Below the pieces are notes generated by a model. The model did not search any database and was not told the DNA's origin. It saw only the letters and a program-made list of their open reading frames with translations. A stretch of DNA of 64,000 nucleotides. Origin: Bacteroidota bacterium (GTDB lineage: Bacteria; Bacteroidota; Ignavibacteria; UBA10030; SZUA-254). The stretch covers positions 3,736 through 67,735 of the forward strand of contig JAWOKN010000056.1 of NCBI GenBank assembly GCA_033854175.1, given 5' to 3'. The translations under genes were made by a program, and so were the position numbers. Positions 1-64,000 of the stretch are shown here, one piece after another; positions within the stretch are counted from its first letter, which is position 1; each line of letters opens with the position of its first letter.

Positions 1-434
1 ACTAAGACCATGTTTCCTGCGGAATTGTTTGATTTGATCCCCTATAATGGCAACGCAACCCTGGTTCTGTGGAGATTTCACAGATCCATCGAAGGAGCGT
101 ACATGCACTCCATTACAGATTCAAAAATATATGGGGAGGATCCGGGCGCACGACTTGATCGAATCGACCTTCATAGTGAAGTTCCTGCAGTCAAGTCCTG
201 GAACCTTCAAGCAAAGAAAGCGGTGAGCCGTCAGTCCAAATTCGTGAGCGAGTAAATGGTGTGAGAGAGGATCAAAGAAAAAGATTTCATGGACAAATAG
301 AAGCCTGGACAGGAATTTATAGCAGACATTGTAGAAGTTTTTCGCATACTGGATGTTATCCAAACATTGACAGATCATTGGCTTTTGAGAAACGGATCGA
401 TTATCTTGAATATGAAATCGGAAAGGTACCTGCT

Positions 435-1430
435 TTGACAAAGTATATTATCAGCATTCTTGTGGCTCTCTCCTCGATGAGCACTGACGAACGGGCCTAT
501 GCGAGCTGCGGAGCTGCGAGCTGCCCACTCAATTCATTCTCGCCGCTTCGTGGTGGCTGGCTGCAATTCGGTCTGGCGTATGAGTACATCAATCAGGATC
601 GCATATTTCTTGGATCGTCGGAATCGTACCCTGGAGCAATTCCGGAGGTTCATGACGAGCTCCGCACAATCAATCGGCGGACTCTTTTTCACGCACAGTA
701 CGGACTCTTCGATGGACTCGGCTTAGAAGTGCATGTCCCATTCATCAATCGTGAGCATAGCCACATTGCTCACGATGCAGAAGGCGACAAGGTGGAGTCA
801 TGGGCGTTTAGCGCAGTTGGCGATGTAATCATAAACGGGCAATATGCGCTACTCGTCCCACCAGAGGAGTTCGAGCCGTATCTCAGCGTGGTTGCCGGGA
901 TAAAGCTTCCGACCGGTGCGACTCATGAAGTGAATTCAGGTGGCGAAGAGGCAGAAGTTACAATTCAGCCCGGAACTGGGTCGACAGACGCATTCTTCGG
1001 ACTCAATTACCAACAAACTCTTGCGTCTCTTCCGATGCTCTCTGGTAAATACAGTGCACTGCCGATTATCGCGAATATAACCTTCCAGTTACCGGGACAT
1101 GGAACGCATGATTATCGATTCGGAAATTCTCTCCTTGCACATGTTGGAACCGCATACCGGTTCAGTAATTTTACCAGCATTCTCTTGCAGGTTAACGGAA
1201 AAGTTCAGGATTATGCTGATGTCGGGACGACCGGGGAACCGCGCGAGAACACCGGCGGAACATGGATTTTCCTTAGCCCGGGTCTCGGCCTCCACATATC
1301 CGATGCCTTTGTCGGCAACGCATACCTGCAAATTCCTTTATACCAGAACGTACACGGCATACAGCAAACAGCGGCATACAATTTGGCGTTCAACCTGACG
1401 TATTCGCTCAGTCTCGTTGGGGCCGATTGA
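435..1430 (+). CDS. Signal-peptide-bearing beta-barrel-like (outer-membrane?) protein, family not recognised
   Basis: The ORF track gives 261..1430. An in-frame TTG at 435, preceded by GGAAAGG, gives the N-terminus MTKYIISILVALSSMSTDERAYA, which looks like a signal peptide. The rest is G/Y/F-rich with alternating strands and ends ...AYNLAFNLTYSLSLVGAD, like porin-type barrels. The start is uncertain. Confidence 0.45.
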   Translation: MTKYIISILVALSSMSTDERAYASCGAASCPLNSFSPLRGGWLQFGLAYEYINQDRIFLGSSESYPGAIPEVHDELRTINRRTLFHAQYGLFDGLGLEVHVPFINREHSHIAHDAEGDKVESWAFSAVGDVIINGQYALLVPPEEFEPYLSVVAGIKLPTGATHEVNSGGEEAEVTIQPGTGSTDAFFGLNYQQTLASLPMLSGKYSALPIIANITFQLPGHGTHDYRFGNSLLAHVGTAYRFSNFTSILLQVNGKVQDYADVGTTGEPRENTGGTWIFLSPGLGLHISDAFVGNAYLQIPLYQNVHGIQQTAAYNLAFNLTYSLSLVGAD

Positions 1431-1669
1431 GAAATTCGCCGTTGGGAAATTAAATCCGGAATGGTTTCCGGACGCATGAATCTGCCAATAAAGGGACACG
1501 GCCATCATTGTGAGAGGTTTTTGTTCCATATGGCTGCCCGCATGTTCAAAAGGTGTGACGGACAAATGCTGGAGAGAGGGTAAAGGTGCACCGAGGGGTT
1601 ATTTACCCGGCGCCTATTTGATTACGTCGACTTTCTCGTGGCAGTCAGGCGTTCGTCACCGTCGGTTTG

Positions 1670-1948
1670 TCATCCCTCAATAATGTTCTGCACGGGAAAT
1701 ACTTTGGGTTCGACCGGAGTCACTCCTGCCTTATGAAGAACAGGTATCAAGGTCTTGCCAAATTCCTCAAGCAAGGCTTTCGATTCCCATATATCCGTCA
1801 CAACGATACTCCCGTCTTCCTGAAGGGAAGCGACATGGTACAAACGCCCTTTTGGCATTCCCTGGCCTGCGGCTTCCAATCCACGTATGGCTTTGTTGTA
1901 TTTTTCGGTATTCATGGTCGGCAGGTTAAACACGGTGATAACTGACAT
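1670..1948 (-). CDS. Small (92 aa) alpha/beta protein, function unknown
   Basis: Clean ORF (MSVITVFNLPTMNTEKYNKAIRGLEAAG...) with the size and pattern of dimeric ferredoxin-like small proteins. Its mirror + strand ORF has poor composition. No family assigned. Confidence 0.5.
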   Translation of the reverse strand: MSVITVFNLPTMNTEKYNKAIRGLEAAGQGMPKGRLYHVASLQEDGSIVVTDIWESKALLEEFGKTLIPVLHKAGVTPVEPKVFPVQNIIEG

Positions 1949-2229
1949 GGGTCTTTCCTTTCCTCATAGACCGCATAGAAGGCGATGCGGCACGCCGAAG
2001 CAAATGGAGTGAACCTGATTTACTGATCAGGAGTTAACTAAAAGAACGCCATGCGAACAGTCCCTATGCACGCATGTGTGCCCTTGATTGATCAAATGTA
2101 ACAATCCTTCAGAGAAAAAGCAACAGACAGGCAGTGTTGATACTGCCGGCTCGTTTTCGTCGTTTCCAGCCATTACACCTGGAAGTGGAGTTTGCCCACA
2201 AAAGAAGACAGGAAGTTAAGCCAGTGACG

Positions 2230-2705
2230 TTAGGAGATTTTCATATGCACTGGTGGTCTCAAACCGAGTGATGAGTGGCCGCTCGCACGTTTATAAAATA
2301 TTTTCAGATACCGACAAGATTTCGCCGGTGCACTTCCAATATCTGAAACCTCTACGGGAGAACATGTCGTTTCTTAAGCGTTGCAAAGAAGGATTCAGAC
2401 ATTGCGTTATCGAGGCAGTTTCCCGTGCTGCTCATATTCTGTACGATGCCATTAGTGGTCAGGATTTCTTTGACCCGAGCATCAACATATTGTTTCCCGC
2501 GATCACGGTGAAAAACAATCCTGAAGCGGTCTCTCGTCAGTGCAATGCCATCTGCAGTGCTTCGACGACTGCCTCGGCATGCATGTGAATTGGAAGGAAT
2601 GTGCGAACTTGCGACCGATAGGGACAGGTCCCCCCGCCAAGCTGCCGGTTTCCCGGCAGAATAATCTTTGGACAGGCTCCGACCATCATTCTGAATCCAG
2701 ATGGT
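2230..2705 (-). mobile_element. IS3-family transposase (OrfB/DDE integrase core) remnant, multiply frameshifted and internally deleted
   Basis: Minus-strand translations need at least three frames. They give KPAAWRGDLSLSV (W-x-D-I-T region) and HMHAEAVVEALQMAL (alternate frame). They also give IVFHRDRGKQY (HSDRGxQY) and GIVQNMSSTGNCLDNAMSESFFATLKK (SMSxxGNCxDNAxxESFF). After a premature stop comes YLKIFYKRASGHSSLGLRPPVHMKIS-stop (YNxxRxHSSLGYxxP). No orfA and no terminal inverted repeats were identified. Confidence 0.75.
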
Positions 2706-2889
2706 GGCGGCCTGCGCCTCCTGCATGAAACGAGCCCTATCCTGTTCCGACGCCGAGAGATGGGCCGGAAGGAACTTCAGTGCGACGAACCATCTGAGCT
2801 TGAACCCTCGCGGCCTTATAGACCACTCCCATGCCCCCTTCGTCCAGCTTCTCAAGAACTTTATACCGTGACAGAGTTCGTCCGATCAT
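2706..2889 (-). pseudogene. N-terminal fragment of a Ser/Thr protein kinase, frameshifted and truncated at the IS3 remnant
   Basis: ATG at 2889 gives [26 protein letters not shown] (glycine-rich loop). After a 1-nt frame change the sequence reads GFKLRWFVALKFLPAHLSASEQDRARFMQEAQAA (VALK lysine region). This closely parallels the N-terminus of the intact kinase at 29527 ([62 protein letters not shown]). Confidence 0.7.
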
Positions 2890-3453
2890 GAACATCTCTT
2901 GATGAAATATTGCGATATTCGGCTATTGCGAGAGGCAGGTCGTGAATGAATACCAAATCATCCGCTCTCCGTGATCCTCCCCGGAAACGATTCCCCTAAT
3001 CCACCGAGCGGTGACATAAGTCACCCGGGAATTCCATGATCTTCCGGCAGGACCCTGACGATGTCGGAGTATCCGACCCTTCGGCCCGCCCGAGATGGAT
3101 GACACTGTTGTGCTCCCCCCACAGCCGCGTCATTCTTCCGGCGACCGGAACAAGAAATCAGACAAATGAGTATAGATCGAGTCGTAGCCGTATGATCCAA
3201 CACCCCGGTTTGCCGGCATGAAGAAAACGGGAAGATCTCTGAAGAACGGTGCACGGGGTGCGGCTCTTCACCCAAACAGGTCTCACACTTGAGAGATGTA
3301 GATCCCGATCCCCCCGGAAACCAATCGCACGGGGCAACAGAATATGGTGCGCAATTTGCTCGAACATATGCCGACAGAACCGCGTCCAGATCGGTCGCGG
3401 GTGCGGTCGAAATACCTCATAACATTGCGACCGGAGAGAGAAGGAGTGCGAGT

Positions 3454-5205
3454 ATGGACAAGAATACATATTTTCGCGGAGGCGCCTGTTTTTTTCTGTT
3501 ACCCATTGTTTTCATCCTTTCCCCAACCCACCTACGAGCCCAATCAGCGCTGCCATGCTACGCATGCCACAGCGGGGAGAACGACAACTGGCTGCTCGGC
3601 CGGCATGCAAACACCCAGAAGGACGTCGCAGGCGAGATCGCTGCTAACTGGCAGGGGCAGACGCCAGATTCCGTCATCCACGGCTCGGCTGCGGAGAACT
3701 GTGTAGCATGTCATTCCCCGCTTGCCGTCACGACAAACGGCGGGATGACCGAAACGCAGGTGATGGGACATTACTTCACCACGACCGGCGGTTTCTACAC
3801 TGATTCCACGCAGGCCGCGGATACGGCCAACTGGCCGCATGTCGGCTGCAACACCTGTCATGACGTTCCGTCGAACCATACGAGCCATGTGTTACCGACG
3901 CTTGCGATTTTCAATTCAACGACGGCACAATACGACTCGATGCCGACGACGGCCACGCTCTGCGGACAGTGTCACGGAACGCTGAGATTCGCGGAAACCG
4001 ACCATCGGATATTCGATGCGTGGAAACTCAGCCGGCACGGGCACAGGGGCCAATCGGACGTCGCGGGCGAGCTCGCCGGAAGCTGGGCGGGCAAAACACC
4101 CAATGACGTCATCAACGGGCCCGATGCGGAAAACTGCGTCGCCTGCCATGCTCCGACGGCGGTCGGTCAAAAATCCGGGGACACAACGGAGGTCATGGTC
4201 TTAAGCCGGTTCTTCACGACCTCGGGCGGGCAATTTACTGCAGGAACGGCCCCTTCCGACACGGCCCACTGGCCTGATGTCAGCTGCACCGCATGTCACG
4301 ACCCACATCGGCCGGACACACTTTCGTACTACAACACATCGACGAGGACGTACCAGGTCATGGCCTCATCAAACCAGTTATGCGGCCAATGCCACGGCAA
4401 CCTCAGGTTTGCCGGTACTGACCATTTAAGCTACAACGTGGAAGAAGCCATCGGTGGAGTCGGTGTGGCGGCCCAGGCGACCATGCCCGGCGCCGGGTGC
4501 ACGGATTGTCACATGCACAAGGGTGAAACGGACGGAACAAACTCACTCATGTACAAGGGGCACAGCTGGTCCATCTTCATCCACGAACCGGACAGCAGCA
4601 CAACCGCCTCCTGCACATCATGTCATGCGGGAATGAACGCCGATTCCTCCAAAACGGTCATCGCCGGCTGGAAGGCCGAATTTGCCTCGACGGACTCACT
4701 CGCCCAGTTACGGGTTGCCTCAGCAGACTCGGCGCTGCAGGGAATAACCGATTCCGTCAGGCAGGCATATCTTGCGGAAGCAAAGAGCAACCTGAGTCTT
4801 GCGGAATCGGACGAAAGCGGCGGATTCCACAACCACAAATACAGTATGGCGCTCCTGAACGACGCCATTGCGAAATCGGCACTCATCACCGGAGTAACGA
4901 TGCCGCAGGCGAATCTCCCGCTGCGGTTCGCGTTACATCAGAACTACCCGAATCCCTTCAATCCATCGACCATCATCCGGTATGAGATCCCCCTTGAAAG
5001 CAGAGTGGCCCTGAAGGTCTACAATGTTCTGGGACAGACCGTGGCAATACTGCGGGAGAACGTAGAATCAGCGGGGTACAAAATTGTAGAATGGACTGCG
5101 GCAGGCATGCCAAGCGGCATATACTTCTGTCAGCTCCAGGCAACGAGCACCTCGCATCCCGTCAAGGCCTACAGTCAGGTCATGAAGATGCTTCTTATTA
5201 GATAA
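3454..5205 (+). CDS. Secreted nonaheme c-type cytochrome with T9SS C-terminal sorting domain
   Basis: The ORF is 3289..5205. The best start is ATG 3454, preceded by GAGAGAGAAGGAG, giving the signal peptide MDKNTYFRGGACFFLLPIVFILSPTHLRAQS. There are nine CxxCH motifs: CYACH, CVACH, CNTCH, CGQCH, CVACH, CTACH, CGQCH, CTDCH, CTSCH. The C-terminus reads NYPNPFNPSTIIRYEIP...GIYFCQLQA...MLLIR. Confidence 0.85.
   Translation: MDKNTYFRGGACFFLLPIVFILSPTHLRAQSALPCYACHSGENDNWLLGRHANTQKDVAGEIAANWQGQTPDSVIHGSAAENCVACHSPLAVTTNGGMTETQVMGHYFTTTGGFYTDSTQAADTANWPHVGCNTCHDVPSNHTSHVLPTLAIFNSTTAQYDSMPTTATLCGQCHGTLRFAETDHRIFDAWKLSRHGHRGQSDVAGELAGSWAGKTPNDVINGPDAENCVACHAPTAVGQKSGDTTEVMVLSRFFTTSGGQFTAGTAPSDTAHWPDVSCTACHDPHRPDTLSYYNTSTRTYQVMASSNQLCGQCHGNLRFAGTDHLSYNVEEAIGGVGVAAQATMPGAGCTDCHMHKGETDGTNSLMYKGHSWSIFIHEPDSSTTASCTSCHAGMNADSSKTVIAGWKAEFASTDSLAQLRVASADSALQGITDSVRQAYLAEAKSNLSLAESDESGGFHNHKYSMALLNDAIAKSALITGVTMPQANLPLRFALHQNYPNPFNPSTIIRYEIPLESRVALKVYNVLGQTVAILRENVESAGYKIVEWTAAGMPSGIYFCQLQATSTSHPVKAYSQVMKMLLIR
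3583..4428 (+). repeat. Internal tandem duplication (two ~140-aa triheme units) inside the cytochrome gene
   Basis: The two units align: DNWLLGRHANTQKDVAGEIAANWQGQTPDSVIHGSAAENCVACH... against DAWKLSRHGHRGQSDVAGELAGSWAGKTPNDVINGPDAENCVACH... Each unit carries CVACH, C(N/T)(T/A)CH and CGQCHG(T/N)LRFA(E/G)TDH. Confidence 0.8.
4921..5202 (+). other. T9SS (Por) C-terminal sorting domain of the cytochrome
   Basis: The sequence LRFALHQNYPNPFNPSTIIRYEIPLESRVALKVYNVLGQTVAILRE...SGIYFCQLQA...MKMLLIR matches the pattern of the Por secretion C-terminal domain. Confidence 0.8.
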
Positions 5206-5240
5206 GACGGACACGGGAAAAAAGTCACATTGATATCGAA

Positions 5241-5268
5241 GCAGGCCGGTGCAACAACACCGGCCTGC
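5241..5268. terminator. Bidirectional hairpin between convergent genes
   Basis: GCAGGCCGGTG-caacaa-CACCGGCCTGC forms an 11-bp perfect stem with a 6-nt loop. It lies between the cytochrome stop (5205) and the minus-strand small ORF stop (5288). There is no long T-run. Confidence 0.5.
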
Positions 5269-5287
5269 CTGTCATTCAGGAGACAAT

Positions 5288-5488
5288 TCAGAGCCGGTCA
5301 GGCTTCACCGGGCAGATCGACCGGTAGAAGCAGCCGGTGCATTCAAGCGCCTGGCGGGGAACCACGGTAGTACACCGGGGGCAACGTTCGACGAAAGGAT
5401 TCGTGACCTCGAGATGGCACTGCGGGCAGCGGCGGATTTCCGTGGCAAGTTTCTCCCGGAGGGCCATTTCCGATGCCTTCAGATCCAT
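5288..5488 (-). CDS. Small (66 aa) Cys-rich zinc-ribbon-like protein coupled to feoB
   Basis: ATG 5488 lies 5 nt after the feoB stop. The protein is MDLKASEMALREKLATEIRRCPQCHLEVTNPFVERCPRCTTVVPRQALECTGCFYRSICPVKPDRL (CPxC...CPxC plus CxxC-x5-C). The longer ORF-track version (to 5617) overlaps feoB and is unlikely. Confidence 0.45.
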   Translation of the reverse strand: MDLKASEMALREKLATEIRRCPQCHLEVTNPFVERCPRCTTVVPRQALECTGCFYRSICPVKPDRL

Positions 5489-5493
5489 ACCCG

Positions 5494-7386
5494 TTACATC
5501 ACAAAATGAGACACAACGCCGCCGACAAAAAAGGCCACGACCCAGGTACCGATCCAGATCACCATCCCCTCCCTCCAGCCCCTCTCTTTGAGCATCACCA
5601 TCAGTGAAGCGATGCACGGGACAAAGAGGGTAATGACGATAAGCGAAACGGCAATCTGCATCGGGTTGAGGGACATATGGTACAGACCGGCCGCGCCGAA
5701 ATCTCGGCGGACGACGCCCATAATAAATGCGACAGCGGCCTCCGGGGGCAGCTGGAGCCAGTGGACGACCAGGGGGGTAAGTTCGTGCTCGAGAAGATCC
5801 AGCAAACCGGTAAGCTGTGCGATACCGACCGCGAGTGCGCCCACAAAAAACCAGCCCGAGGCCTCCTTCATGAAATAATATGTCCGGACGGCGGTTTTCC
5901 TGAAGACATTTTCCATACGGGGCAATCTCATCGGCGGGAGATCCAGAAGAAGCGGGGCTGACGAGCCCGGCAGGACCCGGTCGAGCATCGTTCCGATAAG
6001 GACCAGAACGGCAAGGATCACCAGGACATAGACAGCGATCGGGCCCGGGCCCGCACCCGCAAGGAGCGCGGCGATGACGGCCATCTGGGCGGAGCAGGGG
6101 ATGACAAACTGAAGAATTGCGGTGGCAATCGTCTTCTCGCGTTCAGAGCCGAGGAGGCGTGTAGTAATCGTTGCGGAGGTCACGCAGCCGAAGCCGAGAA
6201 TCAGCGGAATGACGGCCCTTCCGTTCAGGCCGAGGTAGGTCAGAATGCGGTCCACCATCGTCGCCAGCCGCGGAAGGTACCCGCTATCCTCCATCAGAGA
6301 AAGAACGATATAGAACGAAATCACGAGCGGAAGCAGAAGAAAAAGAAGATACGTTGTGGTCATGGTCACAACGCCGTAAGGACCGACAAGGAGTGTATAC
6401 CACCATGATGAGGGAGAAATCAGGGTGGCGGTGATCGTGCGGATCCACGGTTCCCAGAGATTGTTACCGATCCGCTGCTCGGTAAAATTCACAACCAGCT
6501 GGGAAACAAACTTTCCGATAAAGAGATAGGCGACATACAATGCGGCGACAAGGATAGGGATCCCCGTGGAGGGCTTCAGGGCCCAGCGGCCGAGCCTGTC
6601 GGAAAACCGTCTTTTCGGGGAAGTATCCTGCATGACCTGGTTCACGAGATAATTCACCCGGTTGCGGCGGCTGATATAAATCTCATCGCGGAGCGTGCCG
6701 GGATTGACGCCGTGGCGCCGGGCGACAAACTGGTCCCCCTCGAGGACCAGCAGGGCCTCGGATTGTGAGCCGACCATGGAAAGGGTCTCATGGAGGTGGC
6801 CGTGGAGTTCCTCGCGCTGGGTCCCCTCGCGGGCGCCCAGGATGGCCTGATCGAGTTTTTCCAGCGTGACGCCGTTCACGGCGGTAACGGGAATGACACT
6901 GACGCCCAAAAAATTCGAAAGCTTCGGAATGTCGATACTGATATGAAAATCCCTCACCTCGTCCATAAAATTCAGCAGCACCGTAATCTTCTTCCCCATA
7001 TCGATCAGCTGCTGGGTCAGAAACAGGTCCCGTTCGAGGTGTGTCGCATCGACAACATTCAGAACAATATCCGCGTCGAGGATGATATCGCGGGCGGCTT
7101 TCTCCTCATCATTAAACGACGAGACCCCATAGATGCCGGGTGTATCGAAGACATCATAATCGCGGTAGGAACCGCAGACAAGTTCGACGGTAGTCCCCGG
7201 ATAATTCGAGACATCGACATTCATACCGGAAAGGGTATTAAAAATGATCGATTTCCCGACATTGGGATTGCCGGCAAGGACAATTTCCACGCGTCCGGTC
7301 TGTTTGCGGGGGGATCTCAGGCCGGGATGCTGGTGTCTATCCGAATGTTCCAGCGGGGGGCGGGATAAAGGATCATCTGGTGTCAT
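5494..7386 (-). CDS. feoB: Ferrous iron transport protein B
   Basis: N-terminal G-domain (GNPNVGKS, DVSNYPGTTVE, DTPG) followed by a long polytopic membrane domain. It overlaps feoA by 14 nt. Confidence 0.95.
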   Translation of the reverse strand: MTPDDPLSRPPLEHSDRHQHPGLRSPRKQTGRVEIVLAGNPNVGKSIIFNTLSGMNVDVSNYPGTTVELVCGSYRDYDVFDTPGIYGVSSFNDEEKAARDIILDADIVLNVVDATHLERDLFLTQQLIDMGKKITVLLNFMDEVRDFHISIDIPKLSNFLGVSVIPVTAVNGVTLEKLDQAILGAREGTQREELHGHLHETLSMVGSQSEALLVLEGDQFVARRHGVNPGTLRDEIYISRRNRVNYLVNQVMQDTSPKRRFSDRLGRWALKPSTGIPILVAALYVAYLFIGKFVSQLVVNFTEQRIGNNLWEPWIRTITATLISPSSWWYTLLVGPYGVVTMTTTYLLFLLLPLVISFYIVLSLMEDSGYLPRLATMVDRILTYLGLNGRAVIPLILGFGCVTSATITTRLLGSEREKTIATAILQFVIPCSAQMAVIAALLAGAGPGPIAVYVLVILAVLVLIGTMLDRVLPGSSAPLLLDLPPMRLPRMENVFRKTAVRTYYFMKEASGWFFVGALAVGIAQLTGLLDLLEHELTPLVVHWLQLPPEAAVAFIMGVVRRDFGAAGLYHMSLNPMQIAVSLIVITLFVPCIASLMVMLKERGWREGMVIWIGTWVVAFFVGGVVSHFVM

Positions 7387-7609
7387 GGGGAACTTCGTCG
7401 ATGACCGTCACGAGAATACTCCGTGCAAGTGTGTGGCCGATAGCGATCTGCTGTCGGTTTTTCTGGAGAACGATGGTTCCGCCCGGGAGGCGTTCCAGGC
7501 ATTTGACGCGCTGCCCTTCATGGATCCCCAGCCGGACGAACTGGGGGTAATAATCGCCGCCGGGGACCGAATGAATCTTCAACAATTGACCGACCTTGGT
7601 TTCGCTCAT
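7373..7609 (-). CDS. feoA: Ferrous iron transport protein A (FeoA domain)
   Basis: MSETKVGQLLKIHSVPGG...RLGIHEGQRVKCLERLPGGTIVLQKNRQQIAIGHTLARSILV is a FeoA SH3-like domain. The ORF-track start (GTG 7678) coincides with the predicted sigma54 transcription start, so ATG 7609 is preferred. ATG 7645 and 7672 are alternatives. Confidence 0.8.
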   Translation of the reverse strand: MSETKVGQLLKIHSVPGGDYYPQFVRLGIHEGQRVKCLERLPGGTIVLQKNRQQIAIGHTLARSILVTVIDEVPHDTR

Positions 7610-7686
7610 AGAGACGGGTTTCTTGCGGCTCTTCTTGTCAGTCATGATATCATATCGATTAAATTCAAACATACTCACCTATTATC

Positions 7687-7702
7687 GGCAATTATTGTGC
7701 CA
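7687..7702 (-). promoter_or_regulatory. Sigma54-type promoter (-24 TGGCAC / -12 TTGCC) upstream of feoAB
   Basis: The minus strand reads TGGCAC-AATAA-TTGCC, with correct GG-N10-GC spacing. It is oriented toward feoA, with a predicted TSS near 7676. Confidence 0.6.
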
Positions 7703-7703
7703 C

Positions 7704-7727
7704 AAATCGGATAAATCTATCCAATAT
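7704..7727. promoter_or_regulatory. Palindromic operator (10-4-10) abutting the feo sigma54 promoter
   Basis: The minus strand reads ATATTGGATA-GATT-TATCCGATTT, followed by one nt and then TGGCAC. It is near-identical to the perfect palindrome at 45232-45255. Confidence 0.55.
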
Positions 7728-7810
7728 TTCAGATAAGGATTCCGCAAATCCGCAGACGGGGGAGGGAATGCCTATCATCTTTGATAAAACGAAAATCACA
7801 CGGAAACCGA

Positions 7811-9139
7811 TCAGAGTAAAGAGAGTGCTTTCTGAAGATCATAAATGATATCCTCGGGATCCTCGAGGCCGATGGAAAGGCGCAGACCGCCCGGATCGAG
7901 TCCCCTTTCGAGCTGTTCGTCGAGCGGGAAAGCCGAATGCGTCATCGAGCTCGGATGTTCGACCAGAGTTCTGATCTGGCCGAGGCTGACTGCAAGGGTA
8001 ATCGTATAGGCATTATGGGCGAGGGCATTAATAAACCTTTCGCCCTGGTCGTGCCGTTCCTTCGGTGTAGAACCGTGGAGGACAAAATAGAGGAGTGTGC
8101 CGGGGGAGAAATTCCCCTTATAGTCGCGCATCTGTTTCCGGGCAAGTTTAAACTGCGGAAACGAGGGTAATCCGGGATACCGGACGAAGGCGACGCGGGG
8201 CTCCTTCCGCAGGAATTCAGCCACCCGGTAGGTGCTCTCGATCTGCTGGCGGATACGGGTTGAAAGACTCGGGAGGCCATAGACCAGTATAGGCCAGGCG
8301 CTCTTAGCTGACAGTGTGCCGCCGAAATCCTTCCGGTAAAGGAGGAGCCGGTCATAGGACCAGCGGGGACCGACAACGACGCCCCCCATATCGGTGCCGA
8401 AACCGCAGATCCCCTTTGTAAGAGAATCGACGACAAAATCGGCACCCAATGTCAGGGGACGCTGGCAGAAGGGGGTGGCGAAGGTATTATCGATGACCAG
8501 ATAGATCTTCCTTTCGGGGGATCTCCGGCGGTTCGCGCGGCGGATAATGCCGGCAATCGCGCCGATATCGATAAGATCCAGAGTCGGGTTCACGGGGGAC
8601 TCAAAATAGACGACGCGGGTGCGGTCGGTGATCTTCCGTTCAAGGTTTGCGGGTTTTCTCAGATCGACATAGGCCGTAGTGATCGTATACCGCGGGTACC
8701 AGTTAAGGAGAAGCGAATAGGTACAGCCGTACAAAACGGGGTGGGCGATAATTTCATCGGCGGTGCCGGTAAGTGTGCCGAGGACGGCCGAGATGGCTGC
8801 CATACCGGTCGCAAAAGTCACGGCCACCTCGCCCTGTTCGGCGTCGGCGAGGTTTTCCTCGAGGATCTCCTTATTCGGTTCGCCGAGGCGGTCATAGATA
8901 TAGATCGGGGCGCACGATGCAATCTTTCTGATTCCGTCGTGGTGGGCGAACTCTGCGAACCCCTGAGCGCCGCGCCGGGCGGTATCGAGGCGGAACGTCG
9001 AGGAGGAGGAAAGGGGCGGGACGACATGGTGGTTATAGTCCCACTTCTTGCTCGAGGCCTTTCCATAAATAAGGCGCGTCTGCATTGAATACGGGCGCGC
9101 CTGATGTTTTTTACCTTTCTTCGGGCGTAAGGATTTCAT
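7811..9139 (-). CDS. Cys/Met-metabolism PLP-dependent enzyme (methionine gamma-lyase / cystathionine gamma-synthase / O-acylhomoserine sulfhydrylase family)
   Basis: Family motifs are present: FESPVNPTL, VVDSLTKGICGFGTDMGG (S-x-T-K PLP lysine) and RLSIGLEDPEDII. An ATGA start/stop overlap links it to the upstream gene. Confidence 0.85.
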   Translation of the reverse strand: MKSLRPKKGKKHQARPYSMQTRLIYGKASSKKWDYNHHVVPPLSSSSTFRLDTARRGAQGFAEFAHHDGIRKIASCAPIYIYDRLGEPNKEILEENLADAEQGEVAVTFATGMAAISAVLGTLTGTADEIIAHPVLYGCTYSLLLNWYPRYTITTAYVDLRKPANLERKITDRTRVVYFESPVNPTLDLIDIGAIAGIIRRANRRRSPERKIYLVIDNTFATPFCQRPLTLGADFVVDSLTKGICGFGTDMGGVVVGPRWSYDRLLLYRKDFGGTLSAKSAWPILVYGLPSLSTRIRQQIESTYRVAEFLRKEPRVAFVRYPGLPSFPQFKLARKQMRDYKGNFSPGTLLYFVLHGSTPKERHDQGERFINALAHNAYTITLAVSLGQIRTLVEHPSSMTHSAFPLDEQLERGLDPGGLRLSIGLEDPEDIIYDLQKALSLL

Positions 9140-10125
9140 TTTTTCGTCTCATGTTGTTCCGGAACGGGATCTGACAGAAGCAGTTCCCTGACCGTAGGGC
9201 AGGAGAGAACCTCCGATCGGAGTTTGGCCAGAACCTCCGAGTTATACCAGATCTCCCTGAAATTATAATTATTCTCGCGGAGTTCGCCGCACGGGGTGCC
9301 GAGTGAGGCGCAGGGCTGGACCGAGCCTGTAGGCGAGATGAAGATAAAGCTCCTTCCGGCGAGGCACCAGTGGGTCCACTCGACGCGGACCTTATGATTC
9401 TCCTGTTCCCCGTTTCCCTCACCCGGTGCCGCAACATCATGGAGGCCGTATTTGATGCACTGGGGAGAAAAATACATCCCCTTCGGGCTCAGGCGTTTAA
9501 TCTGGGCGATCTTCGATATGAACTGGCCGATAAACTGGTCGGTATCGGCGTCCTGATCCTTCTCCGGAAGGAGGGCGGCGTCCCACGCCAGGTGGCAGTA
9601 GAGACCGTTTGCGGACTTCTGGAGTGCAAAGTCATGTTCAAAGGCCAGCTGGCGGGTATCGGGCTTATGGATACTGCTCCCGAGGTGGATTTCGTAGCCC
9701 GCCTTCTTGAGCCGCCGGATGCTGTTTTCCAGCGCCTGAAACTGCGTCGATTGCTTGAAACGGGTATCCATATCCTCGGTGATCGCGCCATCCAGGAGAA
9801 GGCGGAAAACCTTGGGGCCGAAGATGACATACTTCTCGATCATTTCGTCGGTCAGCTCCTGGGGTGCGACCTCGATAATCATCTTCAGGCCGAGGGCGAA
9901 CCCGTATTCGACAATCTGAAAAAGATCGGGGCGTTCGGCGACCTTTCTGCCGGTGAGGACGATAATCGGTTTTGCGATGCGGGCGATGCTGTCGATGATC
10001 AGGAGGCATTCATGGGTAGTAAGGACATCGGGCTCTCCGGGTGTTTTTTTCCTTGAAAGCTGCCAGACGATCATCCTGGGGAAAAAATCCTCTTCTTCGC
10101 GGTGGCTGTGTGCTGGACCCTGCAT
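9136..10125 (-). CDS. Radical-SAM/SPASM-like protein lacking the CX3CX2C cluster motif (probable pseudoenzyme or non-radical homologue)
   Basis: It has a TIM-barrel-like core (IIVLTGRKVAERPDLFQIVEYGFALGLKMIIE...RLLLDGAI...ENSIRRLKKAGYEIHLGSSI). The C-terminus is SPASM/twitch-like (CLAGRSFIFISPTGSVQPCASLGTPCGELRENNYNFREIWYNSEVLAKLR...C). The N-terminus MIVWQLSRKKTPGEPDVLTTHE has no cysteine where CxxxCxxC belongs, and GGEP is replaced by TGRK. Confidence 0.6.
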   Translation of the reverse strand: MQGPAHSHREEEDFFPRMIVWQLSRKKTPGEPDVLTTHECLLIIDSIARIAKPIIVLTGRKVAERPDLFQIVEYGFALGLKMIIEVAPQELTDEMIEKYVIFGPKVFRLLLDGAITEDMDTRFKQSTQFQALENSIRRLKKAGYEIHLGSSIHKPDTRQLAFEHDFALQKSANGLYCHLAWDAALLPEKDQDADTDQFIGQFISKIAQIKRLSPKGMYFSPQCIKYGLHDVAAPGEGNGEQENHKVRVEWTHWCLAGRSFIFISPTGSVQPCASLGTPCGELRENNYNFREIWYNSEVLAKLRSEVLSCPTVRELLLSDPVPEQHETKK

Positions 10126-10146
10126 AAAAAATCTCCTAAGAACGAG

Positions 10147-10533
10147 TTATGATGAACGTGATCTGGAACGGCGTGAAGCATGATGAACCGCTTCGATAGT
10201 TTCGACGACAAGGGGAAAATAGCGTTCGAGGGCGCACTCCTCGTCCTCGCGCAGCTGGCAATGCCCCGAGGCGGACTGGAACGTGCATTCGGTGCAGACG
10301 ATCATATGCAGTTCGCGGAGATACCTCTCCATCGAATCCGCCTGCAGGTTTCCGACGATCTGGACGATGCGGGGAAGCTGGGTCTGGAGGGGGCAGTCGA
10401 ACTCGGCATCCAGCCGGCAGTTCCCGTGCCCGTCGCCGTCGAGGCAGACCCTGCAGACCTTCTCGCGGACGGCCTGCCAGTAGGCGTGTGCATCCTGGCG
10501 GGGGCGTTTTTCAGACCGCAATTTTCTTGCCAT
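10147..10533 (-). CDS. Cys-rich protein, paralogue B (two C-x2-C-x8-C-x7-C modules)
   Basis: VCRVCLDGDGHGNCRLDAEFDCPLQTQLPRIVQIV ... VCTECTFQSASGHCQLREDEECALERYFPLVVETIEAV. It is a paralogue of 10511..10852 and overlaps it by 23 nt. Confidence 0.6.
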   Translation of the reverse strand: MARKLRSEKRPRQDAHAYWQAVREKVCRVCLDGDGHGNCRLDAEFDCPLQTQLPRIVQIVGNLQADSMERYLRELHMIVCTECTFQSASGHCQLREDEECALERYFPLVVETIEAVHHASRRSRSRSS

Positions 10534-10852
10534 TATTCTTCACCGTCTCGATAATTTCGACAACAAGGGGGAAGTAGCGGTCGAGGGCGCACTCCAGTTT
10601 ACTCCTCTTCCCGCAGAAAAGGTCGGGGGTCTGGAAATCGCAGTTTGCGCAGACAGTTTTCCTCAGGGCCGTGACATAGTCCCGGATATCGGGGGAATCG
10701 ACGGCAGTGACCGACTGGACAATCTCGGGTAAAAAGTGTTTCAGGGGACATTCCTCACCGGCGGGGAGGCGGCAAAGGCCCGTGCCGTCGCCGTCCACGC
10801 ACTTCCTGCAAATCCGGTTTTGGATCACCGGCCACAACTGATCGAGTTTCAT
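10511..10852 (-). CDS. Cys-rich protein, paralogue A (two C-x2-C-x8-C-x7-C modules)
   Basis: ATG 10852 is preceded by AAGGTGGTG. The protein is MKLDQLWPVIQNRICRKCVDGDGTGLCRLPAGEECPLKHFLPEIVQSV...VCANCDFQTPDLFCGKRSKLECALDRYFPLVVEIIETV. The ORF-track start 10951 is an upstream extension. Confidence 0.65.
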   Translation of the reverse strand: MKLDQLWPVIQNRICRKCVDGDGTGLCRLPAGEECPLKHFLPEIVQSVTAVDSPDIRDYVTALRKTVCANCDFQTPDLFCGKRSKLECALDRYFPLVVEIIETVKNNGKKIAV

Positions 10853-10901
10853 ACGCACCACCTTTCGCAAAAACGTGATATAAGAACAATAACAGTGTGA
10901 A

Positions 10902-11171
10902 TTATGATTGTACATCGTCAAAACGGGCCCTGATCTGATCGAGGACCTCAAACTTGCCCCGCAGGGTTTCCTTAGTCTTCTCGAGCAGTTCGATCGACTT
11001 CTTCTTATTAATGATCAGCTCATTGAGGATAGCCTTGACATCGGGGTAGGTGCAAGCGTCGCGATAAAAGGCATACTGGAGGATCGCCTCCTTTTCCGTC
11101 GTACTTGCAAATTCCAGGGCATTGCACAACTCCCTGCATGATTGAACACAGTTCGGTTTTGTTTGCGGCAT
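10902..11171 (-). CDS. Small (89 aa) helical protein, function unknown
   Basis: ATG 11171 is preceded by AGGAGGATCAC and lies 10 nt after the gamma-subunit stop. The protein is MPQTKPNCVQSCRELCNALEFASTTEKEAILQYAFYRDACTYPDVKAILNELIINKKK..., a helical sequence with an E-x-x-A-x-x-x-Y ferritin-like flavour. No family assigned. Confidence 0.5.
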   Translation of the reverse strand: MPQTKPNCVQSCRELCNALEFASTTEKEAILQYAFYRDACTYPDVKAILNELIINKKKSIELLEKTKETLRGKFEVLDQIRARFDDVQS

Positions 11172-11181
11172 AGTGATCCTC

Positions 11182-11739
11182 CTAGACAATAGGTGTAGCT
11201 GCTTCGATAACGAGTTTTTCACCGCAGGAGAGGGCGCGCCGGTTGACGTCGAGGAGATGGTGATACCGTTCCGGCAGGACGCTCTCGAGCGCCTTCATCA
11301 CGGAAGAAAGCTGGACGACCTGGCAGACATTCAAAAACGCGCCAAGCATGACCATATTCTTCACCTTGAGGTTCTTCAGCTTAATAGCCTCCTTCTCGAT
11401 ATCAACCGGAAGGACGGTGATATCGGTGCGGGTGGGGGGGATGATGACATTGGAGCTGTCATAAATCAGGATGCCGTTCGGTTTGATGGCCTTCTCGAAC
11501 TTGTCCACGGACGGCTGGTTCATCGCGACGACGGCATCATAGCGGGTAACGATCGGTGAACTGATCTCCTGGTTCGAAATGATGACGATACAATTGGCTG
11601 TGCCGCCCCGCATCTCGGGGCCATACGACGGCATCCATGAGACATGTTTTCCTTCAATCATCCCTGCATAGGTGAGGGTCATCCCCATCGAGAGAACCCC
11701 CTGCCCGCCAAAACCTGAGAACAAAATCTCGTGTGTCAT
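11182..11739 (-). CDS. 2-oxoacid:ferredoxin oxidoreductase, gamma subunit
   Basis: MTHEILFSGFGGQGVLSMGMTLTYAGMIEGKHVSWMPSYGPEMRGGTANC is the typical OFOR gamma N-terminus. Confidence 0.9.
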   Translation of the reverse strand: MTHEILFSGFGGQGVLSMGMTLTYAGMIEGKHVSWMPSYGPEMRGGTANCIVIISNQEISSPIVTRYDAVVAMNQPSVDKFEKAIKPNGILIYDSSNVIIPPTRTDITVLPVDIEKEAIKLKNLKVKNMVMLGAFLNVCQVVQLSSVMKALESVLPERYHHLLDVNRRALSCGEKLVIEAATPIV

Positions 11740-11790
11740 GTTCTGTTATCCTTTACGCTGTCAAAATGAATTACCCTGACCGATCGTTGC

Positions 11791-12576
11791 TTATTTATGT
11801 TCGACGACTTTTCCGTCAACCTTGAGATCCCCGAGAGGGAAAACCGGGAGCATATTCTGTTCAAGCCATTTATTCGCCTCGACGGGGGTCATCTTCCAGC
11901 CCGAGGGGCAATTCGAGACGACCTCGATGAGGCAATAGCCCTTCTTTTCCTTCTGTGCCTGGAGGGCCTTCGTGATGGATTTCTTCAGGTGCCGGATCGC
12001 ATTGGGTGTATGCACGGCCTGGCGGGTGACATAATAGGCGCCGGGGAGCATTGCGATAAGGTCTGTGACTTTTATCGGAAACCCGCAGTTGGCGACATCC
12101 CTCCCCTCGGGGGAGGTTGTGGTTTTCATGCCGAGGATAGTGGTGGGGGCCATCTGGCCTCCGGTCATGCCATAGATCGCGTTATTGATAAAAATCACGA
12201 GAATATTCTCGCCGCGGTTCGCTGCATGGATCGTCTCATTGGTGCCTATTGCCGCCAGGTCGCCGTCGCCCTGGTACGAGAAGACGATCTTATCGGGCCA
12301 CATCCGTTTAATGCCGGTGGCGACTGCGGAGGCGCGGCCGTGGGCCGCCTCCTGCATATCGACATCCAGGTAATGATAGGCGAAGACGGAGCACCCGACG
12401 GGAGCCACGCCGATCGTCTCGCTCTGGATGCCCATCTCCTGGACAACCTCCATCAGCACCTTATGGACGGCGCCGTGGCCGCAGCCCGGGCAATAGTGCA
12501 TCGGTGTATCGGTCAGAGTTGCCGGTTTCGACCAAACGATTTCCATACCTTCGATACTTGTCTGAACCTGGTTCAT
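11791..12576 (-). CDS. 2-oxoacid:ferredoxin oxidoreductase, beta (TPP-binding) subunit
   Basis: ATG 12576 lies 4 nt after the alpha-subunit stop. Motifs: HYCPGCGHG, GDGDLAAIGTNE, NNAIYGMTGGQ. The ORF-track start 12702 overlaps the alpha gene. Confidence 0.9.
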   Translation of the reverse strand: MNQVQTSIEGMEIVWSKPATLTDTPMHYCPGCGHGAVHKVLMEVVQEMGIQSETIGVAPVGCSVFAYHYLDVDMQEAAHGRASAVATGIKRMWPDKIVFSYQGDGDLAAIGTNETIHAANRGENILVIFINNAIYGMTGGQMAPTTILGMKTTTSPEGRDVANCGFPIKVTDLIAMLPGAYYVTRQAVHTPNAIRHLKKSITKALQAQKEKKGYCLIEVVSNCPSGWKMTPVEANKWLEQNMLPVFPLGDLKVDGKVVEHK

Positions 12577-12580
12577 CGCA

Positions 12581-13723
12581 TTATCTTTCAATGATTTCGG
12601 ATAATTCGGATTTCGCGCCCTCGCGCTGGTTTTCCCCCTTTGGAGCCGGTGACTGCGCGGCGGGTGTCTGGATGAGGTGAAGCATCTGCTCGAGGATCTC
12701 ATCCGGGGGAGGAATCATACCGCCCAGGCGTCCGTAAAAATTCACCGTAGTCTTACCTTCGACGGCCAGCCGGACATCCTCGACCATCTGTCCCGCATTG
12801 AGTTCAATAACCAGGATATTCCGCACCTTCGGAGCTAGTTCCCGGAGGATCTGGTAGGGATACGGAAACAGAGTAATCGGGCGGACGAGGCCGGCCTTGA
12901 TGCCGCGGTGGCGTGCCAGTTCGACGGCGCGGGCGCAGATCCTTGCGGCAAGTCCGTAGGCGACGAGGATCATATCGGCGTCGTCGCACGACGTAAGCTG
13001 ACAGCGGACCTCACTCTCGCGGACCTTCCGGTACTTCTCCTGGAGCTGTTTATTGATCCCCTCCATCTTTTCAGGCTGGATAAACAATGACGTGACGATA
13101 TTCCGTTCGCGGTCGGGGGTTTTGCCGGTGGTAGCCCACGGTTTATCGACCCTGTGCTTATTCGGGTCATACTCCCTGAAGGTGACAGCCTCCATCATCT
13201 GGCCGAGGGCACCGTCGGCGAGGATCATGACGGGATTGCGGTATTTGTCGGCGAGGTCGAAGCCGTCGAAGACAAAATCGGCCATCTCCTGGACGCTGTT
13301 GGGGGCAAGGACGATAAGGTGATAATCGCCGTGTCCGCCCCCCTTGGTCGCCTGGAAATAATCCCCCTGTGAGGGCTGGATCGTGCCGAGGCCCGGGCCG
13401 CCGCGGTTGACGTTGACCACGAGGCAGGGCAGCTGAGCCGATGCGATATAGGAAAGGCCCTCCTGCATGAGGCTGATACCGGGGCTTGAGGACGAGGTCA
13501 TTGCCCGTTTGCCTGCGCCTGCGGCGCCGTAGACCATATTGATGGCCGCAAGCTCGCTTTCCGACTGCATGACGACCATACCCCGTTTCCTCCCCTCCTC
13601 GGCCAGATACTCGATGACCTCAGACTGGGGGGTAATGGGATAACCGAAATACCCGTCGCAACCCGCCCGGATGGCGGCTTCCGCGAGGGCTTCGTTGCCC
13701 TTCATCAATTTCGCTTCGCTCAT
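12581..13723 (-). CDS. 2-oxoacid:ferredoxin oxidoreductase, alpha subunit
   Basis: MSEAKLMKGNEALAEAAIRAGCDGYFGYPITPQSEV... is the typical OFOR alpha N-terminus. An ATGA overlap links it to the delta gene. Confidence 0.9.
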   Translation of the reverse strand: MSEAKLMKGNEALAEAAIRAGCDGYFGYPITPQSEVIEYLAEEGRKRGMVVMQSESELAAINMVYGAAGAGKRAMTSSSSPGISLMQEGLSYIASAQLPCLVVNVNRGGPGLGTIQPSQGDYFQATKGGGHGDYHLIVLAPNSVQEMADFVFDGFDLADKYRNPVMILADGALGQMMEAVTFREYDPNKHRVDKPWATTGKTPDRERNIVTSLFIQPEKMEGINKQLQEKYRKVRESEVRCQLTSCDDADMILVAYGLAARICARAVELARHRGIKAGLVRPITLFPYPYQILRELAPKVRNILVIELNAGQMVEDVRLAVEGKTTVNFYGRLGGMIPPPDEILEQMLHLIQTPAAQSPAPKGENQREGAKSELSEIIER

Positions 13724-14046
13724 ATATCTATTCCTCCTTGGGGTTGTTCATCGAGGACGACCCTGACATTGCTTTTCACGTTGGAGATAACGGCGACCGG
13801 TTCCTTCTTCGCGGCGCTCTTGCCGTCCTTGCGGGAGCGGTAGACGGTTATGACGGCATCGGGGCAGACAAGGGCGCAGTTGACGCAGCCGGTGCAGTTA
13901 TCCTGGACAAGCACGGCATAGTGATATCCTTTTGCGTTGATTTCCTTCGAAAGCGCCAGACTCTCCTGCGGGCACGAGTCGATACAGATCTCGCACCCCT
14001 TGCAGGTTTCCACCTGAATCTGGACAGTTCCATGGACTGTAGCCAT
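13720..14046 (-). CDS. 2-oxoacid:ferredoxin oxidoreductase, delta (2x[4Fe-4S] ferredoxin) subunit
   Basis: Two cluster motifs are present: CKGCEICIDSCP and CTGCVNCALVCP. Confidence 0.85.
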   Translation of the reverse strand: MATVHGTVQIQVETCKGCEICIDSCPQESLALSKEINAKGYHYAVLVQDNCTGCVNCALVCPDAVITVYRSRKDGKSAAKKEPVAVISNVKSNVRVVLDEQPQGGIDI

Positions 14047-14057
14047 AGGTACTCCTT

Positions 14058-14363
14058 TTAAGTTGAAAACAAAACCTGATTACTCCCGGCCGACATCGCG
14101 ATCTGCAATTCCTCTTCGATCCACGTTTCGAACTCATACACGCTCGGTATCCTGCCGGCGGACTTGAGTTTCTCATTGACAAGTATCGTCGGAACCACGA
14201 GGGCCCCCATCGAGGCGATTTGCTGGATATCATTGATCCACTGGACGCGCGGTTTGGTTTCAAAGCGCGAGACCGAGGCGGTGGCATTCGTGACGGCATG
14301 ACGGACCTTAGCCGTCGGCAGGCCGATGATTTTGATTCGAACGGGATTAGGTCGCGGTTTCAT
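14058..14363 (-). CDS. Thioredoxin-fold protein of the small 'redox-active disulfide protein 2'-like type but without the CxxC
   Basis: IKIIGLPTAKVRHAVTNATA...WINDIQQIASMGALVVPTILVNEKLKSAGRIPSVYEFETWI parallels MKI-x-V-LG-x-GC-x-x-C...TD-x-x-x-I-x-x-x-G-V-M-x-TPALVING. No cysteine is present in the protein. ATG 14363 lies 5 nt after the maeB stop. Confidence 0.55.
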   Translation of the reverse strand: MKPRPNPVRIKIIGLPTAKVRHAVTNATASVSRFETKPRVQWINDIQQIASMGALVVPTILVNEKLKSAGRIPSVYEFETWIEEELQIAMSAGSNQVLFST

Positions 14364-14368
14364 TGCTG

Positions 14369-16669
14369 TCAATTCACTTTCACTGGTTCTCTCAGCACCT
14401 GTTTGACTGTTTGGCCGGTCTGTGACTGCTGGGCTTCATGGACGGCCATGGCGGTAATATTGACGATATCGCTCACATCGTTCCCCGGCACCAGGAGGTA
14501 GACCGGTTTCCGGATCCCCATAAGGATCGGGCCGATGGCGGTTGCGCCGCCAAGGCGCCAGAGAAGCTTATAGGAAACGTTGGCCGATGTGAGGTCCGGG
14601 AAGATCAGCACATTTGCGCGGGTTTTGAGCGTATTGAACGGGTAAAGCTCGTTGAGGATCTCCGGAACTGTCGCCGTATCGGCCATCATCTCGCCGTCGA
14701 TCGTGAGGTCGGGCGCCTGTCGTTTCACGATTGCGACAGCTCGTGCGACCTTCTCCGAAAGCGGGTGGCGGGTGCTGCCGAAATTCGAGAACGAGAGCAT
14801 GGCCAGCCGCGGTTCGATATCAAACCGTTTCACCCGTTCCGCGGTCAGCATGGCAATCTCGGCCAGTTCCTCGGCTGATGGTTCGATATTCACCGTGGCG
14901 TCGGCGATAAAGACGGTCTGGTTCTTGAAGACCATCATATAGAGGCCGGCGATCCTGTTGACGCCGTCCTTCTTTCCGATGATCTGAAGTGCCGGTCTCA
15001 CGGTTTCGGGGTACTGCTGGGTAAGGCCGGAGATGAGGCCGTCGGCGTCCCCCTGGCGGACCATGAGCATGCCGAAGATATTATGAGTTTTCAGATGGCG
15101 TTCCGCGTCGAACTTCGTCACGCCGTGGCGCTGCCGGATGTTATAGAACGTGGTAATATACTCATCGAGCTTCGCCGATTTCGAGGGATTGATAATCTCG
15201 ATCCCCTCGAGGTCGAGGCCCAGGTCGGCGATCCGCTGCTGGATCAGGGTGCGGCTCCCCAGGAGTATTGGACGTGCGATCTTTTCGTCGACGATGATAT
15301 GGGCGGCGCGGAGAATCTTCTCCTCCTCGCCCTCCGGGAAGACGATGCGTTTGGGTTCGCTCTGCGCCTTATGGATAAAGAAGCGCATAATCTCGCGCGA
15401 CTTGCCCAACCGAGCCTCGAGCGAATCGCGGTAGGCCTCGATATCCTTGATCGGATTGCGGGCGACGCCGGAATCCATGGCGGCCTTGGCGACGGCGACG
15501 GCTTCCCACAAAAGAACGCGCGGATCGAACGGTTTCGGGATGATATATTCCCGGCCGAACTCAATCCTCTTGGCGCCATAGGCCTTGATGACGGAGTCGG
15601 GGACATCCTCCTTGGTCAGGCGTGCGAGTGCATTGGAAGCTGCGACCTTCATCTCGTCGTTGATCGCCATTGCGCGCACATCGAGGGCGCCGCGGAAGAT
15701 AAAGGGGAATCCGAGGACATTATTCACCTGGTTCGGGTAATCGGACCGGCCGGTGGCCATAATGACATCATCGCGGGCTGCGACGGCGTCGTTATAGGTA
15801 ATCTCGGGATCGGGGTTGGCCATAGCGAAGACGATCGGTTTGTCGGCCATCGAGCGGAGCATCTCCTTCGAGACAATATCCTTGGCGGAGACGCCGCAGA
15901 AAACATCGGCCCCCTTCATGGCATCGGCGAGAGTCCGTTTATCGGTTACGGCGGCAAAATACTCCTTATAGGGGTTCATCCCCTCGGTTCTCCCCTTATA
16001 GACGACGCCCTTGGTATCGACGAGGGTAATATTCTCCCGTTTCACGCCGAGGCGTTCATAGAACTTCGCGCAGGCGATCCCGGCCGCGCCGGCGCCGCTG
16101 AAGACCACCCGGACCTCGCCGATCTTCTTCTTCACCAGTTCAAGGGCGTTCATCAGGGCGGCGCCGCTGATGATGGCGGTACCGTGCTGGTCGTCGTGGA
16201 AGACGGGGATATTCATCGTCTTCTTGAGCGTCTCCTCGATATAGAAGCACTCGGGGGCCTTGATATCCTCCAGGTTGATCCCGCCGAATGTGGGTTCAAG
16301 CATCTGGACGGTCTTGATGATGGCGTCGGGGTCGTGGGAATTCAGTTCGATATCGAACACGTCGACATCGGCGAAGCGTTTGAAGAGGACCCCTTTCCCC
16401 TCCATGACCGGTTTACCGGCCAGAGCGCCGATATCGCCGAGACCCAAGACGGCGGTGCCGTTACTGACGACGGCGACGAGGTTGCCTTTGGCGGTATAGC
16501 GGTAGACATCCTCGGGGTTGGCTTCAATTTCCTTGCACGGGTCGGCGACGCCTGGCGTATAGGCCAGGGAAAGGTCGCGCTGAGTGGCGCACGGCTTCGT
16601 GGAGATGACTTCAATCTTGCCATGACGGCCTTGCGAATGATAATCGAGGGCTTCCTGTTTGCGTACCAT
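14369..16669 (-). CDS. maeB: NADP-dependent malic enzyme with C-terminal phosphotransacetylase-like domain
   Basis: [42 protein letters not shown]... At 766 aa it has the MaeB-type two-domain architecture. Confidence 0.95.
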
Positions 16670-16727
16670 AATATTATCCCTTTCACATTGATACCTGACG
16701 AGCGGGGTATCAGATTTTTAGTCGAGT

Positions 16728-17156
16728 TTATCTACCGGGCACATCGCCGCCCTCATGCCTCAGGCGCCAGCAACCGACATCCGACGGTGGCGAGAGAAAC
16801 GGCCCGGTCAAATCAAGATGTTTGACGCTTCCCCAGGAGGGAAGAATGTCGTGAGTTAAGAACTTTTTCGTATAATCGGCCAGATCGAGATCATCCTCGA
16901 CATCCTCATCCACGCAGACATAGACATCGACGATGCCGTGTGTTCCCTGAATGGAGCGCGGGCAGAGGGCATAGGCAATAAACCCCGTATCGCGCCATTC
17001 GTAGGCCTTCAGGATATGGTCGTAGGTATTCGGGAGTTCCAGCAGCATATCGATCTCTTTATGCAGCTCCAGTTCGAGGACAAATTTTTCACAATACTTG
17101 CACCGCTGTTCCGCAGTTTGCATATCCTCCTCCTCTATGATTGGACGCTTGACCAT
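16728..17156 (-). CDS. Hypothetical protein (142 aa)
   Basis: ORF tightly packed between the CoA-transferase gene (3-nt gap) and maeB. No family recognised. Confidence 0.5.
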   Translation of the reverse strand: MVKRPIIEEEDMQTAEQRCKYCEKFVLELELHKEIDMLLELPNTYDHILKAYEWRDTGFIAYALCPRSIQGTHGIVDVYVCVDEDVEDDLDLADYTKKFLTHDILPSWGSVKHLDLTGPFLSPPSDVGCWRLRHEGGDVPGR

Positions 17157-17159
17157 AGT

Positions 17160-18533
17160 TCAGGAATGAACTGCCGTAGTTAGGGTTTTACCATGCATCC
17201 GGCGGCCGGAGGCCGATGGACACAAAATCTTCTGCTGGCACGCATCGCGTTCGAGCCCCTCCTGGAACTTCGGGTGGGCGATATCGATCAGGGCGCGTGC
17301 GCGCTCGCGGACCGTTCTGCCGTAGAGATCGGCAACGCCGAACTCCGTGACGACAAAATGGACATCGCCGCGTGTGGTGGTAACGCCCGCACCTTCGGAG
17401 AGCGTGGCGACAATGCGCGAGCACTCCCCGTCCCTGGCGGTGGAGGGGAGGGCGATGATCGGTTTTCCACCCTTACTCTTCGCGGCGCCGCGGATAAAAT
17501 CGAGCTGACCGCCGAAACCGCTATAGAACCTCCGTCCGATCGAGTCCGCGCAGACCTGGCCGGTATAATCGACCTCGATTGCCGAATTGATCGCGACCAT
17601 ATTATCGTTCTTGGCGATAATAAACGGATCGTTCACATAATGCGAAGGATGGAATTCGATGAGCGGATTATTGTCGATAAAATTGAACAGCGGCCGGGTC
17701 GCAAGGACGAACGAGGCGATCATTTTCCCCGGATGGAGGGATTTCCTCTCGTTGGTGATCACGCCGTCGTCGACAAGCTTCATGACGCCGTCGGCGAACA
17801 TCTCGGTATGCATGCCGAGGTGTTTCTTCCCGTGGAGGTAATGGAGGACCGCGTCGGGGATAGCGCCGATGCCGAGCTGGAGAGTGGATCCGTCCTCGAT
17901 CAGTTCCGAGATATTCTTCCCGATCTTCTCAAAGACCTCGAGTTCGTCCTTCGAGATTTCCTTATTGACCTGGGGCAGCTCCTTCAGGGGGACATCGGTT
18001 TCGATGCAGTAGGTAAACTTATCGACATGAATAAAGCAATCCCCCAGTGTGCGGGGCATATTGGGATTCACCTGGGCGATGATGACCTTGGCGACCTCGG
18101 TCGCCGGTTTCGTGCACTCGACGCCGACGCCGAAGCTGCAGAAGCCGTGTTCGTCGGGCGGGGAGACATGAACGAGCGCGACATCGATCGGCAGGATACC
18201 GCGGTAAAAGAGATGGGGGATTTCAGAAAGAAAGATCGGAGTAAAATCGGCCTTCCCCTCGTTCACCGCCTGGCGGACATTCTTCCCCATAAAGAGAGCG
18301 TTATGCCTTATGTGCCCTTCCATCTCCGGATCGGAGTAGCGCGATTTGCCGACAGTCAGGAGATGGATCACCTCGACATCCTCCAGTTCGAAGGCCCTGT
18401 CGCACATTGCATCGACAAGGACAGCCGGGACGGCGCATCCCGGGTGAACATAGACGCGCTGACCCGACCCGATGATACTGACGGCCTCCTGGGGAGTCCG
18501 TAATTTCGATTTATACCGATCGATCCACACCAT
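17160..18533 (-). CDS. Acetyl-CoA hydrolase/transferase family protein (4-hydroxybutyrate CoA-transferase-like)
   Basis: ATG 18533 follows the ald stop. MVWIDRYKSKLRTPQEAVSIIGSGQRVYVHPGCAVPAVLVDAM... with FGGQLDFIRGA is typical of Cat/AbfT-type CoA transferases. Confidence 0.85.
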   Translation of the reverse strand: MVWIDRYKSKLRTPQEAVSIIGSGQRVYVHPGCAVPAVLVDAMCDRAFELEDVEVIHLLTVGKSRYSDPEMEGHIRHNALFMGKNVRQAVNEGKADFTPIFLSEIPHLFYRGILPIDVALVHVSPPDEHGFCSFGVGVECTKPATEVAKVIIAQVNPNMPRTLGDCFIHVDKFTYCIETDVPLKELPQVNKEISKDELEVFEKIGKNISELIEDGSTLQLGIGAIPDAVLHYLHGKKHLGMHTEMFADGVMKLVDDGVITNERKSLHPGKMIASFVLATRPLFNFIDNNPLIEFHPSHYVNDPFIIAKNDNMVAINSAIEVDYTGQVCADSIGRRFYSGFGGQLDFIRGAAKSKGGKPIIALPSTARDGECSRIVATLSEGAGVTTTRGDVHFVVTEFGVADLYGRTVRERARALIDIAHPKFQEGLERDACQQKILCPSASGRRMHGKTLTTAVHS

Positions 18534-18541
18534 GCTGGTTA

Positions 18542-19660
18542 TCAGGATAAGAGTTTTGAAACTTCGCACGCATTGACTTCAAACCTCCGGGCGATCTCCC
18601 CGCGGGTACACATCCCCTTGAACGTACAGACGCCCTTTGCGAGGCCGGCATTTTCCTGGAGCGCGCCGTCGACGCCCTTCAGTGTAATAAGCTGAAGGTA
18701 AGGCAGAAGGGCGTTGGTCAATCCATAGGTAGCGGTACGGGCGACATTGGCCGGCATATTCGGGACGCAGTAATGAATCACGTCATGCCAGACATAGGTC
18801 GGGGATTCAAGCGTCGTGGGCCGGCTCGTGGCGCAGCAGCCCCCCTGATCGATCGAAGCATCGATAATAATCGAGCCCGGTTTCATGGAAGCGACCATAT
18901 CCTCGCTGATGACATGTGGTGCCCGTTCGGCCTTAATGAGAATCGCGCCGATGACCACATCGGCAAACTGGAGCGCCTTCCGCAAGTTATACTCATTGGC
19001 AACATAGGTCACGACGCGGTAATTGAACCTGTTCTCGAGAGCGCGGAGCTTATTAATATCCTTATCCAGGACGATGACCTCGGCACCTGTGCCGAGGGCC
19101 ATACGGGCGGCGGCCTGGCCCACGGTACCGGCCCCGATGATGACGACAGTAGCGGGCGGGATACCGGTAATACCGCCCATGACAATACCGCGGCCGTTAT
19201 TATGGCTCTCGAGGAACCGTGCGGCGATATTCAGCGTCATCTGGCCCGCGATTTCGCCCATAATCTGGGAAATCGGGACATTGCCGGATTCATCCTCGAT
19301 GAGTTCATACCCGAAGGCGCAGATCCTTTTCTGGAGAAGCTGTTCGAAGACCCTGGTCGGTGAAACGGCCAGATGGAGAAAGCAAAAGACCGACTGACCG
19401 TCGACAAGTTTCTGGCAATCGTTTTCCGTCAGGGAAGAAATTTTCAGGAGAAGGTTGGAGCGGCCGAACACCTCGTCGTTTGAATAGACGATATGAGCGC
19501 CCACCGCCTGGTATTTCTCATCTGAAAAGTGTGACGCCTCGCCGGCATTCTTCTGGATAAACACCTGGTGGCCGCCGCTGGCAAGCGTCTGGACGCCTGC
19601 CGGAGTCAGAGCCACTCTCCGCTCACGCCGCGGATCTTCACTCAAAATGCCAATGTTCAT
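18542..19660 (-). CDS. ald: Alanine dehydrogenase family protein
   Basis: MNIGILSEDPRRERRVALTPAGVQTLASGGHQVFIQKNAG... with the NAD fingerprint VVIIGAGTVGQAAA. The ORF-track start 19714 would lie inside the predicted promoter. Confidence 0.85.
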   Translation of the reverse strand: MNIGILSEDPRRERRVALTPAGVQTLASGGHQVFIQKNAGEASHFSDEKYQAVGAHIVYSNDEVFGRSNLLLKISSLTENDCQKLVDGQSVFCFLHLAVSPTRVFEQLLQKRICAFGYELIEDESGNVPISQIMGEIAGQMTLNIAARFLESHNNGRGIVMGGITGIPPATVVIIGAGTVGQAAARMALGTGAEVIVLDKDINKLRALENRFNYRVVTYVANEYNLRKALQFADVVIGAILIKAERAPHVISEDMVASMKPGSIIIDASIDQGGCCATSRPTTLESPTYVWHDVIHYCVPNMPANVARTATYGLTNALLPYLQLITLKGVDGALQENAGLAKGVCTFKGMCTRGEIARRFEVNACEVSKLLS

Positions 19661-19709
19661 GATCTTGAACGCCAATAAAATGATGAGTCCCAGTACCAGT
19701 TTGTGGGGC

Positions 19710-19725
19710 GTCAATTAACATGCCA
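19710..19725 (-). promoter_or_regulatory. Sigma54-like promoter (TGGCAT-N5-TTGAC) upstream of the ald-to-PLP-enzyme operon
   Basis: The minus strand reads TGGCAT-GTTAA-TTGAC. The predicted TSS is ~19699, 39 nt upstream of ald ATG 19660. The -12 has GA instead of GC. Confidence 0.4.
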
Positions 19726-20060
19726 GTTCTTTGAGGGTTTTAGGCTGGTTACAAATGAAATTTGAGGAAATGCGGGATTCAAGCTTTCAAGAGTGAGAAT
19801 CGCTCCTGACGGGGCTTTCAGCGGTGATAATCAAAAAACGGCATGAATCAGAAAGATCGGATATCACGCCGGAAGGGATGAAAGAAGGGGAAAAATCCGG
19901 ATACTGGACCTTGGGAAAATTTTCCCGGATGGAAACAAAACAGTGTCTTTCATCGTTTAAAAGTAACAAACCGAAGGATGAAATTTTCAACACCGGGTGT
20001 TTGGAAATGCATCAAAAAAAACAGTACATTGAAAAAATTCTGAACCAGGAGATCCACTAC

Positions 20061-20783
20061 ATGCACAGGGCAGACGCACCACGCACCATAGTCACGACAG
20101 CAATTCTCACACTCATCCTCCTCGTAACAGTGCCTGCGGCGGCACAACTGGGGAGTCCATACAGCATCAACATCTTCGCAGGCTTCTCGCTCCCGGTGGG
20201 AGACTATTCATCCACCTCCGCCAGCTCGGCAAATGATTTTCTCAACGCAAGCGGCAACACGCCCGGTTTCGCGCAACTGGGGTTCAACGGGGGGATAGAG
20301 TACACGCTCCGCATCCACTCGCCCTACGAGATAGGGATACTCGGCAGCGTCAGCGTCAACGGAACCGACGAGGGAGCATTGCGGCGGATATCCTCGGATG
20401 TCAGCTCGAACACCAGCGGCGGGACATGGTACCTTTACAGTGCCCTACTGAGCGGCGGTGTAGGGACCGATTTGACGCCCGAATTGGGCATCCACGGGAG
20501 GATCTACGCGGGATTCACGGGAGGAAGCTCGGCGGAATTCAGCTTCTACAATCTCAACGGGAGCGGCGGGTATGTGATCCAGAAATCGACCTGGGCATCC
20601 ACATTCGGATACGGCATAGGGACGGGGATAACATTGAGCAACTCCTGGGACATCAATCTCCGGTATCTGGCCTCGAATCCGGAATACACATCGAACTGGA
20701 CTGACGGGCGGCAGATCACCGACAAAAAATTCACGCAGCCATCCGGCATCCTGACACTCACGCTGGGATTGATTCTGAAATAG
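20061..20783 (+). CDS. Small outer-membrane beta-barrel (porin-family-like) protein
   Basis: ATG 20061 gives MHRADAPRTIVTTAILTLILLVTVPAAAQ, a signal peptide. The protein has G/S/Y-rich strands and ends ...GILTLTLGLILK. The ORF-track start 19824 is an upstream extension. Confidence 0.55.
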   Translation: MHRADAPRTIVTTAILTLILLVTVPAAAQLGSPYSINIFAGFSLPVGDYSSTSASSANDFLNASGNTPGFAQLGFNGGIEYTLRIHSPYEIGILGSVSVNGTDEGALRRISSDVSSNTSGGTWYLYSALLSGGVGTDLTPELGIHGRIYAGFTGGSSAEFSFYNLNGSGGYVIQKSTWASTFGYGIGTGITLSNSWDINLRYLASNPEYTSNWTDGRQITDKKFTQPSGILTLTLGLILK

Positions 20784-20844
20784 AGAGAAGGACACCCACC
20801 GCGTCTGACCTTCCCAAAACGCGGGGAAGGCGCCACACCTCATG

Positions 20845-23826
20845 TCAGGTCTTCCTGGCAGGTTTCAGTATCACGCCGGAATTCTTATGGCCGTTCATCT
20901 TCACCACAAGAGGATCCGGGAACTGCAGGTGCCGTGTAAACTTTTTCTCCTCGACGGCCGGCTGGGCGTGGATCCAATCCCAATCGATAAACCCCTTCCC
21001 GTCGTGCTCATTGACGGTAAAGTAACCGACCATAAAGGCGGTCAGGTTCTGGAAGAAATGCGACCCTTGAGAGGGGGCCACGATAAAATCCTTGAACCCC
21101 GTTTCGACGATCGTCTTCGCGCCGGAGATCTGGTCCCAGGCCACGGGGATGCCGAGCCATGGATCCAGCGTGCCCCATCGGCCCACGCCGATGAGAACAT
21201 ACTGACGGTTCTCCGCGACCAGGTGCGCATTAAACTCCCCCACTTCGCGGGCGACCTCATGGCTCTGCGAGCGGTCGAACCGGCGGATATCCACCACGAC
21301 AAGATCGCGCAAGTCCGCATACGATCCGTTCCCGAGCACCTGCGAGCTATGGCAGATCATCTCCTCCTGGCTGATCTTCTCGAGTGAGAGCTCATCGAAC
21401 TCCCGGCTCACGACGAGCGGGCGGATCTGGAGAATGCCGAACTGTTTCCGCACCTCGGGCGGCAGGGAGAGGTTCACGGCAAACTCCATCTCCACTGCGG
21501 TACCCATGCCGCCGCTCCCCAACGAAAGAAGGAGATCAAGAATTTCCGCAATAGGAAACAATTTATTCTTCAGAACCGGTGCAAACGTCACCAGGCGCAT
21601 CCCGTTACGGGAAATGCCGTCATAGACCGCATCATTCTCCGGCGAATAGGTCGAACCCACCACCGATAGGGTGCCATCGAGCTCCGAAACGCTCAGCGGG
21701 AAGCTCCGGGTGAGGACATCAAACGTCTCGGTCTTGGTATCGAACGAAGCGGACATATCGAGTGCAAAAAACTCGTGTTGGTTATTTGCCAGTGTATCGG
21801 AGATCGAGGAAAGCTGCTGGAGGTGGAGCGGATATTTCGGGCAGAACCTCACCGATGGCCCCCCGTCGACAACCATCTTGCCGAGACCAAGAGCAACCGA
21901 GACGATGCCGTCGGAGGAATTCTGCGGAGGCGAGGGATAAAAATTGTACGACTTTGCGACGCCGGAGATCTCGGGATAAAAACGGTCATGGTGGCGGGCC
22001 CCGATCATCTTCTGGATAATGACGGCCATCTTCTCCTCCTCCAGCCGGTAGGAGGTCGCCCTGATATAGTTCTTCGTCCGCTGGTAGAAGGTCGAGGCAT
22101 AGACGCGCCTGATGGCATCCAGGAGCTCCTCGAGCCTCGCGTGGTCGTTCGGATTGGAGTTCGGGACCATATAGGTCTCATAGACGCCGGCGAACGGCTG
22201 GTACTGGGAATCCTCCAAAAGGCTTGAGGAGCGGACCGCCAGGGGCTCGCGGATCAGGTCGAGGAACGTTTCAAGCTGGTGGCGGATATGCTGGGGGAAA
22301 TAGCCGGCATCGAGGAACTTCTGGGTAATCACCTTATCGTCGGTTTCCGAGAGGGCGATCTCGCGCAAGGAATTTTCGTCGAGAAACTGGTCGAAGACAT
22401 CGGTGCCGAGGACGACGCCTGCGGGGATAAAAATCTCCGTGCCGTCGAACTTCTCCCGCAGGTTGAAATCGTTGATCATCCGGTTAAAGAACCCGAGGCC
22501 GCGGGCCTTCCCGCCTATGGAGCCGCCGCCGATGCGGGCGAAGGAGGCAGCCGGGTCGAACGATTCCCGGTTATAATCGGTGATAAGGCCGCGCTGCTGT
22601 GAAAGCCTGTAGGTATGGAGTGCTGAAATGAGCGCCGACCGGAGTTCGTTCGTGGACGAAAAATCGGACACCTTCCTCGGGCGGAGCTGGTGGGCGAGCC
22701 AGAACTCCGTCCGGGCCTTCAGCCAGTTGGAGAAGTGATTCCGTTCGCCGTGGTAGAGGAGGCTTTCGGCCGGGACGACGAGGAGCTGTTCCTCGAGCGA
22801 CCGGAGGTCGGTGGCCCGGCCGACCTCGGTGCCGTCAGGTTTCCGGAAGACGAAATCGCCGAAGCTGAAATACTGGTTCATGAAATTCTGCACCTGGTGC
22901 AGCAGCAGCGGCGAATCCTTCACAACGAACGACACCCCGAGGTTTTCCGCCTTCCCGGCATTCTTCGCGATCGACGACTGGAGGAGGACCGGCATATCGG
23001 GGGCGATACCTCTTATATCATTTGTAAAATGGATGCCGGCTTCGGCGTCGGGCCTGCCATTGCGGAGGAAATCGACATCGGAGATGACACCGAGGATATG
23101 TTCCCGGTAGCGTTCGAAATACTCCCAGGCCTCCTCATAGCTCGTGCAGAGGAGAATTTTCGGGCGGGCCTTCATCCGGAGGTACCGGTGGGCGATATTG
23201 ACCCCCTCGGAGATAAGCCGCTGGGACTGTTTCAGAATCTCCGAATACATGAACGGAAGAAAGGAGGAATAAAACCGGATGTTGTCCTCGATGAGAAGGA
23301 TCGACTGGACGCCGAAGGTCATCGTGTCGTGTTCGACATTCTTCTTATCCTCGATCTGGTTGACCATGGCGATAATGAGGCGATAATCCCCCTGCCAGAT
23401 GAAGATGCGGTCAAAATCGGACGTATCGTGGCGGGAGATCAGGTCGGCGAGTTCGCGGTTATCGAACGCCAGAAGGACAATGGGTGTCGTAACGCCGCTT
23501 CGCCGGGCCTGCCGGGCGAATTCCAAGGGATGCATATCCTCGATATGCATCGTAGTCACGATCATGTCGAAGCGCCGCTCTTCTGTAACGAGGTCGATGG
23601 CGCCTTTTCCGCTCGAGACGCGCGTGAGTTCGGGTGAATGGGAGAGGTTGAGCCCCTGGTATTCGCTCCGGATCAGTTCATAAAGCCGTCCGTCCTCCTC
23701 GAAGATATACGAATCATAGAGGCTGGAGACGACAAGGATATCGCGGATCCGGAACTTCATGAGATTCTGAAATCCCTGGAAGCGGGTACTATCGGCCACT
23801 TCTAACGGGGGTTCATTATGCGGCAT
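20845..23826 (-). CDS. PEP/pyruvate-binding (PPDK_N ATP-grasp) domain protein with two N-terminal receiver-like domains
   Basis: The central region (GGKARGLGFFNRMIN...VRSSSLLEDSQYQPFAGVYETY) matches the nucleotide-binding domain of PEP synthase/PPDK. Two CheY-like domains sit at the N-terminus (DMIVTTMHIEDM; ILGVISDVDF). No phosphohistidine swivel motif was seen. Confidence 0.8.
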   Translation of the reverse strand: MPHNEPPLEVADSTRFQGFQNLMKFRIRDILVVSSLYDSYIFEEDGRLYELIRSEYQGLNLSHSPELTRVSSGKGAIDLVTEERRFDMIVTTMHIEDMHPLEFARQARRSGVTTPIVLLAFDNRELADLISRHDTSDFDRIFIWQGDYRLIIAMVNQIEDKKNVEHDTMTFGVQSILLIEDNIRFYSSFLPFMYSEILKQSQRLISEGVNIAHRYLRMKARPKILLCTSYEEAWEYFERYREHILGVISDVDFLRNGRPDAEAGIHFTNDIRGIAPDMPVLLQSSIAKNAGKAENLGVSFVVKDSPLLLHQVQNFMNQYFSFGDFVFRKPDGTEVGRATDLRSLEEQLLVVPAESLLYHGERNHFSNWLKARTEFWLAHQLRPRKVSDFSSTNELRSALISALHTYRLSQQRGLITDYNRESFDPAASFARIGGGSIGGKARGLGFFNRMINDFNLREKFDGTEIFIPAGVVLGTDVFDQFLDENSLREIALSETDDKVITQKFLDAGYFPQHIRHQLETFLDLIREPLAVRSSSLLEDSQYQPFAGVYETYMVPNSNPNDHARLEELLDAIRRVYASTFYQRTKNYIRATSYRLEEEKMAVIIQKMIGARHHDRFYPEISGVAKSYNFYPSPPQNSSDGIVSVALGLGKMVVDGGPSVRFCPKYPLHLQQLSSISDTLANNQHEFFALDMSASFDTKTETFDVLTRSFPLSVSELDGTLSVVGSTYSPENDAVYDGISRNGMRLVTFAPVLKNKLFPIAEILDLLLSLGSGGMGTAVEMEFAVNLSLPPEVRKQFGILQIRPLVVSREFDELSLEKISQEEMICHSSQVLGNGSYADLRDLVVVDIRRFDRSQSHEVAREVGEFNAHLVAENRQYVLIGVGRWGTLDPWLGIPVAWDQISGAKTIVETGFKDFIVAPSQGSHFFQNLTAFMVGYFTVNEHDGKGFIDWDWIHAQPAVEEKKFTRHLQFPDPLVVKMNGHKNSGVILKPARKT

Positions 23827-23936
23827 TGCAGAAACAGAGCATATTCAGACACGTGTGAATCAGGATTGATTCAATATACACGTTCGGCGGTAATAATTCC
23901 ATTAAGAAGGGGAGTACATAAAGCCGGGGCAGCGAG

Positions 23937-23973
23937 AAAAAAAATCGGAGCAACGTGTGAAACGTCACTCCGA
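23937..23973 (-). terminator. Rho-independent terminator of gdhA
   Basis: The minus strand reads TCGGAG-TG-ACGT-ttcac-ACGT-TG-CTCCGA followed by T8. Confidence 0.75.
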
Positions 23974-24002
23974 CTTTTAAACAGCTTCAGGGAACAGCGC
24001 GG

Positions 24003-25370
24003 CTAGACCAGGCCCTGATCCATCATAGCATCAGCGACCTTCAGGAAGCCGGCGATATTGGCACCGTTCACATAATTGCCCGGTGTGCCAAAGCGTTCGG
24101 CCGTCTCAAAGGCAGCCTTATGGATACTCTTCATGATGCCATGGAGGCGCTGATCGACCTCTTCGCGCGTCCAGGACAGGCGCATGCTGTTCTGGGACAT
24201 CTCCAGGCCGGATGTGGCAACACCGCCCGCATTGGCGGCCTTGCCCGGACCATAGAGGATCTTGGCATCGATGAACTGCTTCACGCCCTCGATCGTCGTC
24301 GGCATATTCGCGCCTTCGGCGACCACATAAACGCCGTTCTTCAGAAGATTCGCGGCATCCTTGCCGTTGATCTCATTCTGCGTGGCGCTGGGGAACGCGC
24401 AATCAGCCTTATGATTCCAGAGCGGGTTGTAATCGAGCTTCGGATCGACCGGAGTATAGGTGGAGCCTTTAAAGGCGTCGGTATATTCCTTGATCCTGCC
24501 GCGGCGAACATTCTTCAGGTCCATGATGAACTTCAGCTTCTTATCGTCGATACCTGCTTCATCGTAGATATAGCCTGCCGAATCCGACGCCGTGACGGCT
24601 TTTCCGCCGAGCTGGTTGATCTTCTGGATCGTATACTGCGCGACATTGCCGCTTCCGGAGACGAGGCATTTTTTACCCTGGAGGGTCTGCTTGCGCGTGG
24701 TGAGCATTTCCGCCGCGAAGTAGACCGCGCCGTAGCCCGTGGCCTCTGGCCGTATGAGGGAGCCGCCCCAGTTGAGGCCCTTGCCCGTAAGGACGCCGGT
24801 GAACTCGTTGCGGAGGCGTTTATACTGGCCGAACAGAAAACCTATCTCGCGGCCGCCGACGCCGATATCGCCTGCCGGAACATCGGTATCAGGGCCGATA
24901 TGGCGCTGCAGCTCGGTCATAAAGCTCTGGCAGAACCGCATGACCTCGGCATCGCTCTTGCCCTTGGGATCAAAATCGGAACCGCCCTTGCCGCCGCCCA
25001 TGGGAAGGGTGGTCAGGGAGTTTTTGAAAACCTGTTCGAACGCCAGAAACTTCAGGATGCCGAGATTCACCGATGGATGGAACCGCAGGCCGCCCTTATA
25101 CGGGCCGAGGGCGCTATTCATCTCGATACGGAAACCGCGGTTGACCTGGATCTCACCGCGATCATCCGACCAGGGAATGCGGAACATCAGAACGCGTTCC
25201 GGTTCGACGATACGTTCCATAATTTTCGCCGAACGATATTCCGGATACCGGTCGAAGACAAGCGACAACGACTCGACGACCTCCTCGACTGCCTGGAGGA
25301 ATTCCGGCTCGTTGGGATTTTTTGCTTTAACCATTGCCATGAGGTTCGCTGCATAACCTGACATGAACAT
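24003..25370 (-). CDS. gdhA: NADP-specific glutamate dehydrogenase
   Basis: NPNEPEFLQAVEEV, LPMGGGKGGSDFDPKGKS and GANMPTT. At 455 aa it is a typical hexameric GDH. Confidence 0.95.
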   Translation of the reverse strand: MFMSGYAANLMAMVKAKNPNEPEFLQAVEEVVESLSLVFDRYPEYRSAKIMERIVEPERVLMFRIPWSDDRGEIQVNRGFRIEMNSALGPYKGGLRFHPSVNLGILKFLAFEQVFKNSLTTLPMGGGKGGSDFDPKGKSDAEVMRFCQSFMTELQRHIGPDTDVPAGDIGVGGREIGFLFGQYKRLRNEFTGVLTGKGLNWGGSLIRPEATGYGAVYFAAEMLTTRKQTLQGKKCLVSGSGNVAQYTIQKINQLGGKAVTASDSAGYIYDEAGIDDKKLKFIMDLKNVRRGRIKEYTDAFKGSTYTPVDPKLDYNPLWNHKADCAFPSATQNEINGKDAANLLKNGVYVVAEGANMPTTIEGVKQFIDAKILYGPGKAANAGGVATSGLEMSQNSMRLSWTREEVDQRLHGIMKSIHKAAFETAERFGTPGNYVNGANIAGFLKVADAMMDQGLV

Positions 25371-25818
25371 AAACTTTCTCCTCTGTTGATGGTGAATTAA
25401 CTCTGTAATTTATTGCCGATGACAAACCCCCGACCAGAAAAACCGGAAAGACCTGATGAACTCCGGAACACACTTTCTCAACGGCAAGGTACAACCGATG
25501 ACGCGCAAATTCGATTCAACTTTTATGCCATGGGCCCCTTTGGAGGACTGATTTTAAACTTTACTTCCATGATACGGAATTTCCCCCACTCTCGAAAATG
25601 AGAAATCGGGGAAAGGCTCTTCTTATCTCTGAGAATGAAGATCAGGTGTAAATCCAACTATTGATGTATGTTATGTCAATGCCGGGCGACGGATACCCGC
25701 TACCCACTTCCCGGCGGGAAGACCGCTGAGAAGTCACCGGGAGCGTCAGAAGATCCGCGGTCATTTGACACTGGCATGATTTTAGACGTTTAATCCCGGA
25801 AACCGAAAAGGACCAGAC

Positions 25819-26253
25819 ATGGAAACGAAACAGGCAACCATTGTCCAGCTTCAGGGACTCACGCTGGCTGCGCGGGCAACGACAAATCACTGGATCATGA
25901 TGGACGGGGAGGAAAAGTTCGGTGGGAGCGACGCGGCCTCGACGCCCAAGGAACTGCTTTTGATGGCGCTCGGGGGATGCACGGCGATGGACGTCATATC
26001 GCTCATGAAAAAGATGCATGTCCCCTATACGGGATTCGAAATCCACCTGAGCGGCACGGCACGAGACGAACACCCGAAAATCTTCACCGGGATCCAAGTC
26101 GAATACATCGTCCGCGGGGAGAACATCCGGAAAGACGATGTCGGGCGGGCAATAGAGTTATCCATGACAAAATACTGCGCCGTTTCGGCCATGCTCGGTG
26201 CAAGCGTCAAGATCACGCATACATTGCGGATCGAACCCTCCAAGGAGCGGTAA
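25819..26253 (+). CDS. OsmC/Ohr family peroxiredoxin-like protein
   Basis: SPKELLLMALGGCTAMDV...MTKYCAVSAML carries the two conserved Cys. It is a paralogue of 47453..47917. Confidence 0.9.
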   Translation: METKQATIVQLQGLTLAARATTNHWIMMDGEEKFGGSDAASTPKELLLMALGGCTAMDVISLMKKMHVPYTGFEIHLSGTARDEHPKIFTGIQVEYIVRGENIRKDDVGRAIELSMTKYCAVSAMLGASVKITHTLRIEPSKER

Positions 26254-26305
26254 CATCCCTGGTGCAACTCTCCCGGGAAATTAGTATCTTCACCCCCGGA
26301 CTCGG

Positions 26306-26332
26306 GTGCTCCCCCCCGGGGTGGGGGGGCAC
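26306..26332 (+). terminator. GC-rich hairpin after osmC-like gene
   Basis: GTGC(T)CCCCCC-cggggt-GGGGGGGCAC forms a ~10-bp stem. There is no T-run, so its role as a terminator is uncertain. Confidence 0.35.
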
Positions 26333-26375
26333 AGGTGTACACTCGTGGTATAAATAATACCGGAGTCAAAAGTAC

Positions 26376-27713
26376 ATGAACAACGCACTGACCATTGACC
26401 GTCTGCAGTTCGCCTTCACGGTCTCCTTCCACTATCTCTTCCCGCAGCTGACGATGGGGCTGGCGCTTTTCATCGTGATCCTGAAGTGGCTCGGTTTCAG
26501 GAACAACGACGAAACCTACGACAAGGCGGCAAGGTTCTGGGGGAAGATCTTCGCATTGAATTTCTTCGCCGGTGTCATCACCGGCATACCGATGGAATTC
26601 CAGTTCGGGACCAACTGGGCGCGGTTCTCGAAAATCACCGGCGGCGTGATCGGGCAGACGCTGGCGATGGAGGGGGTATTCTCCTTTTTCCTCGAATCGA
26701 GTTTCCTCGGGCTCTTCCTTTTCGGCGAGAAGAGGCTCGGACCAAGGAAGCACTTCCTCTCGGCGCTTCTCGTCTTCATCGGCTCGTGGTTATCGGGGTA
26801 CATGATCGTGCAGACAGACGCCTGGATGCAGCACCCCGTGGGGTACGAACTCACGGCTGACGGCACCATTCAGCTCACCGACTGGTTTGCCTTGCTCTTC
26901 AACCCGTGGGGATTGTGGCAGTACGCGCACACAATGGCCGGGGCGGTCGTGACTGCCTCGTTCGTGATGATGGCGGTGGGGGCTTATTACCTCTTATCGG
27001 AGAGGGAGAGCGGGCATGCCAGAATCTACCTGCGACACGGCGTCGTGGTGGGGATCGTGGCGTCGGTCATCCTCATTTTTCCGACGGGGGACCAGCAGGG
27101 GAAAAACGTGGCCTACAACCAGCCCGCGACTCTTGCCGCGATGGAATGCGTGTTCAAGTCGAAGGAGGGGGCGGAGCTGATCCTCATCGGGCAGCCCGAC
27201 ATGGAAAAGGAGCGGATGGACAACCCGCTGCACATACCGAAGATGCTCAGCTTCCTCACCTACAACAGGTGGAACGCACGCGTGGTGGGGCTGGACGAGA
27301 TACCGGCGGAGTTACGGCCCGACAACATACCGCTTCTCTATTACACCTATCACATCATGGTGGGGCTGGGGACAATCTTCGTGGCCATACTGGTAACGAG
27401 CATCCTTCTCTTATGGAAGAAAAAACTCTTCACCTCGCGATGGATGCAATGGATACTCCTCTTGAGCTTCCCGTTCCCCTACATTGCCAACACGGCGGGC
27501 TGGATGACGGCTGAACTGGGGCGGCAGCCGTGGCTGGTCTACAATCTCCTCAGGACGGCGGAAGGGACATCGCCGACCGTGGCGGCGGGGAACGCGCTCT
27601 TCACGCTCCTCGGGTTTCTGGGGATGTACCTTGTCGTGGGGGTCGTCTTCATCATGCTGGTCGTCAACATCATCAACGGGGGACCGGAAAAAGTGTCCCG
27701 GGCCGGATACTGA
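26376..27713 (+). CDS. cydA: Cytochrome bd-type quinol oxidase subunit I
   Basis: MNNALTIDRLQFAFTVSFHYLFPQLTMGLALFIV..., GWMTAELGRQPW. Confidence 0.95.
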   Translation: MNNALTIDRLQFAFTVSFHYLFPQLTMGLALFIVILKWLGFRNNDETYDKAARFWGKIFALNFFAGVITGIPMEFQFGTNWARFSKITGGVIGQTLAMEGVFSFFLESSFLGLFLFGEKRLGPRKHFLSALLVFIGSWLSGYMIVQTDAWMQHPVGYELTADGTIQLTDWFALLFNPWGLWQYAHTMAGAVVTASFVMMAVGAYYLLSERESGHARIYLRHGVVVGIVASVILIFPTGDQQGKNVAYNQPATLAAMECVFKSKEGAELILIGQPDMEKERMDNPLHIPKMLSFLTYNRWNARVVGLDEIPAELRPDNIPLLYYTYHIMVGLGTIFVAILVTSILLLWKKKLFTSRWMQWILLLSFPFPYIANTAGWMTAELGRQPWLVYNLLRTAEGTSPTVAAGNALFTLLGFLGMYLVVGVVFIMLVVNIINGGPEKVSRAGY

Positions 27714-27732
27714 TCTTTCAAAGGAACTAGCC

Positions 27733-28767
27733 ATGGAAGCACTCTGGTTCTGGATCATCGCCCTGATGATCGTCGTCTACGTGATCCTGGACGGGTTCGA
27801 TCTCGGGATAGGGGTCATATACTTCCTGATAACCAAAAACGACAGCGAGCGGTCGCTGTTATTGAAGACCATCGCGCACGTATGGGACGGAAACGAAGTC
27901 TGGCTTCTGGCCGGGGGCGGCGTATTATTCCTGGCATTCCCGGCGGTCTATGCGGCATCGTTCAGCGGATTCTACCTCCCCCTGATGATCGTCCTATGGC
28001 TTCTGATGCTGCGCGGCGGAGGAATCGAACTCCGGCATTACGTCCATCATCCGCTCTGGAGAAAATTCTGGGACAGAACATTTTCCGTCTCGAGCCTTCT
28101 TCTGGCGATATTTCTGGGCGCCGCACTGGGTAATGTCGTACGGGGAGTCCCGCTGACACGTGAGGGATACTTCTTCGAGCCGCTCTGGACGACCTTCACG
28201 GTTGTGCCGGAGGCGGGGATACTCGACTGGTTCACGGTCATGATGGGACTGGTGGCGCTGGCGACGCTGACACTGCACGGGGCCGTCTATGTCAGCATGA
28301 AAACGACGGGAGAAATCCAGGCACGGGCGCGGACAATCGGACAGTGGGTCTGGTGGATTGCGTTATTCATGTCCGTCGACATGTTCATCGCGACCTGGAC
28401 CATTCACCCGGATCTCTGGGCGAACTACGCCGAGCATGCGGGGGGATTCATCCTCCCGGTGGGCGGGGTGGCGGGGATACTCGCGACCTATATCGCCATC
28501 GTGCGGAAAAAGGACACGGCTGCATTTTGTTTCTCGACGCTCTACATCATTTCCATGCTGGCGGCGACGGCATTTGCGGTCTATCCGAACCTGTTATTGG
28601 CATCCACGCAGAAGGAATACTCGCTCACGATCTACAACTCGGCCGCCCGGAGTTACGGACTGGGGGCAGCGCTCTACTGGTGGATACCGGGAATTCTGCT
28701 CGCCGCGCTCTACTTCACATATCTTTTCAGGACATTCCGGGGGAAGGTACAACCCTCGGAGGAATAA
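27733..28767 (+). CDS. cydB: Cytochrome bd-type quinol oxidase subunit II
   Basis: ATG 27733 gives MEALWFWIIALMIVVYVILDGFDLGIG... The ORF-track start 27631 overlaps cydA. Confidence 0.9.
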   Translation: MEALWFWIIALMIVVYVILDGFDLGIGVIYFLITKNDSERSLLLKTIAHVWDGNEVWLLAGGGVLFLAFPAVYAASFSGFYLPLMIVLWLLMLRGGGIELRHYVHHPLWRKFWDRTFSVSSLLLAIFLGAALGNVVRGVPLTREGYFFEPLWTTFTVVPEAGILDWFTVMMGLVALATLTLHGAVYVSMKTTGEIQARARTIGQWVWWIALFMSVDMFIATWTIHPDLWANYAEHAGGFILPVGGVAGILATYIAIVRKKDTAAFCFSTLYIISMLAATAFAVYPNLLLASTQKEYSLTIYNSAARSYGLGAALYWWIPGILLAALYFTYLFRTFRGKVQPSEE

Positions 28768-29090
28768 TCCCGGGAGAACAGGCATCAACATCCGGTGGCC
28801 GGCATGCCGGTGGGTGGTGCTTCTTACAAATGAGATTAAAAAATTCCCCTCTTTTCAGGCGTGATAGCTTCCCCGTGTAAATCAAAAAAAAGCGGGACAA
28901 TTTCCATGAATCAGACGACTGAAGGGTGGAATAGTTCTTGCAGATATCGTGGAATTGCGACACTGGCATCCGAGTGGGAACTTCAAAGAAGAAGCACCAT
29001 TCCCGCTCATCGTGGTTACGGATTGAAAACGAACAGATCCGCAGAAGCATAACAGACAGGCACCAAGATACAACAGTGAAGGAACATCGT

Positions 29091-29306
29091 ATGGATCATC
29101 GAATGAACGGGGAAATCGTGGAAATCTACATCAGGGACGGGTCGACGCTTGCGAAAGTGCGCGTGGACGGCACCTATTTTCACGTTCCGCTTCTTCTCCT
29201 GATGAACGCCCATGTGGGCGACCACATCATCATCGACGCCGGAATCGCATTAACAAGGATCGAACGGAAGGCAAAGAGCCGGCAGGCTGCAGAACCGGCG
29301 CTGTAG
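29091..29306 (+). CDS. HypC/HupF-like small OB-fold protein lacking the N-terminal Cys
   Basis: MDHRMNGEIVEIYIRDGSTLAKVRVDGTYFHVPLLLLMNAHVGDHIIIDAGIALTRIE parallels MCL-x-IPG-x-I/V-x-EI...A-x-VD-x-G-G-x-x-x-V-x-L...GD-x-V-L-V-H-x-G-x-A-I. The essential Cys2 is absent. Confidence 0.55.
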   Translation: MDHRMNGEIVEIYIRDGSTLAKVRVDGTYFHVPLLLLMNAHVGDHIIIDAGIALTRIERKAKSRQAAEPAL

Positions 29307-29526
29307 AAAGACGTCTGATCGACGGAGAGGATCCGGCAGGAGGCTGTTTCCGAACACCCGGGAAAGCATGAAGCTATCCCACCATCCAGAAGAGTAACCC
29401 CCCCTTGAGGATGCACACCCGTTTTTTTACCCTAAATTCCGGACAGATATTCACGCGGAGGCAGGCAGAGAAATCAGACAAAAAGCGCGAATTTGCGATT
29501 CGGCCGAATAATGGCTAATATGCTGC

Positions 29527-32202
29527 ATGATGATCGGCACGCTCATATCCCATTACAAAATACTTGAAAAACTCGGCGAGGGAGGAATGGGTGTGGTATA
29601 CAAGGCGCACGACACAAAGCTCGAGCGCGTGGTTGCGCTGAAATTCCCCCCTCAGGCGCTCACGGCCGACCCGGAGGAGAGGGAGCGGTTTTACCAGGAG
29701 GCCCGATCGGCATCGCAGCTTCTCCACCCGAACGTCTGCACGATCTTTGAGATCAACGAATCGGAGAAGCAAATCTATATTGCCATGGAGTATGTCGACG
29801 GCCCGACCCTCAAGAAACGGATTCAGGCAGACAATCCGATGCCCCTGGGAAAATCCCTTGACATCGCCATCCAGATCTGCAACGGGCTTGTTGCCGCCCA
29901 TGAAAAGGGGATCGTGCACCGGGACATCAAATCCGAGAACATACTGCTGACGGCCAGGGGGGAGGTAAAAATCACCGATTTCGGACTCGCCAAGCTCAAA
30001 GGTGCGGAGAAGCTCACGAAAACAGGAAGTACATTGGGCACTGCCGCCTACATGTCCCCCGAGCAGGCGCGTGGTGAGGATGTCGATGCGAGAAGCGACA
30101 TATTCTCCTGCGGGGTGGTACTGTATGAACTCTTCGCCGGCAGGCTTCCTTTCCGCGGAGAACACCAGGCTGCGATACTCTACTCACTGGTGAACGAAGA
30201 GCCCGCGCCCCTGGCGAGGTTCAATGAGCACGTGTCGCCGGACCTGCAGCATATTGTTTCAAAGGCGCTCGCCAAAGACAGGGAGGACCGTTATCAGCAT
30301 GCCGACGAAATGCTTGCCGACTTGAGGCGGGAACGCAAACGCATGGAGTACGCGCGAACCGGTGTAATCATACAGCCAAAAGTGGTTTCCTCCACGCAAG
30401 AAGTCCAAGCGCAGGAAGCCTCAGACCGTTCGGGAGGCACCAAGCGAGTGATATGGGGCGTCGCCGGTGCTGTCATTCTTCTTGTCGCAGCCGGTATTTA
30501 TCTCACGGTCTGGAAACCCGGACCCAATCAGAGCGCGACAAATTCCGCAATCAGCAAGATTGCGGTACTCCCATTCGAGAACATCGGACCATCCGACAAG
30601 GAATATTTTGCGGACGGTCTCACCGACGAGATACGGACAAAGCTCAGTGGGCTTTCGAATCTGGCCGTCATTGCCCGTGCAAGTTCGATGCAGTACAAAA
30701 AGACCACGAAATCCATCTCGGAAATCGGCACCGAACTCAGTGTCGGTTACCTGTTGCAGGGGACCATACGATGGGAGGAAGGAGGATCGTCCCAGAGTGC
30801 TGTTCACCTTTTGGTAAATCCTTCCCTGGTGAAAATCACCGACGGGACGCAGGTCTGGTCGCAGTCATTCGAAGGGACCCTGTCGAGCGTCTTTCAGATG
30901 CAATCCGACATCGCGCAGCAGGTCGCACGCGCGCTCGAGGTGGCATTGAATCCCAGCGACCAGCAAGTCATCACCTCGAGGCCGACCAACAACGCCGAAG
31001 CGTACGATTACTTTTTACAGGGGCAGCAAAAATTGTATTTGCCGACCTCGGCGGACATGAAAGAGGCGCTTCCGATGTTTGAGAAAGCGATCAAACTTGA
31101 TCCAAAATTTGTCGCCGCCTATGCGGATTTATCCCGTGCGTACGCTTTCGCGACATTTCAGGGAATGAGCCCTGACAGCCTCCTTGTGTTATCGAAGAAA
31201 TCGCTTGACAAGGTCAAAGAACTGGAACCAAATTCGTTTCTGGCAAACTGGTCGGAAGGCTACTACTATTATTACGGGTTCAGAGATTACGACCAGGCAT
31301 TACGGCACTTCACCACGGCACTGAATCTCCAGCCCAACAATGTGGACATCATATCCGCGATCGGGTATGTCAAGCGGAGGCAGGGAAAATTCCAGGAAAG
31401 CCGCGATCTCCTCGCCAGGAGCTGTGATCTTGACCCGCAGGCGTGGCGCAACTGGTTCGAGCTCGGCTATGTAGAGCTCGTCATGCGTCAATATCCTCTG
31501 GCGGACGAACACATGAAGCGGGCGCTCCTGGTTTTCGGCAAGGGAAATGTCGCGGTAGCGGCATATCATTCGCAGGCCATCTTCTCCATGAACGGCGACG
31601 TCAGGGGGGCGCAGGAACTCTTCGACCGGGAGGCCGGCGAAAACAGATCGTGGTTATACAAGATGAGGAGTGCTCAACTCCATCTTGCGGGCGGGAATGT
31701 CGGCGCCGCCATAAATGATCTTTCCCGTGCGGTGCTCTCGGAGCCGGACGTGGATTCCACGGTCTACTACATGTTCTCAGGGCTCCTGCATGAACAATCC
31801 GGGCCCCGTAGTGCAGGGCGTGCTTATTTCGATAGTGCAAGAATTCTCGCAGAAAGAACAGTACACAACGCCCCCAATCAGGCCGTGGCTCACATGAATC
31901 TGGGAATCATCCTGGCTCATCTCGGACAAAAAGCCCGTGCAATTGAGGAGGGGGAAAAGGGGGTACGACTGATGCCGCTGGAAAAGGACGCGCTTGATGA
32001 AGGGCCGAACGCACTCTATGAGTTAGCTCAGATTTACGCTCTCACGGGAGAATCTGACGCTGCAATCGACAAGCTTGAACAGATATTGAGCATTCCAAAC
32101 ATGTACTCGGTCTATTTTGTGCAATCCGATCAGGAGCTTGCATCACTTGCGACGCTGCCCCGGTTTCAGAAATTGCTGGAAAAGTACAAAACTGCGCGGT
32201 AA
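29527..32202 (+). CDS. Ser/Thr protein kinase with TM helix, TolB-N-like periplasmic module and C-terminal TPR repeats
   Basis: Kinase motifs: GEGGMGVVYKA, VALK, HRDIKSENILL, DFGLAK, SPEQ. The TM helix is VIWGVAGAVILLVAAGIYLTVW. The extracytoplasmic part has IAVLPFENIGPSDKEYFADGLTDEI followed by multiple TPR-like repeats. Confidence 0.9.
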   Translation: MMIGTLISHYKILEKLGEGGMGVVYKAHDTKLERVVALKFPPQALTADPEERERFYQEARSASQLLHPNVCTIFEINESEKQIYIAMEYVDGPTLKKRIQADNPMPLGKSLDIAIQICNGLVAAHEKGIVHRDIKSENILLTARGEVKITDFGLAKLKGAEKLTKTGSTLGTAAYMSPEQARGEDVDARSDIFSCGVVLYELFAGRLPFRGEHQAAILYSLVNEEPAPLARFNEHVSPDLQHIVSKALAKDREDRYQHADEMLADLRRERKRMEYARTGVIIQPKVVSSTQEVQAQEASDRSGGTKRVIWGVAGAVILLVAAGIYLTVWKPGPNQSATNSAISKIAVLPFENIGPSDKEYFADGLTDEIRTKLSGLSNLAVIARASSMQYKKTTKSISEIGTELSVGYLLQGTIRWEEGGSSQSAVHLLVNPSLVKITDGTQVWSQSFEGTLSSVFQMQSDIAQQVARALEVALNPSDQQVITSRPTNNAEAYDYFLQGQQKLYLPTSADMKEALPMFEKAIKLDPKFVAAYADLSRAYAFATFQGMSPDSLLVLSKKSLDKVKELEPNSFLANWSEGYYYYYGFRDYDQALRHFTTALNLQPNNVDIISAIGYVKRRQGKFQESRDLLARSCDLDPQAWRNWFELGYVELVMRQYPLADEHMKRALLVFGKGNVAVAAYHSQAIFSMNGDVRGAQELFDREAGENRSWLYKMRSAQLHLAGGNVGAAINDLSRAVLSEPDVDSTVYYMFSGLLHEQSGPRSAGRAYFDSARILAERTVHNAPNQAVAHMNLGIILAHLGQKARAIEEGEKGVRLMPLEKDALDEGPNALYELAQIYALTGESDAAIDKLEQILSIPNMYSVYFVQSDQELASLATLPRFQKLLEKYKTAR

Positions 32203-32210
32203 CACCGGAC

Positions 32211-32227
32211 CTGAGGAAGATCCTCAG
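32211..32227 (+). terminator. Short hairpin after the kinase gene
   Basis: CTGAGGA-aga-TCCTCAG forms a 7-bp stem 9 nt after the stop. It is followed by a C/T-rich tract, not a clean T-run. Confidence 0.35.
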
Positions 32228-32339
32228 CCTCCTTCCTGATCATCCCTCCCCCTGGAACCCCCGCATGGGACAGATTCAAAGTCCTGCCTCAATTTTCGAA
32301 AAGAAATTCAAATGAGGCAACGAATCCCGCGATAAAAAC

Positions 32340-32380
32340 CTTCATTTATGATGAAGAATTATTCAACAGTACGTGTTGAA
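32340..32380. promoter_or_regulatory. Two adjacent palindromes in an AT-rich region (candidate activator binding sites)
   Basis: CTTCAT-ttatg-ATGAAG (32340-32356) and TTCAACA-gtacg-TGTTGAA (32362-32380) lie ~180-220 bp upstream of the sigma54-like element at 32560. Confidence 0.3.
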
Positions 32381-32559
32381 TAAATAAACGCATTCATAAA
32401 TACTTGTTTTGAAATTATTTACACATCTTCAGCAGCCTTCGCCCGGTTTTCTGTAAAATAATTCATCAACTCTTCTTCATCTCAATCCTGAAAAAAAGTT
32501 TCACTCCCCCATCTTCTTACATATTCACCACTTAGCATCACGGTTTTTTCCATAGTTAC

Positions 32560-32575
32560 TGGCATGATATTTACA
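32560..32575 (+). promoter_or_regulatory. Sigma54-like promoter (TGGCAT-N5-TTACA) upstream of the GcvH-like/NrfCD-like operon
   Basis: TGGCAT-GATAT-TTACA, with a predicted TSS ~40 nt upstream of ATG 32626, so the GAAGGAG RBS falls in the leader. The -12 GC is AC, which makes this a weak match. Confidence 0.3.
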
Positions 32576-32625
32576 TAAGTGATGGGTGAATAAATAAGCA
32601 CGCAAGGACAGAAGGAGCAGTGAAA

Positions 32626-33303
32626 ATGACAGTCATATTCGTAATAGCGACGATTATATTCTTCCTCACGCTTGATTGGGTTGTGAGGCGGATAAGGGCA
32701 AGAAAAGCAGCACCGGTAACTGCGGTACACCCGTCGGCATATCCGATACGTGTACCGGAGGGGATATTCTTCACCAGATCGCACACCTGGCTCAATCTTT
32801 TCCCCTCGGGGAAAGTACGGCTCGGAATCGATGATTTTGTGGGCCGCATGGTAGAAAACCCGCAGATCATTTTCCTCAAGAAAAGCGGCGAGAGTATCTC
32901 CCGTGGAGAGCCCCTGTTGACGATGAAGGAAGACGAGCATCTGCTGACCGTCAGATCGCCGATCGACGGGGAGATCGAATCGATCAACGAGGAACTCCCG
33001 CGGCATCCCGACCTTTTGAAGGACCTCCTTTTCAGTGACGGCTGGGCATACACGATCAAGCCGAGAAAGTTCTCTGAAATCAAGGGCTTACTTCTCGGGA
33101 CAGAGACGAGGGAATGGATGCGGGCGGAATTCGGCCGTCTGCGTGATTTCTTTGCGGGGATCTCTCACAACGGCACAATAGCCCCGGCCCTCCTGCAGGA
33201 CGGCGGGCCGCCGATGGCGGGCGTCATGAAAACGATGGACGACGCGGTGTGGCAGAATTTCGAGCATGAGTTCCTCACGATCGAAGAATCTGAAAGGGCA
33301 TAG
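32626..33303 (+). CDS. Membrane-anchored GcvH-fold protein (no lipoyl-lysine), paralogue 1
   Basis: ATG 32626 lies 8 nt after GAAGGAG. The N-terminal TM helix is MTVIFVIATIIFFLTLDWVVRRIRARK. The GcvH-like core is FFTRSHTWLNLFPSGKVRLGIDDFVGRMVENPQIIFLKKSGESISRGEPLLTMKEDEHLLTVRSPIDGEIESINEELPRHPDLLKDLLFSDGWAYTIKP. The C-terminal extension contains LQDGG. Confidence 0.7.
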   Translation: MTVIFVIATIIFFLTLDWVVRRIRARKAAPVTAVHPSAYPIRVPEGIFFTRSHTWLNLFPSGKVRLGIDDFVGRMVENPQIIFLKKSGESISRGEPLLTMKEDEHLLTVRSPIDGEIESINEELPRHPDLLKDLLFSDGWAYTIKPRKFSEIKGLLLGTETREWMRAEFGRLRDFFAGISHNGTIAPALLQDGGPPMAGVMKTMDDAVWQNFEHEFLTIEESERA

Positions 33304-33305
33304 CG

Positions 33306-34124
33306 ATGGCGAGTGCGAAGGCGATGTTAATCGACCTCACGATGTGCATCGGGTGCAATTCGTGTCAGGATGCCTGCAAGAAGGCAAACGGTTTACCCGA
33401 AGGGGAGGAACAGCAGTTATCGGCAACCGCCTATACGGCGCTCAATGAATACAACGGCGTCTATGTCCGGAGGATGTGTCAGCACTGCATCCAGCCGACC
33501 TGTGCATCGGTCTGTCCCGTTGGTGCGTTGAAAAAGACGCCCGAGGGGCCTGTCCTCTACGACGAATCGAAGTGTATCGGCTGCCGGTACTGCATGCAGG
33601 CATGTCCGTTCCAGGTGCCTAGGTACGAGTGGAGCAGCACCTATCCGAGAATCCAGAAATGCCGCTTCTGTGCGGAGAGGCTTGCGAAGGGGATGCCCAC
33701 GGCATGTTCGGAGGCATGTCCGACGGGTGCGACAAAATTCGGCGACCGGGACGAACTGGTGCGCGAGGCCTACCAGCGGATATCCGCGGAACCGGGGAAA
33801 TACATCGACAAGGTCTACGGCCTCCAGGAAGTCGGAGGGACGTCAATACTGTACCTCTCCTCGGTTCCGTTCGAGCAGCTGGGATTCAAGACCCAGCTGG
33901 AGTCCAACGCGCTGCCGCTCCTCACGTGGAACGTGCTGTCGAAGATTCCGAACGTGGTCAGTGTCGGCGGAGTGGCGCTCTTCGGCATCTGGTGGATCAC
34001 CAACCGCCGGATGGAACTCGAGAAAGAGCGAAAAAACGGCCGGGCAAACGGTACGGCGCCGGGGGATGACCATCATTCCCGGAAAGAACAAACCCAACAA
34101 ACCGAGAATGGAGAGAGAGTATGA
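33306..34124 (+). CDS. NrfC/HybA/PsrB/DsrO-type 4x[4Fe-4S] ferredoxin subunit with C-terminal TM anchor, no Tat/Sec signal
   Basis: Four cluster motifs: CIGCNSCQDAC, CQHCIQPTCASVCP, CIGCRYCMQACP and CRFC...CSEACP. The C-terminal helix is VVSVGGVALFGIWWITN. The protein starts MASAKAMLIDLTMCIGC, with no RRxFLK. Confidence 0.9.
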   Translation: MASAKAMLIDLTMCIGCNSCQDACKKANGLPEGEEQQLSATAYTALNEYNGVYVRRMCQHCIQPTCASVCPVGALKKTPEGPVLYDESKCIGCRYCMQACPFQVPRYEWSSTYPRIQKCRFCAERLAKGMPTACSEACPTGATKFGDRDELVREAYQRISAEPGKYIDKVYGLQEVGGTSILYLSSVPFEQLGFKTQLESNALPLLTWNVLSKIPNVVSVGGVALFGIWWITNRRMELEKERKNGRANGTAPGDDHHSRKEQTQQTENGERV

Positions 34125-35323
34125 AACGCAGACTTCAGCAACTGACACTCTGGAAGGTCGTCGCCGGGCTGATCATCCTCAGCGGCCTCATATCAACCTA
34201 CGTCCGTTTCGCAAAAGGGCTGGGGGCGGCGACGCACCTGAGCGATCAATTCCCGTGGGGATTATGGATCGGGTTTGACATCCTGTGCGGCGTGGGGCTT
34301 GCGGCCGGGGGGTTCACGCTGGCTGCGATCGTCTACATCTTCAACATCAGGCGGTTTGAAGCGATCATCCGGCCGACCATCTTGACGGCATTCCTCGGCT
34401 ATCTCCTTGTGATTGCCGCGCTGATGTTCGATCTCGGGCGGCCGCTGCAGATATGGCATGCGATCATCATGTGGAACCATCACTCGGTCATGTTCGAGGT
34501 CGCGTGGTGCGTCATGCTCTACACGACAGTTCTCGCCCTTGAATTTTCGCCGATGCTCTTTGAAAAATTCAGGATGAACAACACGCTGAAGACATTCCAC
34601 AAAATCAGCATACCGCTCATTATCCTCGGGGTGATCCTCTCGACGCTGCACCAGTCGTCGCTCGGCTCGCTCTACCTCATCGTGCCCGAGAAGCTCTACG
34701 GCCTCTGGTATTCCGCCTATCTGCCGGTATTCTTCTACGTCTCGGCGATCGCGGTCGGCTGTGCGATGGTCATCTTCGAATCCATCCTGAGTTCCCGGGC
34801 GTTCCGGAAGAGCCTGGAAACGAACCTCCTTGCGGAGCTGGCCCGCATCAGCGTCGTGGCGCTCGCCGTTTACGCCACGATGAAGATCGTCGACTTGAAG
34901 GACCGCGACGTCATCAGCCTCCTCTTCCTCCCCCGCGCCGAGACCTATTTTTACTGGGCTGAGATCACCGTCGGGGTCATCGCACCGATCATACTTTTCT
35001 CCATCAGAAAAGCCCGTGAGAGTCAGACGGGGTTATTCGCCGGGGCCACGATGATCATCACCGGGTTCATCATGAACCGTCTCAACATCAGTCTGACGGG
35101 GATGGAAGGCTGGGCCGGTCTTTCCTACTTCCCGTCATGGATGGAAATTTCCGTCACCCTCACCATCGTCACGGTGGGGTTCATTGCATTCCGGCTTGCG
35201 GCCAAATATCTGCCGGTGTTCAAGCCCGAACTGAACGTTCCCGAAAAGGAATTCGCACACCCGATCGTCGAGGATCTCCACAGCGTCTCATCGTCGCGGG
35301 AACGCTCGATGATACTGGAATAA
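34121..35323 (+). CDS. NrfD/HybB/PsrC/DsrP-type polytopic quinone-interacting membrane subunit (~10 TM)
   Basis: ATGA overlap with the FeS gene. LSDQFPWGLWIGFDILCGVGLAAGGFTLAAIVYIF is the NrfD-family signature region. About 10 hydrophobic helices are visible. Confidence 0.9.
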   Translation: MKRRLQQLTLWKVVAGLIILSGLISTYVRFAKGLGAATHLSDQFPWGLWIGFDILCGVGLAAGGFTLAAIVYIFNIRRFEAIIRPTILTAFLGYLLVIAALMFDLGRPLQIWHAIIMWNHHSVMFEVAWCVMLYTTVLALEFSPMLFEKFRMNNTLKTFHKISIPLIILGVILSTLHQSSLGSLYLIVPEKLYGLWYSAYLPVFFYVSAIAVGCAMVIFESILSSRAFRKSLETNLLAELARISVVALAVYATMKIVDLKDRDVISLLFLPRAETYFYWAEITVGVIAPIILFSIRKARESQTGLFAGATMIITGFIMNRLNISLTGMEGWAGLSYFPSWMEISVTLTIVTVGFIAFRLAAKYLPVFKPELNVPEKEFAHPIVEDLHSVSSSRERSMILE

Positions 35324-35328
35324 TTGTC

Positions 35329-36087
35329 ATGAACGAGAATCAAAAAAATTACACAATCATCCCTGAAGGAGACTCCCGGTGTGTCTGGATGTCGGCCGGG
35401 ATCCTCAGCTACCAGCTCTGCAACCGCGCATTCGACTGCGACGCATGTCCGCTCGACATGGCGATGCGGCAGCACTTCCCGCGACCCGAGGGGGAGAAGG
35501 ATGAGGCGGCGCCAGGCAGGGAGCGTGAGGAAACAGAACTCCGCGGCGCGTACAGTTACACGGCAACGCATTTCTGGGTAAAGTCGATCTCCACCTCGCT
35601 CTACCGTGTGGGACTTGAACCGGGGATAGCCCACGCATTATTCGTCCCGCGGACCATCGTCTTGCCCGCCTCGGGTGAAACGCTCCAGGCATCGCAGCCC
35701 TGTCTCTGGTTCGTGATGGAGGCCGCGACCGTCCCCTTCGACGCATTCGCCGACGGCGTGGTTGTGACGCAGAATGTGCTCTTGCCGGAGCGGCCCTACA
35801 AAGTCCATTACCATCCGTACGACCAGGGATGGCTCTTTGACATGAAGTTCGACGCAGCGGGGGGTGAGCCGGATCTCCTGACCGCGGTCCAGGCGGAGAA
35901 ACTCTACGGCAGGGACCAGAAACTCTTCCGTGACAGGCTCCGCGACACGCTACAGACCGCGCCGGCTGGAGCGACACTCCAGGACGGCGGACAGCTTTTG
36001 AAAAATCTCCCTGAAATGCTCGGACCGAAGAAATACTTCGATCTCATCGAGGAGATCTTTCTGAAAAGGGGTGTCACAAAAAAATAA
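35329..36087 (+). CDS. Cys4-motif + GcvH-fold protein (no lipoyl-lysine), paralogue 2
   Basis: ATG 35329 lies 5 nt after the nrfD-like stop. The N-terminus has CVWMSAGILSYQLCNRAFDCDACP (C-x12-C-x5-C-x2-C). The GcvH-like core is YTATHFWVKSISTSLYRVGLEPGIAHALF...ADGVVVTQNVLLPERPYKVHYHPYDQGWLFDMKF. The C-terminal extension contains LQDGG, as in 32626..33303. Confidence 0.65.
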   Translation: MNENQKNYTIIPEGDSRCVWMSAGILSYQLCNRAFDCDACPLDMAMRQHFPRPEGEKDEAAPGREREETELRGAYSYTATHFWVKSISTSLYRVGLEPGIAHALFVPRTIVLPASGETLQASQPCLWFVMEAATVPFDAFADGVVVTQNVLLPERPYKVHYHPYDQGWLFDMKFDAAGGEPDLLTAVQAEKLYGRDQKLFRDRLRDTLQTAPAGATLQDGGQLLKNLPEMLGPKKYFDLIEEIFLKRGVTKK

Positions 36088-36252
36088 CCCGCCGCGAACA
36101 GGCTGGACGGGGGTACCGCTCACCCGGGGGTGTACAGGGGTGGGCGGTAGTTATTCGGGGTGGGGGTGATCCGGTAAAACCACCTTTAACCATTTTGTGA
36201 TAAAATCCCCGAATTCATTTCAAATCTGATAACTCCGGGGGAAAAGACGGGC

Positions 36253-36278
36253 CGGAGAGAAGCCAAATCTCCGTTTTT
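36253..36278 (+). terminator. Rho-independent terminator of the four-gene operon
   Basis: CGGAGA-gaagccaaa-TCTCCG followed by T5. Confidence 0.6.
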
Positions 36279-36301
36279 CAGTATCATCTCAACCCCCTTT
36301 A

Positions 36302-36317
36302 TGGCACGAGAATTGAC
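36302..36317 (+). promoter_or_regulatory. Sigma54-like element (TGGCACG-N4-TTGAC) just upstream of the sensor kinase gene
   Basis: The -24 half (TGGCACG) is perfect, and this is the only promoter-like element in the 54 nt between the terminator and ATG 36333. The -12 is TTGA, and the predicted TSS (~36328) leaves only a ~5-nt leader, so it is doubtful. Confidence 0.3.
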
Positions 36318-36332
36318 GATAACGGAAATGGT

Positions 36333-37982
36333 ATGAAGGCATTCCGTTCGCTCAGTGTGAGGGTATTTGCGGGGTCATTTCTCCTCCTTGTGACCCTCCT
36401 GGGGCTCTATTCCTATTTTGCGATAAAGTTTCACACCGAACAGATGATGGAGATCGTCCTGGGAAACGCAAGCCGCATCAGCGACATCATCAAGAACTCG
36501 ACCCACTACAGCATGCTCCTCAACAGGAAGGAGGACGTCTACCAGACGATCCTCACCATCGGCAAGGAAAAGGGGGTTGAAGGGATACGGATTTACAACA
36601 AGCGGGGAGAAATCATGGCCTCCTCCCGCACCGAAGAAAAACTGCAGATTGTCGACATGCATGCTGAAGCCTGTTACGTCTGCCATGAGAAGGGAAAACC
36701 CCTGGAATCGCTCGCATCGGACAACAGGATGCGGATCTACACCTCCCCGAAGGGGTACAGGGTACTGGGTTTGATCAACCCCATCCACAACGAGCCAAGC
36801 TGTTCGAATGCCGATTGCCATGCTCATCCGCCTGATAAAACCATACTCGGTGTACTCGACGTTCGGATGTCGCTGGAAAACGTCGACACGGCAATCGCCG
36901 AAGCGCACGCCAAGATGATCAGCTGGGCGGTCGGGGGAGTTCTCCTTGCATCGCTCCTCATCTCGGTCCTCCTCTACAGAACCGTGCATCGGCCCGTCAA
37001 GCGGCTCACGCTGGGGACGCATGAAGTCTCCTCCGGCAACCTCGATCTCCGGATACCCATACACTCGAAGGACGAACTGGGGCAGCTTGCCGAATCGTTC
37101 AATTCGATGACGACCTCATTGCGCAACCTCATTGAAGAGAAAAACACCTGGTCGCGCGAGCTGGAGGAGCGGGTCCGTGAAAAAACCGCCGAGTTGAAGC
37201 ACATTCACGAGCAGATCCTGCAGATTGAAAAGATGACATCGCTCGGGAAGCTCGCGGCGACCGTTGCGCACGAACTGAACAACCCCCTGGAAGGGATCCT
37301 GACCTACGCGAAGCTCCTGGCGAAGCAGCTCAGGAAAGCCGAATTCTCTGCGGACCGGTCAAAGGAATTTCTCGAGGAACTCAATCTCATCATCCAGGAA
37401 ACGGACCGGTGCGGAACGATCGTGAAGAACCTCCTCCTCTTTTCCCGGAAGCAGGTCGGCGAATTCGCGCTTGCGCCTGCGCGGCAGATCGTGGAGAAGG
37501 CCCAGCGTCTCGTGGATCACCACTTCCACATCTCCAACGTGAAATTCGAGGCCACGTACGCGCCTGAGGACGTGTCGCTCATGTGCGACGAAATGCAGAT
37601 CCAGCAGGCCTTGATTGCGCTCTTTGTCAACGCGGTTGAAGCCATGCCGGGGGGCGGCACACTGCGCGTCGATGTCTCGCAGCGTTCGAAGGATGACAAC
37701 ATCATCCTCCGCATTTCGGACACCGGTACGGGGATAGCGGAGGAGGATCTCCACAACATCTTCGAACCATTTTTCACAACAAAAAAGGAGGGTCAGGGTG
37801 TCGGCCTCGGCCTCTCGGTTGTCTACGGCATCGTCGTCCGTCACGGCGGCACGATCAGTGTGGAGTCGAGTCTCAACAAGGGAACGGCATTCACGCTGAC
37901 CTTCCCGGCGCTTGAGCGGAGCACCAAGGGAATCCCGGAGCCGGAGGCGAAAAAATCACCCATTGATCCACACTATGCATAA
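36333..37982 (+). CDS. Sensor histidine kinase with periplasmic domain carrying two heme-c-type motifs
   Basis: Two TM helices flank a ~165-aa periplasmic domain with CYVCH (aa 114-118) and CSNADCH (aa 157-163). It also has a HAMP domain, an H-box (VAHELNNPLEG) and an HATPase domain (NAVEAM, DTGTGI, GVGLGLS). Confidence 0.9.
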   Translation: MKAFRSLSVRVFAGSFLLLVTLLGLYSYFAIKFHTEQMMEIVLGNASRISDIIKNSTHYSMLLNRKEDVYQTILTIGKEKGVEGIRIYNKRGEIMASSRTEEKLQIVDMHAEACYVCHEKGKPLESLASDNRMRIYTSPKGYRVLGLINPIHNEPSCSNADCHAHPPDKTILGVLDVRMSLENVDTAIAEAHAKMISWAVGGVLLASLLISVLLYRTVHRPVKRLTLGTHEVSSGNLDLRIPIHSKDELGQLAESFNSMTTSLRNLIEEKNTWSRELEERVREKTAELKHIHEQILQIEKMTSLGKLAATVAHELNNPLEGILTYAKLLAKQLRKAEFSADRSKEFLEELNLIIQETDRCGTIVKNLLLFSRKQVGEFALAPARQIVEKAQRLVDHHFHISNVKFEATYAPEDVSLMCDEMQIQQALIALFVNAVEAMPGGGTLRVDVSQRSKDDNIILRISDTGTGIAEEDLHNIFEPFFTTKKEGQGVGLGLSVVYGIVVRHGGTISVESSLNKGTAFTLTFPALERSTKGIPEPEAKKSPIDPHYA

Positions 37983-37997
37983 CCTCACAGAAAACGT

Positions 37998-39344
37998 ATG
38001 AACAACGATATATCCATACTCATTGTCGACGATGAAAAGGTCGTCCGCGAATCCCTCTCGAAGTGGTTCAAGGAAGACGACTTCATCGTGGGCGCATCAG
38101 AAAACGCGGCTGAAGCCCTGAAACAGCTCCAGGTGCGGAAATGGGACATCATTCTCCTCGACATCAAAATGCCGGGGATGGACGGGATGGAGTTACAGCA
38201 GCGAATCCGGGAGATCGACCCCGGAGCGACGATCATCTTCATCACGGCGCACGCCTCGGTCGACACGGCGGTCCAGGCCCTGAAGGCGGGGGCGTTCGAT
38301 TACATCGCGAAGCCGATCGACCCCGACTACCTGTCGCATCTGATCCAGAACGCCATCAAGCAGCGGATCCTGACGGGAGAAAACATCCGTCTGAAGGAGC
38401 AGATCACCGAATTCGCGAAAGTCGATGAGATCATCGGCGACTCCCCGCAGATGAAGAAGGTCTTCGAACTGATCGAAACGGTGGCAAAGACCGACACGAC
38501 GGTCATGATCCGGGGCGAAAGCGGAACGGGGAAGGAGCTCATCGCGCGGGCGATTCACGGCAACAGCGAACGGCGGTATTTTCCCATCGTCGCCATCAAC
38601 TGCGGGGCATTGCCGGAGGGAATACTGGAAAGCGAACTCTTCGGTCATGAGCGGGGTGCGTTTACCGGGGCGCAGTACAGGAGAAAGGGAAAAATCGAGC
38701 TGGCCGACGGCGGCACATTATTTCTTGACGAGGTCGGCAACATCGGGATGAAGACCCAGATGGACCTCCTCCGTGTAATCGAGACAAAGCAATTTTCGCG
38801 TGTCGGGGGAAACGAGCTGATCAAGGTGGACTTCAGGACCATCTGCGCGACAAACAGGGATCTCGAGAAGGCCGTTCAGGAGGGCACCTTCCGTGAAGAC
38901 CTCTATTACCGTCTCAACGTCTTCTCCGTCCTCGTCCCCCCCTTGCGCGAGCGGAAGTCGGACATCCCCCTGCTGGCAAATTACTTTTTGAAAAAATACT
39001 CGCGATCGATGGGGAAGCCGATCGTGACCATCTCCTCGGACGCGATGGATCTGATGGTCAAATACAACTGGCCCGGGAACATCCGCGAGCTGGAAAACGC
39101 GATAGAGCGGGCGATGGTGGTCGGAAAGCCCCCCTGCATCAAGGCGGTGGATCTGCCGATACAGTTCTCCGATCTCATTGCGGCACCTTCGCTCGGATCT
39201 CTGGCATCGATGGAAAAAAGCCACATCGCCGAGATCCTCCGGATGAACAACTGGAACATCTCCCGGTCCGCGGAAGTCCTGCAGATCGACCGGGTCACTC
39301 TCTACAACAAGATCGAAAAATATGGCCTGAAAAAGCCGCAGTGA
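37998..39344 (+). CDS. Sigma54-dependent response regulator (NtrC/AtoC family enhancer-binding protein)
   Basis: Receiver domain (ILIVDDE...ILLDIKMPGMDG), AAA+ domain (GESGTGKE, ERGAFTGA, GTLFLDEV) and a C-terminal Fis-type HTH (RSAEVLQIDRVTLYNKIEKYGL). Confidence 0.95.
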   Translation: MNNDISILIVDDEKVVRESLSKWFKEDDFIVGASENAAEALKQLQVRKWDIILLDIKMPGMDGMELQQRIREIDPGATIIFITAHASVDTAVQALKAGAFDYIAKPIDPDYLSHLIQNAIKQRILTGENIRLKEQITEFAKVDEIIGDSPQMKKVFELIETVAKTDTTVMIRGESGTGKELIARAIHGNSERRYFPIVAINCGALPEGILESELFGHERGAFTGAQYRRKGKIELADGGTLFLDEVGNIGMKTQMDLLRVIETKQFSRVGGNELIKVDFRTICATNRDLEKAVQEGTFREDLYYRLNVFSVLVPPLRERKSDIPLLANYFLKKYSRSMGKPIVTISSDAMDLMVKYNWPGNIRELENAIERAMVVGKPPCIKAVDLPIQFSDLIAAPSLGSLASMEKSHIAEILRMNNWNISRSAEVLQIDRVTLYNKIEKYGLKKPQ

Positions 39345-39880
39345 CGACAGCCATCCACATCATGACGACGGCGTCGCACCCGGTAACCGATCTCGGACAC
39401 ATTTCACACACCATACAGAGGATATTCAGCCTACCGGTCGACGTGGTCAAGGGGAGTTTAAACCCGGAGCGTGCGTTCGACAGCTCCCGCCGTCAGTACA
39501 ATTCCACAGCACTCATTGCGCACATCCTCTCCTCCAACGGGGGTGACGGGAGGAAAATCCTCGGGCTTGTGGATGTCGATCTCTTCATCCCGATCCTCAC
39601 CTTTGTCTTCGGCGAGGCACAATTCACCGGCTGTGTTGCTGTCGTCTCCTCCTTCCGTCTTGCGAACCAGTTCTACGGGCTTGAACACGATCCGATCTTA
39701 CTCCGTGACCGGGTCGAAAAGGAAATCGTGCATGAGCTCGGCCACACATTCGGTCTCCACCACTGCAGGCATTTTGACTGTGTCATGCGCTCCTCGACCT
39801 ATGTGGAGGAGATCGACTTAAAAAAGGTGGAGATGTGCGGCACATGTTCGGAAAAACTCCAGCTCATCACCGCGCACTAG
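39341..39880 (+). CDS. amzA: Archaemetzincin-family zinc metalloprotease
   Basis: RRQYNSTALIAHIL, DLFIPILTFVFGEAQ and the signature VHELGHTFGLHHCRHFDCVMRSS...CGTC (HExxHxxGxxHC-x4-CxM...CxxC). A GTGA start/stop overlap links it to the response regulator gene; ATG 39362 is an alternative start. Confidence 0.85.
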   Translation: MTTAIHIMTTASHPVTDLGHISHTIQRIFSLPVDVVKGSLNPERAFDSSRRQYNSTALIAHILSSNGGDGRKILGLVDVDLFIPILTFVFGEAQFTGCVAVVSSFRLANQFYGLEHDPILLRDRVEKEIVHELGHTFGLHHCRHFDCVMRSSTYVEEIDLKKVEMCGTCSEKLQLITAH

Positions 39881-39929
39881 ACGATGCGCGAGCGAGCGCG
39901 CGCGGGTGCGGAAAAACAGAGATTTCACC

Positions 39930-39965
39930 CCTGCAAAAATCACATTGCAGGCTTTCATTTTTGAT
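39930..39965 (+). terminator. Rho-independent terminator after amzA
   Basis: CCTGCAA-aaatcaca-TTGCAGG followed by CTTTCATTTTTG. Confidence 0.65.
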
Positions 39966-40027
39966 AAAAACGCATCCGTTTTTTGAGGTTTCAGAGTTGA
40001 TTCGGCACATTTTGGCTTATGCCTCAA

Positions 40028-40043
40028 TGGAATGATTCTTGCA
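40028..40043 (+). promoter_or_regulatory. Sigma54-like promoter (TGGAAT-N5-TTGCA) upstream of PFOR
   Basis: TGGAAT-GATTC-TTGCA has correct GG-N10-GC spacing. The predicted TSS (~40054) lies 44 nt upstream of ATG 40098, with GAAAGGA in the leader. Confidence 0.45.
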
Positions 40044-40097
40044 TTTTACTTTGCGGTTTACTTCAATCTTTTACTTTCTCGAAAGGACATTTGAGCC

Positions 40098-43000
40098 ATG
40101 CCAGATGTAGCGGCAGGAAGAACATTACGGCAGAAGGTCACGCTTGACGGCAACGAAGCGGCTGCCTTCTCCGCGCACAAATTAAACGAAGTCATAGCAA
40201 TCTACCCCATCACCCCCTCCTCCAACATGGGGGAATGGTCGGACGAATGGTCGTCGCTCGGGAGAAAAAACCTCTGGGGGACGGTACCTCTTGTCGTCGA
40301 AATGCAGAGTGAAGGGGGAGCTTCGGGGGCGGTCCACGGGGCGCTGCAGGCCGGCGCGCTCTCGACCACGTTCACATCGTCACAGGGACTCCTCCTGATG
40401 ATCCCGAACATGTTCAAGATCGCGGGCGAACTGACCTCGACCGTCTTCCACATCGCGGCGCGCACGGTAGCGACCCACGCCCTCTCCATATTCGGCGATC
40501 ACAGCGACGTCATGGCGGTCCGGTCGGCGGGCTGGGCGATGCTGGCTTCGAACTCGATACAGGAGATCATGGACTTTGCCCTGATTGCGACGGCGGCGAC
40601 GCTTGAATCGCGTGTTCCGTTTGTCCATTTCTTTGACGGATTCCGGTCATCGCACGAGGTGATGAAAATCGAACAGCTTTGCGAGGACGACTTCCGGGCG
40701 ATGATGGATGACAAGCTCATCTTCCAGCACCGGGCGCGGGGGCTCTCGCCGGAGCATCCCGTCATGCGCGGATCGGCGCAGAACCCCGACGTCTTCTTCC
40801 AGGCCCGGGAAACCGTGAACCCCTACTATCTCGCATGTCCCGCGATCGTCCAGAAAACGATGGACAAATTCGCGCGTGTTGTCGGCCGGAAATACGAGCT
40901 CTTCCAGTACGTCGGTGCGGCCGATGCTGAGCGGATCATCATCATGATGGGATCCGGTGCGGAAACCGCCGAGGAGACGGTGGAGTATTTGAACCGGAAA
41001 GGCGGCAAGGTGGGATTACTCAAGGTCCGGCTCTTCCGGCCCTTCTCCATCGAGCATTTTTTGAAGGCGCTCCCCTCCTCGACCAAGTCGATTGCGGTAC
41101 TCGACCGGACGAAGGAGCCGGGAAGCACAGGGGAACCGCTCTACCAGGACGTTACCACAGCATTAAGCGAAGCCTTTGCCGGCGGCACGTCGCCCCTCAC
41201 GTCGTTCCCGAAAATCATCGGCGGCCGATACGGCCTCTCGTCGAAAGAATTCACACCGGCGATGGTGAAAGCGGTCTACGACGAACTTCAGAAGCCGGCC
41301 CCCAAAAACCACTTCACCGTCGGGATCAAGGATGACGTCACCCACACGAGTCTGTCGTACGACGCGAGTTTCACGACCGAAGCGGACGATGTGATCCGGG
41401 CCATCTTCTACGGTCTCGGAGCGGACGGGACCGTGAGTGCGAACAAAAATTCAATCAAGATCATCGGCGAGGACACCGACAATTTTGCGCAGGGGTATTT
41501 CGTCTACGACTCCAAGAAATCCGGATCGACGACCGTCTCCCATCTGCGTTTCGGACCCCGTCCGATCCACTCGACCTATCTGATCTCGCAGGCAAATTTC
41601 GTCGCATGTCATCAGTGGTTCTTCCTCGAAAAATACGACGTTTTGCAGCCCGTCATCCAGGGCGGAACGTTCCTTCTGAACAGCTCGTTCGGGCCCCAGG
41701 AAGTCTGGGACAACCTGCCGGTCAACATCCAGAAGCACATCATCGAGAAGAAGCTCAAATTCTACGTCATCGACGCCTACAACGTGGCGAAAGAAACAGG
41801 GATGGGCGGAAGGATCAACACCATCATGCAGACATGTTTCTTCGCCATATCCGGTGTACTCCCCCGGGAGGACGCCATCAAGGCGATCAAGCACTCCGTC
41901 GAAAAGACCTACGGCAAGAAGGGGGAGGATGTTGTCAGGCAGAACTTCATGGCCATCGACAAGACGCTGGCCAACCTCTTCGAGGTCAAGGTACCCTCGA
42001 AGGTCACGAGCACGATAACGATGCCCGACACCGTATCACCGAAGGCGCCCAAATACATCCGGGAAGTCACGGCGGAAATCATCGCGGGTTTCGGTGACAG
42101 GCTCCCGGTGAGTTCGATGCCCGTCGACGGGACATTCCCGGTCGGATCGGCGCAGTGGGAAAAGCGAAACATTGCTTTGGAGATTCCGGTATGGGAACCC
42201 GAAATCTGCATACAGTGCAACAAGTGCATCCTGGTCTGTCCGCACGCAACCATACGGACCAAGGTCTTCGATCCGAAACTCCTTGGGGGCGCGCCCGCGA
42301 CATTCAAGTCGATCGACTTCAAGGGGATGGAATACAAGGGTATGAAATACTCCATCCAGGTCGCCCCGGAAGACTGTACGGGGTGCGGGCTCTGTGTGGA
42401 CATCTGTCCTGCGAAGAGCAAGACCATGACCAAGGTCAAGGCCATCAACATGAAACCGCAGCCACCGATACGCGAGGCCGAGCGTGACAACTACGACTAC
42501 TTCCTGTCGCTTCCGGAAGTCGACCGGCGGACCGTCAAGGTTGACAACATCAAAGGATCGCAGTTCCTGCAGCCGCTCTTTGAATACTCCGGGGCATGTT
42601 CGGGCTGTGGCGAGACACCCTACGTAAAACTCGTCAGCCAGCTTTTCGGCGACAGGTGTGTTGTAGCAAATGCGACCGGTTGTTCCTCCATCTACGGCGG
42701 CAACCTCCCGACCACACCATGGACGGCGAACAAGGACGGAAGGGGGCCGGCATGGTCGAATTCACTCTTTGAAGACAATGCGGAATTCGGGCTCGGCATG
42801 CGGCTGACCATTGACAAGCACACCGAGATGGCGCGGGAGCTCGTGAAAAAGCTCTCAACATCGATCGGTGAAAACCTTGCCACGGCGATCCTCAATGCCA
42901 ATCAATCCGACGAAGCCGGCATCCACGAGCAGCGCGAGCGGGTACAGTTCCTGAAGGACAAGCTGCGCGAGCTTGCCACCCCTGATGGCAACAATCTCCT

Positions 43001-43733
43001 CACCATCGCCGACAATCTTGTCAAGCGGAGCGTCTGGATCATGGGTGGGGACGGCTGGGCATATGACATCGGGTACGGCGGGTTGGATCACGTGCTTGCC
43101 TCGGGGCGGAACGTCAACATCCTCGTCCTCGACACGGAAGTCTACTCGAACACAGGCGGTCAGATGTCGAAGGCCACATTCCGGTCGGCGATTGCGAAAT
43201 TCGCGGCCGCAGGAAAACCGACGGCAAAGAAAGACCTGGCGATGCTCGCCATGACCTATGGAAACGTCTACGTGGCGAAGGTCGCGATGGGGAGCAACGA
43301 TCTGCAGACCGTCCGGGCATTTCTGGAAGCGGAAGCCTATGACGGACCCTCGATCATCATCGCCTACAGCCACTGCATCGCGCACGGGATCAACATGACA
43401 CGGGGAATGCAGAACCAGAAGCTTGCGGTTGAGAGCGGTTACTGGCCGATCTTCCGGTACAATCCGATGCTGGAGCGGGAAGGAAAGAACCCGTTCAAGC
43501 TCGACTCCAAGGCACCCCGGATACCACTGCAGGAATTCACGCAGCTGGAGACCCGGTTCAAGATGCTCGAGAAGAGCTATCCCGAACGCGCAAAGCAACT
43601 GAGCGCGCTTGCCCAGAAAGACGTCTATCTCCGCTGGAAAGTCTACGAGCATCTGGCAAAAGAAGACGGCGATGGTGCGGCGCCGGAGGGGCAGCAGACA
43701 AAGAAACCCACAACCATGGGAGAGACGGTCTAG
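40098..43733 (+). CDS. nifJ: Pyruvate:ferredoxin (flavodoxin) oxidoreductase, single-polypeptide type
   Basis: 1211 aa. Motifs: [25 protein letters not shown], the ferredoxin domain [12 protein letters not shown] / [12 protein letters not shown], and the TPP domain [17 protein letters not shown]. Confidence 0.97.
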
Positions 43734-43768
43734 GCCGTCGTACCCCGACTGATCTCAAGGACAGACAC

Positions 43769-44758
43769 ATGGATCTCTCAACCACATACCTCGGACTCAA
43801 ACTCAAAAACCCGATCGTCCCGTCGGCCGGGCCGCTGTCGCGCTCGCTCGACAGCATGAGAAGGCTGGAGGAAGCGGGAGCCTCTGCGATTGTCATTCAC
43901 TCCCTCTTCGAGGAGCAGATCGCGCACGAGACGGCGGAATTGTACCACTACCTCTCGTACGGAACGGAAAGCTTTGCGGAAGCGCTGACCTATTTCCCCG
44001 AGCTGCAGCAATACGACCGGGGGCCGGAAGAATACGTCGAGTTCATCCACACGGCAAAGAACTCGCTGACGATTCCGGTGATCGGCAGTCTCAACGGGAT
44101 CTCGGTGGGCGGTTGGATCAAGTATGCGAGAAAGATCCAGGAGGCGGGAGCAGATGCGATCGAGCTGAACATCTATTACATCCCGACCGATCCCGAGCTG
44201 CGGGGGATCGATGTGGAGGACCGGTATCTCGAGGTCCTCTACGCGGTAAAGGAAACCGTGACAATCCCGGTGGCGGTCAAGCTCAGCCCGTTTTTCAGTT
44301 CGCTCGCGCATTTCGCGAAGCGGCTCGACCATGCGGGGGCGAACGGGCTCGTCCTCTTCAACCGGTTCTACCAGCCCGACATCGACCTCGAATCACTTGA
44401 AGTAACGCCCAACGTCATCCTCAGCACCCCCCATGCACTGCGGCTTCCCATGCGGTGGATAGCGATACTCTCGGGGAACATCAAGGCGAGTCTTGCCGCG
44501 ACGAGCGGGATCCACACGGCGGAGGACGTCCTCAAGATGCTCCTTGTCGGGGCCGATGTGACCATGATGTGTTCGGCCCTCTTAAAAAACGGGCCGTCGT
44601 ACCTGGCCGATGTCCTCCAGAGCGTGGAACGGTGGATGATCGAGCGGGAATACCTCTCCCTGCAGCAGATGAAGGGAAGCATGAACCAGCGGTCCATTGC
44701 AGATCCCTCGGCCTTTGAACGCGCCAATTACATGAAAGCACTCCACAGTTACAAATAA
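43769..44758 (+). CDS. Dihydroorotate dehydrogenase-like (class 1 PyrD-fold, FMN TIM-barrel) protein
   Basis: [24 protein letters not shown]..., [22 protein letters not shown]. Confidence 0.8.
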
Positions 44759-44772
44759 CCAATGGAAAATCT

Positions 44773-45228
44773 ATGAGCATATTTTTTAGCCGTCAATGCG
44801 AGTACGCCCTTCAGGCGGTCATGTACATCGCCCTCAAACCGGAGAACGAGATGAGTTCGATCCGCGAGCTGTCGCGGACGCTCGGCATCCCGTATCATTT
44901 CCTTGCAAAAATCCTCCAGGACCTCACGCGGAAAGGATTGCTGACATCCCTGAAAGGTTCCACCGGCGGGTACATGCTTGCGATGCCGAAGGAAACCATC
45001 ACACCGTTCCACATCGTCGATGCCATTGACGGATCAAGTTTTCTGAACAATTGTCTCCTCGGTTTTTCATCCTGCTCAAGCGAAAAACCGTGCGCGTTGC
45101 ATTCCCAATGGGAGGGTATGCGGGAGAAACTCAATACCATGCTGAAATCGACCAACATCTATGAGGCGGCGCTCAGCATGAAGAAACCGCAATATCTCCA
45201 TAATCAACCCGGGCCAAGCACCACCTGA
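44773..45228 (+). CDS. Rrf2-family transcriptional regulator with three-Cys putative Fe-S ligand set
   Basis: Its wHTH region is FSRQCEYALQAVMYIALKPENEMSSIRELSRTLGIPYHFLAKILQDLTRKGLLTSLKGSTGGY. The Cys spacing is NNCLLGFSSCSSEKPCALH (C-x6-C-x5-C), like IscR/NsrR-type cluster ligands. Confidence 0.9.
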   Translation: MSIFFSRQCEYALQAVMYIALKPENEMSSIRELSRTLGIPYHFLAKILQDLTRKGLLTSLKGSTGGYMLAMPKETITPFHIVDAIDGSSFLNNCLLGFSSCSSEKPCALHSQWEGMREKLNTMLKSTNIYEAALSMKKPQYLHNQPGPSTT

Positions 45229-45231
45229 TGA

Positions 45232-45255
45232 ATATCGGATAAATCTATCCGATAT
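45232..45255. promoter_or_regulatory. Perfect 10-4-10 palindromic operator
   Basis: ATATCGGATA-AATC-TATCCGATAT starts 4 nt after the rrf2 stop and directly abuts the -24 element at 45256. A second, slightly imperfect copy lies at 7704-7727. Confidence 0.6.
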
Positions 45256-45271
45256 TGGCACAGATGTTGCA
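45256..45271 (+). promoter_or_regulatory. Consensus sigma54 promoter (TGGCAC-N5-TTGCA)
   Basis: TGGCAC-AGATG-TTGCA matches the -24/-12 consensus fully. It is oriented toward the NapH-like gene, with a predicted TSS ~45282. Confidence 0.7.
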
Positions 45272-45522
45272 CTACTAGAGCTGAAGAAATACAAAGGCCG
45301 GTTCTTCCCTCTGTATTAGAGACCTTTTTGATCATCAGAAGAATCCCTTTTTTAAGAATGAGAAATCAGCAGTTTACGGCTATAAGAAGTGACACCGTGC
45401 CCCCTCCTTCCGCTGCATTTGCCGTTGCACCGCAAAATGGACTATCCCCGTATAAAGCCGAAGGCGCCAGGTCCGGGCGTCTGAGTATAAAAAAGCTCTC
45501 ACCCGCGCTCCGCAAACCGAAA

Positions 45523-46578
45523 ATGGGTTACCGGAACGAAACAGGCATACGCCGAATCCTCCTGAGGCTCAGGGAAGATTCACAGTTCCTCCGTTCGGTC
45601 ATACAGACAGCGTTCCTGCTGCTTTGCATCTGGATCGGGATAGAGTTCTATTTATTCGTGAAATGGGGTGCCTCGGGAGGTGTGGAGGCCTATCATATGC
45701 GGCCTCCCGGTGTGGAAGGATTTCTGCCGATCAGCGCTCTGATCAGCCTGAAATATTTCCTGCAGACCGGCATCATCAACAGCGTCCATCCCTCGGGATT
45801 ATTCATCTTCGCAGCGATTCTGGTAATAGGATTTTTCTTTAAAAAAGCCTTCTGCAGCTGGCTCTGTCCGATCGGCACAATAAGTGAATCCCTCTGGACC
45901 TTCGGCCGGAAACTCTTCGGGAAAAATATCGTCCTACCCCGATGGCTCGATTATCCGCTCCGTTCCATCAAATACCTGCTCCTGTTGTTTTTTGCCTACA
46001 TCATCTGGAGCATGAGCATCGATGGCCTCCAGTTTTTCATACAAAGCCCGTACAACCAGGTAGCAGACGTCAAGATGTACTACTTTTTCGCACGGATCAG
46101 CACCTTTGCCCTCTGGACCATCATCATCCTTGCGATCCTGTCGGTCTTCATCAAAAACTTCTGGTGCCGGTATCTCTGTCCCTACGGAGCGCTCCTGGGC
46201 ATCACCGGATTATTCAGTCCGTTAAAGATCACGCGGAATACGACAACATGCATCGACTGCGAACTCTGCACGAAAGTCTGTCCGGCCAGCATCAGGGTCC
46301 ACGCGCTGAAGAAGGTGAGAAGTGATGAATGCATGAGCTGTCTTGAATGCGTGCAGATCTGTCCGGTAAAAAACACACTTGAAGTTCAGCCCCCCGCGGG
46401 GAACGCGAAAGTCCCCGGATGGATCTTCGGGCTTCTCGTCGCCGGGGTATTCGTCGGGATCACCGGTCTTGCGATGCTCGCCGGGCACTGGCAGAATTCA
46501 ATCACAAAGGCAGAATACCTGAACCACTTCCGGAACATCGAATCCCACGTCTATTCCCATGAAGACGCGATCCGATAA
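45523..46578 (+). CDS. NapH/YccM-type membrane polyferredoxin (4Fe-4S binding protein)
   Basis: Membrane CxxxCP motifs (FCSWLCPIG, WCRYLCPYG) plus two ferredoxin motifs (CIDCELCTKVCP, CMSCLECVQICP). ATG 45523 gives ~25 aa before the first TM helix. The ORF-track TTG 45328 would add a low-complexity extension, so the start is uncertain. Confidence 0.75.
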   Translation: MGYRNETGIRRILLRLREDSQFLRSVIQTAFLLLCIWIGIEFYLFVKWGASGGVEAYHMRPPGVEGFLPISALISLKYFLQTGIINSVHPSGLFIFAAILVIGFFFKKAFCSWLCPIGTISESLWTFGRKLFGKNIVLPRWLDYPLRSIKYLLLLFFAYIIWSMSIDGLQFFIQSPYNQVADVKMYYFFARISTFALWTIIILAILSVFIKNFWCRYLCPYGALLGITGLFSPLKITRNTTTCIDCELCTKVCPASIRVHALKKVRSDECMSCLECVQICPVKNTLEVQPPAGNAKVPGWIFGLLVAGVFVGITGLAMLAGHWQNSITKAEYLNHFRNIESHVYSHEDAIR

Positions 46579-47365
46579 ATCTCTCCGGGCGTTTTACGAC
46601 ACTCTGGCGCCGGACTACGACCTGATGACGGCATTCAACGATCGCGTCGCGAGAGAGGAGGAATTCTTCCGTTTCCTTGCAAAAAAATATCACATTCGCA
46701 CCGCAATCGATGCAGGCTGCGGGACGGGAGTTCACTCGATACTTCTTGCCAGGCTGGGCGTGAAGGTCACTGCTGTGGACATATCGCGGAAAATGATCAC
46801 GGCGACGAGAGCCAATGCACAAAAATTTCACCTCCCGATAAGAGGAGTAGAATCGTCATTCGGTGAAATGGCAAAAAAATTGGATACCGTCGCCGACGCC
46901 CTCTTTTGCATGGGAAATTCCCTGGCGCACATGCTGACGGAGGAGGAATTACTCGACAGCCTGGCAAATTTCCGTGCACTCCTCAGGCCGAAGGGACTTT
47001 TGGTACTCCAGCTGGGAAATTACGACCGAATACTCAAAGAGAGGGCACGTCTGCAGCATGTGAGGGATTCCGGAGGAAAAAGCTTCGTGCGATCGTACTG
47101 CTACCTTCAATCTTTAATATCCTTCAGTATAGATATCAAGACTTCAGCCAGGGGGAGAACATTGAAGAACATCAGAATAAAGCTGAACCCAATCCGCAGC
47201 GGATATCTTCAAAGGCTCCTCATCCGGTCAGGATTCACAGTGATGGCAGAATACGGAAGCCTGCAAAAGGAGCCATTTTCGAAGGGTAGGTCGCGCGATG
47301 TAATCATCCTGGCCAAAAAGGCATACATGCGAATCTTTTCCTCATTTCCTGCATCATATAGATGA
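46559..47365 (+). CDS. Class I SAM-dependent methyltransferase
   Basis: AIDAGCGTGVHSILLARLGVKVTAVDISRKMI (motif I plus the acidic residue). It overlaps the upstream gene by 20 nt. Confidence 0.85.
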   Translation: MKTRSDKSLRAFYDTLAPDYDLMTAFNDRVAREEEFFRFLAKKYHIRTAIDAGCGTGVHSILLARLGVKVTAVDISRKMITATRANAQKFHLPIRGVESSFGEMAKKLDTVADALFCMGNSLAHMLTEEELLDSLANFRALLRPKGLLVLQLGNYDRILKERARLQHVRDSGGKSFVRSYCYLQSLISFSIDIKTSARGRTLKNIRIKLNPIRSGYLQRLLIRSGFTVMAEYGSLQKEPFSKGRSRDVIILAKKAYMRIFSSFPASYR

Positions 47366-47452
47366 ATGGGCAGAGTATTTTCCCGAAACGGCGATGAAGT
47401 GAAAAATCGGGCAATTAGACACCAGACATGAAATGAAACGGAGCAAGTAATC

Positions 47453-47917
47453 ATGAGCACAAAGCAGGCAACAATACATCAGCTTCAGGGAACAACGCTT
47501 CTGGCAAAAAGCGATTCAAATCACTGGGTTGTCATGGACGGGTCTCCGACCTTCGGGGGAAGCAGTGCCGGATCGAGTCCCAAGGAATTACTTCTCATGG
47601 CACTCGGGGGTTGCACTGCCAACGACGTGATCCCGATTCTGAAGAAAAAGCGTGTCCCCCTTCAAAAACTTGAAATACGGGTAACAGGAAACACGCGGGA
47701 CGAACACCCGCAGATCTTCACCAACATCAACATCGAATATATATTTTACGGTAATGGCCTGGACACAGAAGCGCTCGAACGGGCGATAGAACTCTCAACG
47801 ACAAAATACTGTTCAATTTCCGCGATGCTCCGGAGCTCAGTAGAAATAACGCATTCATACCGGCAGGTCGGTGTGCAGGAAGAAGCACCCGCCGAAATGC
47901 TCGTGGAGAACAACTGA
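47453..47917 (+). CDS. OsmC/Ohr family peroxiredoxin-like protein (second paralogue)
   Basis: SPKELLLMALGGCTANDV...TTKYCSISAML aligns end to end with 25819..26253. Confidence 0.9.
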   Translation: MSTKQATIHQLQGTTLLAKSDSNHWVVMDGSPTFGGSSAGSSPKELLLMALGGCTANDVIPILKKKRVPLQKLEIRVTGNTRDEHPQIFTNINIEYIFYGNGLDTEALERAIELSTTKYCSISAMLRSSVEITHSYRQVGVQEEAPAEMLVENN

Positions 47918-48006
47918 TACCTGAGGGATCTCACAAATCCCTGAGCGTGAGATGGACAACAACCACAGGAATACACCACAAACACAGAACGGAGCTGCAT
48001 CACCCT

Positions 48007-48240
48007 ATGCCTATTTTTGAATACCGCTGCACGCACTGCGATCAAGTCTTCGATATCCTCCACAAAGGCCGTGAAATTACCGCCGACGTCATCTGTCCGT
48101 CGTGCGGATCGACGGAGTACAAAAAACTCATCTCCGCTCCATCGGTTTCCGTGGGGCAGTCATCGGGAACCGATTCCTTTTCCGGGCCTTCATGCGGAGC
48201 CGACGGAGGATGTTGCGGAGGCTCATGCCAGGTAAATTAA
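48007..48240 (+). CDS. FmdB-family zinc-ribbon protein
   Basis: MPIFEYRCTHCDQVFDILHKGREITADVICPSCGSTEYKKLIS (CxxC...CxxC) with a Gly/Cys-rich tail. The ORF-track start 47947 is an extension. Confidence 0.8.
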   Translation: MPIFEYRCTHCDQVFDILHKGREITADVICPSCGSTEYKKLISAPSVSVGQSSGTDSFSGPSCGADGGCCGGSCQVN

Positions 48241-48256
48241 CCGGCCAGGAAACAGT

Positions 48257-48634
48257 ATGAGCCCCACACTTCTTATCATCCTATCAGTCATCGCATTATT
48301 CCTGGTTTTCAGAATCCGCCGATGGTTCGTCCAGCGGTCGGTAAAGCAATATACACCGGCGGAGGCGCAGCAATCCCCGAATAAAATATTTCTCGACGTC
48401 CGGACGGGTGCGGAGCGGGCCCAGGGGTCGATCAGGGGATCGATCCACATTCCGCTCCACGAACTCTCCCGTCGGATCAACGAACTGCGGCCACACATGA
48501 ACCGAGAAATCATCTGTTACTGTCAATCGGGGAGCAGAAGCATCGCAGCCTCGTCGATTCTCCAGCGTCACGGATACACTGTGGCAAACCTCAAAGGAGG
48601 GATAGCCGAATGGAATTTCCAAAACCTCCGGTAA
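48257..48634 (+). CDS. Membrane-anchored rhodanese-domain sulfurtransferase
   Basis: N-terminal TM helix, FLDVRTGAERAQGSIRGSIHIP, and the active-site loop CYCQSGSRS. Confidence 0.85.
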   Translation: MSPTLLIILSVIALFLVFRIRRWFVQRSVKQYTPAEAQQSPNKIFLDVRTGAERAQGSIRGSIHIPLHELSRRINELRPHMNREIICYCQSGSRSIAASSILQRHGYTVANLKGGIAEWNFQNLR

Positions 48635-48837
48635 TTTTAATAAAATCAGCCGCCCCGATCGTCGGCGGGATCATGGGTTTCGCGTACTACAAATTTGTCG
48701 GATGCACAACGGGAGCCTGTCCGATAACGGGTAACCCGTTTATCAGCACACTCTATGGGGCGCTTCTCGGGTATCTCATCGGATCCCAGTTTACCAGAAC
48801 ATCACCACCGGACAGCAAACAAACGGACACTTTATGA
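48610..48837 (+). CDS. Small two-TM membrane protein with GC-x-x-GACP motif
   Basis: PIVGGIMGFAYYKFVGCTTGACPITGNPFISTLYGALLGYLIG. It overlaps the rhodanese gene by 25 nt and the DUF302-like gene by 4 nt (ATGA). The start is uncertain. Confidence 0.5.
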   Translation: MEFPKPPVILIKSAAPIVGGIMGFAYYKFVGCTTGACPITGNPFISTLYGALLGYLIGSQFTRTSPPDSKQTDTL

Positions 48838-49217
48838 ACTACGGAATCTCAAAAACGGTCCACCTGTCGTACGACCAGGCAGTTGCAAAAGTAACTGAAA
48901 CCTTACAGAAGGAAGGTTTTGGCATCCTCACATCGATCGACGTCAAAGAAACCCTCAAAAAGAAACTGAACGTTGATTTCAAGCGGTACGTCATCCTGGG
49001 AGCCTGCAACCCGCACTTTGCCCATCAGACCCTTCAGATGGAAGAAAACATCGGGCTACTCCTCCCCTGCAACGTCATCGTGTACGAGAAGGACAATGCC
49101 ACAGTTGTGGCTGCATTCAATCCGATGGCCATGACGGAGCTGATCGGGAACCGGTCGCTCGAAAAAATTGCCCGGGAGGTAGCCGACCGGCTTGAGCGGG
49201 CAATTAACGCCGTATAA
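48834..49217 (+). CDS. DUF302-like protein
   Basis: MNYGISKTVHLSYDQAVAKVTETLQKEGFGILTSIDVKETLKKKLNVDFKRYVILGACNPHFAHQ...LLPCNVIVYE is the pattern I recognise as DUF302. Confidence 0.8.
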   Translation: MNYGISKTVHLSYDQAVAKVTETLQKEGFGILTSIDVKETLKKKLNVDFKRYVILGACNPHFAHQTLQMEENIGLLLPCNVIVYEKDNATVVAAFNPMAMTELIGNRSLEKIAREVADRLERAINAV

Positions 49218-49558
49218 TCCCCGGAAGAGAAAACTTTTCCCGTGTCTCCGGGTGTGAGAAGACAAACCATCCCCATCTCCCGGCGGAGACAATCCACGCA
49301 ATCCGGCTGAGTCTCAGAAAATTGACCCAGAACGTCACTCGAGACTAAAACCAAGTACTGGAAGAATAGTTACATCACCTCCCCCGGATCGAGCGGTGAC
49401 TTCAGAGTTTCCGCAGAATGAAACCCCGAACGATGCGCTGAAATTCTTAATCTTCTTCACTTCCCACACACTAGTCTATAAATATTCATCGGCATGGAAA
49501 GCAACACCGCTCCTGCAATCAAATGTGAAACAGCAGGTGGCAAACCATGTTGCCCGGC

Positions 49559-50110
49559 CTATCTCAGTACGCCACACTGCAGACTGAACAGCATGGCGAC
49601 ATATGATCGATCTCTATTAAGGTTCGCCGGAATATCTACACCGAGACCGAAGTATGGAAGGGGTGTCCAAAAAAACTGCCCGTCCAGGGCAAGACCCACC
49701 GTACGATAGGTGAGCTTTTCATATTCGGCCGAGCTATAGAAGTACCGGCCACGAAGGATCACGCCGACAAAACTGACGCCTGCGGATATTGAGGCAAGAT
49801 CCGTCTGTGTCTTCTTGAGGATGAGCCCATAAAGAGCACCGAGGTCCCTGACGGATTCGGGGGGATCGGGACCCATGATGCGCATTTCCTCATTATACAC
49901 AAAACGGATCGAAACGACATGCATACCGGTTTGATAGGAAACGTTTACGCCGGCAGATCCGCCGGCTGAACCGAGTCCAATTCCCCCATTGATCCAATAA
50001 TGATTTCCCGCGGCATCGCCCGAACTATCCCCGGGCGGAGAGGGAACCATTCCGGACGTTATTGTCAAAGAAAGAAGACAAACGATAAATATGAAATTCA
50101 ATCGAACCAT
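49559..50110 (-). CDS. Secreted protein, probably a small beta-barrel; function unknown
   Basis: MVRLNFIFIVCLLSLTITSG is a signal peptide. The protein is G/S/Y-rich and ends ...YVAMLFSLQCGVLR. ATG 50125 is an alternative start. Confidence 0.5.
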   Translation of the reverse strand: MVRLNFIFIVCLLSLTITSGMVPSPPGDSSGDAAGNHYWINGGIGLGSAGGSAGVNVSYQTGMHVVSIRFVYNEEMRIMGPDPPESVRDLGALYGLILKKTQTDLASISAGVSFVGVILRGRYFYSSAEYEKLTYRTVGLALDGQFFWTPLPYFGLGVDIPANLNRDRSYVAMLFSLQCGVLR

Positions 50111-50130
50111 TTCGCCCAGACGCATTGACT

Positions 50131-50700
50131 CTATGATGACGGCCGTTTCGATTTCAACTTCGGTTGAATGACATAATCCACCTGCCGCTGGAAAGAGTGC
50201 TTATTTTCATTAAAGACAGATTTGTACATCACACTTTTCTCATCGATCGCACGGTCGACTGCAAGTATCCCGTCAAGATGGTCGATCTCATGCTGCAGGA
50301 GTTCAGACCGGGCACGACCGAGTTTCTCCCATTTCCGGATATTGCCTGATTCATCCCGGAAGGTCAAACTGATCGAAGTACAGCGTCTGACCTTCACCAG
50401 GAGGTCGGGAAATGACATGCAGTCATCCCAGAGGGTGAATGTTTCCTTCGAATGCCAGGTAATGAGCGGATTGACGACCATGAACGGACCATTTCCAAGG
50501 TTCAGGGCAATGAAACGTTTATTGATGCCGATCTGGGGAGCAGCGATCCCCCGGCCGAATCCCATCTCCCGTCTGAATCTTTCGAGTGCACTCTTCAAGG
50601 AACTCATTTCCCTGTGTAACTGCGGATCCTTGAAATCCTTTACTTCCCGGGATATCTTTCGCAGACGCGGATCACCGAGTAACAAGACCTTCTTCAACAT
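50131..50700 (-). CDS. def: Peptide deformylase
   Basis: The three Def motifs are present: GIAAPQIG, CMSFPD, HEIDHLDG. Confidence 0.9.
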   Translation of the reverse strand: MLKKVLLLGDPRLRKISREVKDFKDPQLHREMSSLKSALERFRREMGFGRGIAAPQIGINKRFIALNLGNGPFMVVNPLITWHSKETFTLWDDCMSFPDLLVKVRRCTSISLTFRDESGNIRKWEKLGRARSELLQHEIDHLDGILAVDRAIDEKSVMYKSVFNENKHSFQRQVDYVIQPKLKSKRPSS

Positions 50701-50915
50701 AGTGACAGTCCATCAATGGTTATCGACAGGCAGCTGCACAAAGGTAATAATCTTTGGCAGGAGGTGCAATACAGTATCCCTTCCGGTAATCTGATAAGGA
50801 CCGGGTAAAGGCCCTCCGACCATCAAATCTTCGTACAATCCATTTTGCGCACTGGCTTTTCACGATCATGATTATTACATTCTGCTGAATTTTCAACCTC
50901 GTGAGGTTGCTTGAT

Positions 50916-52562
50916 ATGTCAGGTCCGGGAATATCCCTGTTTTTTAAAAAAGCGCATCTCATTGTAGAGATCCTCCTCCTCCACCTAGTCGGGTATCCCG
51001 CATTAGCTGGTCCTCAGCAGAAGACAGAGTACAACACCGGCATCCGGCCGTTCCATGTAAGTTACTACCGGCTCAATCTGCGAATTGCCACCTCACCAAA
51101 CAGAATACACGGGCAGGTTCTCGCAAAGATCGTCGGCACAGGAGACAGCCTGCGCACCATCAAGCTTGATCTCATCCGCTCCACAATGCTCATCGACTCA
51201 GTCACTGTCGCCGGCCGAAAGTCCACGTTTGTCCAGGACTCGGCAACATTCACGATCATGCTCGACAGAGTCTATCATCGTGGTGAGGCGGTCACAACCG
51301 GGATTTTCTATCATAACACGTATGATGGCCGGCGTTTTGGTGATTTCGTCTTTGCGACCTTCGGAACCGATAATCCTTGGATCTGGAGTACAAGTGAAAC
51401 CGAGATGGCGCGATTCTGGTGGCCCTGCAATGACCATCCCTCGGATAAAGCTGACTCAGTCGACATGATTGTCACCGTCGACCGGAACCTCAAGGTAGGC
51501 TCAAACGGAATACTTGTATCGGTCACCGACAATCCGGACCGCACCCGGACATATCACTGGCACGAAAGCTATCCCATCGCGACATATCTCGTCTCTGTGG
51601 CCATAGCCGATTATGCAGCGTACTCGGACTGGTGGAAGTACACCGACCGCGATTCGATGGAGATACTCAACTATGTATTTCCTGCGGATCTGGAGGATGC
51701 AAAGGAAAATTTTAGTTGTGTGCGTGATGGACTCACCATCTTTTCAAGATTATTTGGCCGTTATCCGTTCGCAAAGGAAAAATACGGCGTTGCTGAATGC
51801 GGTGCCGGTCTGGAAAACCAGACCATGATCTCCTTGGCATTGCGTCATTGGAGCGAGAGAAACATCATCCACGAGCTCGCACATCAATGGTTCGGTGATA
51901 TGATCACCTGCAGAACGTGGAGCGAACTTTGGCTCAACGAGGGATTTACGGAATATTGCAATGCCCTTTACCTCGAACAGAAGCACGGGGCGTCAGAATA
52001 CCGGGCATTCATCAATGATCACATGGCTCAAGCTCGGAACGCATCCGGATCGCTCCATCTCACAGATACAACGGATCCGGCAAAGATGTTCGAAGGACCC
52101 CTTGTTTATTTCAAGGGTGCATCGGTGCTCCACATGCTCAGGCGCATTCTCGGTGACAGCTTGTTCTTCAAAGTACTGTATGAATACGCAAACGATCCTC
52201 ATCTGAAATATGCCACAGCAACAACCGAAGACTTCCGCGCTGTCTGTGAGCGCACATCGGGCAAAGACCTCGGATATTTCTTCGATGAATGGGTCTATGG
52301 GGAGGGCCACCCTACGTATAAATATTCCTGGACCTCGGAGCATTCCGGAAACGGAGAGAGCCTGACCGTTCGAATACGCCAGTTCAATTACCACTCAAAA
52401 CCCGATTATTTTATCATGCCGGTAGATTTGAAGATCTGGGCTGGCGGGAAGGACAGCATCATCACACTTTGGAACGACAAACCCGATCAAATATTCCAAA
52501 TTCAATGGCATCGCAAACCGAGCTTGATGATTCTCGATCCCGGGAACTGGATATTGAAATAG
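50916..52562 (+). CDS. M1-family zinc aminopeptidase
   Basis: HELAHQWFGDMITCRTWSELWLNEGFTEY (HExxH-x18-E) with a signal-like N-terminus. Confidence 0.9.
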   Translation: MSGPGISLFFKKAHLIVEILLLHLVGYPALAGPQQKTEYNTGIRPFHVSYYRLNLRIATSPNRIHGQVLAKIVGTGDSLRTIKLDLIRSTMLIDSVTVAGRKSTFVQDSATFTIMLDRVYHRGEAVTTGIFYHNTYDGRRFGDFVFATFGTDNPWIWSTSETEMARFWWPCNDHPSDKADSVDMIVTVDRNLKVGSNGILVSVTDNPDRTRTYHWHESYPIATYLVSVAIADYAAYSDWWKYTDRDSMEILNYVFPADLEDAKENFSCVRDGLTIFSRLFGRYPFAKEKYGVAECGAGLENQTMISLALRHWSERNIIHELAHQWFGDMITCRTWSELWLNEGFTEYCNALYLEQKHGASEYRAFINDHMAQARNASGSLHLTDTTDPAKMFEGPLVYFKGASVLHMLRRILGDSLFFKVLYEYANDPHLKYATATTEDFRAVCERTSGKDLGYFFDEWVYGEGHPTYKYSWTSEHSGNGESLTVRIRQFNYHSKPDYFIMPVDLKIWAGGKDSIITLWNDKPDQIFQIQWHRKPSLMILDPGNWILK

Positions 52563-52648
52563 CCGCGGTTTTATCCGGAAATGACGGGAGATCGATTCCA
52601 TCAATGTCCCGTACTCTGCGGTTGTTAGTAGGGTAGTACTCGACGGAT

Positions 52649-53068
52649 CTATCCGAGTGAGCGGAATTTTTCCCTAAGAGAAGCAATCCGTTCGCGATGA
52701 CCGCAATAAGGACGGGCATACCTCTCGAAATCACCTGCCGGCAAGTTCGCACAGATATCTGGAACCTCATCCCACTGCAACTGGGCCCTCTCCAGAAGCG
52801 GGCACGATTCCACCGGACACTCCCCGCAATTCTTGAGGCCCTTCTCAAGGCAGCACCGGCGCGCGGTGCACCGGATGCTCGTATGGAACACCTGATCATC
52901 GGGACTCAGGCATCCTCCGCAGGATATGTTGGCAGTTTTCTCATCGAGTCCATAGATTCTCCGCCAGGCCTCGGCGACCTCCTGCTGAAACGATGACCCC
53001 TTCGAGGCAGCACGATACGCCCCGCATTTGGAGCATATCACTCCGCAGGCTGACACCACATCATTCAT
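52649..53068 (-). CDS. DUF3795-like Cys-rich protein
   Basis: MNDVVSACGVICSKCGAY...CGGC...CCLEKGLKNCGECPVESCP. Confidence 0.7.
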   Translation of the reverse strand: MNDVVSACGVICSKCGAYRAASKGSSFQQEVAEAWRRIYGLDEKTANISCGGCLSPDDQVFHTSIRCTARRCCLEKGLKNCGECPVESCPLLERAQLQWDEVPDICANLPAGDFERYARPYCGHRERIASLREKFRSLG

Positions 53069-53105
53069 AAAGATTCCTTCAAGTCATTCTGCCACATATC
53101 CGGAT

Positions 53106-53561
53106 TCAGGATTGTTCCTGCCGGTTCTTCCAATCGGTCACATGATCACACGTGTAGCACATCCTGTTGTGGACGCTCACAACATCCTTTCCGCATCTTC
53201 GGCAAAGGAACCGCTGTGTTTGCTTCCGGAGAAACACCTCCAGACCGACTTCCTGAATCTGTCTGAGGTTTTCGATGAAGCTTATCCGATATGTTGTCCG
53301 ATAGCGCCTGTCGATGTTTTCCAGATGTTTGCATGGAAAGACGGGGCATTCATAACAGAATGTCACCCGGCCTTTGGAGAGCCGCTGGCACTGACCCTTG
53401 ATATAGGCGCAGTTCTTGGGGCGGATACGGCAGCCGGAGCAATGCGAGATTTTACCCCGTTTCCTCTGGATGCCGTGGGAATACGCCAGAAATGCACTGC
53501 AGACTCCGCAGTTCATTCCGCATGGTGCAATCTGATCCTGTGTGAAGACATTTACTGACAT
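53106..53561 (-). CDS. DUF3795-like Cys-rich protein (second copy)
   Basis: ATG 53561 gives MSVNVFTQDQIAPCGMNCGVCSAFLAY...CSGC...CYECPVFPCKHL...CRRCG. Confidence 0.65.
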   Translation of the reverse strand: MSVNVFTQDQIAPCGMNCGVCSAFLAYSHGIQRKRGKISHCSGCRIRPKNCAYIKGQCQRLSKGRVTFCYECPVFPCKHLENIDRRYRTTYRISFIENLRQIQEVGLEVFLRKQTQRFLCRRCGKDVVSVHNRMCYTCDHVTDWKNRQEQS

Positions 53562-53617
53562 CGGCAACCCTTCCAAAAATCGGACGACAGCGGTCCGCAA
53601 TAGTCAACGATACAACA

Positions 53618-54436
53618 TCACATAAACCATTTTTTCTGATTATGCACCGCGTCGCCGAACTCGCGCATGAACGCCATATCCTCCGCATCCAGCGGACCCT
53701 TGTGCACCGCGGCGATATTCTCCCGCAGCTGGCGTTCGTTTCTTGGGGCCGTCAGGACAACCTGAACGTTCGGGTTCGAGAGAACAAACCGATAGCACTC
53801 CCCTGCCGTCGGAACGCGCCCGTCCTTCGGCCAGGATTTCGGGCGCCTCAGGAGATAAGTCCAGCGCGTGGCCGTATAGCTGATCACACCCGGATTGTGC
53901 GGCGCAAGATGAGGAAAGATATCCCGTTCGGCACCGCGATGGGCTGCATTATAGCGCAGCATCAATGCATCAACGGAGCCGTTGGCGGCAAGCGTGCCGA
54001 GCAACACCCGATTATGGCTTGAAAGCCCTACAGCCCGAACCTTCCCTTCCTCCTTGAGTTTCAGCAGGTCCTCATGGACTTTCGGTGTAAACTCGGCCGG
54101 TTTCATCACCCCCAGAAAGAGAAAGACATCGATGTAATCCGTCTTAAACTGGCGCAATCGCTTCTCCAGTGCCGACCGGACATTCTGTGACCACCAGATA
54201 TAATTATACGCCCCGGTCACCAGGACGAACTTATCGCGTCGGGGAGGTATCAGCTTCCGGAGCGCCCTTGTCATCTGCAGATCAATCCCGAATCCGAAGA
54301 AGAGGTTGATGCCCTCCTCCACTGCGGCATAGACAGTTTTCTGGCCCGGGTAATAGGAGGCTGAGGCACCGAGCGGGGTTACACTGATGCCTGTATTACC
54401 GAAGGATCGAAGCTGAAAAGACGTCGACATAGGCAC
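53618..54436 (-). CDS. Aldo/keto reductase family oxidoreductase
   Basis: FGNTGISVTPLGASA, YIDVFLFLG, GKVRAVGLSSHN. Confidence 0.8.
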   Translation of the reverse strand: MPMSTSFQLRSFGNTGISVTPLGASASYYPGQKTVYAAVEEGINLFFGFGIDLQMTRALRKLIPPRRDKFVLVTGAYNYIWWSQNVRSALEKRLRQFKTDYIDVFLFLGVMKPAEFTPKVHEDLLKLKEEGKVRAVGLSSHNRVLLGTLAANGSVDALMLRYNAAHRGAERDIFPHLAPHNPGVISYTATRWTYLLRRPKSWPKDGRVPTAGECYRFVLSNPNVQVVLTAPRNERQLRENIAAVHKGPLDAEDMAFMREFGDAVHNQKKWFM

Positions 54437-54511
54437 CTCTCCTAATCTTGTAGACTATGAAAAAACCAGGTTCATCGGTATTATATCCGTTATGGGGTAC
54501 AATCTTCATTC

Positions 54512-55588
54512 TCATTCCAAAGGTTTTCTCTTTCGCACCTCTTTCAGGGCAGCCTTGACCATTTTACCAAACTGCTTATCCTTCCTACGCCGTTCGGCAT
54601 AGGACATCTGATAAAACGCCGACTCCTTCATCAATTTGAGATAATTCTGGTATCGTTCTTTATCCAGCGCCCCCTCTTCGACAGCCTTAAGAACTGCGCA
54701 GCCGGCTTCCCTCGTATGCGTGCAATCCCTGTATTTGCAGTTCGCGGCGAGTTCGCTTATTTCAGAGAAGCTCGAATCGATGCCCGCGTCGGCTGCCATC
54801 ACGCCCAATTCGCGCATCCCGGGAGTATCGATGAGAAGGGCGCCGGTATCAAGTACGCTGAGCTGGCGCCGGGCGGTGGTATGCCTTCCCCTCCCGTCCT
54901 TCTCGCGGACGGGATGAGTTTCAAACTCATCACGGCCCAGCAGATGGTTCAAAAGTGTCGTTTTGCCGACCCCTGAGGAGCCAAGCATACAATAGGTCCT
55001 TGACCGCTCGAGCAATTCCCGGATCGTCCCCAGCCCGTCGCCCGTGGTGTTACTAAATGCAATAACCGGGGCACTGATATGAGCGTTCTTGATCTCCAGA
55101 GCATATTGTTCCAGTTCTCCGGCCTGAACGAGATCCGATTTACTCAAGAGAATCACCGGTCTGATCCGGCCTTCATGAACCATGACAAGATACCGTTCCA
55201 TCCGCCGGACATTAAAATTTGCATCACACGATTGCATGATAAACGCAACGTCGATATTCGAAGCAATCATCTGATATTCAACTTTTTTCCCGGCCGCTTT
55301 CCGGCGCAGGAAAGACTTCCTCGGCAACACTTCATGGATGATTGCGAGTGAATCCTCATTATAATAATCCGCAAGCACCCAATCCCCCACACACGGGAGG
55401 TCCTGGCCCGAGTCCGCCGAAAAAAGAAGATTCCCCGTCACCTCCGCCTGAACCTCCGATCGTTCGTTCAGGACAAGGTACCGATCACGGTCGACCCTCG
55501 TTACGCGCGCAACATGTAAATCAGGCTTCTTCAGCGCATCCCTTCGCTCCCGAAACCAGCCATCAAATCCGAGTTCAGACAGTTTCAT
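54512..55588 (-). CDS. rsgA: Ribosome small-subunit-dependent GTPase A
   Basis: Circularly permuted GTPase: LLSKSDL, GSSGVGKTTLLNHL, RGRHTT, IDTPGMRE. It has the C-terminal zinc motif C-x-YRDCTHTREAGCAV. Confidence 0.92.
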   Translation of the reverse strand: MKLSELGFDGWFRERRDALKKPDLHVARVTRVDRDRYLVLNERSEVQAEVTGNLLFSADSGQDLPCVGDWVLADYYNEDSLAIIHEVLPRKSFLRRKAAGKKVEYQMIASNIDVAFIMQSCDANFNVRRMERYLVMVHEGRIRPVILLSKSDLVQAGELEQYALEIKNAHISAPVIAFSNTTGDGLGTIRELLERSRTYCMLGSSGVGKTTLLNHLLGRDEFETHPVREKDGRGRHTTARRQLSVLDTGALLIDTPGMRELGVMAADAGIDSSFSEISELAANCKYRDCTHTREAGCAVLKAVEEGALDKERYQNYLKLMKESAFYQMSYAERRRKDKQFGKMVKAALKEVRKRKPLE

Positions 55589-55653
55589 AGGTTGTTCTCA
55601 CGATCGGACCAAAGAATATACGGTGCACATACTTGCCGGGGCAAGATGCTATA

Positions 55654-56076
55654 TCAGAAATACTTGACTTTGAAATCGAGGACCTCCAACCGCGAAGGAC
55701 GTCCCCTGTTGTTTCGAGCATTTTCCATTTCCCGGGAAAAGAAATCCTTATCGAGGCCATTCTTCTCAACTATGGATATCAGCCATTGCTCTTCATCCGC
55801 ATGGATTACTTCATGATCGACGAAAGCGAGATGGAGCCCGTCCTTGACAAACTTGACAGCCAATTCCTTCGAAGAGAACGCCGGCGGTGCATCCTCGATA
55901 TAGGGATTGTCAAGAATCTCATGGATGGCATTGTCGCAAAACTCCTTTTCGAAACCGAGGGATTTGCCGATGCTTTTCATCAGATCGATCTCAGGCTGAG
56001 TGATTTGCCGGTCCTTTCTTATGAGTAAGAGAAGACCTCTGAAATAATTACTCGCGTCAATAATATCAAGTTTCAT
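55654..56076 (-). CDS. TerB-like helical protein
   Basis: ASNYFRGLLLLIRKDRQITQPEIDLMKSIGKSLGFEKEF...FVDHEVIHADEEQWLISIVEKNGL shows two pseudo-repeats typical of TerB-like co-chaperone domains. The assignment is tentative. Confidence 0.5.
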   Translation of the reverse strand: MKLDIIDASNYFRGLLLLIRKDRQITQPEIDLMKSIGKSLGFEKEFCDNAIHEILDNPYIEDAPPAFSSKELAVKFVKDGLHLAFVDHEVIHADEEQWLISIVEKNGLDKDFFSREMENARNNRGRPSRLEVLDFKVKYF

Positions 56077-56381
56077 TGCGCACCCGACCCACGGAATTGA
56101 CGGTCACCGGTCTTTTCACCTGCAATACCAGACACCTTTCGAAAACTTTAACGTCATCCCGATCGTCTCAGTTATGATTCCGGGAAATTAGATACATGGA
56201 AAGAACGCCCGCCCCCGATGATAGGCTAATTTACAAAATCGTTAAGGGAAAAGAAACCCCGGATCAGGCATAAAGACATCCCGGGCAGAGATAAGTATCT
56301 GTTGTTCTACGATATGCGCGGTAACGATATTGATGAAAATAAGGGTGTAAATCATTATCCTCCCGGCGAGGAAAATCCATA

Positions 56382-58472
56382 TTATTTCACGAGCAGCATT
56401 GTTTCTGTCTTCGTATACTCTCCCGCCTGCAAGCGGTAGAAATAAGGTCCACTCGGCAACTCCGCGGCACTGAATGTTCTCGCATAGACCCCGGCCGCCA
56501 ACCTCTCCCTGTCGATCATCGTCCCCACCAGCTGACCCAGCAGATTAAACACCTTCAACGTAACGACCGATTGTTTCGGAAGGCCAAACGCAATTGTGGT
56601 TGATGGGTTAAAGGGATTGGGATAATTTCGCGACAGATAAAATCGCGCTGGCAGGGGATCGTGGGCGGGTTCAATCCCCGTCATCATCTCCGACAATGGA
56701 CGTCTCCACACCCCGCTCGTCACCGTTCCTGCGAAAAGGTTTCCATTATTCACAGCAAAAGCATAAACCGTCGTATTCGGCATTCCCAGATTGACCTGGG
56801 TCCAGTACACCCCGTCGTTCGTCGAAAGAAAAATCCCGCTGTCACTTCCCGCAAAGATATTCAACACGCCCCCTCCCTGAATCGTCAAGAGCGACCTTAT
56901 GTTGAAATTTGTCAGGCCTGAATCGGCAGGAACCCAGCTCCCACCGTTATTCGTTGAACAAAAAACCCCCCCGCCCAGTGTGCCGGCAAAAAGGCGTGTT
57001 TCGGTACCGGCAAGAGCGCGCACGTCCAGATTCGACAGATTTGAACTGACATCGGTCCAGCTCGTTCCATTATTTGTGGAGAGGAAAACGCCACCGCCGG
57101 ATGTCCCTGTAAACAAATTTGTCCCCCCGCCCCCGTCGGGGACAACGGCAAACGAGCGTATTATGGAATTCGTCAGGCCAGAATCGGCCGCACTCCAGCT
57201 CGTTCCATTATTCGTCGAGAGAAACACGCCGCCTCCGGAGCTACCCGCAAAGACAGTGCCACCGCTCACAGCGAGGGAACTGAAGAGGGGATAGATCAGG
57301 CCCGAATCAACAGGGATCCATTCCGTCCCATTATTGGTGGAGAGAAAAACCCCGCTGCGCGCTGCGGCAAAGAGATTCGTACCGCTCGACGCAAGGGCGG
57401 AGATATACACGTCGTACAGTCCGGAACTCGCCGGGGACCAGTTCAACCCGCCGTCGGTGGTGCGAAATACGCCGTTACCGGATGTTCCCGCGAAAACATT
57501 TATTCCATCGGAGGAAAGAGCCCTCACCGAGGTATTCGTCAGACCTGAGCTGGCAGAGCTCCAGCTTGTCCCATCATCCGTGGAAAGATAGACCCCACCG
57601 CCATACGTGCCGGCAAAAAGATTCGTTCCGTTGACGGCAATCGAATAGACCGAACCGTTGATCAAACCCGAATCCACCGACACCCAGTTTTTCCCGCTGT
57701 TTGTTGACCGGAAGACGCCAGTACCGCCGCCTGCGTACAACGCCGTCCCTTTTGAAGCAAGAGTTCTAACATACGGATTCCATAAATCTGAATCGGCGCG
57801 GGTCCAATTTTGACCGTTATTGGTGGAAACACATACACCGCCGCCCCAGGTACCGGCAAAAAGATATGAACCGCTGACGGTCAGGGTACCCACTTGGGAA
57901 TTTGTCAGTCCGGAGTTAACAGCAGTCCAGGCGGATCCGTTGTTCGTAGAACGAAAAACCCCATTGTTCATCGTCCCGGCAAATATGTTCACCCCGTTGA
58001 CACCGAGGGCAAGAATGGATGAATCGGTCAATCCTCCGCTCGCAGACGTCCAGGTAAGCCCATTATTGGTCGACCGGAAGACTCCGCTCCCGGATGTTCC
58101 CGCGAAGATACTCGTTCCATTCACAGCCAGGGACGATACAAACATGTTCCAGAGGCCGGAATTCCGTCCGGTCCATGTCGCCCCGTTATCCGTGGAAAGA
58201 AAAACACCGCCTCCGCGGGTACCCGCAAAGATATTCGTGCCGCTCAGGGCGAATGAATAGACATACATACTGCTCAGACCAGAGGGAGTCCACGTCGAGC
58301 CGGTATTTGTGGAATGAAAAATCCCGTTATCAGTCCCCGCGAAAAGATCTGCACCATTAACGGCTATGGCATACACATCGCCGCCAAAGGGACCGTTCGT
58401 CTGCACCCATTGAGCTTCAAGCTGATTCACCACAAAAGAGAATAAACACAGAAATGATACCATTCGCAGCAT
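56382..58472 (-). CDS. Secreted 13-repeat BNR/Asp-box-like beta-propeller protein with T9SS C-terminal sorting domain
   Basis: ATG 58472 is preceded by AAGGAGGG and gives the signal peptide MLRMVSFLCLFSFVVNQLEAQ. There are thirteen units of the type GVF-x-STNNG-x-x-W-x(6)-GL-x(10)-G-x-x-(L/I)FAGT. The C-terminus reads NYPNPFNPSTTIAFGLP...GPYFYRLQAG...MLLVK. Confidence 0.85.
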   Translation of the reverse strand: MLRMVSFLCLFSFVVNQLEAQWVQTNGPFGGDVYAIAVNGADLFAGTDNGIFHSTNTGSTWTPSGLSSMYVYSFALSGTNIFAGTRGGGVFLSTDNGATWTGRNSGLWNMFVSSLAVNGTSIFAGTSGSGVFRSTNNGLTWTSASGGLTDSSILALGVNGVNIFAGTMNNGVFRSTNNGSAWTAVNSGLTNSQVGTLTVSGSYLFAGTWGGGVCVSTNNGQNWTRADSDLWNPYVRTLASKGTALYAGGGTGVFRSTNSGKNWVSVDSGLINGSVYSIAVNGTNLFAGTYGGGVYLSTDDGTSWSSASSGLTNTSVRALSSDGINVFAGTSGNGVFRTTDGGLNWSPASSGLYDVYISALASSGTNLFAAARSGVFLSTNNGTEWIPVDSGLIYPLFSSLAVSGGTVFAGSSGGGVFLSTNNGTSWSAADSGLTNSIIRSFAVVPDGGGGTNLFTGTSGGGVFLSTNNGTSWTDVSSNLSNLDVRALAGTETRLFAGTLGGGVFCSTNNGGSWVPADSGLTNFNIRSLLTIQGGGVLNIFAGSDSGIFLSTNDGVYWTQVNLGMPNTTVYAFAVNNGNLFAGTVTSGVWRRPLSEMMTGIEPAHDPLPARFYLSRNYPNPFNPSTTIAFGLPKQSVVTLKVFNLLGQLVGTMIDRERLAAGVYARTFSAAELPSGPYFYRLQAGEYTKTETMLLVK
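56385..56645 (-). other. T9SS C-terminal sorting domain of the repeat protein
   Basis: RFYLSRNYPNPFNPSTTIAFGLPKQSVVTLKVFNLLGQLVGTMID...SGPYFYRLQAGEYTKTETMLLVK. Confidence 0.8.
56690..58400 (-). repeat. Tandem coding repeats (~41-47 aa period, 13 copies)
   Basis: The motif S-T-(N/D)-(N/D/G)-G-x-x-W recurs 13 times at a regular spacing of roughly 125-140 nt. Confidence 0.8.
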
Positions 58473-58629
58473 AAACCCTCCTTGCACCATGCATTTGACC
58501 CATGAGATCGGAAATAAACAGTAACCCCTCTGCCCCCGGGAATTTACATCTGCAATCCACCATTATACTACGGGACGAACATGGAAGTTCCACGGATAGG
58601 AAAATATTTTTCACGCCCATGAAGCTTTG

Positions 58630-58660
58630 ATAAAAGGCACGCCTGCCGCCTCTCAGGCGT
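58630..58660 (-). terminator. Rho-independent terminator after the nucleotidyltransferase gene
   Basis: The minus strand reads ACGCCTG-agaggcgg-CAGGCGT followed by GCCTTTTATC. Confidence 0.65.
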
Positions 58661-58665
58661 ATGTG

Positions 58666-59586
58666 TCAGTGGGAAACTATCTTTAATCCCAGCAGCTCGA
58701 CATCCCTGCGGATCCTATGCTCCTCACCCCAATCGCTCCAGAAGACATCGCCCACCTCGAGGACATAAAAATCCCTCTTGATGCGTTCCAGAAACGCAAG
58801 AGAAAAGTTCACCGAGGGAATCATCCTAAATATCCGCTGAAGGACGGCAGTCTCGTCCGGGGTTCCGAGGGCGGATTTCAGTTCAAAGAACGCTTCATAA
58901 ATGTCGGGGAGTAAAATTTCAAAATGCTGGAGAAACGTTCCGACGTTCCCGACGAGCACCATACTATTCCAGAGATGGCCCTTTTCGTGCAGGCGACCGA
59001 CAACATCAATGGAAGGCTTCTCGATAAAATCCCTGACATGGAAGAGGTTTTTATTCCTATGGGTGGCGATTTTTTCCCCCTTCTCGATCCACCCGTAATT
59101 TTCGTCGGGGTACTGCGGAGCAATACCAAGCGCGATCAGGTGATGAGGAAACCTCGCCGCATGCTGCAGGGCATATTCGATATAGCCCATAAAGCGGACC
59201 TCCTCGAGAATAAAATGGTCTGAGGGAAATATCACGACAAACGCATCCGGATCACGGTTATAGACAGCCAGAAGCGGCAAAAGAATACCGGGGCCGGTTT
59301 CCCGGCAGCACGGCTGAATGATGAGAGTTGACGGAGGCTGGTCGCACAAATCACCCTTCACATAGGGAACATGTGCCTGATCGATAATCGTAAGAATCTG
59401 GTTTACGGGAAAAAGAAGGCGCACGCGGTCCAGGGTATGTCGCAGCATCGACCGCTTTCCGATGATGGTGGCAAACTGTTTCGGGCGGTCGTCGCCGTGC
59501 AACGCGCGGATAAAGCCCTTCAGCCTGCGTCCCTCGCCCCCGGCAAGAATGATTGCCCATGAACGTGTGGTATCACTCACTGACAA
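58666..59586 (-). CDS. Sugar-phosphate nucleotidyltransferase (mannose-1-phosphate guanylyltransferase-like)
   Basis: WAIILAGGEGRRLKGFI is the G-x-G-x-R NTP-transferase loop. At 306 aa it has no isomerase/cupin domain. Confidence 0.75.
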   Translation of the reverse strand: MSVSDTTRSWAIILAGGEGRRLKGFIRALHGDDRPKQFATIIGKRSMLRHTLDRVRLLFPVNQILTIIDQAHVPYVKGDLCDQPPSTLIIQPCCRETGPGILLPLLAVYNRDPDAFVVIFPSDHFILEEVRFMGYIEYALQHAARFPHHLIALGIAPQYPDENYGWIEKGEKIATHRNKNLFHVRDFIEKPSIDVVGRLHEKGHLWNSMVLVGNVGTFLQHFEILLPDIYEAFFELKSALGTPDETAVLQRIFRMIPSVNFSLAFLERIKRDFYVLEVGDVFWSDWGEEHRIRRDVELLGLKIVSH

Positions 59587-59728
59587 TGTTCCCTGATTAT
59601 GTTACGGCAACGTTAACCAACCCCCGATCAAACTGCCATTACCCCTTATGCGAGTAAAATATACCATCGCATGCCGAATTTTGCAACTCCCGGGTGAGGA
59701 ACAGCACGGCGTCAACCGCCGAATCCGC

Positions 59729-59759
59729 AAAAAAATAGCCGGTTCAGACATGAACCGGC
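59729..59759 (-). terminator. Rho-independent terminator after the radical SAM gene
   Basis: The minus strand reads GCCGGTTCA-tgtc-TGAACCGGC (9-bp stem) followed by TATTTTTTTG. Confidence 0.75.
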
Positions 59760-59791
59760 CAAGGCGGGGGTTTAGCCCCGGGGGGGACAAC

Positions 59792-61033
59792 CTAGAGAGT
59801 GCTATTCCCGTTCCCCTTCGGGACGCACTGAACCCAGCATCCGAAATTCTTCAATTCCTCAAGGCGGCACGACCAGACAATCTCATTATTCCAGACGGTG
59901 ACATCGGGGCAGCCGTCGCACATATTCTGGCCGCCGTTCGGCATGAAGTCAATAGGCTGGATAATCATGACAGACTGATAGTGGAGACCGCGGAAGAGGA
60001 TTGCAGGACTGGTGAATAATTTCCTGAAAAACCGGCCGGTAATCCTCCGCACGCCCTCATCAAACGGGGAAAGAAGCATCATCGCGCGTCCCCGCCGGGT
60101 ATCCTTCGGTCCGGAATAGGCCAGATAGCGCCCTTTGATCAAATGATGTCCGGTCTGGATAATCTCCATAAACTTCGGGCCGACATAGCCGAGGATGCCG
60201 TCCTTCTTCGTACCGACGCGGCCCGTCAGCAGCCACTTGAACGAATCGGGTTTCTCGGTCCCGTTAAGATACGCGCAGGGGTCGAATTCCGGAAACTTCT
60301 CCCGGATGGTTTTCACCACCTCAGGAGACTGAAGCGCGATATTCCGGGCGGAAGTTTCGGTATAGACCAGTTTCTGCACATCGATTTTCTTGCCCCCGGC
60401 ATACCAGTCAAACGGAAGGGCAGGGATAGCGGCGCGGTAGAGGATAAAGACGATGACATTGACGATATCGATATGCTCCTCGGCCCACTTCACCATTTCC
60501 GGAACATACTGGAGGGTATCCTCATACACGGTCGAATTAAACGCGCAGGAGAAACCGCCCACCTCGGCGAGCATTTCGGCAAGCTGCAGGCGGAATTCAT
60601 TGAGCTCGAGTTCATTCTTATTCTTCCATTTCGGGCGACCCTGTTTGCTGTCGATATGGAAGGTAAAGCCGAACGCCCCGGCGCGTTTCAGATCCAGCAG
60701 GAGCTCCTTCGTCAGCAGCTGACCGTTTGTATTCACAATCGGCTTCATCCCCATCTCGGCGACCATCTCGACGATATCGAGGATCTGGGGATGCATCAGG
60801 GGATCGCCGCCGGCGATCGAAACACCGTCCGCGGTACGGAGGCGGCGGAACGTCTTCAGCTCCTCGCGGACCTCATTGAGCGTCTTGTGGCTGTTCGGTA
60901 CATTCTCCCGGTAGCACCCGTCGCACGCAAGATTGCATGCGGATGTCGGTTCCAGCCAAACGATGGCGTTATCCGGCAGGGTCCAGGGCAAACGGTACAG
61001 GTACCGGTGATCGATAACCGATGGTTCAGTCAT
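59792..61033 (-). CDS. Radical SAM enzyme with long Cys-rich C-terminal extension, function unknown
   Basis: PTSACNLACDGCYREN (CX3CX2C), SIAGGDPLMHP, NTNGQLL. The C-terminal ~200 aa end with C-x2-C-x13-C-x9-C-x3-C (NMCDGCPDVTVWNNEIVWSCRLEELKNFGCWVQC). Confidence 0.85.
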   Translation of the reverse strand: MTEPSVIDHRYLYRLPWTLPDNAIVWLEPTSACNLACDGCYRENVPNSHKTLNEVREELKTFRRLRTADGVSIAGGDPLMHPQILDIVEMVAEMGMKPIVNTNGQLLTKELLLDLKRAGAFGFTFHIDSKQGRPKWKNKNELELNEFRLQLAEMLAEVGGFSCAFNSTVYEDTLQYVPEMVKWAEEHIDIVNVIVFILYRAAIPALPFDWYAGGKKIDVQKLVYTETSARNIALQSPEVVKTIREKFPEFDPCAYLNGTEKPDSFKWLLTGRVGTKKDGILGYVGPKFMEIIQTGHHLIKGRYLAYSGPKDTRRGRAMMLLSPFDEGVRRITGRFFRKLFTSPAILFRGLHYQSVMIIQPIDFMPNGGQNMCDGCPDVTVWNNEIVWSCRLEELKNFGCWVQCVPKGNGNSTL

Positions 61034-61077
61034 GACAACCCCCTTGAAAAAGAATCAGACATACATGATACGAACGC

Positions 61078-61992
61078 TTAATTCATCTGAAGCTGATTAT
61101 GTTCCGCCATGATAATGCCGAGTGCCACTGAGAGGAGCTTTGCATCGGACTTATCCGCCCGTGACGGAATAAGAACGGGAACCCTGCCGCCCACGATAAC
61201 ATGGGCGAGCCGGAGGCCCGCAAAAAACGTAGTACTTTTGGCCAGGCTGTTGGCCGATTCAATATTCGCCGCGATAAGAATCTCCGCGTGGCCGGCGACA
61301 GGTGAATTGATCCTCTTCTCGGCGGCAGCCTCCTCCGAGATCGCGTTATCGAGCGCAAAAGGCCCGTCCACGATGCATCCCTTGATCTGCCCGCGTTCGT
61401 TCATCTTCGAGAGAGCGGCCGCATCAAGCGTCGACGGAAGGTTCGGAAGAACGAACTCCGTAGCCGACAACACGGCCACCTTGGGATTTTCGTTTCCGAG
61501 GGCGTGGGCGACCTCGACGGCGTTGGCGATCAGCTCCATCTTGTTCTTCAGGTCGGGGGCAAGCGTCATACCGCCGTCAGTAATCATAATGAACTTGTTA
61601 TCCCTGCGGGCGGGATACTCCATGATAAAAATATCCGAAAGGAGGCGGCCGGTACGCAGACCCGCATCCTCGTGCAGGACAGCCTTCATCATCGTCGAGG
61701 TATCGATCCCCCCCTTCATCAAGATATCCCCTTTACCGCCCCGGACCAGGTCGACTGTTTTCAGAAGAGCCTCGGACGGATCCGCGGCGGGGACAATCTC
61801 CACGGACCCCTCTCCGTTCAGACCCGCGGAAATCCCGTAGGGGTCACCCACAAGGACAAGATCGGCAAGATGGAGATTCAGGACATCGCGGAGGGCTGCA
61901 AACGTCTCCTCGTTATTCGGATGAACGACAACGACCTTCTTCCGGTCAAGTGTCAGGGCCTTTTTGAGCAGGTCATCAAAATTCTTAATCAT
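61078..61992 (-). CDS. ptb: Phosphate butyryltransferase / phosphate acyltransferase
   Basis: MIKNFDDLLKKALTLDRKKVVVVHPNNEETFAAL... At ~300 aa it is Pta/Ptb-family and lies immediately downstream of buk. ATG 61992 has the best RBS spacing (GGAG 7 nt upstream). Confidence 0.85.
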   Translation of the reverse strand: MIKNFDDLLKKALTLDRKKVVVVHPNNEETFAALRDVLNLHLADLVLVGDPYGISAGLNGEGSVEIVPAADPSEALLKTVDLVRGGKGDILMKGGIDTSTMMKAVLHEDAGLRTGRLLSDIFIMEYPARRDNKFIMITDGGMTLAPDLKNKMELIANAVEVAHALGNENPKVAVLSATEFVLPNLPSTLDAAALSKMNERGQIKGCIVDGPFALDNAISEEAAAEKRINSPVAGHAEILIAANIESANSLAKSTTFFAGLRLAHVIVGGRVPVLIPSRADKSDAKLLSVALGIIMAEHNQLQMN

Positions 61993-63061
61993 CGGCATAC
62001 TCCTTCGCCTTCTCCTCCCCCCGGAGAACCCGCAGGGCCCCGTCGGCGAGAGCCTGCAGTTCATCATTACCCGTCTGGACGAGAACCGGCGCTATAAACT
62101 TCACCCGATCCTCTATCCACGAGGTAAGCAGTTTTGAGTTCGCGATACCCCCGGTGAGGATAATTGCATCGACAGATCCCGACAGGACAGTGGACATGGC
62201 GCCGATCTCCTTGGAAATCTGGTACGCCATCGCGCGCAGCACCTCTTCCGCCCGGGGATCATCCTGGCCGATTCGCCGTTCGATATCGAGGACGGAATTC
62301 GTGCCGAGGTAGGCGGCGAGGCCGCCCTCGCCCATGATCATCCGGCGGACCTCCCCCTCGGAATACTTACCCGAGAAGCAGAGGCGCAGGAAAGGCTGAA
62401 GCGGGAGACCGCCGGTACGTTCGGGGGAAAACGGACCATCGCTTGCTGCATCGTTGACGTCGATAATCCAGCCTGCGAGGACGGGAGCGATGGAAATACC
62501 GCCGCCCAGGTGGCAGACGATAAACGAGGTGGAGGCGATGGGACGTTGAAACGCCCGGGCAGCCCTATAGGCGGCCGCATGGATGCTCAGGGCATGTGAA
62601 AGGCTGCTCCGCCGGATAAGAGGGTGGCCGGAATAGAAGGAGAGCGGTTCAAACTCATCGGTGGAGACAGGGTCGACCACAAACGACGGGCAGGAAAATT
62701 CCCTGCCGAGGTGATGCGCCAGTGCGCAGCCAAGGTTTGAGGCATGTTCCCCCTGAATATTCTTCCTGGCATCTGTGAGCATAGATTCGGAAACCCTATA
62801 GGTCCCTCCCGGGACAGGGCGAAGAAGGCCGCCCAGGGAAACGACAGCGGAGCAGGCCCGGGCATGTTTTTTTGCCCAGGCAGTGCAGAGGGCAAGCCGG
62901 TCCGCGAACTGGCCCCAGACAGAATCATACTTCTTCAGAAAAGCGGCGTCATGGGAAAAAGTCTCCTTTTCCGTGATGACGCCATTTGCACACAGGGCGA
63001 TCTTTGTCGAGGTAGAACCAGGGTTGACGACCAGGACTATGAGCGCTTCCGCAGGTTCCAT
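61985..63061 (-). CDS. buk: Butyrate (short/branched-chain fatty acid) kinase
   Basis: ATG 63061 gives MEPAEALIVLVVNPGSTSTKIAL... Also HASNLG and CHLGGGISI (ASKHA acetate/butyrate kinase motifs). Confidence 0.9.
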   Translation of the reverse strand: MEPAEALIVLVVNPGSTSTKIALCANGVITEKETFSHDAAFLKKYDSVWGQFADRLALCTAWAKKHARACSAVVSLGGLLRPVPGGTYRVSESMLTDARKNIQGEHASNLGCALAHHLGREFSCPSFVVDPVSTDEFEPLSFYSGHPLIRRSSLSHALSIHAAAYRAARAFQRPIASTSFIVCHLGGGISIAPVLAGWIIDVNDAASDGPFSPERTGGLPLQPFLRLCFSGKYSEGEVRRMIMGEGGLAAYLGTNSVLDIERRIGQDDPRAEEVLRAMAYQISKEIGAMSTVLSGSVDAIILTGGIANSKLLTSWIEDRVKFIAPVLVQTGNDELQALADGALRVLRGEEKAKEYADD

Positions 63062-63068
63062 AAGAATT

Positions 63069-64000
63069 TCAGGCCACGCTGTTGACGGGCTCAAAAACTT
63101 TTTGTGTTTCCTTCAGATCCTTCGACTGCAGGTACTTATGAATCGCAGCGGCTGCCGTCTTGCCGTCGCGCATGGCAAGGATAACCGTAGCACCGCCACG
63201 GGAAAGGTCACCGCCGGCGAAAATACCCTCTCGGCTCGTACCCTGTTCCTCATTGATCACGACCGTGCCCCGTTTGCTCGTTTCGAGGCCGGGGGTGGTG
63301 GCCTGGATAATGGGATTCGGTTTCTGGCCGACCGCCTCGATGACGGTCTGGACCTGGATGACATACTCCGAACCCTTGATGGGGACGGGGCGTCTGCGGC
63401 CGGATTCATCCGGTTCCCCGAGTTCCATCTTCTGGCATTCCATACCGCACACCCAGTTATTCTTATCCGCGAGGATGCGGGTAGGATTCGTGAGGAGGAC
63501 AAACTCGACCCCTTCCTCCTCGGCGTGATGAATCTCCTCATCACGTGCGGGCATTTCCTCGCGGGAGCGGCGATAGACCAGATAGGCCTTCTTGGCGCCG
63601 AGGCGGAGAGAGGTTCTCACGGCATCCATGGCGGTATTACCGCCGCCGATGACGGCGACCTCCCTGCCGAATTTGATCGGCGTATCGAACTTCGGAAACT
63701 CATACGCCTTCATCAGGTTGACGCGGGTAAGAAACTCATTGGCTGAATAGACCCCGCTCAGGCTCTCGCCGGGGATACCCATAAAGGTGGGGGTACCGGC
63801 GCCCGTGCCGAGGAAGATCGCGTTAAAGCCCCATTCATCAAAGAACTCATCAATCGTGGCAGTACGGCCGACCACGAAGTTTGTATAAATCTTCACGCCC
63901 AGCGCCTTGATCCGGTCCGTTTCCAGGTCCAGGATCGTGCGTGGAAGGCGGAATTCGGGAATACCATAGCGCAGCACCCCTCCCACGGCGTGCAGCGCTT
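63069..64000 (-). CDS. GltD/NfnB/SudA-type NAD(P)H-dependent FAD oxidoreductase (glutamate synthase small-chain homologue), 5' end beyond window
   Basis: YGIPEFRLP, AVIGGGNTAMDAVRT, FAGGD. The ORF remains open to the window edge. Confidence 0.85.
   Translation of the reverse strand, partial: ALHAVGGVLRYGIPEFRLPRTILDLETDRIKALGVKIYTNFVVGRTATIDEFFDEWGFNAIFLGTGAGTPTFMGIPGESLSGVYSANEFLTRVNLMKAYEFPKFDTPIKFGREVAVIGGGNTAMDAVRTSLRLGAKKAYLVYRRSREEMPARDEEIHHAEEEGVEFVLLTNPTRILADKNNWVCGMECQKMELGEPDESGRRRPVPIKGSEYVIQVQTVIEAVGQKPNPIIQATTPGLETSKRGTVVINEEQGTSREGIFAGGDLSRGGATVILAMRDGKTAAAAIHKYLQSKDLKETQKVFEPVNSVA

Follow-up and report, generated by a model that had tools for sequence, protein, structure and literature searches.

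The closest described relatives of the membrane subunits analyzed here are HybA/HybB of Escherichia coli hydrogenase 2 and HmcB/HmcC of the Desulfovibrio Hmc complex, in which a four-cluster ferredoxin with a transmembrane (TM) anchor is combined with a 10-TM, cofactor-less NrfD subunit. NrfD proteins have no cofactor to move electrons from the cytoplasmic face to the periplasmic-side quinone site, and NrfCD modules are able to work alone, delivering electrons to soluble periplasmic proteins (PMC6303296). In SoeABC, a sulfite:quinone oxidoreductase that faces the cytoplasm, a signal-less NrfC-like iron-sulfur (FeS) subunit is paired with an NrfD-like anchor, SoeC, which is expected to be inverted (PMC8076601). 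Furthermore, the GcvH fold is known from the glycine-cleavage H protein, from GcvH-L of Streptococcus and Staphylococcus, and from LbpA of sHdr systems, whose genes are consistently linked to those of lipoate ligase, lipoyl synthase, and sHdr (PMC6067878).

Signaling systems have to be considered as well. In the regulatory hydrogenase HupUV/HoxBC, a protein derived from an enzyme serves as the sensor: it works with the kinase HoxJ and passes its signal to a sigma-54 regulator of the NtrC type, HoxA. Its logic, with subunits derived from a respiratory enzyme beside a kinase (HupT/HoxJ) and a sigma-54-type regulator (HupR/HoxA), is one that we take to be shared by the present locus, which may sense redox. 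TorT-TorS and LuxP-LuxQ are two-component systems with accessory periplasmic binding-protein co-sensors.

A conserved seven-gene cassette

ORF calling in the window, that is, the whole 64-kb stretch of DNA analyzed, confirmed four ORFs on the + strand (g1 to g4), separated by 2 nt (g1/g2), an ATGA overlap (g2/g3), and 5 nt (g3/g4), just as the preliminary description had read them. A kinase, a regulator, and a peptidase gene follow, completing a cassette of seven genes:

32626 to 33303, + strand: g1, ORF with candidate starts at 32620 and 32626; N-out TM helix, RRIRARK, predicted cytoplasmic GcvH-fold domain, helical C-terminal extension with LQDGG
33306 to 34124, + strand: g2, ORF; HybA/HmcB-like ferredoxin; 16 Cys in four [4Fe-4S] motifs, TM anchor at the C terminus, signal peptide absent
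34121 to 35323, + strand: g3, ORF; 10-TM NrfD-family subunit of the HybB/HmcC type, canonical N-in/C-in, C-terminal cytoplasmic motif ..EDLxSVS..
35329 to 36087, + strand: g4, ORF; soluble, C18-x12-C31-x5-C37-x2-C40 (plus C125), GcvH-fold domain, extension with LQDGG
36333 to 37982, + strand: sensor histidine kinase (Pfam); TM, periplasmic domain with CYVCH and CSNADCH, TM, HAMP, HisKA, HATPase
37998 to 39344, + strand: NtrC/AtoC-type sigma-54-dependent response regulator (Pfam Response_reg, Sigma54_activat, HTH_8)
39341 to 39880, + strand: archaemetzincin (peptidase M54, Pfam) with HExxHxxGxxH; 4-nt overlap with the regulator gene

The ATG at 32626 is supported as the start of g1 by homologues, which begin MTV(L/I)F. 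The order g1(-g1a)-g2-g3-g4-kinase-regulator-M54 is maintained from 37 to 87% identity and was found in the majority of the 80 species-level genomes retrieved, the carriers being some 80 species of Ignavibacteria/Bacteroidota. Since gene order is conserved across about 80 species-level genomes, the cassette is not a product of chance. The idea of a self-contained four-gene module is not supported, given that the kinase, regulator, and M54 genes always follow g1 to g4. The FeS/NrfD pair is optional: the invariant core consists of one or more GcvH-DGG proteins, kinase, regulator, and peptidase, and seven loci (L074, L078, L042, L079, L082, L086, and L092) have this core without g2-g3. In two of these, L082 (Tangfeifania DSM 27063) and L086, the unit is bordered by non-cassette genes, several of them on the opposite strand.

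No catalytic subunit adjoins the FeS/NrfD pair in any of the approximately 80 loci, and no molybdopterin, hydrogenase, or Hdr genes occur among the Pfam-examined genes of the window and the other loci. To this extent the earlier statement that no catalytic gene lies nearby holds; however, cytochrome bd is encoded upstream of g1-g4 (as in several other loci), pyruvate:ferredoxin oxidoreductase (PFOR) 4 kb downstream, and a NapH-like protein at 45328. Unlike Hyb and Hmc loci, the cassette has no genes for hydrogenase HybO/C or HmcA/E/F, and its g2-g3 pair is flanked by GcvH-fold proteins and then by a two-component system. All NCBIfam equivalog scores of g2 and g3 against the Hyb and Hmc families are below cutoff. 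SoeABC also differs, as it has a molybdopterin catalytic subunit and the present locus has none. The composition of g1-g4 appears to be undescribed, as does the seven-gene cassette, and we found no literature on such a complex.

GcvH-fold proteins without the lipoyl lysine

Both g1 and g4 match Pfam GCV_H (6e-13 and 4e-9, respectively), and their GcvH fold is unambiguous. The two proteins share 24% identity over 170 aligned residues (E = 6e-10), spanning both the GcvH domain and the LQDGG extension, which confirms their proposed paralogy. The AF2 model of g1 contains a TM helix (residues 2 to 28) and a GcvH core (48 to 150) of high pLDDT, with the DGG loop at low confidence. Lys and Arg residues flanking the helix average 0.06 before and 4.0 after it in 50 orthologues; the GcvH-DGG module is thus predicted to be cytoplasmic.

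Could these proteins be swinging-arm carriers, as GcvH and LbpA are, with lipoate or another covalent group oxidized or reduced by the FeS/NrfD module? The fold itself would suit such a role, and in paralogues encoded outside the window (g1a and the Bacteroidales long forms) a Lys lies one residue off the canonical position. However, the lipoyl-lysine position, 8 residues ahead of the conserved Pro, is occupied by Glu in g1 and by Ala in g4, as originally noted, and it varies among orthologues (E/G/N in g1 and A/G/E/S in g4). The neighboring basic residue fluctuates between K, R, and H, and the aligned g1 and g4 orthologues have no conserved Lys on the GcvH hairpin. Scores against the NCBIfam GcvH equivalog are 41 and 31 bits compared with a cutoff of 116. 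Moreover, lipoate ligase, lipoyl synthase, and sHdr genes are absent from the Pfam-annotated loci, and the gene neighborhood of g1 and g4 differs from that of LbpA (PMC6067878). Together with the domain fusions below, these observations make a carrier role very improbable.

We define the GcvH-DGG module as a GcvH fold lacking the lipoyl lysine and lengthened by about 70 aa of helical sequence that includes an invariant DGG loop, an extension present in both paralogues. In comparison with GcvH, LbpA, and GcvH-L, the family adds this extension and a set of N-terminal modules: a TM anchor, a Cys motif, or a periplasmic binding-protein-like or receiver domain. A representative library contained 966 clusters of the family (E < 1e-30), and among the best 150 most are 530 to 595 aa long with the module at the C terminus. 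The commonest form carries a periplasmic PstS-like (binding-protein-like) domain, a TM helix, and GcvH-DGG, encoded directly upstream of the kinase. Pfam annotation revealed the fusions PBP_like_2 + TM + GCV_H and TM + REC + GCV_H, and a second, soluble REC-GcvH-like fusion was identified by eye from the sequence; database annotations of these relatives are generic only. Fusion to a PstS-like or receiver domain suggests a cytoplasmic transducer or adaptor and not a redox carrier. Furthermore, the cassettes without g2-g3 imply that GcvH-DGG has another primary partner. A redox partnership between the GcvH-fold proteins and the FeS subunit, as suggested earlier, is therefore not supported. A sister variant also speaks against it, as its FeS subunit bears a Tat signal and would be periplasmic, across the membrane from the GcvH domain.

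The four-Cys motif read earlier in g4 is present at C18, C31, C37, and C40. Its x5 and x2 spacings, together with a further conserved Cys in the beta domain, are reminiscent of the clusters with which FNR and Wbl proteins sense; the module is FNR/Wbl-like and probably holds an Fe-S cluster.

Orientation of the FeS/NrfD pair

The reading of g2 as a four-cluster ferredoxin without a signal was upheld. It matches Pfam Fer4_11, its best NCBIfam matches are HmcB (254 bits, with the alignment starting at model position 35, past the signal peptide) and HybA, its closest PDB sequence match is FdnH (1kqf_B, 1e-28), and all 16 Cys are conserved. Likewise, g3 is an NrfD-type protein (Pfam NrfD, 3e-20) whose best matches, HmcC (342 bits) and HybB (299 bits), are under the NCBIfam cutoffs. 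It is colinear over its full length with E. coli HybB and also with the Tat-type g3 variant, and the HybB channel residues R89, Y99, E148, and H184 (residue list in PMC8076601) are conserved. With its conserved Cys and channel residues the pair looks fully functional, which would be no less expected of a working enzyme than of a sensor.

Unlike HybA and HmcB, g2 has no Tat signal. A cryptic one is excluded, because the ORF has no upstream room and some 70 orthologues carry neither a Tat nor a Sec signal; the sister type retains RRxF(L/F)K, so that the loss is specific to the type of g2 found in the window. DmsB, FdnH, and QrcC are FeS subunits that lack their own Tat signal and are exported together with a Tat-bearing partner. 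No such partner was found in the operon or in the flanks of the other loci, and the whole 64-kb window has no ORF with a Tat signal. The lack of an export route for g2 weighs against a sensing model.

The absence of a signal is consistent with a regulated respiratory effector whose FeS subunit faces the cytoplasm. Ferredoxin reduced by PFOR would pass electrons, perhaps via the Fe-S site of g4, to g2, g3, menaquinone, and cytochrome bd, with g1 and g4 acting in docking and the two-component system only switching the operon on. SoeABC offers a precedent for an NrfC-like subunit in the cytoplasm (PMC8076601). Of 40 type I loci, 22 have PFOR/OFOR genes no more than 10 kb away, compared with none of 10 others, the cytochrome bd genes fit the same route, and Cys-bearing g4 accompanies the Tat-less g2 type in 59 of 64 cases. 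The strong linkage of type I loci to PFOR/OFOR could reflect electron flow and not co-regulation.

On the contrary, g3 is not inverted, as SoeC is expected to be: in 50 sequences its N/C-terminal side carries 16.5 Lys and Arg residues versus 5.3 on the opposite one, and there is hardly any variation in its periplasmic-side loops. An NrfD protein would thus have to bridge, without a cofactor, the cytoplasmic face and the periplasmic-side quinone site (PMC6303296). In addition, the TM helix of g2 is flanked by 0.32 Lys and Arg residues before and 4.5 after it, and the invariant RR and the charged tail of 18 to 41 aa predict that the FeS domain lies outside. In locus L029, g2 is of the Tat type and g4 carries the Cys module, one clade has g4 without the Cys module despite a Tat-less g2, and GcvH-DGG proteins occur in loci without g2-g3. 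The proposal of a cytoplasm-facing FeS subunit therefore keeps the missing signal and the PFOR linkage on its side but has the predicted topology of both subunits against it, and we regard such an effector as rather unlikely.

The topology would instead agree with an ordinary periplasm-facing HybAB/NrfCD-type module with separate periplasmic partners, either cytochromes c or a Tat-exported enzyme that carries g2 across, whose activity or proton path would be gated by the cytoplasmic GcvH-DGG proteins according to phosphorylation, ligand, or redox state. The preliminary description held that NrfCD modules normally dock a catalytic subunit and have a Tat-exported FeS protein, a rule tempered by the modules that run alone with soluble periplasmic proteins (PMC6303296). 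Besides the Tat signal of the sister type, loci L038 and L040 encode a multiheme cytochrome c directly after g2-g3 and a TM-REC-GcvH protein directly upstream of the pair. The ..EDLxSVS.. tail, conserved in type I g3 and lacking in HybB and type II g3, could serve as a docking site. However, g2 has no route of export in some 70 species, type I loci have no gene for a periplasmic partner, and cassettes exist without the pair, so that we consider this arrangement unlikely.

Two-component system and sigma-54-type motifs

The kinase carries two Cys-His motifs, CxxCH and Cx4CH, in its periplasmic domain, and 14 of the 15 orthologues compared, from Ignavibacteria, Acidobacteriota, and Bacteroidales, share both, the second not being matched in L090; the two motifs are putative c-type heme sites. 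The regulator gene (NCBIfam AtoC, 473 bits, under cutoff) is invariably downstream of the kinase gene, and the M54 gene (archmetzin, 162 bits, above the 145-bit cutoff) follows it in most loci of sufficient length. Candidate targets of the regulator are the following:

32560 to 32575, + strand: -24/-12-like sigma-54-type motif TGGCATGATATTTACA, some 50 nt ahead of g1
36302 to 36317, + strand: sigma-54-type motif TGGCACGAGAATTGAC, 5' of the kinase gene
40028 to 40043, + strand: sigma-54-type motif TGGAATGATTCTTGCA, upstream of PFOR
40098 to 43733, + strand: PFOR (TIGR02176, 1882 bits)

TGGCACG-N4-TT occurs at a comparable position 5' of the first GcvH-like gene in five of seven loci compared (the window, L001, L004, L006, and L008), and TGGCATGATATTTACA is suggestive only, because its -12 element is degenerate. 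The same motif as TGGCACGAGAATTGAC, or a similar one, is found in L004 and L006, and the TGGAATGATTCTTGCA-type motif is conserved 5' of PFOR in L006 and L009; PFOR is likely a member of the sigma-54 regulon. Another motif precedes the NapH-like gene. The window contains eight such motifs versus 3.9 expected, a count that is not significant alone. Those before g1, the kinase gene, PFOR, and the NapH-like gene are partly conserved in other loci; we infer that these promoters are used. A sigma-54 promoter before g1 would equally fit an effector operon under the adjacent two-component system.

In comparison with HupUV/HoxBC, whose proteins are unrelated to those of the window, hydrogenase subunits are absent here, a sensor role can only be proposed by analogy, and GcvH-DGG proteins, an M54 peptidase, and a putative heme c domain in the kinase are additional. 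Like the co-sensors TorT and LuxP, the commonest form of GcvH-DGG has a binding-protein-like domain encoded 5' of the kinase; unlike them, this domain is joined via a TM helix to a cytoplasmic module. The window has no binding-protein-like domain and instead has the FeS/NrfD pair in its neighborhood.

A possible redox-signaling cassette

Overall, the seven genes resemble a redox-sensing system more closely than an independent enzyme. The explanation that we tentatively favor, at somewhat less than even chances, is that g1-g4 belong to a redox-sensing complex linked to menaquinone, with control over sigma-54 promoters, that of PFOR among them. Here g1-g4 would be the variable front half of a redox-signaling cassette, in which GcvH-DGG acts as a protein-protein transducer or adaptor coupled to differing inputs: a periplasmic PstS-like or receiver domain elsewhere, and in the window a TM tether alone in the case of g1 and, in that of g4, the four-Cys module of FNR/Wbl-like type. 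Set between two GcvH-DGG genes, g2-g3 would constitute an intact quinone-reactive module in equilibrium with the menaquinone pool. On the cytoplasmic face, g1 with its TM tether and g4 might sense the redox or conformational state of this module, perhaps via the conserved C-terminal tail of g3, and on the periplasmic face the putative kinase hemes would possibly read it as well; these contacts, like the direction in which information would flow, are proposed. The signal would tune the output of the kinase and regulator, and the regulator would in turn drive the sigma-54 promoters of the g1 operon, of its own genes, of PFOR, and of the NapH-like gene.

The NrfCD-type module and its closest relatives

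Four coupled genes on the + strand, read in the preliminary description as an orphan NrfCD-like quinone module bracketed by two non-lipoylatable GcvH paralogues, were found as described. ORF layout, Pfam searches, and alignments supported their families, the paralogy of the outer two proteins, and the missing lipoyl lysine, and the profile search assigned both g1 and g4 to the GcvH fold. However, the module had also been called self-contained, which was not borne out, as kinase, regulator, and archaemetzincin genes follow directly downstream in an order that is kept elsewhere. The features are as follows.

32620/32626-33303, + strand: g1, membrane-anchored GcvH-fold protein (Pfam GCV_H, 6e-13)
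33306-34124, + strand: g2, FeS ferredoxin (Pfam Fer4_11, 83 bits)
34121-35323, + strand: g3, NrfD-family subunit (Pfam NrfD, 73.5 bits against a cutoff of 25.8)
35329-36087, + strand: g4, Cys-bearing GcvH-fold protein (Pfam GCV_H, 4e-9)
36333-37982, + strand: histidine kinase (Pfam HisKA/HATPase)
37998-39344, + strand: sigma-54-dependent response regulator (REC-AAA+(sigma-54)-HTH)
39341-39880, + strand: archaemetzincin (M54), overlapping the regulator gene by 4 nt
40098-43733: pyruvate:ferredoxin oxidoreductase (PFOR), downstream of the M54 gene

The junctions of the first four genes are 2 nt (g1/g2), an ATGA overlap (g2/g3), and 5 nt (g3/g4). Together, g2 and g3 have the composition of an NrfCD-type module, namely, an NrfD-family membrane subunit and an adjoining ferredoxin with four motifs, whose 16 Cys are invariant in 14 orthologues. 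The ten hydrophobic segments of g3 are colinear with HybB. For g2, the top NCBIfam matches were HmcB and HybA, and those for g3 were HmcC and HybB, every one under its curated cutoff, and the g2-HmcB alignment begins at model position 35, past the signal peptide.

Although HybAB and HmcBC are thus its nearest relatives, the pair fails membership of the Hmc, Hyb, and Soe systems. Scores reached 254 bits for HmcB (cutoff 420) and 342 for HmcC (cutoff 550), and the operon and the Pfam-annotated syntenic loci lacked the 16-heme HmcA, the cytochrome b HmcE, and the HdrD-like HmcF. Similarly, HybA scored 199 bits (cutoff 263) and HybB 299 (cutoff 450), with no hydrogenase genes (HybO/HybC) in the window or the Pfam-annotated loci. 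Membership of an already characterized complex, which would have refuted the earlier reading, was therefore rejected for Hmc, Hyb, Dsr, and Qrc, as all equivalog scores fell under the cutoff and the partner genes were absent. SoeABC likewise has a signal-less FeS subunit, but g3 is canonical in orientation and no molybdopterin gene occurs here. A decayed remnant of a hydrogenase operon was ruled out, since the ORFs are uninterrupted and their conservation extends over about 80 species. No comparable complex was found among solved structures, and no PDB relative of g3 was detectable by sequence. The orphan status is not unusual in itself, as other NrfCD modules also lack a catalytic subunit (PMC6303296).

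Distribution and optional parts of the cassette

A scan of one genome per species returned 80 loci. Most come from Ignavibacteria and other Bacteroidota, and a few were assigned to Acidobacteriota or Eisenbacteria. In profile searches, using HMMs built from alignments made in this analysis, the seven-gene order was present in most loci long enough to hold it, and gene order was kept in metagenomic contigs at only 37-87% protein identity to the window. Many loci have an extra membrane-anchored paralogue, g1a, in front. The cluster is also present in a MAG of Ignavibacterium album (L026). In two Acidobacteriota loci (L074 and L078), the cassette consists of no more than g1, g4, kinase, regulator, and M54. 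Bacteroidales loci, including that of the isolate Tangfeifania diversioriginum DSM 27063 (L082), combine one long GcvH-DGG protein with kinase, regulator, and M54, a unit flanked in L082 and L086 by genes outside the cassette. The FeS/NrfD pair is therefore an optional part of the cassette.

A variant cluster was seen in two Ignavibacteriaceae MAGs (L038 and L040), where two receiver-GcvH fusion proteins replace the sigma-54 regulator, no M54 gene is present, and a multiheme cytochrome c of 380-391 aa directly follows a Tat-type FeS/NrfD pair. Its features lie at the following positions.

L038: 6959-8134 and 10938-12143
L040: 12907-14049, 15989-16813, and 16892-18055

Full-text literature searches found no publication on the cassette or on a GcvH-fold signaling domain; the cluster may already be covered in what is reportedly the most comprehensive account of NrfD gene clusters (Duarte et al. 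2021, BBA Bioenergetics 1862:148416). The GcvH-DGG system could, realistically, be of a new kind.

GcvH-DGG proteins as putative transducers

The paralogy of g1 and g4 (24% identity over 170 aa, E = 6e-10) spans the GcvH domain and a C-terminal extension containing LQDGG; a fold search that included this extension matched the GcvH core only. Aligned to Escherichia coli GcvH, with which they share the fold but not the lipoyl lysine (E-S-V-K-A), the two proteins have Glu (g1) and Ala (g4) at the lysine position, which varies among orthologues. As had been proposed from the sequence, neither is a canonical lipoyl carrier. In most paralogues, the hairpin without a conserved lysine has K, R, or H at a neighboring position, which is variable in g4.

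A lipoyl-type carrier could still be imagined given the shared fold, but this was rejected and is extremely improbable, since the lysine position is substituted and variable and scores against the GcvH equivalog TIGR00527 (41 and 31 bits for g1 and g4) are far under the cutoff of 116. The LbpA proteins are defined by a conserved lipoate-binding lysine and by genes that are linked to those for sHdr and for dedicated lipoate ligases (PMC6067878); g1 and g4 lack the lysine, and no Hdr or lipoate ligase genes were found in the window or the Pfam-annotated loci. As a separate observation, g1a (L001, 6647-7315; L009, 9251-9982; L010, 9311-9982) and the long forms of the Bacteroidales loci L082, L083, and L086 have a conserved Lys one residue off the canonical lipoyl position, where g1 has Arg or His.

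The family is large and varied in architecture. An exhaustive search of a representative library returned 966 clusters at E < 1e-30, publicly annotated only as [quoted passage not shown] or "hypothetical." Among the 150 best matches, the majority are 530-595 aa long with the module at the C terminus. This long form consists of a signal peptide, a PstS-like PBP_like_2 domain, a transmembrane (TM) helix, GCV_H, and the DGG extension. Receiver-domain fusions occur in L038, L040, and L068; a TM-REC-GcvH form was confirmed by Pfam, and a second, soluble REC-GcvH-like form was read from sequence only. In g4, the Cys residues are C18, C31, C37, and C40, plus C125, and the N-terminal motif is complete in 59 of 64 orthologues and absent in one clade. 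We take its spacings to resemble sensor-type Fe-S sites, such as those of FNR and Wbl.

The GcvH-DGG module is predicted to be cytoplasmic because the g1 TM helix is followed by about four Lys/Arg and preceded by almost none (50 orthologues) and because, in the long form, the module comes after the periplasmic domain and TM helix. The optional nature of g2-g3, the fusions to PBP_like_2 and receiver domains, this predicted location, and the hairpin without a conserved lysine argue for a role as transducer or adaptor and against one as carrier or redox partner.

Putative heme-binding motifs, sigma-54-type sites, and gene neighborhood

The kinase has CYVCH at residue 114 and CSNADCH at residue 157, both in a periplasmic segment between two TM helices. 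Of 15 kinase orthologues compared, ranging from Ignavibacteria to the most distant Bacteroidales, 14 have both CxxCH and C-x4-CH, the second being unmatched in L090; this second motif is of an unusual type, C-x4-CH(A/S)H. Furthermore, the periplasmic sensor domain gave a faint Pfam match to the heme-c chemoreceptor sensor domain Mcp40H-20. The domain has the CxxCH motif expected of a c-type heme sensor, and heme attachment is putative.

Kinase and regulator have the domains of an NtrC-type system, and -24/-12-like motifs precede the genes for g1, the kinase, PFOR, and the NapH-like protein. Sigma-54-type motifs were searched in the window, and those upstream of + strand genes included the following five; the last line gives the gene behind the fifth motif.

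28927: upstream of a HypC-like ORF
32560: upstream of g1, with a degenerate -12 element
36302: upstream of the kinase gene
40028: upstream of PFOR
45256-45271: TGGCACAGATGTTGCA, an exact match to the consensus search pattern, 72 nt upstream of the NapH/MauN-like gene
45328-46578, + strand: NapH/MauN-like membrane polyferredoxin (Fer4_5)

The window contained 8 such motifs against 3.9 expected, a count that is not significant alone; in other loci, similar motifs again precede g1, the kinase gene, and PFOR. We infer that these sites may be in use.

Several neighbors recur. The 72-aa HypC/HupF-like ORF (29090-29306, + strand) gave no match in Pfam and is missing the essential N-terminal Cys. In L004 and L006, g1 comes directly after it; in the window, an 891-aa Ser/Thr kinase with TPR repeats (29527-32202, + strand) is inserted between the two. 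The Rrf2 and Fer4_5 gene pair of the window also follows the cassette in L004, L006, and L009. Across the window, L006, L008, and L009, the cassette lies in a recurrent redox and oxidative-stress setting, with cytochrome bd (26376-28767 in the window), OsmC (25819-26253), rubrerythrin, thioredoxins, hemerythrin, Rrf2, glutamate dehydrogenase, and PPDK among the neighbors. Elsewhere in the window, a 638-aa multiheme cytochrome c (3289-5205, + strand) has MtrC/MtrF-like and cytochrome c552 matches and paired CXXCH motifs. It ends in a T9SS Por_Secre_tail sorting domain, a type of domain found on two window proteins, and may be secreted or surface exposed in this Bacteroidota-type organism, an uncultured member of the Ignavibacteria/Bacteroidota lineage. 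Exact matches to g1 and g4 were found only on NCBI contigs of 33-76 kb.

Sidedness of the FeS subunit

Two types of pair were distinguished. Type I, that of the window, occurs in about 70 species, and its g2 begins M-x-x-K-K-A-L-L-I-D. In type II, from Bacteroidales and some Ignavibacteria, the FeS subunit bears the classical signal RRxF(L/F)K. No Tat motif was detected in g2 of the window or of about 70 orthologues, in agreement with the signal-less subunit first described. A Tat signal hidden by a misplaced start was ruled out, as the ORF cannot extend upstream, its start abuts the g1 stop in all orthologues, and upstream in-frame translations lack a hydrophobic signal region.

Type I and type II NrfD subunits are colinear with E. 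coli HybB, with common charged loops. Across 50 type I sequences, K+R counts are 16.5 on the side of the g3 termini against 5.3 on the other, which is the canonical N-in orientation, and the periplasmic-side loops are nearly invariant. These counts and the colinearity with HybB and the Tat-type variant rule out an inverted subunit as proposed for SoeC. The tail anchor of g2 has 0.32 K+R in the 15 residues before its TM helix against 4.5 after (50 type I sequences); an RR is invariant here, and the charged tail is 18-41 aa long. Given the canonical g3 and this charge pattern, the FeS domain should, by topology rules, be periplasmic, as in HybA. About 25 residues past the last TM helix, the cytoplasmic C terminus of type I g3 has a motif conserved as (I/V/W)x(E/K)(D/E)L(x)(S/T/L)(V/I)S (window 35200-35323), which HybB and type II subunits lack and which could be a docking peptide.

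These topology results would suit an ordinary periplasm-facing NrfCD module with GcvH-DGG proteins as regulatory subunits and a partner encoded elsewhere. However, neither route by which an NrfCD FeS subunit reaches the periplasm, its own Tat signal or that of an adjoining partner, was found: the 64-kb window contains no Tat-signal ORF, and the flanks of other loci showed no recurrent Tat-bearing escort under a strict pattern that missed some true Tat signals. We consider this explanation rather improbable. A periplasmic g2 with no visible export route amounts to a sidedness paradox.

Of 40 type I loci, 22 have PFOR or a four-subunit OFOR <10 kb away, against none of 10 type II or pair-less loci, and this linkage and the g4 Cys motif provide circumstantial evidence in favor of a cytoplasmic link. 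Such a link would make the cassette a regulated module that passes electrons from ferredoxin to menaquinone by way of a cytoplasmic FeS subunit, which we regard as unlikely, if somewhat less so than the periplasm-facing module. NrfD proteins carry no cofactors (PMC6303296, PMC8076601); thus, a cytoplasmic FeS subunit on a canonical NrfD would have no electron path to the periplasmic-side quinone site. Direct wiring of g4 to g2 is opposed by a locus combining a Tat-type FeS subunit with a Cys-bearing g4 (L029), by g1 and g4 without the pair, and by one clade that keeps the Tat-less g2 and lacks the g4 Cys module. The earlier suggestion that the FeS subunit may face the cytoplasm is favored by the missing export signal and the PFOR linkage but is at odds with the canonical g3 orientation and the positive-inside pattern of g2.

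A possible redox-signaling cassette and its implications

The mechanism we favor as most likely, with less than even confidence, is a redox-signaling cassette. In it, the GcvH-DGG domain would act as a protein-protein transducer with the heme-c kinase, sigma-54 regulator, and archaemetzincin as constant partners. Its inputs would vary among a binding-protein-like domain, a receiver domain, a Cys/Fe-S module, and a bare membrane tether. The HybAB-like quinone module would be an added input in Ignavibacteria, reporting the redox state of the menaquinone pool or the periplasm, and the outputs would be sigma-54 promoters, that of PFOR included. The probability left over from this and the other readings belongs to explanations not yet thought of.

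A farther-reaching and more tentative reading is that the GcvH fold was recruited as a cytoplasmic signal-transducing domain in a previously unrecognized, widespread family (~1000 clusters) working with the heme-c kinase, sigma-54 regulator, and archaemetzincin; that the Ignavibacteria version captured a HybAB-type quinone module as redox input; and that its FeS subunit either crosses the membrane without a recognizable Tat route or docks on the cytoplasmic face of a canonical NrfD. Neither arrangement, if true, would have a precedent in the NrfCD family.

Few quinone-coupling units of anaerobic respiration are as widespread as NrfCD-type modules, whose wiring and regulation are still debated. 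The cassette associates such a module with non-lipoylated GcvH-fold proteins and dedicated heme-c and sigma-54 signaling in about 80 species, often adjoining PFOR and cytochrome bd. If GcvH-DGG is a transducer, a classic carrier fold would gain a new role, and a large family now annotated as "glycine cleavage H / phosphate-binding" would gain a name. A periplasmic FeS subunit would raise a concrete puzzle as to its export; with a cytoplasmic one, the cassette would become a candidate ferredoxin:menaquinone link for Ignavibacteria and related Bacteroidota.

Follow-up and report, generated by a model that had tools for sequence, protein, structure and literature searches.

The Geobacter sulfurreducens proteins GSU0582 and GSU0935 carry haem-c sensor domains (PDB 3B47 and 3B42; PF21563) that have been grouped with DUF3365/Tll0287 as sCache_heme (Deshpande et al. 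2026 preprint, PMC12889525). For GSU0935, the haem ligands and a Met switch linked to redox state have been described, and both proteins bind NO and CO, which displace Met60 (PMC8396549). On signalling modules, sCache_heme domains act as sensors of NO, not of O2 (PMC12889525). The NtrB/NtrC, AtoS/AtoC and ZraS/ZraR systems pair a HAMP-HisKA-HATPase_c kinase with an activator built of receiver, AAA+ (GAFTGA) and HTH_8 domains, and have palindromic sites about 80 to 110 nt upstream of a -24/-12 promoter. Archaemetzincins are small zinc proteases, some archaeal members of which show only weak or unspecific activity when assayed in vitro. Activity has been found for AMZ-tk, which breaks down casein, and for human AMZ1 and AMZ2, which degrade both peptides and synthetic substrates (PMC4681839).

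In the 64,000-nt stretch of DNA analyzed here (the window; all features below lie on its forward, +, strand), a sensor histidine kinase gene (36333 to 37982, 549 aa) is followed by genes for an NtrC-type sigma-54 enhancer-binding protein (37998 to 39344, 448 aa) and an archaemetzincin of peptidase family M54 (39341 to 39880, 179 aa). These three genes are a conserved signalling cassette, which recurs with its gene order intact across many bacterial phyla, and give the archaemetzincin family its first consistent genetic context. We favour a haem-based system that senses redox state or NO and activates itself, with the archaemetzincin as its fixed third component, a reading whose probability we place just above even.

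The cassette and its archaemetzincin

Open reading frame calls, Pfam and NCBIfam confirmed in the sequence all the reading frames, motifs and coordinates of the first-pass annotation. The kinase has HAMP, HisKA and HATPase_c domains (Pfam) and the H-box VAHELNNPL. The activator, which had been called NtrC-type with a GAFTGA loop, is by its Pfam domains (Response_reg, Sigma54_activat, AAA_lid_14 and HTH_8) a complete protein of that type, with Walker A at residue 173 and GAFTGA at residues 220 to 225 (nt 38655 to 38672). Its NCBIfam equivalog scores are far below the cut-offs (AtoC, 473 vs 714; NtrC, 426 vs 559), so it belongs to none of the named systems. The cassette shares with NtrB/NtrC, AtoS/AtoC and ZraS/ZraR the domain layout of both proteins, the placement of palindromic sites and, probably, autoregulation; unlike them, it has a predicted haem-c sensor and adds a third co-translated gene, a metzincin.

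The activator and archaemetzincin genes overlap by 4 nt, the junction reading ...CAGTGACG..., with the TGA stop at 39342 to 39344 and a GTG start at 39341 to 39343, inside GTGA, as first read. This start is preferred to Met8, where the NCBI gene call (P0121) begins the protein, because homologues start at the GTG position and their first strand is conserved. The full archaemetzincin signature, also claimed before, is present (HELGHTFGLHHCRHFDCVM-x16-CGTC; zinc/catalytic motif at nt 39731 to 39847), and the protein passes NCBIfam NF033823 (162.4 bits; cut-off, 145). The zinc and catalytic residues H131, E132, H135, G138, H141, C142, C147, M149, C166 and C169 are invariant in 34 homologues, the fold matches 3LMC, 2X7M and 3ZVS (TM 0.75 to 0.83), and the sequence matches 2X7M with an E of 3e-25. 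The protein is predicted to be a zinc peptidase of the cytoplasm with its catalytic site intact. It resembles AmzA of M. kandleri (2X7M) and A. fulgidus (3ZVS/4AXQ), AMZ-tk and human AMZ1/AMZ2 in size and fold, at 31 to 35% identity, and in its HEXXHXXGXXH catalytic zinc site, Cys4 structural zinc site and conserved SRRQYNST and FVFGEA motifs. Unlike these proteins, the cassette enzyme is bacterial and encoded behind a sigma-54 activator gene, and the spacing from its Met-turn to the last Cys pair is X16, whereas the published consensus has X17.

A comparison of gene neighbourhoods found the kinase-activator-archaemetzincin order in 80 genome loci. The adjacency of the last two genes, central to the earlier idea of a metalloprotease coupled to an activator, is kept across phyla: of 76 related loci, which span ten phyla or more, 73 have the activator immediately 5' of the archaemetzincin, the gap being at most 22 nt in 66/75 loci, with a 4-nt overlap in 23. 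The pairing holds even for an archaemetzincin homologue of only 36% identity, and a search for a genuine fusion of the two proteins found none.

A less probable account, to which we give appreciable weight, is that the archaemetzincin is regulon cargo, a cytoplasmic amino- or oligopeptidase that supplies amino-acid catabolism, and that the tight spacing reflects operon compaction. The putative regulon in the window, which includes alanine dehydrogenase, glutamate dehydrogenase and pyruvate:ferredoxin oxidoreductase (PFOR), would fit such a role, as would the activities of AMZ1, AMZ2 and AMZ-tk (PMC4681839). In the activator, moreover, no substrate-like feature was seen: its conservation profile across 75 orthologues is ordinary for the family, and no conserved linker resembling a cleavage site was found. 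However, the pairing spans its many phyla while other putative regulon genes vary, PFOR standing 3' of the archaemetzincin in the closest relatives only; the archaemetzincin is the sole non-signalling gene that constantly accompanies the activator, and start-stop overlaps between the two are retained in distant lineages.

The periplasmic sensor domain

The favoured haem-based system would begin with the kinase, in which hydrophobic segments at about residues 6 to 33 and 193 to 218 flank about 160 periplasmic residues. Pfam and PDB profile searches suggest a divergent sCache_heme/PF21563-type sensor domain (about residues 34 to 192; 36432 to 36908). The first 220 residues contain only four Cys, all within CYVCH (residues 114 to 118; 36672 to 36686), in the strand 2-3 loop, and CSNADCH (residues 157 to 163; 36801 to 36821), between the two transmembrane helices where the first-pass annotation had placed them. 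An AlphaFold model of the kinase (pLDDT 84.8, with lower confidence near both Cys-His motifs) predicts a Cache/PDC fold, its sensor part matching the sensor domains of WalK, KinD, CitA and DctB. PF21563 scores 19.4 to 23.9 bits on the window kinase, below the cut-off of 27, and matches 18 of 19 kinase orthologues (best E, 5.9e-8). A PDB search with the single kinase sequence gave no match, and a profile search with the sensor domain retrieved 3B42 at 1.3e-5 and 3B47 at 0.047.

In the profile alignment, CSNADCH falls on the homologous CQSCH of GSU0582/0935, and C157, C162, H163 and M61 fall on Cys140, Cys143, His144 and Met60 of GSU0935. These profiles make the domain a distant relative of the Geobacter haem-c sensors. 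Like them, it has a periplasmic single Cache/PDC-like fold between two transmembrane helices, a haem-c motif within an insertion before the last strand, a distal Met on the N-terminal helix and fusion to a HAMP-containing signalling protein. It differs from them in that its output runs through a histidine kinase to a sigma-54 activator and not through a chemoreceptor, that the homologous motif is CX4CH and not CXXCH in most cassette sensors, that the strand 2-3 loop carries a second CXXCH, and that the window kinase stays under the Pfam threshold.

Both Cys-His motifs occur in 61 of 63 full-length orthologous sensors. C157 and M61 (codon 36513 to 36515), the candidate distal haem ligand, are found in 61/61 orthologues, C162 and H163 in 60/61, and CYVCH in 59/61; some orthologues have CXXCH, e.g. 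CYGCH, in place of CX4CH. This exchange, together with the alignment of M61 and the second motif to the GSU0935 haem site, makes both motifs very probable haem-c sites, in agreement with the initial proposal of haem-c attachment. The alignment shows no counterpart of CYVCH in GSU0582/0935; since this motif is additional to the GSU0935-like site, the domain probably carries two haems. The host makes c-type cytochromes, as indicated by a multihaem cytochrome gene at 3289 to 5205.

Redox sensing, the function first suggested, is supported as far as the haem sites are concerned, but the signal may be NO or CO instead of redox potential (PMC12889525). A diatomic gas as the signal, an idea that overlaps with our preferred explanation and differs from it in the signal alone, is a possibility that we hold tentatively. 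It draws on the NO-sensing behaviour of sCache_heme signalling proteins (PMC12889525), on the displacement of Met60 by NO and CO in GSU0582 and GSU0935 (PMC8396549), and on the CYVCH site, for which no conserved sixth ligand is seen among the invariant residues of the orthologues, as expected of a five-coordinate gas-binding haem. Nevertheless, PFOR, amino-acid dehydrogenases, a quinone-linked module, FeoB and a cytochrome make the putative regulon look like one of energy and redox metabolism, not NO detoxification, and neither an NO reductase nor an Hcp gene was seen next to the cassette.

Partner module, promoters and candidate activator sites

Upstream of the cassette lies a four-gene module (32620 to 36087), recognized by profile searches and co-location. 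It encodes a membrane-anchored GcvH-like protein (32620-33303), an HmcB/HybA-like Fe-S protein (33306-34124), an NrfD/HmcC-like membrane protein (34121-35323) and a GcvH-like protein with an N-terminal Cys4 motif (35329-36087). Its original description as an orphan is rejected: the module is the usual neighbour of the cassette, with a GcvH-like gene near it in 36 of 42 well-flanked loci and the Fe-S and NrfD genes in 29/42. The three cassette genes stay together where the module is missing or on the opposite strand. Like HmcBC, HybAB and DsrOP, the module combines a four-cluster ferredoxin-like subunit bearing a C-terminal anchor with an NrfD-family quinone-interacting membrane subunit. Unlike them, it scores below all equivalog cut-offs (HmcB, 254 vs 420; HmcC, 342 vs 550), its Fe-S subunit has no Tat signal, it has neither a catalytic nor a cytochrome subunit, and two GcvH-fold proteins without the lipoyl-lysine flank it.

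It is unlikely that the archaemetzincin serves to mature the GcvH-like proteins, for example by a cut near their C-terminal DGG, with its linkage to the activator reflecting co-expression only. Such a role would suit the frequent presence of GcvH-like genes, which in some Acidobacteriota loci are all that remains of the module beside the cassette, the archaemetzincin found in 16/21 GcvH2-centred loci in the reciprocal test, and the DGG, invariant in both proteins and trailed by about 30 further residues. Yet this tail is conserved too, as a propeptide destined for removal seldom is, and 6/42 loci have no GcvH-like gene nearby.

For the cassette as a signalling unit, three sigma-54-type promoters are pertinent. 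That of the kinase-activator-archaemetzincin operon (TGGCACGAGAATTGAC; 36302 to 36317) lies 15 nt before the ATG and is conserved in relatives. TGGCAY-N5-YTG(C/A) occurs 5' of the kinase in 21/56 loci, all of Bacteroidota/Ignavibacteriota type, against 1.6% of background windows. The other two, already proposed as sigma-54-like, proved to be conserved as such: the promoter before the module (TGGCATGATATTTACA; 32560 to 32575; -12 element without G), whose TGGCAC-N5-TTNCA is kept before the first module gene in L002, L003, L005, L008, L015, L019 and L033, and that before PFOR (TGGAATGATTCTTGCA; 40028 to 40043; GG and GC intact), kept as TGGAATGATT[CA]TTG[CT]A in L001, L002, L005, L007, L008 and L018. 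In relatives, the -24/-12 elements before the kinase, the first GcvH-like gene and PFOR are kept within diverged flanks. The -12 GC is non-canonical in two of the three (TTGA at 36302, TTAC at 32560). The 36302 promoter had been missing from the first-pass annotation.

TTCTCA-N4-TGAGAA-like elements accompany these promoters: ATTTCAAATCTGATAA (36217 to 36232) 85 nt upstream of the kinase -24 element, ATCTCAATCCTGAAAA (32479 to 32494) 81 nt upstream of the 32560 promoter, and ATTTCACCCCTGCAAA and CTTTCATTTTTGATAA (39922 to 39967), 30 nt apart, 106 and 76 nt upstream of the PFOR promoter. The latter two overlap a hairpin also flagged by a terminator scan; in relatives, the half-site sequences are kept and the hairpin complementarity is not. 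A TTCTCA-N4-TGAGAA-like site precedes the kinase -24 element in at least 17 related loci, mostly by 84 to 97 nt (range, 64 to 97), with a perfect 12/12 palindrome in L003; the motif was not found 5' of the kinase outside Bacteroidota/Ignavibacteriota-type loci. These elements, at 32479, 36217, 39922 and 39952, are likely activator sites and better candidates than the palindrome at 32340-32380 first put forward. The sigma-54 consensus alone is not enriched across the window (63 found vs 80 expected), but promoter and site pairs number 8 vs 0.78 +/- 0.85 in shuffles, and 27 vs 2 over all loci.

It is important to consider that the assignment of the TTCTCA-N4-TGAGAA motif to the cassette activator is based on co-location and on conservation before its own operon, and that another activator of the genome could bind it. 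A different, global sigma-54 activator serving these promoters and sites, with the cassette merely inside its regulon, would agree with the eight similar pairs standing before central-metabolism genes in the window. We regard this as improbable, given that the cassette activator is the only enhancer-binding protein in the 64 kb and that the site keeps a fixed distance before the cassette promoter in otherwise dissimilar Bacteroidota and Ignavibacteriota loci. The conserved promoter at 36302 points to the cassette activating itself.

Proposed mechanism

In the favoured system, the periplasmic Cache-type domain would expose covalently bound haem c at a first site of C157/C162/H163, homologous to that of GSU0582/0935 and with Met61 as a switchable distal ligand, and at a second, subfamily-specific site of C114/C117/H118. 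Metal binding or disulfide formation by the motifs, with no haem attached, is very improbable: four Cys arranged as CX2C...CX4C could in principle hold zinc, and model confidence drops around them, but virtually every orthologue has a His right after the second Cys, CX4CH and CXXCH replace each other, a haem-c site defined by crystallography is the counterpart of the second motif and M61 in the alignment, and two Acidobacteriota loci (L085 and L086) lack CYVCH and retain the second motif, a misfit with a four-Cys site. A change in the redox state of the haem, or NO or CO bound to it, may alter Met ligation, and TM2 and HAMP would relay this to the kinase core, which would phosphorylate the activator.

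The archaemetzincin may form the post-translational arm of the system. Encoded on the same message directly behind the activator, it would be made only with the activator and in roughly the same amount. Its candidate substrates are the GcvH-like proteins or the activator, whose cleavage would reset the positive feedback loop; a general housekeeping role is disfavoured. To our knowledge, sigma-54 is absent from Archaea and eukaryotes, and Archaea nonetheless have archaemetzincin, so the chemistry of the enzyme cannot depend on the activator. By analogy only, NifL-NifA and PspA-PspF also co-produce a sigma-54 activator with a dedicated partner, which here would act post-translationally; unlike those pairs, the cassette has the activator first, and its partner is a predicted intact hydrolase instead of a sensor or anti-activator.

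Bound to TTCTCA-N4-TGAGAA-like sites about 75 to 105 nt upstream, the activator would open the sigma-54 promoters of its own operon (36302), of the membrane redox module (32560) and, in this lineage, of PFOR (40028; gene at 40098 to 43733), a putative lineage-specific target since it adjoins the archaemetzincin in the closest relatives only. Five further promoters in the window, those of alanine dehydrogenase, glutamate dehydrogenase, a HypC-like gene, FeoB and the multihaem cytochrome, are probably targets as well.

Gene order around the kinase, activator and archaemetzincin

A sensor kinase (36333-37982), an NtrC-type activator (37998-39344) and an archaemetzincin (39341-39880), the three reading frames described in the first-pass annotation, are all present at those positions, and comparison with related loci places them in a cassette of fixed order. 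In the window, the cassette follows a module of GcvH-like, Fe-S, NrfD and GcvH-like genes (32620-36087, forward strand), and the resulting seven-gene row is common to the four homologue loci looked up. The row is kept in relatives at 78% and 64% identity, as well as in an Ignavibacteriae MAG at 55%; the closest relatives of the window are labelled Bacteroidota. An archaemetzincin homologue only 36% identical still lies behind NrfD, a GcvH-like gene, the kinase and the activator. Furthermore, 589 relatives were obtained when each species was represented by a single genome, and six-frame ORFs from the best 80 of these were searched with the window proteins. Among these best 80 of 589, sufficient sequence was available at 76 loci, and in 73 of them the activator immediately precedes the archaemetzincin; the other three reflect ORF-boundary artefacts or frameshifts. 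The adjacency noted at first reading is thus conserved. In the same 80, a kinase precedes the activator in 65 of 67 loci and carries the haem sensor in 57, and Fe-S and NrfD genes accompany the cassette in 29 of 42 well-flanked loci. The labels of the loci include Bacteroidota, Ignavibacteriota, Acidobacteriota, Zixibacteria, Gemmatimonadota, Latescibacterota, Desulfobacterota, Krumholzibacteria, Methylomirabilota, Wallbacteria and Leptospirales; the contig of locus L078 bears the label Ignavibacterium album.

The junction between activator and archaemetzincin is tight. Within the best 80 of 589, 23 loci have a 4-nt overlap of stop and start, mostly as GTGA, 5 have a 1-nt overlap and another 5 have the two abutting; in 66 of 75, no more than 22 nt separate them. 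A reverse search with the second GcvH-like protein (35329-36087) found archaemetzincin in 16 and the activator in 19 of 21 well-flanked metagenome loci, and the trio is kept where the module is absent or on the opposite strand. According to these gene-order counts, the most conserved unit is the activator with the archaemetzincin, followed by the haem kinase and then by the GcvH-like genes. The module had been regarded as an orphan; with a GcvH-like gene near the cassette in 36 of 42 well-flanked loci (best 80 of 589), it is better described as the partner of the cassette, which provides it with a regulator and with an inducing signal open to test.

Variation among the loci concerns mainly the sensor and the number of pairs. 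Five loci (L040, L041, L055, L064 and L077; Geobacter, Desulfuromonadales, Desulforapulum and other Desulfobacterota-type loci, with L040 labelled Leptospirales) keep the activator-archaemetzincin pair behind a kinase without a haem sensor domain, and gene content indicates that the sensor is swapped there and the pair stayed. Five metagenome loci (L101, L117, L120, L146 and L154) have a second haem-sensor kinase and activator pair beside the module, either in addition to the archaemetzincin-linked pair or in its place.

Several features of the module itself were also recorded. Both GcvH-fold proteins (32620-33303 and 35329-36087) have an invariant D-G-G, after which a tail of some 30 aa is conserved as well; the first is membrane-anchored, and an invariant Cys4 motif (C18, C31, C37 and C40) lies at the N-terminus of the second. 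A role as lipoyl carriers was discarded because no conserved lysine occupies the lipoylation position. The HmcB/HybA-like Fe-S subunit (33306-34124) begins at its first ferredoxin motif, without a Tat signal, and probably faces the cytoplasm, unlike HybA or HmcB. A Ser/Thr protein kinase gene (29527-32202; TM segment, TPR repeats) adjoins the module upstream and is missing at that position in the related locus L002; therefore, it probably lies outside the conserved cluster.

The activator matches PF00072 (4.5e-34), PF00158 (9.2e-71), PF25601 (AAA-lid, 4.6e-26) and PF02954 (HTH_8, 2.8e-10), with Walker A at residue 173 and GAFTGA at residue 220. It is thus an NtrC-family enhancer-binding protein, with a receiver, an AAA+ domain carrying GAFTGA and a Fis-type HTH, and the only enhancer-binding protein in the 64-kb window. 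Its scores against the named NCBIfam equivalogs all fall below the cut-offs (AtoC, 472.7 versus 714; NtrC, 425.9 versus 558.6; ZraR, 391.5 versus 760), which sets it apart, on profile comparison, from each of them. PADLOC defence models gave no match for the kinase or the archaemetzincin and, for the activator, matched only the generic AAA+ portion of RtcR-type models; a search of 28000-45500 for Rfam families returned no matches.

Archaemetzincins were defined about twenty years ago, and crystal structures exist. The protein encoded here is a full member, from a family of about 4,200 clusters at 50% identity. It has 179 aa and the signature HELGHTFGLHHCRHFDCVM-x16-CGTC, and scores 162.4 bits against the NCBIfam archaemetzincin model NF033823 (cut-off, 145). 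Across 34 homologues, the HEXXHXXGXXH site with its general-base Glu (H131, E132, H135, G138 and H141) and the structural zinc site and Met-turn C-X4-C-X-M...C-X2-C (C142, C147, M149, C166 and C169) are invariant; the spacing from the Met-turn to the last Cys pair is X16, versus X17 in the published consensus. A structural model (pLDDT 83.2) matched the archaeal AmzA structures 3LMC, 2X7M and 3ZVS in Foldseek (TM 0.75-0.83; 31-35% identity), and phmmer aligned the protein to 2X7M over almost its full length (E 3.4e-25). No signal peptide or membrane segment was found, which places the protein in the cytoplasm, and it is presumably an active zinc peptidase. The activator ends in CAG TGA, and the GTG start of the archaemetzincin spans these two codons, using the last base of the first and the first two bases of the second. 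The NCBI gene call (P0121, 172 aa) begins at Met8; homologues begin at the GTG position with V/M-T-T-S-I-H-I-x-N, in which Ile5 and Asn9 are nearly invariant, and consequently we prefer the overlapping GTG.

The predicted haem-binding Cache domain of the kinase

The kinase has 549 aa, with hydrophobic segments at about residues 6-33 and 193-218, and it is a class I (HisKA) sensor histidine kinase, with HAMP (PF00672, 4.5e-18), HisKA (PF00512, 1.7e-14) and HATPase_c (PF02518, 2.1e-27) domains and the H-box VAHELNNPL. Residues 1-220 contain only four cysteines, all within CYVCH (114-118) and CSNADCH (157-163). Residues 1-222, used as a query, retrieved 144 relatives spread over many phyla; when 35 of these were aligned, C114, C117, H118, C162, H163 and M61 proved invariant and C157 nearly so. 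The archaemetzincin-linked kinases yielded 63 full-length sensors, and both Cys-His motifs occur in 61 of these; the first is lost and the second retained in two Acidobacteriota lineages. In nearly all of these 63 sensors the second motif is C-x4-CH, with CYGCH in a few. The CX4CH spacing is an accepted haem-c motif in cytochromes c3.

An AlphaFold model of the periplasmic domain (pLDDT 84.8) is a single extracytoplasmic Cache/PDC domain, and its Foldseek matches include the WalK, KinD, CitA and DctB sensor domains, with E values down to 4.5e-10. A PDB search with the domain as a single sequence returned nothing useful. The orthologue profile matched two Geobacter sulfurreducens haem-c sensors, GSU0935 (3B42, E 1.3e-5) and GSU0582 (3B47), with CSNADCH placed over the CQSCH of both and M61 over the Met equivalent to Met60. 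In GSU0935, Cys140 and Cys143 hold the haem, whose axial ligands are His144 and Met60; the Met is bound and released in a redox-linked manner, and NO and CO displace it (PMC8396549). The corresponding family, PF21563, scored 19.4 bits with the full kinase and 23.9 bits with the domain alone, below the gathering cut-off of 27, and was matched by 18 of 19 orthologues at E of 1 or less (best, 5.9e-8). Its canonical motif is a CXXCH before the last strand; the aligned motif here is CSNADCH (CX4CH), and most orthologues likewise have CX4CH, with CYGCH in a few. Domains of the GSU0582/0935 type have been united with DUF3365/Tll0287 as 'sCache_heme' in a 2026 preprint (PMC12889525). Thus, the profile match, the alignment of the motif and M61, and the PF21563 results together identify the sensor, at the level of sequence, as a divergent sCache_heme domain whose homologous putative haem site uses CX4CH, with a score below the Pfam cut-off and a non-canonical motif spacing.

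An extra CXXCH site, CYVCH, lies in the loop between strands 2 and 3. Since this site is additional to the homologous CX4CH site, two haems are predicted for the domain; we found no description of a two-haem sCache_heme member in the literature. The redox sensing proposed in the first-pass annotation is compatible with this assignment, although the signal may instead be NO, as NO-sensor-like behaviour has been reported for sCache_heme members fused to signalling modules (PMC12889525).

Promoters, candidate binding sites and putative regulon

The canonical sigma-54 promoter, TGGCAC-N5-TTGC, has a GG doublet and a GC doublet with a ten-base spacing. A plain consensus scan showed no enrichment in the window (63 matches versus 80 expected), and the strict GG/GC requirement missed conserved promoters before the module, so that conservation and a paired upstream site were needed. 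The site at 40028, TGGAATGATTCTTGCA, fits the GG/GC consensus; the -12 element is TTGA at 36302 and TTAC at 32560, and all three sites are conserved in position and sequence in relatives. A TGGCAY-N5-YTG(C/A) motif 15-40 nt before the kinase start codon is common to Bacteroidota/Ignavibacteriota-type loci; in the window it is TGGCACGAGAATTGAC at 36302, and it was found in 21 of 56 loci, compared with 1.6% of background windows. Since the 36302 promoter lies so close to the ATG, the leader would be very short. Upstream of the first GcvH-like gene, TGGCAC-N5-TTNCA recurs in relatives (32560 in the window), and TGGAATGATT[CA]TTG[CT]A is retained upstream of PFOR in six loci (40028 in the window). 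Control of the promoters at 32560 and/or 40028, as envisaged at first reading, is supported in part, with the correction that the cassette has its own putative promoter. Additionally, PFOR (40098-43733, forward strand) is a putative lineage-specific target; it does not lie downstream in the Ignavibacteriae MAG at 55% identity.

A TTCTCA-N4-TGAGAA-like palindrome lies upstream of the kinase promoter in at least 17 loci, mostly at 84-97 nt (range, 64-97); it is perfect in L003, one of the related loci, and several loci have a second copy 31 nt away. Promoter and site pairs of this geometry number 8 in the window versus 0.78 +/- 0.85 in shuffles, and 27 versus 2 over all loci. We infer that these sites are bound by the activator and that its own operon is among those it switches on. 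On the forward strand, the eight promoters precede the multihaem cytochrome (promoter 3345, site region 3280-3360), a HypC-like gene (28927; 28821-28942), the GcvH-like/Fe-S/NrfD module (32560), the cassette itself (36302) and PFOR (40028). On the reverse strand, they precede FeoB (7702; 7687-7787), alanine dehydrogenase with acetyl-CoA hydrolase/transferase (19725; 19710-19830) and glutamate dehydrogenase (25530; 25515-25635). In the five beyond 32560, 36302 and 40028, the upstream sites are often doubled, 31 nt apart. The candidate redox regulon would thus comprise PFOR, amino-acid dehydrogenases, the quinone-linked GcvH-fold module, iron uptake and an extracellular cytochrome, and the arrangement of promoter and site common to these genes suggests that anaerobic energy metabolism is under the control of such a regulator in little-known lineages of Bacteroidota, Ignavibacteriota and Acidobacteriota.

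Two other sequences were weighed as regulatory elements. The perfect palindrome TTATTCAACA-N5-TGTTGAATAA (32359-32383), which separates the Ser/Thr kinase gene from the promoter of the module, falls in the region (32340-32380) first put forward as the binding site of the activator; it bears no resemblance to the TTCTCA-N4-TGAGAA-like sites and is 190 nt away from the promoter, and that assignment was abandoned. The hairpin at 39930-39951, with its T-run, is possible as a terminator, but relatives keep the half-site sequences and not their complementarity, and we read it mainly as candidate binding sites. Among other genes of the window, the multihaem cytochrome c (3289-5205) has a C-terminal type IX secretion sorting domain, which suggests an extracellular protein in a Bacteroidota-type organism, and a 993-aa protein on the reverse strand (20845-23826) has a PPDK_N domain (pyruvate phosphate dikinase ATP-binding) and, at its N-terminus, a region with weak similarity to a receiver.

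Possible role of the archaemetzincin

The individual parts of the system are all of known kinds, namely a HisKA kinase, an sCache_heme-like sensor, an NtrC-family activator and an archaemetzincin, and the system is not categorically new. What appears to be undescribed so far is the fixed kinase-activator-archaemetzincin cassette, its association with GcvH-fold, Fe-S and NrfD proteins, and the two-haem sensor. Literature searches gave no description of a link between archaemetzincin (M54) and sigma-54, enhancer-binding proteins, NrfD or GcvH, and the literature reached gives no physiological role for archaemetzincins; to our knowledge, no physiological substrate is established in any domain of life. 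The cassette offers a conserved, testable context for this protease family without established function, and the co-translated partnership with an activator across at least 10 bacterial phyla makes that context genetically tractable for finding the substrate. It also extends a recently defined haem-binding Cache family by a two-haem, CX4CH-containing subfamily wired to transcription.

In the mechanism that we propose, haem redox state or gas binding would switch Met61 ligation and change kinase activity, and the phosphorylated activator would open its own promoter, the module promoter and lineage-specific promoters. The archaemetzincin would then act on a protein of the pathway, either the activator, resetting the positive feedback, or a GcvH-like protein. 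As the basis for this in sequence and homology, the periplasmic Cache domain has a haem site like that of GSU0935 together with a second haem motif, the kinase and the NtrC-type activator are complete, the metzincin is intact, cytoplasmic and translated from the message of the activator, and the sigma-54-type promoters are conserved and have an upstream site in common. The main rival is that the archaemetzincin may simply be a regulon-encoded peptidase. Three observations lend no support to a pathway-protein target. The activator linkers are unremarkable, and neither linker nor tail contains a conserved segment usable as a cleavage site. The lone apparent natural fusion of activator and archaemetzincin, P0283 (AAA_lid and M54, locus L089), is an assembly artefact on a 2x-coverage contig with many frameshifts and a garbled HTH; other long archaemetzincin homologues have N-terminal extensions without domains. 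Moreover, archaea possess archaemetzincin without sigma-54.

A bolder version of the pathway-protein reading, which we put forward tentatively and consider rather unlikely, is that the archaemetzincin is the third component of a 'three-component' sigma-54 system. The signal-induced, stoichiometrically co-produced zinc protease would cleave the activator or a GcvH-fold partner protein and set the duration or irreversibility of the response, and the sensor would be the first two-haem Cache domain. If true, a protease family that is conserved from archaea to humans would thereby acquire its first known physiological substrate and role. Within the archaemetzincin, residues 84-94 (39590-39622), P-I-L-T-F-V-F-G-E-A-Q, are the most conserved stretch outside the zinc site and largely invariant, and they are the sole part of the model with pLDDT below 50; this segment may be a mobile substrate-binding loop.

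What the first reader, a model, noticed from the sequence alone, without database searches (positions are those of the whole stretch)
45232..45271. Perfect 10-4-10 palindrome fused to a consensus sigma54 promoter directly after an Fe-S-type Rrf2 regulator gene
Seen. ATATCGGATA-AATC-TATCCGATAT has perfect 10-bp arms and begins 4 nt after the rrf2 stop. It runs straight into TGGCAC-AGATG-TTGCA, a full match to the sigma54 -24/-12 consensus. That promoter points at the NapH-like polyferredoxin, methyltransferase and OsmC genes. If ATG 45523 is the true start, the leader is ~240 nt. A near-identical module occurs at 7687-7727 in front of feoAB.

Established knowledge. Enhancer-binding proteins usually bind ~100-200 bp upstream of sigma54 promoters. 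A dyad touching the -24 element is better placed to occlude the sigma54 holoenzyme, as a repressor would. Rrf2 regulators (IscR, NsrR, RirA) bind dyads of about this size and sense Fe-S, NO or iron status.

Inference. The adjacent three-Cys Rrf2 protein is the obvious candidate for a repressor that gates sigma54 promoters according to Fe-S or iron status. A Fur-family or other regulator cannot be excluded.
Basis: partly seen in the sequence, partly recalled or inferred. Interest (0 to 1): 0.7.

Follow-up and report, generated by a model that had tools for sequence, protein, structure and literature searches.

The report
Rrf2 operator fused to sigma54 promoters
A 24-bp palindrome touching a sigma54 promoter is most likely the binding site of the neighbouring iron-sulfur Rrf2 regulator, and the same composite is conserved in at least 16 related Ignavibacteria-type genomes, an unusual but not revolutionary way to put a repressor on an activator-dependent promoter.

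Summary
ATATCGGATAAATCTATCCGATAT (45232-45255) abuts TGGCACAGATGTTGCA (45256-45271). A second copy (7704-7727) abuts TGGCACAATAATTGC on the minus strand, in front of feoAB.

I compared 80 loci from Ignavibacteria/Bacteroidota MAGs that carry an ortholog of this Rrf2 gene.
- The same dyad, generalised as ATTTCRGAYWAA|TTWRTCYGAAAT, flanks rrf2 almost everywhere.
- Upstream of rrf2 it overlaps the -10 of a TTGACA-N17-TAnnnT promoter. That position implies autorepression.
- Downstream it sits in front of a conserved NapH-like polyferredoxin and methyltransferase cassette.
- In 16 of the non-redundant loci scanned (window included; 17 sites, the window has two), the dyad centre lies 12.5-14.5 nt from the GG of a GGCA[CT]-N5-TTG motif. 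Chance would give 0.06 such sites. L106 and L086 carry it too.

The dyad is therefore very probably the operator of this Rrf2, a subfamily outside the IscR, NsrR and RirA equivalogs. At about -38 it is placed to block the sigma54 holoenzyme.

The NapH-like gene starts at ATG 45358, so the leader is about 75 nt, not about 240. The sensed signal (iron/Fe-S, NO or redox) is unresolved.

I could not check for rpoN. A GAFTGA enhancer-binding protein is encoded in the window. Binding and repression are inferred, not shown. I rate this a new variant of a known kind, of moderate interest.

The parts
45232..45255 (.). 24-bp perfect palindrome; proposed operator of the adjacent Rrf2 protein; centre about 38 nt upstream of the predicted start site
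   Evidence: same dyad flanks rrf2 orthologs in most of 72 loci; 95 matches of at least 19/24 in 1.29 Mb against 1.6 in shuffles
45256..45271 (+). sigma54-type promoter TGGCAC-N5-TTGCA (-24/-12); predicted start site near 45282
   Evidence: conserved next to the dyad in 13 loci scored class B plus L063, L065, L086
44773..45228 (+). rrf2 gene (151 aa), with Cys94/Cys101/Cys107/His110 and Cys9 invariant in 33 orthologs; 14 nt after the DHOD-like gene, so probably co-transcribed with PFOR and DHOD-like
45358..46578 (+). NapH/MauN-like membrane polyferredoxin (406 aa, revised start); first gene downstream of the module
   Evidence: follows rrf2 in 52 of the 72 non-redundant loci with a called rrf2
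46559..47365 (+). class I SAM methyltransferase, overlaps the end of the NapH-like gene; conserved partner of the cassette
47453..49217 (+). same-strand genes that may belong to the same transcript (inferred): OsmC, Zn-ribbon, rhodanese, DUF6132, DUF302
7704..7727 (.). second dyad (AAATCGGATAAATCTATCCAATAT), 1 nt from the -24 element of the feoA promoter
   Evidence: conserved in L106
7688..7702 (-). sigma54-type promoter TGGCACAATAATTGC pointing at feoAB
   Evidence: L087/L088 keep TGGCATCAGAATTGC upstream of feoA
7726..7749 (.). possible extra half-site (ATTTCAGATAAG...) directly upstream of the feoA dyad; weak, 17/24
5494..7672 (-). feoA (start ATG 7672 or ATG 7645) and feoB, ferrous iron transporter
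36302..39344 (+). sigma54 promoter TGGCACGAGAATTGA (36302-36316), histidine kinase (36333-37982) and NtrC/AtoC-type enhancer-binding response regulator with GAFTGA (37998-39344); shows the organism uses sigma54; candidate activator, not shown

Best explanation
The 24-bp dyad is the operator of the Rrf2-family protein encoded just upstream. That protein is a dimeric winged-helix regulator with an IscR-like Cys3-His iron-sulfur site.

In this genome the operator occupies about -50 to -26 of two real sigma54 promoters. One drives the NapH-like polyferredoxin, methyltransferase and OsmC genes. The other drives feoAB.

The bound regulator would clash with the sigma54 holoenzyme at the -24 element, or block the activator's approach. 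Transcription would then need two things: an active enhancer-binding protein, and release of Rrf2 when its cluster is lost or modified.

Shown here:
- The elements exist and are non-random.
- The dyad is conserved around rrf2 and at core-promoter positions in many genomes.
- The dyad-to-sigma54 spacing is conserved.

Inferred:
- That this Rrf2 binds the dyad.
- That binding represses.
- The sensed signal.
For: The dyad belongs with rrf2.
- The generalised dyad matches at 19/24 or better 95 times in 1.29 Mb of related loci, against 1.6 in shuffles.
- 75 of those matches lie within 130 nt of an rrf2 end. Most of the rest are next to rrf2 genes my ORF caller missed, or next to feoAB.

Its positions are repressor positions.
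- In 46 loci the dyad sits upstream of rrf2. In 37 of them a TTGAC -35 precedes it so that it overlaps the -10, and it commonly ends a few nt before the ATG. The scan tool finds TTGACA-17-TATTTT in L026.
- 56 of 72 loci have the dyad between rrf2 and the NapH-like gene. That gene follows rrf2 whatever lies upstream.

The link to sigma54 is not chance.
- 17 of the 117 GGCA[CT]-N5-TTG[CAG] motifs in these loci lie 12.5-14.5 nt from a dyad centre, against 0.06 expected. They lie in front of the NapH-like gene (13), feoA, a cytochrome c gene and a Rieske/cytochrome b operon.
- These loci fall in at least 4 clades of the Rrf2 tree.
- They share sequence after the -12 element (TTG[CA]ACTCT).
- The feoA module recurs in L106.

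The organism uses sigma54.
- The window encodes an enhancer-binding protein with GAFTGA.
- Conserved -24/-12 promoters precede the kinase operon and PFOR.

The operator resembles the IscR type-1 site ATASYYGACTRwwwYAGTCRRSTAT as quoted in PMC3899308. It shares the ATA/TAT-like ends and the GAY/RTC cores, and is 1 bp shorter.
Against: - There is no binding, footprint, transcription-start or expression data.
- rpoN could not be looked for outside the window.
- No enhancer site or cognate activator was identified for either promoter.
- L087/L088 keep a sigma54 promoter at feoA without the dyad.
- In L001 and L003 the dyad also lies about 130-150 bp upstream of the kinase operon's sigma54 promoter. 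That is an enhancer-like position, and simple occlusion does not explain it.
- Co-location with rrf2 is strong, but it is circumstantial evidence for which protein binds.
Confidence: 0.62

Rival explanations
1. Rrf2 binds the dyad but helps rather than blocks. It could bend the DNA, stabilise the sigma54 closed complex, or tether an activator that has no DNA site of its own.
For: - No enhancer site was found for these promoters.
- The spacing to the -24 element is tightly conserved at 12.5-14.5 nt, as expected for a stereospecific contact.
- DNA-bending helpers are common at sigma54 promoters (review PMC6524683).
Against: - At sigma70-type promoters in the same family of loci the dyad covers the -10 and the start site, which is a repressor position.
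- The -24/-12 elements here are near consensus and need no recruitment help.
- Known helpers bind between the enhancer and the promoter, not against the -24 element (my own knowledge, not checked here).
Confidence: 0.13
2. The dyad is bound by another regulator, and rrf2 is merely one of its targets. Candidates are the NtrC-type enhancer-binding protein encoded 6 kb upstream, or an unlinked iron or redox regulator.
For: - The dyad lies at about -140 from the kinase/activator operon's sigma54 promoter in L001 and L003.
- An enhancer-binding protein that also represses sigmaA promoters through dyad repeats is known: PexR (PMC12754779).
Against: - The dyad flanks rrf2 in loci that have no kinase/activator genes nearby, and in 43 loci that have no sigma54 motif.
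- There is a single dyad at about -38. Activator sites are usually more than 50 bp upstream and multiple (PMC12754779).
- The conserved motif upstream of the PFOR sigma54 promoter (CTGCAAAAAT...GCTTTCA) is different.
- There is no Fur box: the best match is 12/19, and 62 such matches occur in the window by chance.
Confidence: 0.1
3. The TGGCAC-N5-TTGC motifs are not used as promoters. The genes are read through from rrf2/PFOR or from an unrecognised sigmaA promoter.
For: - Consensus -24/-12 matches can be non-functional. One lies inside a gene at 57247-57261.
- Most relatives lack the motif in front of the NapH-like gene.
Against: - Enrichment at a fixed offset from the dyad is about 300-fold.
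- The motif is conserved across at least 4 clades, with shared downstream sequence.
- Loci with the motif have leaders of about 75-216 nt, while those without it have almost none.
Confidence: 0.08
4. The palindrome acts as an RNA hairpin, either a terminator of rrf2 or a processing site, rather than as a DNA site.
For: It folds at -15.6 kcal/mol, z-score -2.5.
Against: - No U-run follows it and no terminator is called there.
- The same dyad sits upstream of rrf2 at promoters, and upstream of feoA in the orientation that is not transcribed.
Confidence: 0.02

Closest known systems
IscR and its type-1 operator (E. coli, Pseudomonas)
   Same: - Both are Rrf2-fold regulators. The best solved-structure match is E. 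coli IscR, E about 1e-9.
- Cys3 plus His ligands align with IscR C92/C98/C104/H107.
- Both use an operator of about 24-25 bp with AT ends and GAY/RTC cores.
- Both are autoregulated from a site over their own promoter.
   Different: - It scores 71 bits against an IscR equivalog cutoff of 207.6.
- Its Cys spacing is C-X6-C-X5-C.
- Its operator is 1 bp shorter.
- The gene next to rrf2 is a NapH-like/methyltransferase cassette rather than isc or suf genes.
- Some of its targets have sigma54 promoters.
NsrR and RirA (Fe-S Rrf2 repressors sensing NO or iron)
   Same: - They use the same logic: a cluster-bearing repressor sits on a dyad in the core promoter.
- feoAB as a target recalls RirA.
- RIC/ScdA and hemerythrin genes inside the dyad-controlled rrf2/napH unit, and a dyad before a cytochrome c gene followed by a NarG-like one, recall NsrR regulons.
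   Different: - It is far below both equivalog cutoffs: 50.8 bits against 182 for NsrR, and 59.3 against 193 for RirA.
- Its dyad sequence is different.
- I found no report of either acting at a sigma54 promoter.
Negative or dual control at sigma54 promoters (PexR of Myxococcus; BosR, a Fur-family protein linked to the sigma54-dependent rpoS of Borrelia)
   Same: A second, signal-sensing DNA-binding protein acts at or near a sigma54 promoter in addition to the ATPase activator (PMC12754779; PMC11109971 abstract).
   Different: - PexR is itself the activator and binds several repeats upstream.
- BosR is a Fur-family protein, and that abstract describes it as an RNA-binding protein controlling rpoS RNA stability.
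- Here a single Rrf2-type dyad abuts the -24 element at a fixed 12.5-14.5 nt.

Membership tests
Rrf2 family transcription factor | Rrf2 winged-helix domain above the curated cutoff | tested here: met
   PF02082 at 106.5 bits (cutoff 30). TIGR00738 at 108.5 bits (cutoff 73.3).
Rrf2 family transcription factor | Three clustered Cys ligands for an Fe-S cluster | tested here: met
   C94, C101, C107 and H110 are invariant in 33 orthologs. They align with the IscR ligand region. Cluster binding itself is not testable here.
IscR (equivalog) | Score above the TIGR02010 / NF008110 cutoff | tested here: not met
   71 bits against 207.55, and 50.5 against 275.
IscR (equivalog) | Adjacent to and controlling isc or suf Fe-S assembly genes | tested here: inconclusive
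   The labelled gene after rrf2 is NapH-like in 52 of the 72 non-redundant loci with a called rrf2. isc and suf genes were never searched for, and genomes were not scanned beyond 10 kb on each side.
NsrR / RirA / CymR (equivalogs) | Score above the curated cutoff | tested here: not met
   NsrR 50.8 against 182. RirA 59.3 against 193. CymR 42.8 against 195.
Rrf2-type operator | Dyad of about 23-27 bp with AT-rich ends, conserved at the regulator's own promoter | tested here: met
   A 24-bp dyad lies upstream of rrf2 in 46 loci. In 37 of them a TTGAC -35 precedes it, so it overlaps the -10. It resembles the IscR type-1 consensus.
Rrf2-type operator | Bound by the cognate protein | not testable with these tools
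   Needs EMSA or footprinting.
sigma54-dependent promoter | GG and GC exactly 10 bp apart within TGGCAC-N5-TTGCW | tested here: met
   45256-45271 and 7702-7688.
sigma54-dependent promoter | Conserved at the orthologous position in relatives | tested here: met
   17 sites in 16 loci, window included, lie at a fixed offset from the dyad. L106 and L086 carry it too.
sigma54-dependent promoter | Enhancer-binding ATPase with GAFTGA encoded in the genome | tested here: met
   Window 37998-39344.
sigma54-dependent promoter | rpoN present; start site about 12 nt after the GC; identified enhancer site | not testable with these tools
   No RpoN box in the window or loci. No shared enhancer motif was found.
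Enhancer (UAS) of an enhancer-binding protein | Located more than 50 bp upstream, usually in several copies, and found only with sigma54 promoters | tested here: not met
   There is a single dyad centred about 38 nt upstream of the start site. The same dyad occurs at 43 sites that have no sigma54 motif. Criterion as stated in PMC12754779.
Fur box | Match to GATAATGATAATCATTATC at the feoA promoter | tested here: not met
   Best match is 12/19, which is chance level. Distant feoB loci L100-L107 do carry Fur-like boxes.
Intrinsic terminator | GC-rich hairpin followed by a U-run | tested here: not met
   None is called in 44700-45600.

The most novel reading that the evidence does not exclude
Rrf2 bound at about -38 is not a simple occluder. 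It could instead be a dedicated partner of the sigma54 holoenzyme. The fixed 12.5-14.5 nt spacing would then reflect a direct contact. That contact could hold the closed complex in an activator-resistant state. In the other cluster state it could recruit the holoenzyme or a site-less activator. Either way, an Fe-S sensor would be an integral component of sigma54 promoter control in Ignavibacteria.
Probability: 0.12. Interest if true: 0.75.

Novelty: new variant of a known kind. Interest (0 to 1): 0.5.

Why it matters
- sigma54 promoters are usually controlled only positively, by their ATPase activators. Here a repressor operator is fixed against the -24 element and conserved across many species. 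That gives a natural AND-NOT gate: activator present and Fe-S sensor released.
- The composite sits on ferrous-iron uptake genes and on a widespread, uncharacterised polyferredoxin/methyltransferase cassette.
- The work defines an operator and a partial regulon for an Rrf2 subfamily that appears here only in Ignavibacteria/Bacteroidota MAGs and fits none of the named equivalogs.
- One operator is found inside sigma70-type promoters in most lineages and next to sigma54 promoters in others. This offers a clean system for studying how promoters change sigma factor while keeping their regulator.

Tried and rejected
- **Enhancer hypothesis.** I first suspected the dyad was the enhancer of the nearby NtrC-type activator, because it lies about 140 bp upstream of that operon's promoter in L001 and L003. 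I rejected this once the dyad turned up around rrf2 in loci with no sigma54 motif.
- **Shared enhancer motif.** I compared the upstream regions of the NapH-like, feoA, kinase and PFOR promoters. Only chance-level 12-mers came out. CTTGCAAAAAT at 44902 lies in the codons of the invariant PYHFLAKI helix.
- **Fur box.** None at either promoter.
- **Terminator.** None.
- **rpoN.** A search for the RpoN box in six-frame translations of the window and of 107 loci found nothing. This says nothing about the genome as a whole.
- **Weaker dyads in the window.** Candidates at 46568, 53269 and elsewhere score 15-17 of 24, which is at chance level.
- **Literature.** Searches for an Rrf2, IscR or NsrR protein acting at a sigma54 promoter found no precedent.
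- **Metagenome scan with FeoB.** It returned only one very close relative with the upstream region intact, L106.

Full report
**Observation.**
- rrf2 spans 44773-45228.
- After 3 nt comes the perfect 10-4-10 palindrome ATATCGGATAAATCTATCCGATAT (45232-45255).
- It is followed directly by TGGCACAGATGTTGCA (45256-45271).
- The second module is AAATCGGATAAATCTATCCAATAT (7704-7727). TGGCACAATAATTGC lies on the minus strand (7702-7688), 1 nt away, and faces feoA/feoB.
- With up to 3 mismatches the 24-mer occurs nowhere else in the window and in none of 100 shuffles.
- Pfam confirms the genes: Rrf2, a Fer4_5 NapH-like polyferredoxin, a methyltransferase, OsmC, a Zn-ribbon protein, rhodanese, DUF6132, DUF302, FeoA and FeoB.
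- A third exact TGGCAC-N5-TTGC at 57247-57261 lies inside a 702-aa ORF and is probably inert.

**Lineage and orthologous loci.**
- Rrf2 homologs at 57-94% identity come from Bacteroidota/Ignavibacteriales MAGs.
- The identical protein is in GCA_037917075.1.
- I fetched loci for three homologs and 80 further loci from the species-level genome collection.
- In the 87%-identical relative L001 the module is conserved but drifted. It reads ATATCGGATTGTTTTATCCGAATT followed by TGGCATAATAGTTGC, and the dyad starts on the last base of the stop codon.

**The dyad belongs to rrf2.**
- A position matrix and a degenerate consensus (ATTTCRGAYWAA|TTWRTCYGAAAT) find the dyad on both sides of rrf2 in most loci.
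- It matches at 19/24 or better 95 times in 1.29 Mb, against 1.6 in block shuffles.
- 75 of those matches lie within 130 nt of an rrf2 end.
- In 46 loci the dyad lies upstream of rrf2. In 37 of them a TTGAC -35 precedes it, so it overlaps a TTGACA-N17-TAnnnT promoter and commonly ends a few nt before the ATG. The promoter scan gives TTGACA-17-TATTTT in L026. This is the classic self-repression layout.
- Downstream of rrf2, 56 of 72 non-redundant loci have the dyad in front of a NapH-like gene of about 400 aa, usually followed by the methyltransferase. This holds whatever lies upstream of rrf2.
- rrf2, dyad, NapH-like gene and methyltransferase therefore form a conserved cassette.

**The link to sigma54.** The spacer between rrf2 and the NapH-like gene comes in two forms.
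- Class A (43 loci): a T-run, then the dyad, then a very short leader, with no -24/-12 motif.
- Class B (13 loci scored, plus L063, L065 and L086): the dyad abuts GGCA[CT]-N5-TTG[CAG] and the leader is longer.

Across all loci, 17 of the 117 such motifs lie 12.5-14.5 nt from a dyad centre. Chance predicts 0.06, from 210 dyads, 2 strands, 3 offsets and a rate of 4.5e-5.
- The 17 sites precede the NapH-like gene (13), feoA (window), a cytochrome c gene (L027) and a GltD-like/Rieske/cytochrome b operon (L041).
- Class B loci fall in at least 4 clades of an Rrf2 tree.
- They share sequence just after the -12 element (TTG[CA]ACTCT), which suggests common descent.
- The closest FeoB relative, L106 at 90% identity, has ATTTCGGAGAATTTTATCCGATTA-T-TGGCACAGTAATTGT.
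- L087 and L088 (about 70% identity) keep a sigma54 promoter without the dyad.
- Distant feoB loci carry Fur-like boxes.

**Is sigma54 used in this organism?**
- The window encodes a histidine kinase and an NtrC/AtoC-type response regulator with GAFTGA.
- Their operon is preceded by TGGCACGAGAATTGA, which is conserved in L001 and L003; L006 has TGGCACATAACTTGC at the equivalent place.
- PFOR is preceded by a conserved TGGAA[TC]-N5-TTG[CT] and a conserved upstream motif.
- TGG[AC]A[CT]-N5-TTGC occurs 5 times in the window against 0.45 expected.
- rpoN itself was not found in the window or the loci. Its presence is inferred from the activator, on established knowledge.

**Mechanism.**
- With GG at -24/-25, the dyad centre lies at about -38 and the 24 bp span about -50 to -26.
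- A winged-helix dimer there would touch the -24 element, which the RpoN box of sigma54 contacts (review PMC6524683).
- Activator sites normally lie more than 50 bp upstream and are multiple (PMC12754779). The dyad is therefore not an enhancer.
- At sigma70-type promoters of the same regulon the dyad covers the -10.
- The consistent reading is a repressor. Expression would require both an active enhancer-binding protein and release of Rrf2.
- Which activator acts here is unknown, since no shared upstream motif was found.

**The regulator.**
- Only the Rrf2 superfamily model passes its cutoff. IscR, the SUF regulator, RirA, NsrR and CymR are all far below theirs.
- The best solved relative is E. 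coli IscR at E about 1e-9.
- C94, C101, C107 and H110 are invariant in 33 orthologs, as are C9 and E10.
- From memory, E10 aligns with the Asp8/Glu8 cluster ligand of NsrR/RsrR. I did not test this.
- The operator resembles the IscR type-1 consensus ATASYYGACTRwwwYAGTCRRSTAT (quoted in PMC3899308) but is 1 bp shorter.

**What signal is sensed?**
- The dyad precedes feoAB, a cytochrome c gene followed by a NarG-like one, and a Rieske/cytochrome b operon. RIC/ScdA and hemerythrin genes lie inside the dyad-controlled rrf2/napH unit in L027 and L041.
- That mix fits iron or Fe-S status, but equally NO or redox. The signal is unresolved.

- The NapH-like gene starts at ATG 45358 (406 aa), not 45523. 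The conserved IKKLSPxLRK motif lies upstream of 45523, and NCBI's call agrees. The leader is about 75 nt.
- The feoA start is either ATG 7672, which is nearly leaderless, or ATG 7645.

**Rivals.**
- A helper role for Rrf2.
- Another protein as the binder.
- A non-functional motif.
- An RNA hairpin: there is no terminator, and the fold is -15.6 kcal/mol.

All are less well supported, as set out in the rival section.

**Novelty.**
- Rrf2 repressors and sigma54 promoters are both well known.
- A conserved Rrf2-type operator fixed against the -24 element was not found in the searchable literature.
- I rate it a new variant of a known kind, interest about 0.5.
- All functional statements rest on comparative sequence evidence only.

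Noticed in passing
window 40028-40042 and 39930-39975: A conserved sigma54-type element TGGAATGATTCTTGC lies about 55 nt upstream of the PFOR (nifJ-like) start. A conserved upstream motif CCTGCAAAAAT...GCTTTCATTTTTGATAA accompanies it. Both recur in many Ignavibacteria loci. They are probably the target and enhancer of the adjacent kinase/activator pair, which would put rrf2 itself under sigma54 control in this genome.
   Followed up: partly
L001 1368-1391; L003 1360-1383; window 36100-36316: The same dyad lies about 130-150 bp upstream of the conserved sigma54 promoter (TGGCACGAGAATTGA) of the kinase/activator operon in two relatives. It is absent at that place in the window. Simple occlusion does not explain this position.
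   Followed up: partly
class A loci such as L026 10442-10480 and L068 10422-10480: The rrf2 stop codon is followed by T7-9 G, then 4-6 nt, then the dyad. This holds for 40 of the 43 class A loci and 5 class B loci. In L068 the T-run is the tail of a terminator-like hairpin; in L026 it is not. The right edge of the dyad often reads CTGA(A)TATAA, which looks like an extended -10, exactly where class B loci have TGGCA.
   Followed up: partly
window 45358 versus 45523: The NapH-like gene starts at ATG 45358 (406 aa). The later ATG would remove a conserved IKKLSPxLRK motif.
   Followed up: yes
window 7645-7678: The feoA start is ambiguous: ATG 7672 or ATG 7645. With ATG 7672 the sigma54 transcript would have a leader of only about 4 nt. 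L106 has ATG 13 nt after its -12 element.
   Followed up: partly
window 44797-44802 (Cys9-Glu10 of Rrf2): Cys9 and Glu10 in the N-terminal helix are invariant in 33 orthologs. From memory, Glu10 aligns with the Asp8/Glu8 cluster ligand of NsrR/RsrR, so the cluster ligation could be NsrR-like rather than IscR-like.
   Followed up: no
window 28927-28941: Another TGGAATAGTTCTTGC match sits in an apparently non-coding stretch upstream of 28938-29306 and of the Ser/Thr kinase-like gene at 29527.
   Followed up: no
L087 2629-2643; L088 2628-2642: feoAB loci about 70% identical to the window's keep a sigma54 promoter TGGCATCAGAATTGC but have no dyad. More distant feoB loci (L100-L107) have tandem Fur-like boxes. 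feoAB regulation has evidently been rewired several times.
   Followed up: partly
L041 12804-12827; L048 12679; L056 4147; L069 5096; L027 14024: Further dyad sites lie in front of a GltD-like oxidoreductase/Rieske/cytochrome b operon and in front of cytochrome c genes (followed by NarG-like and NarH-like genes in L069). Separately, RIC/ScdA and hemerythrin genes lie inside the rrf2/napH unit in L027 and L041. Together this gives the regulon an NO or respiratory flavour.
   Followed up: partly
window 57247-57261 (minus strand): A perfect TGGCAC-N5-TTGC lies inside a 702-aa ORF. It is probably a non-functional or intragenic sigma54 site.
   Followed up: no
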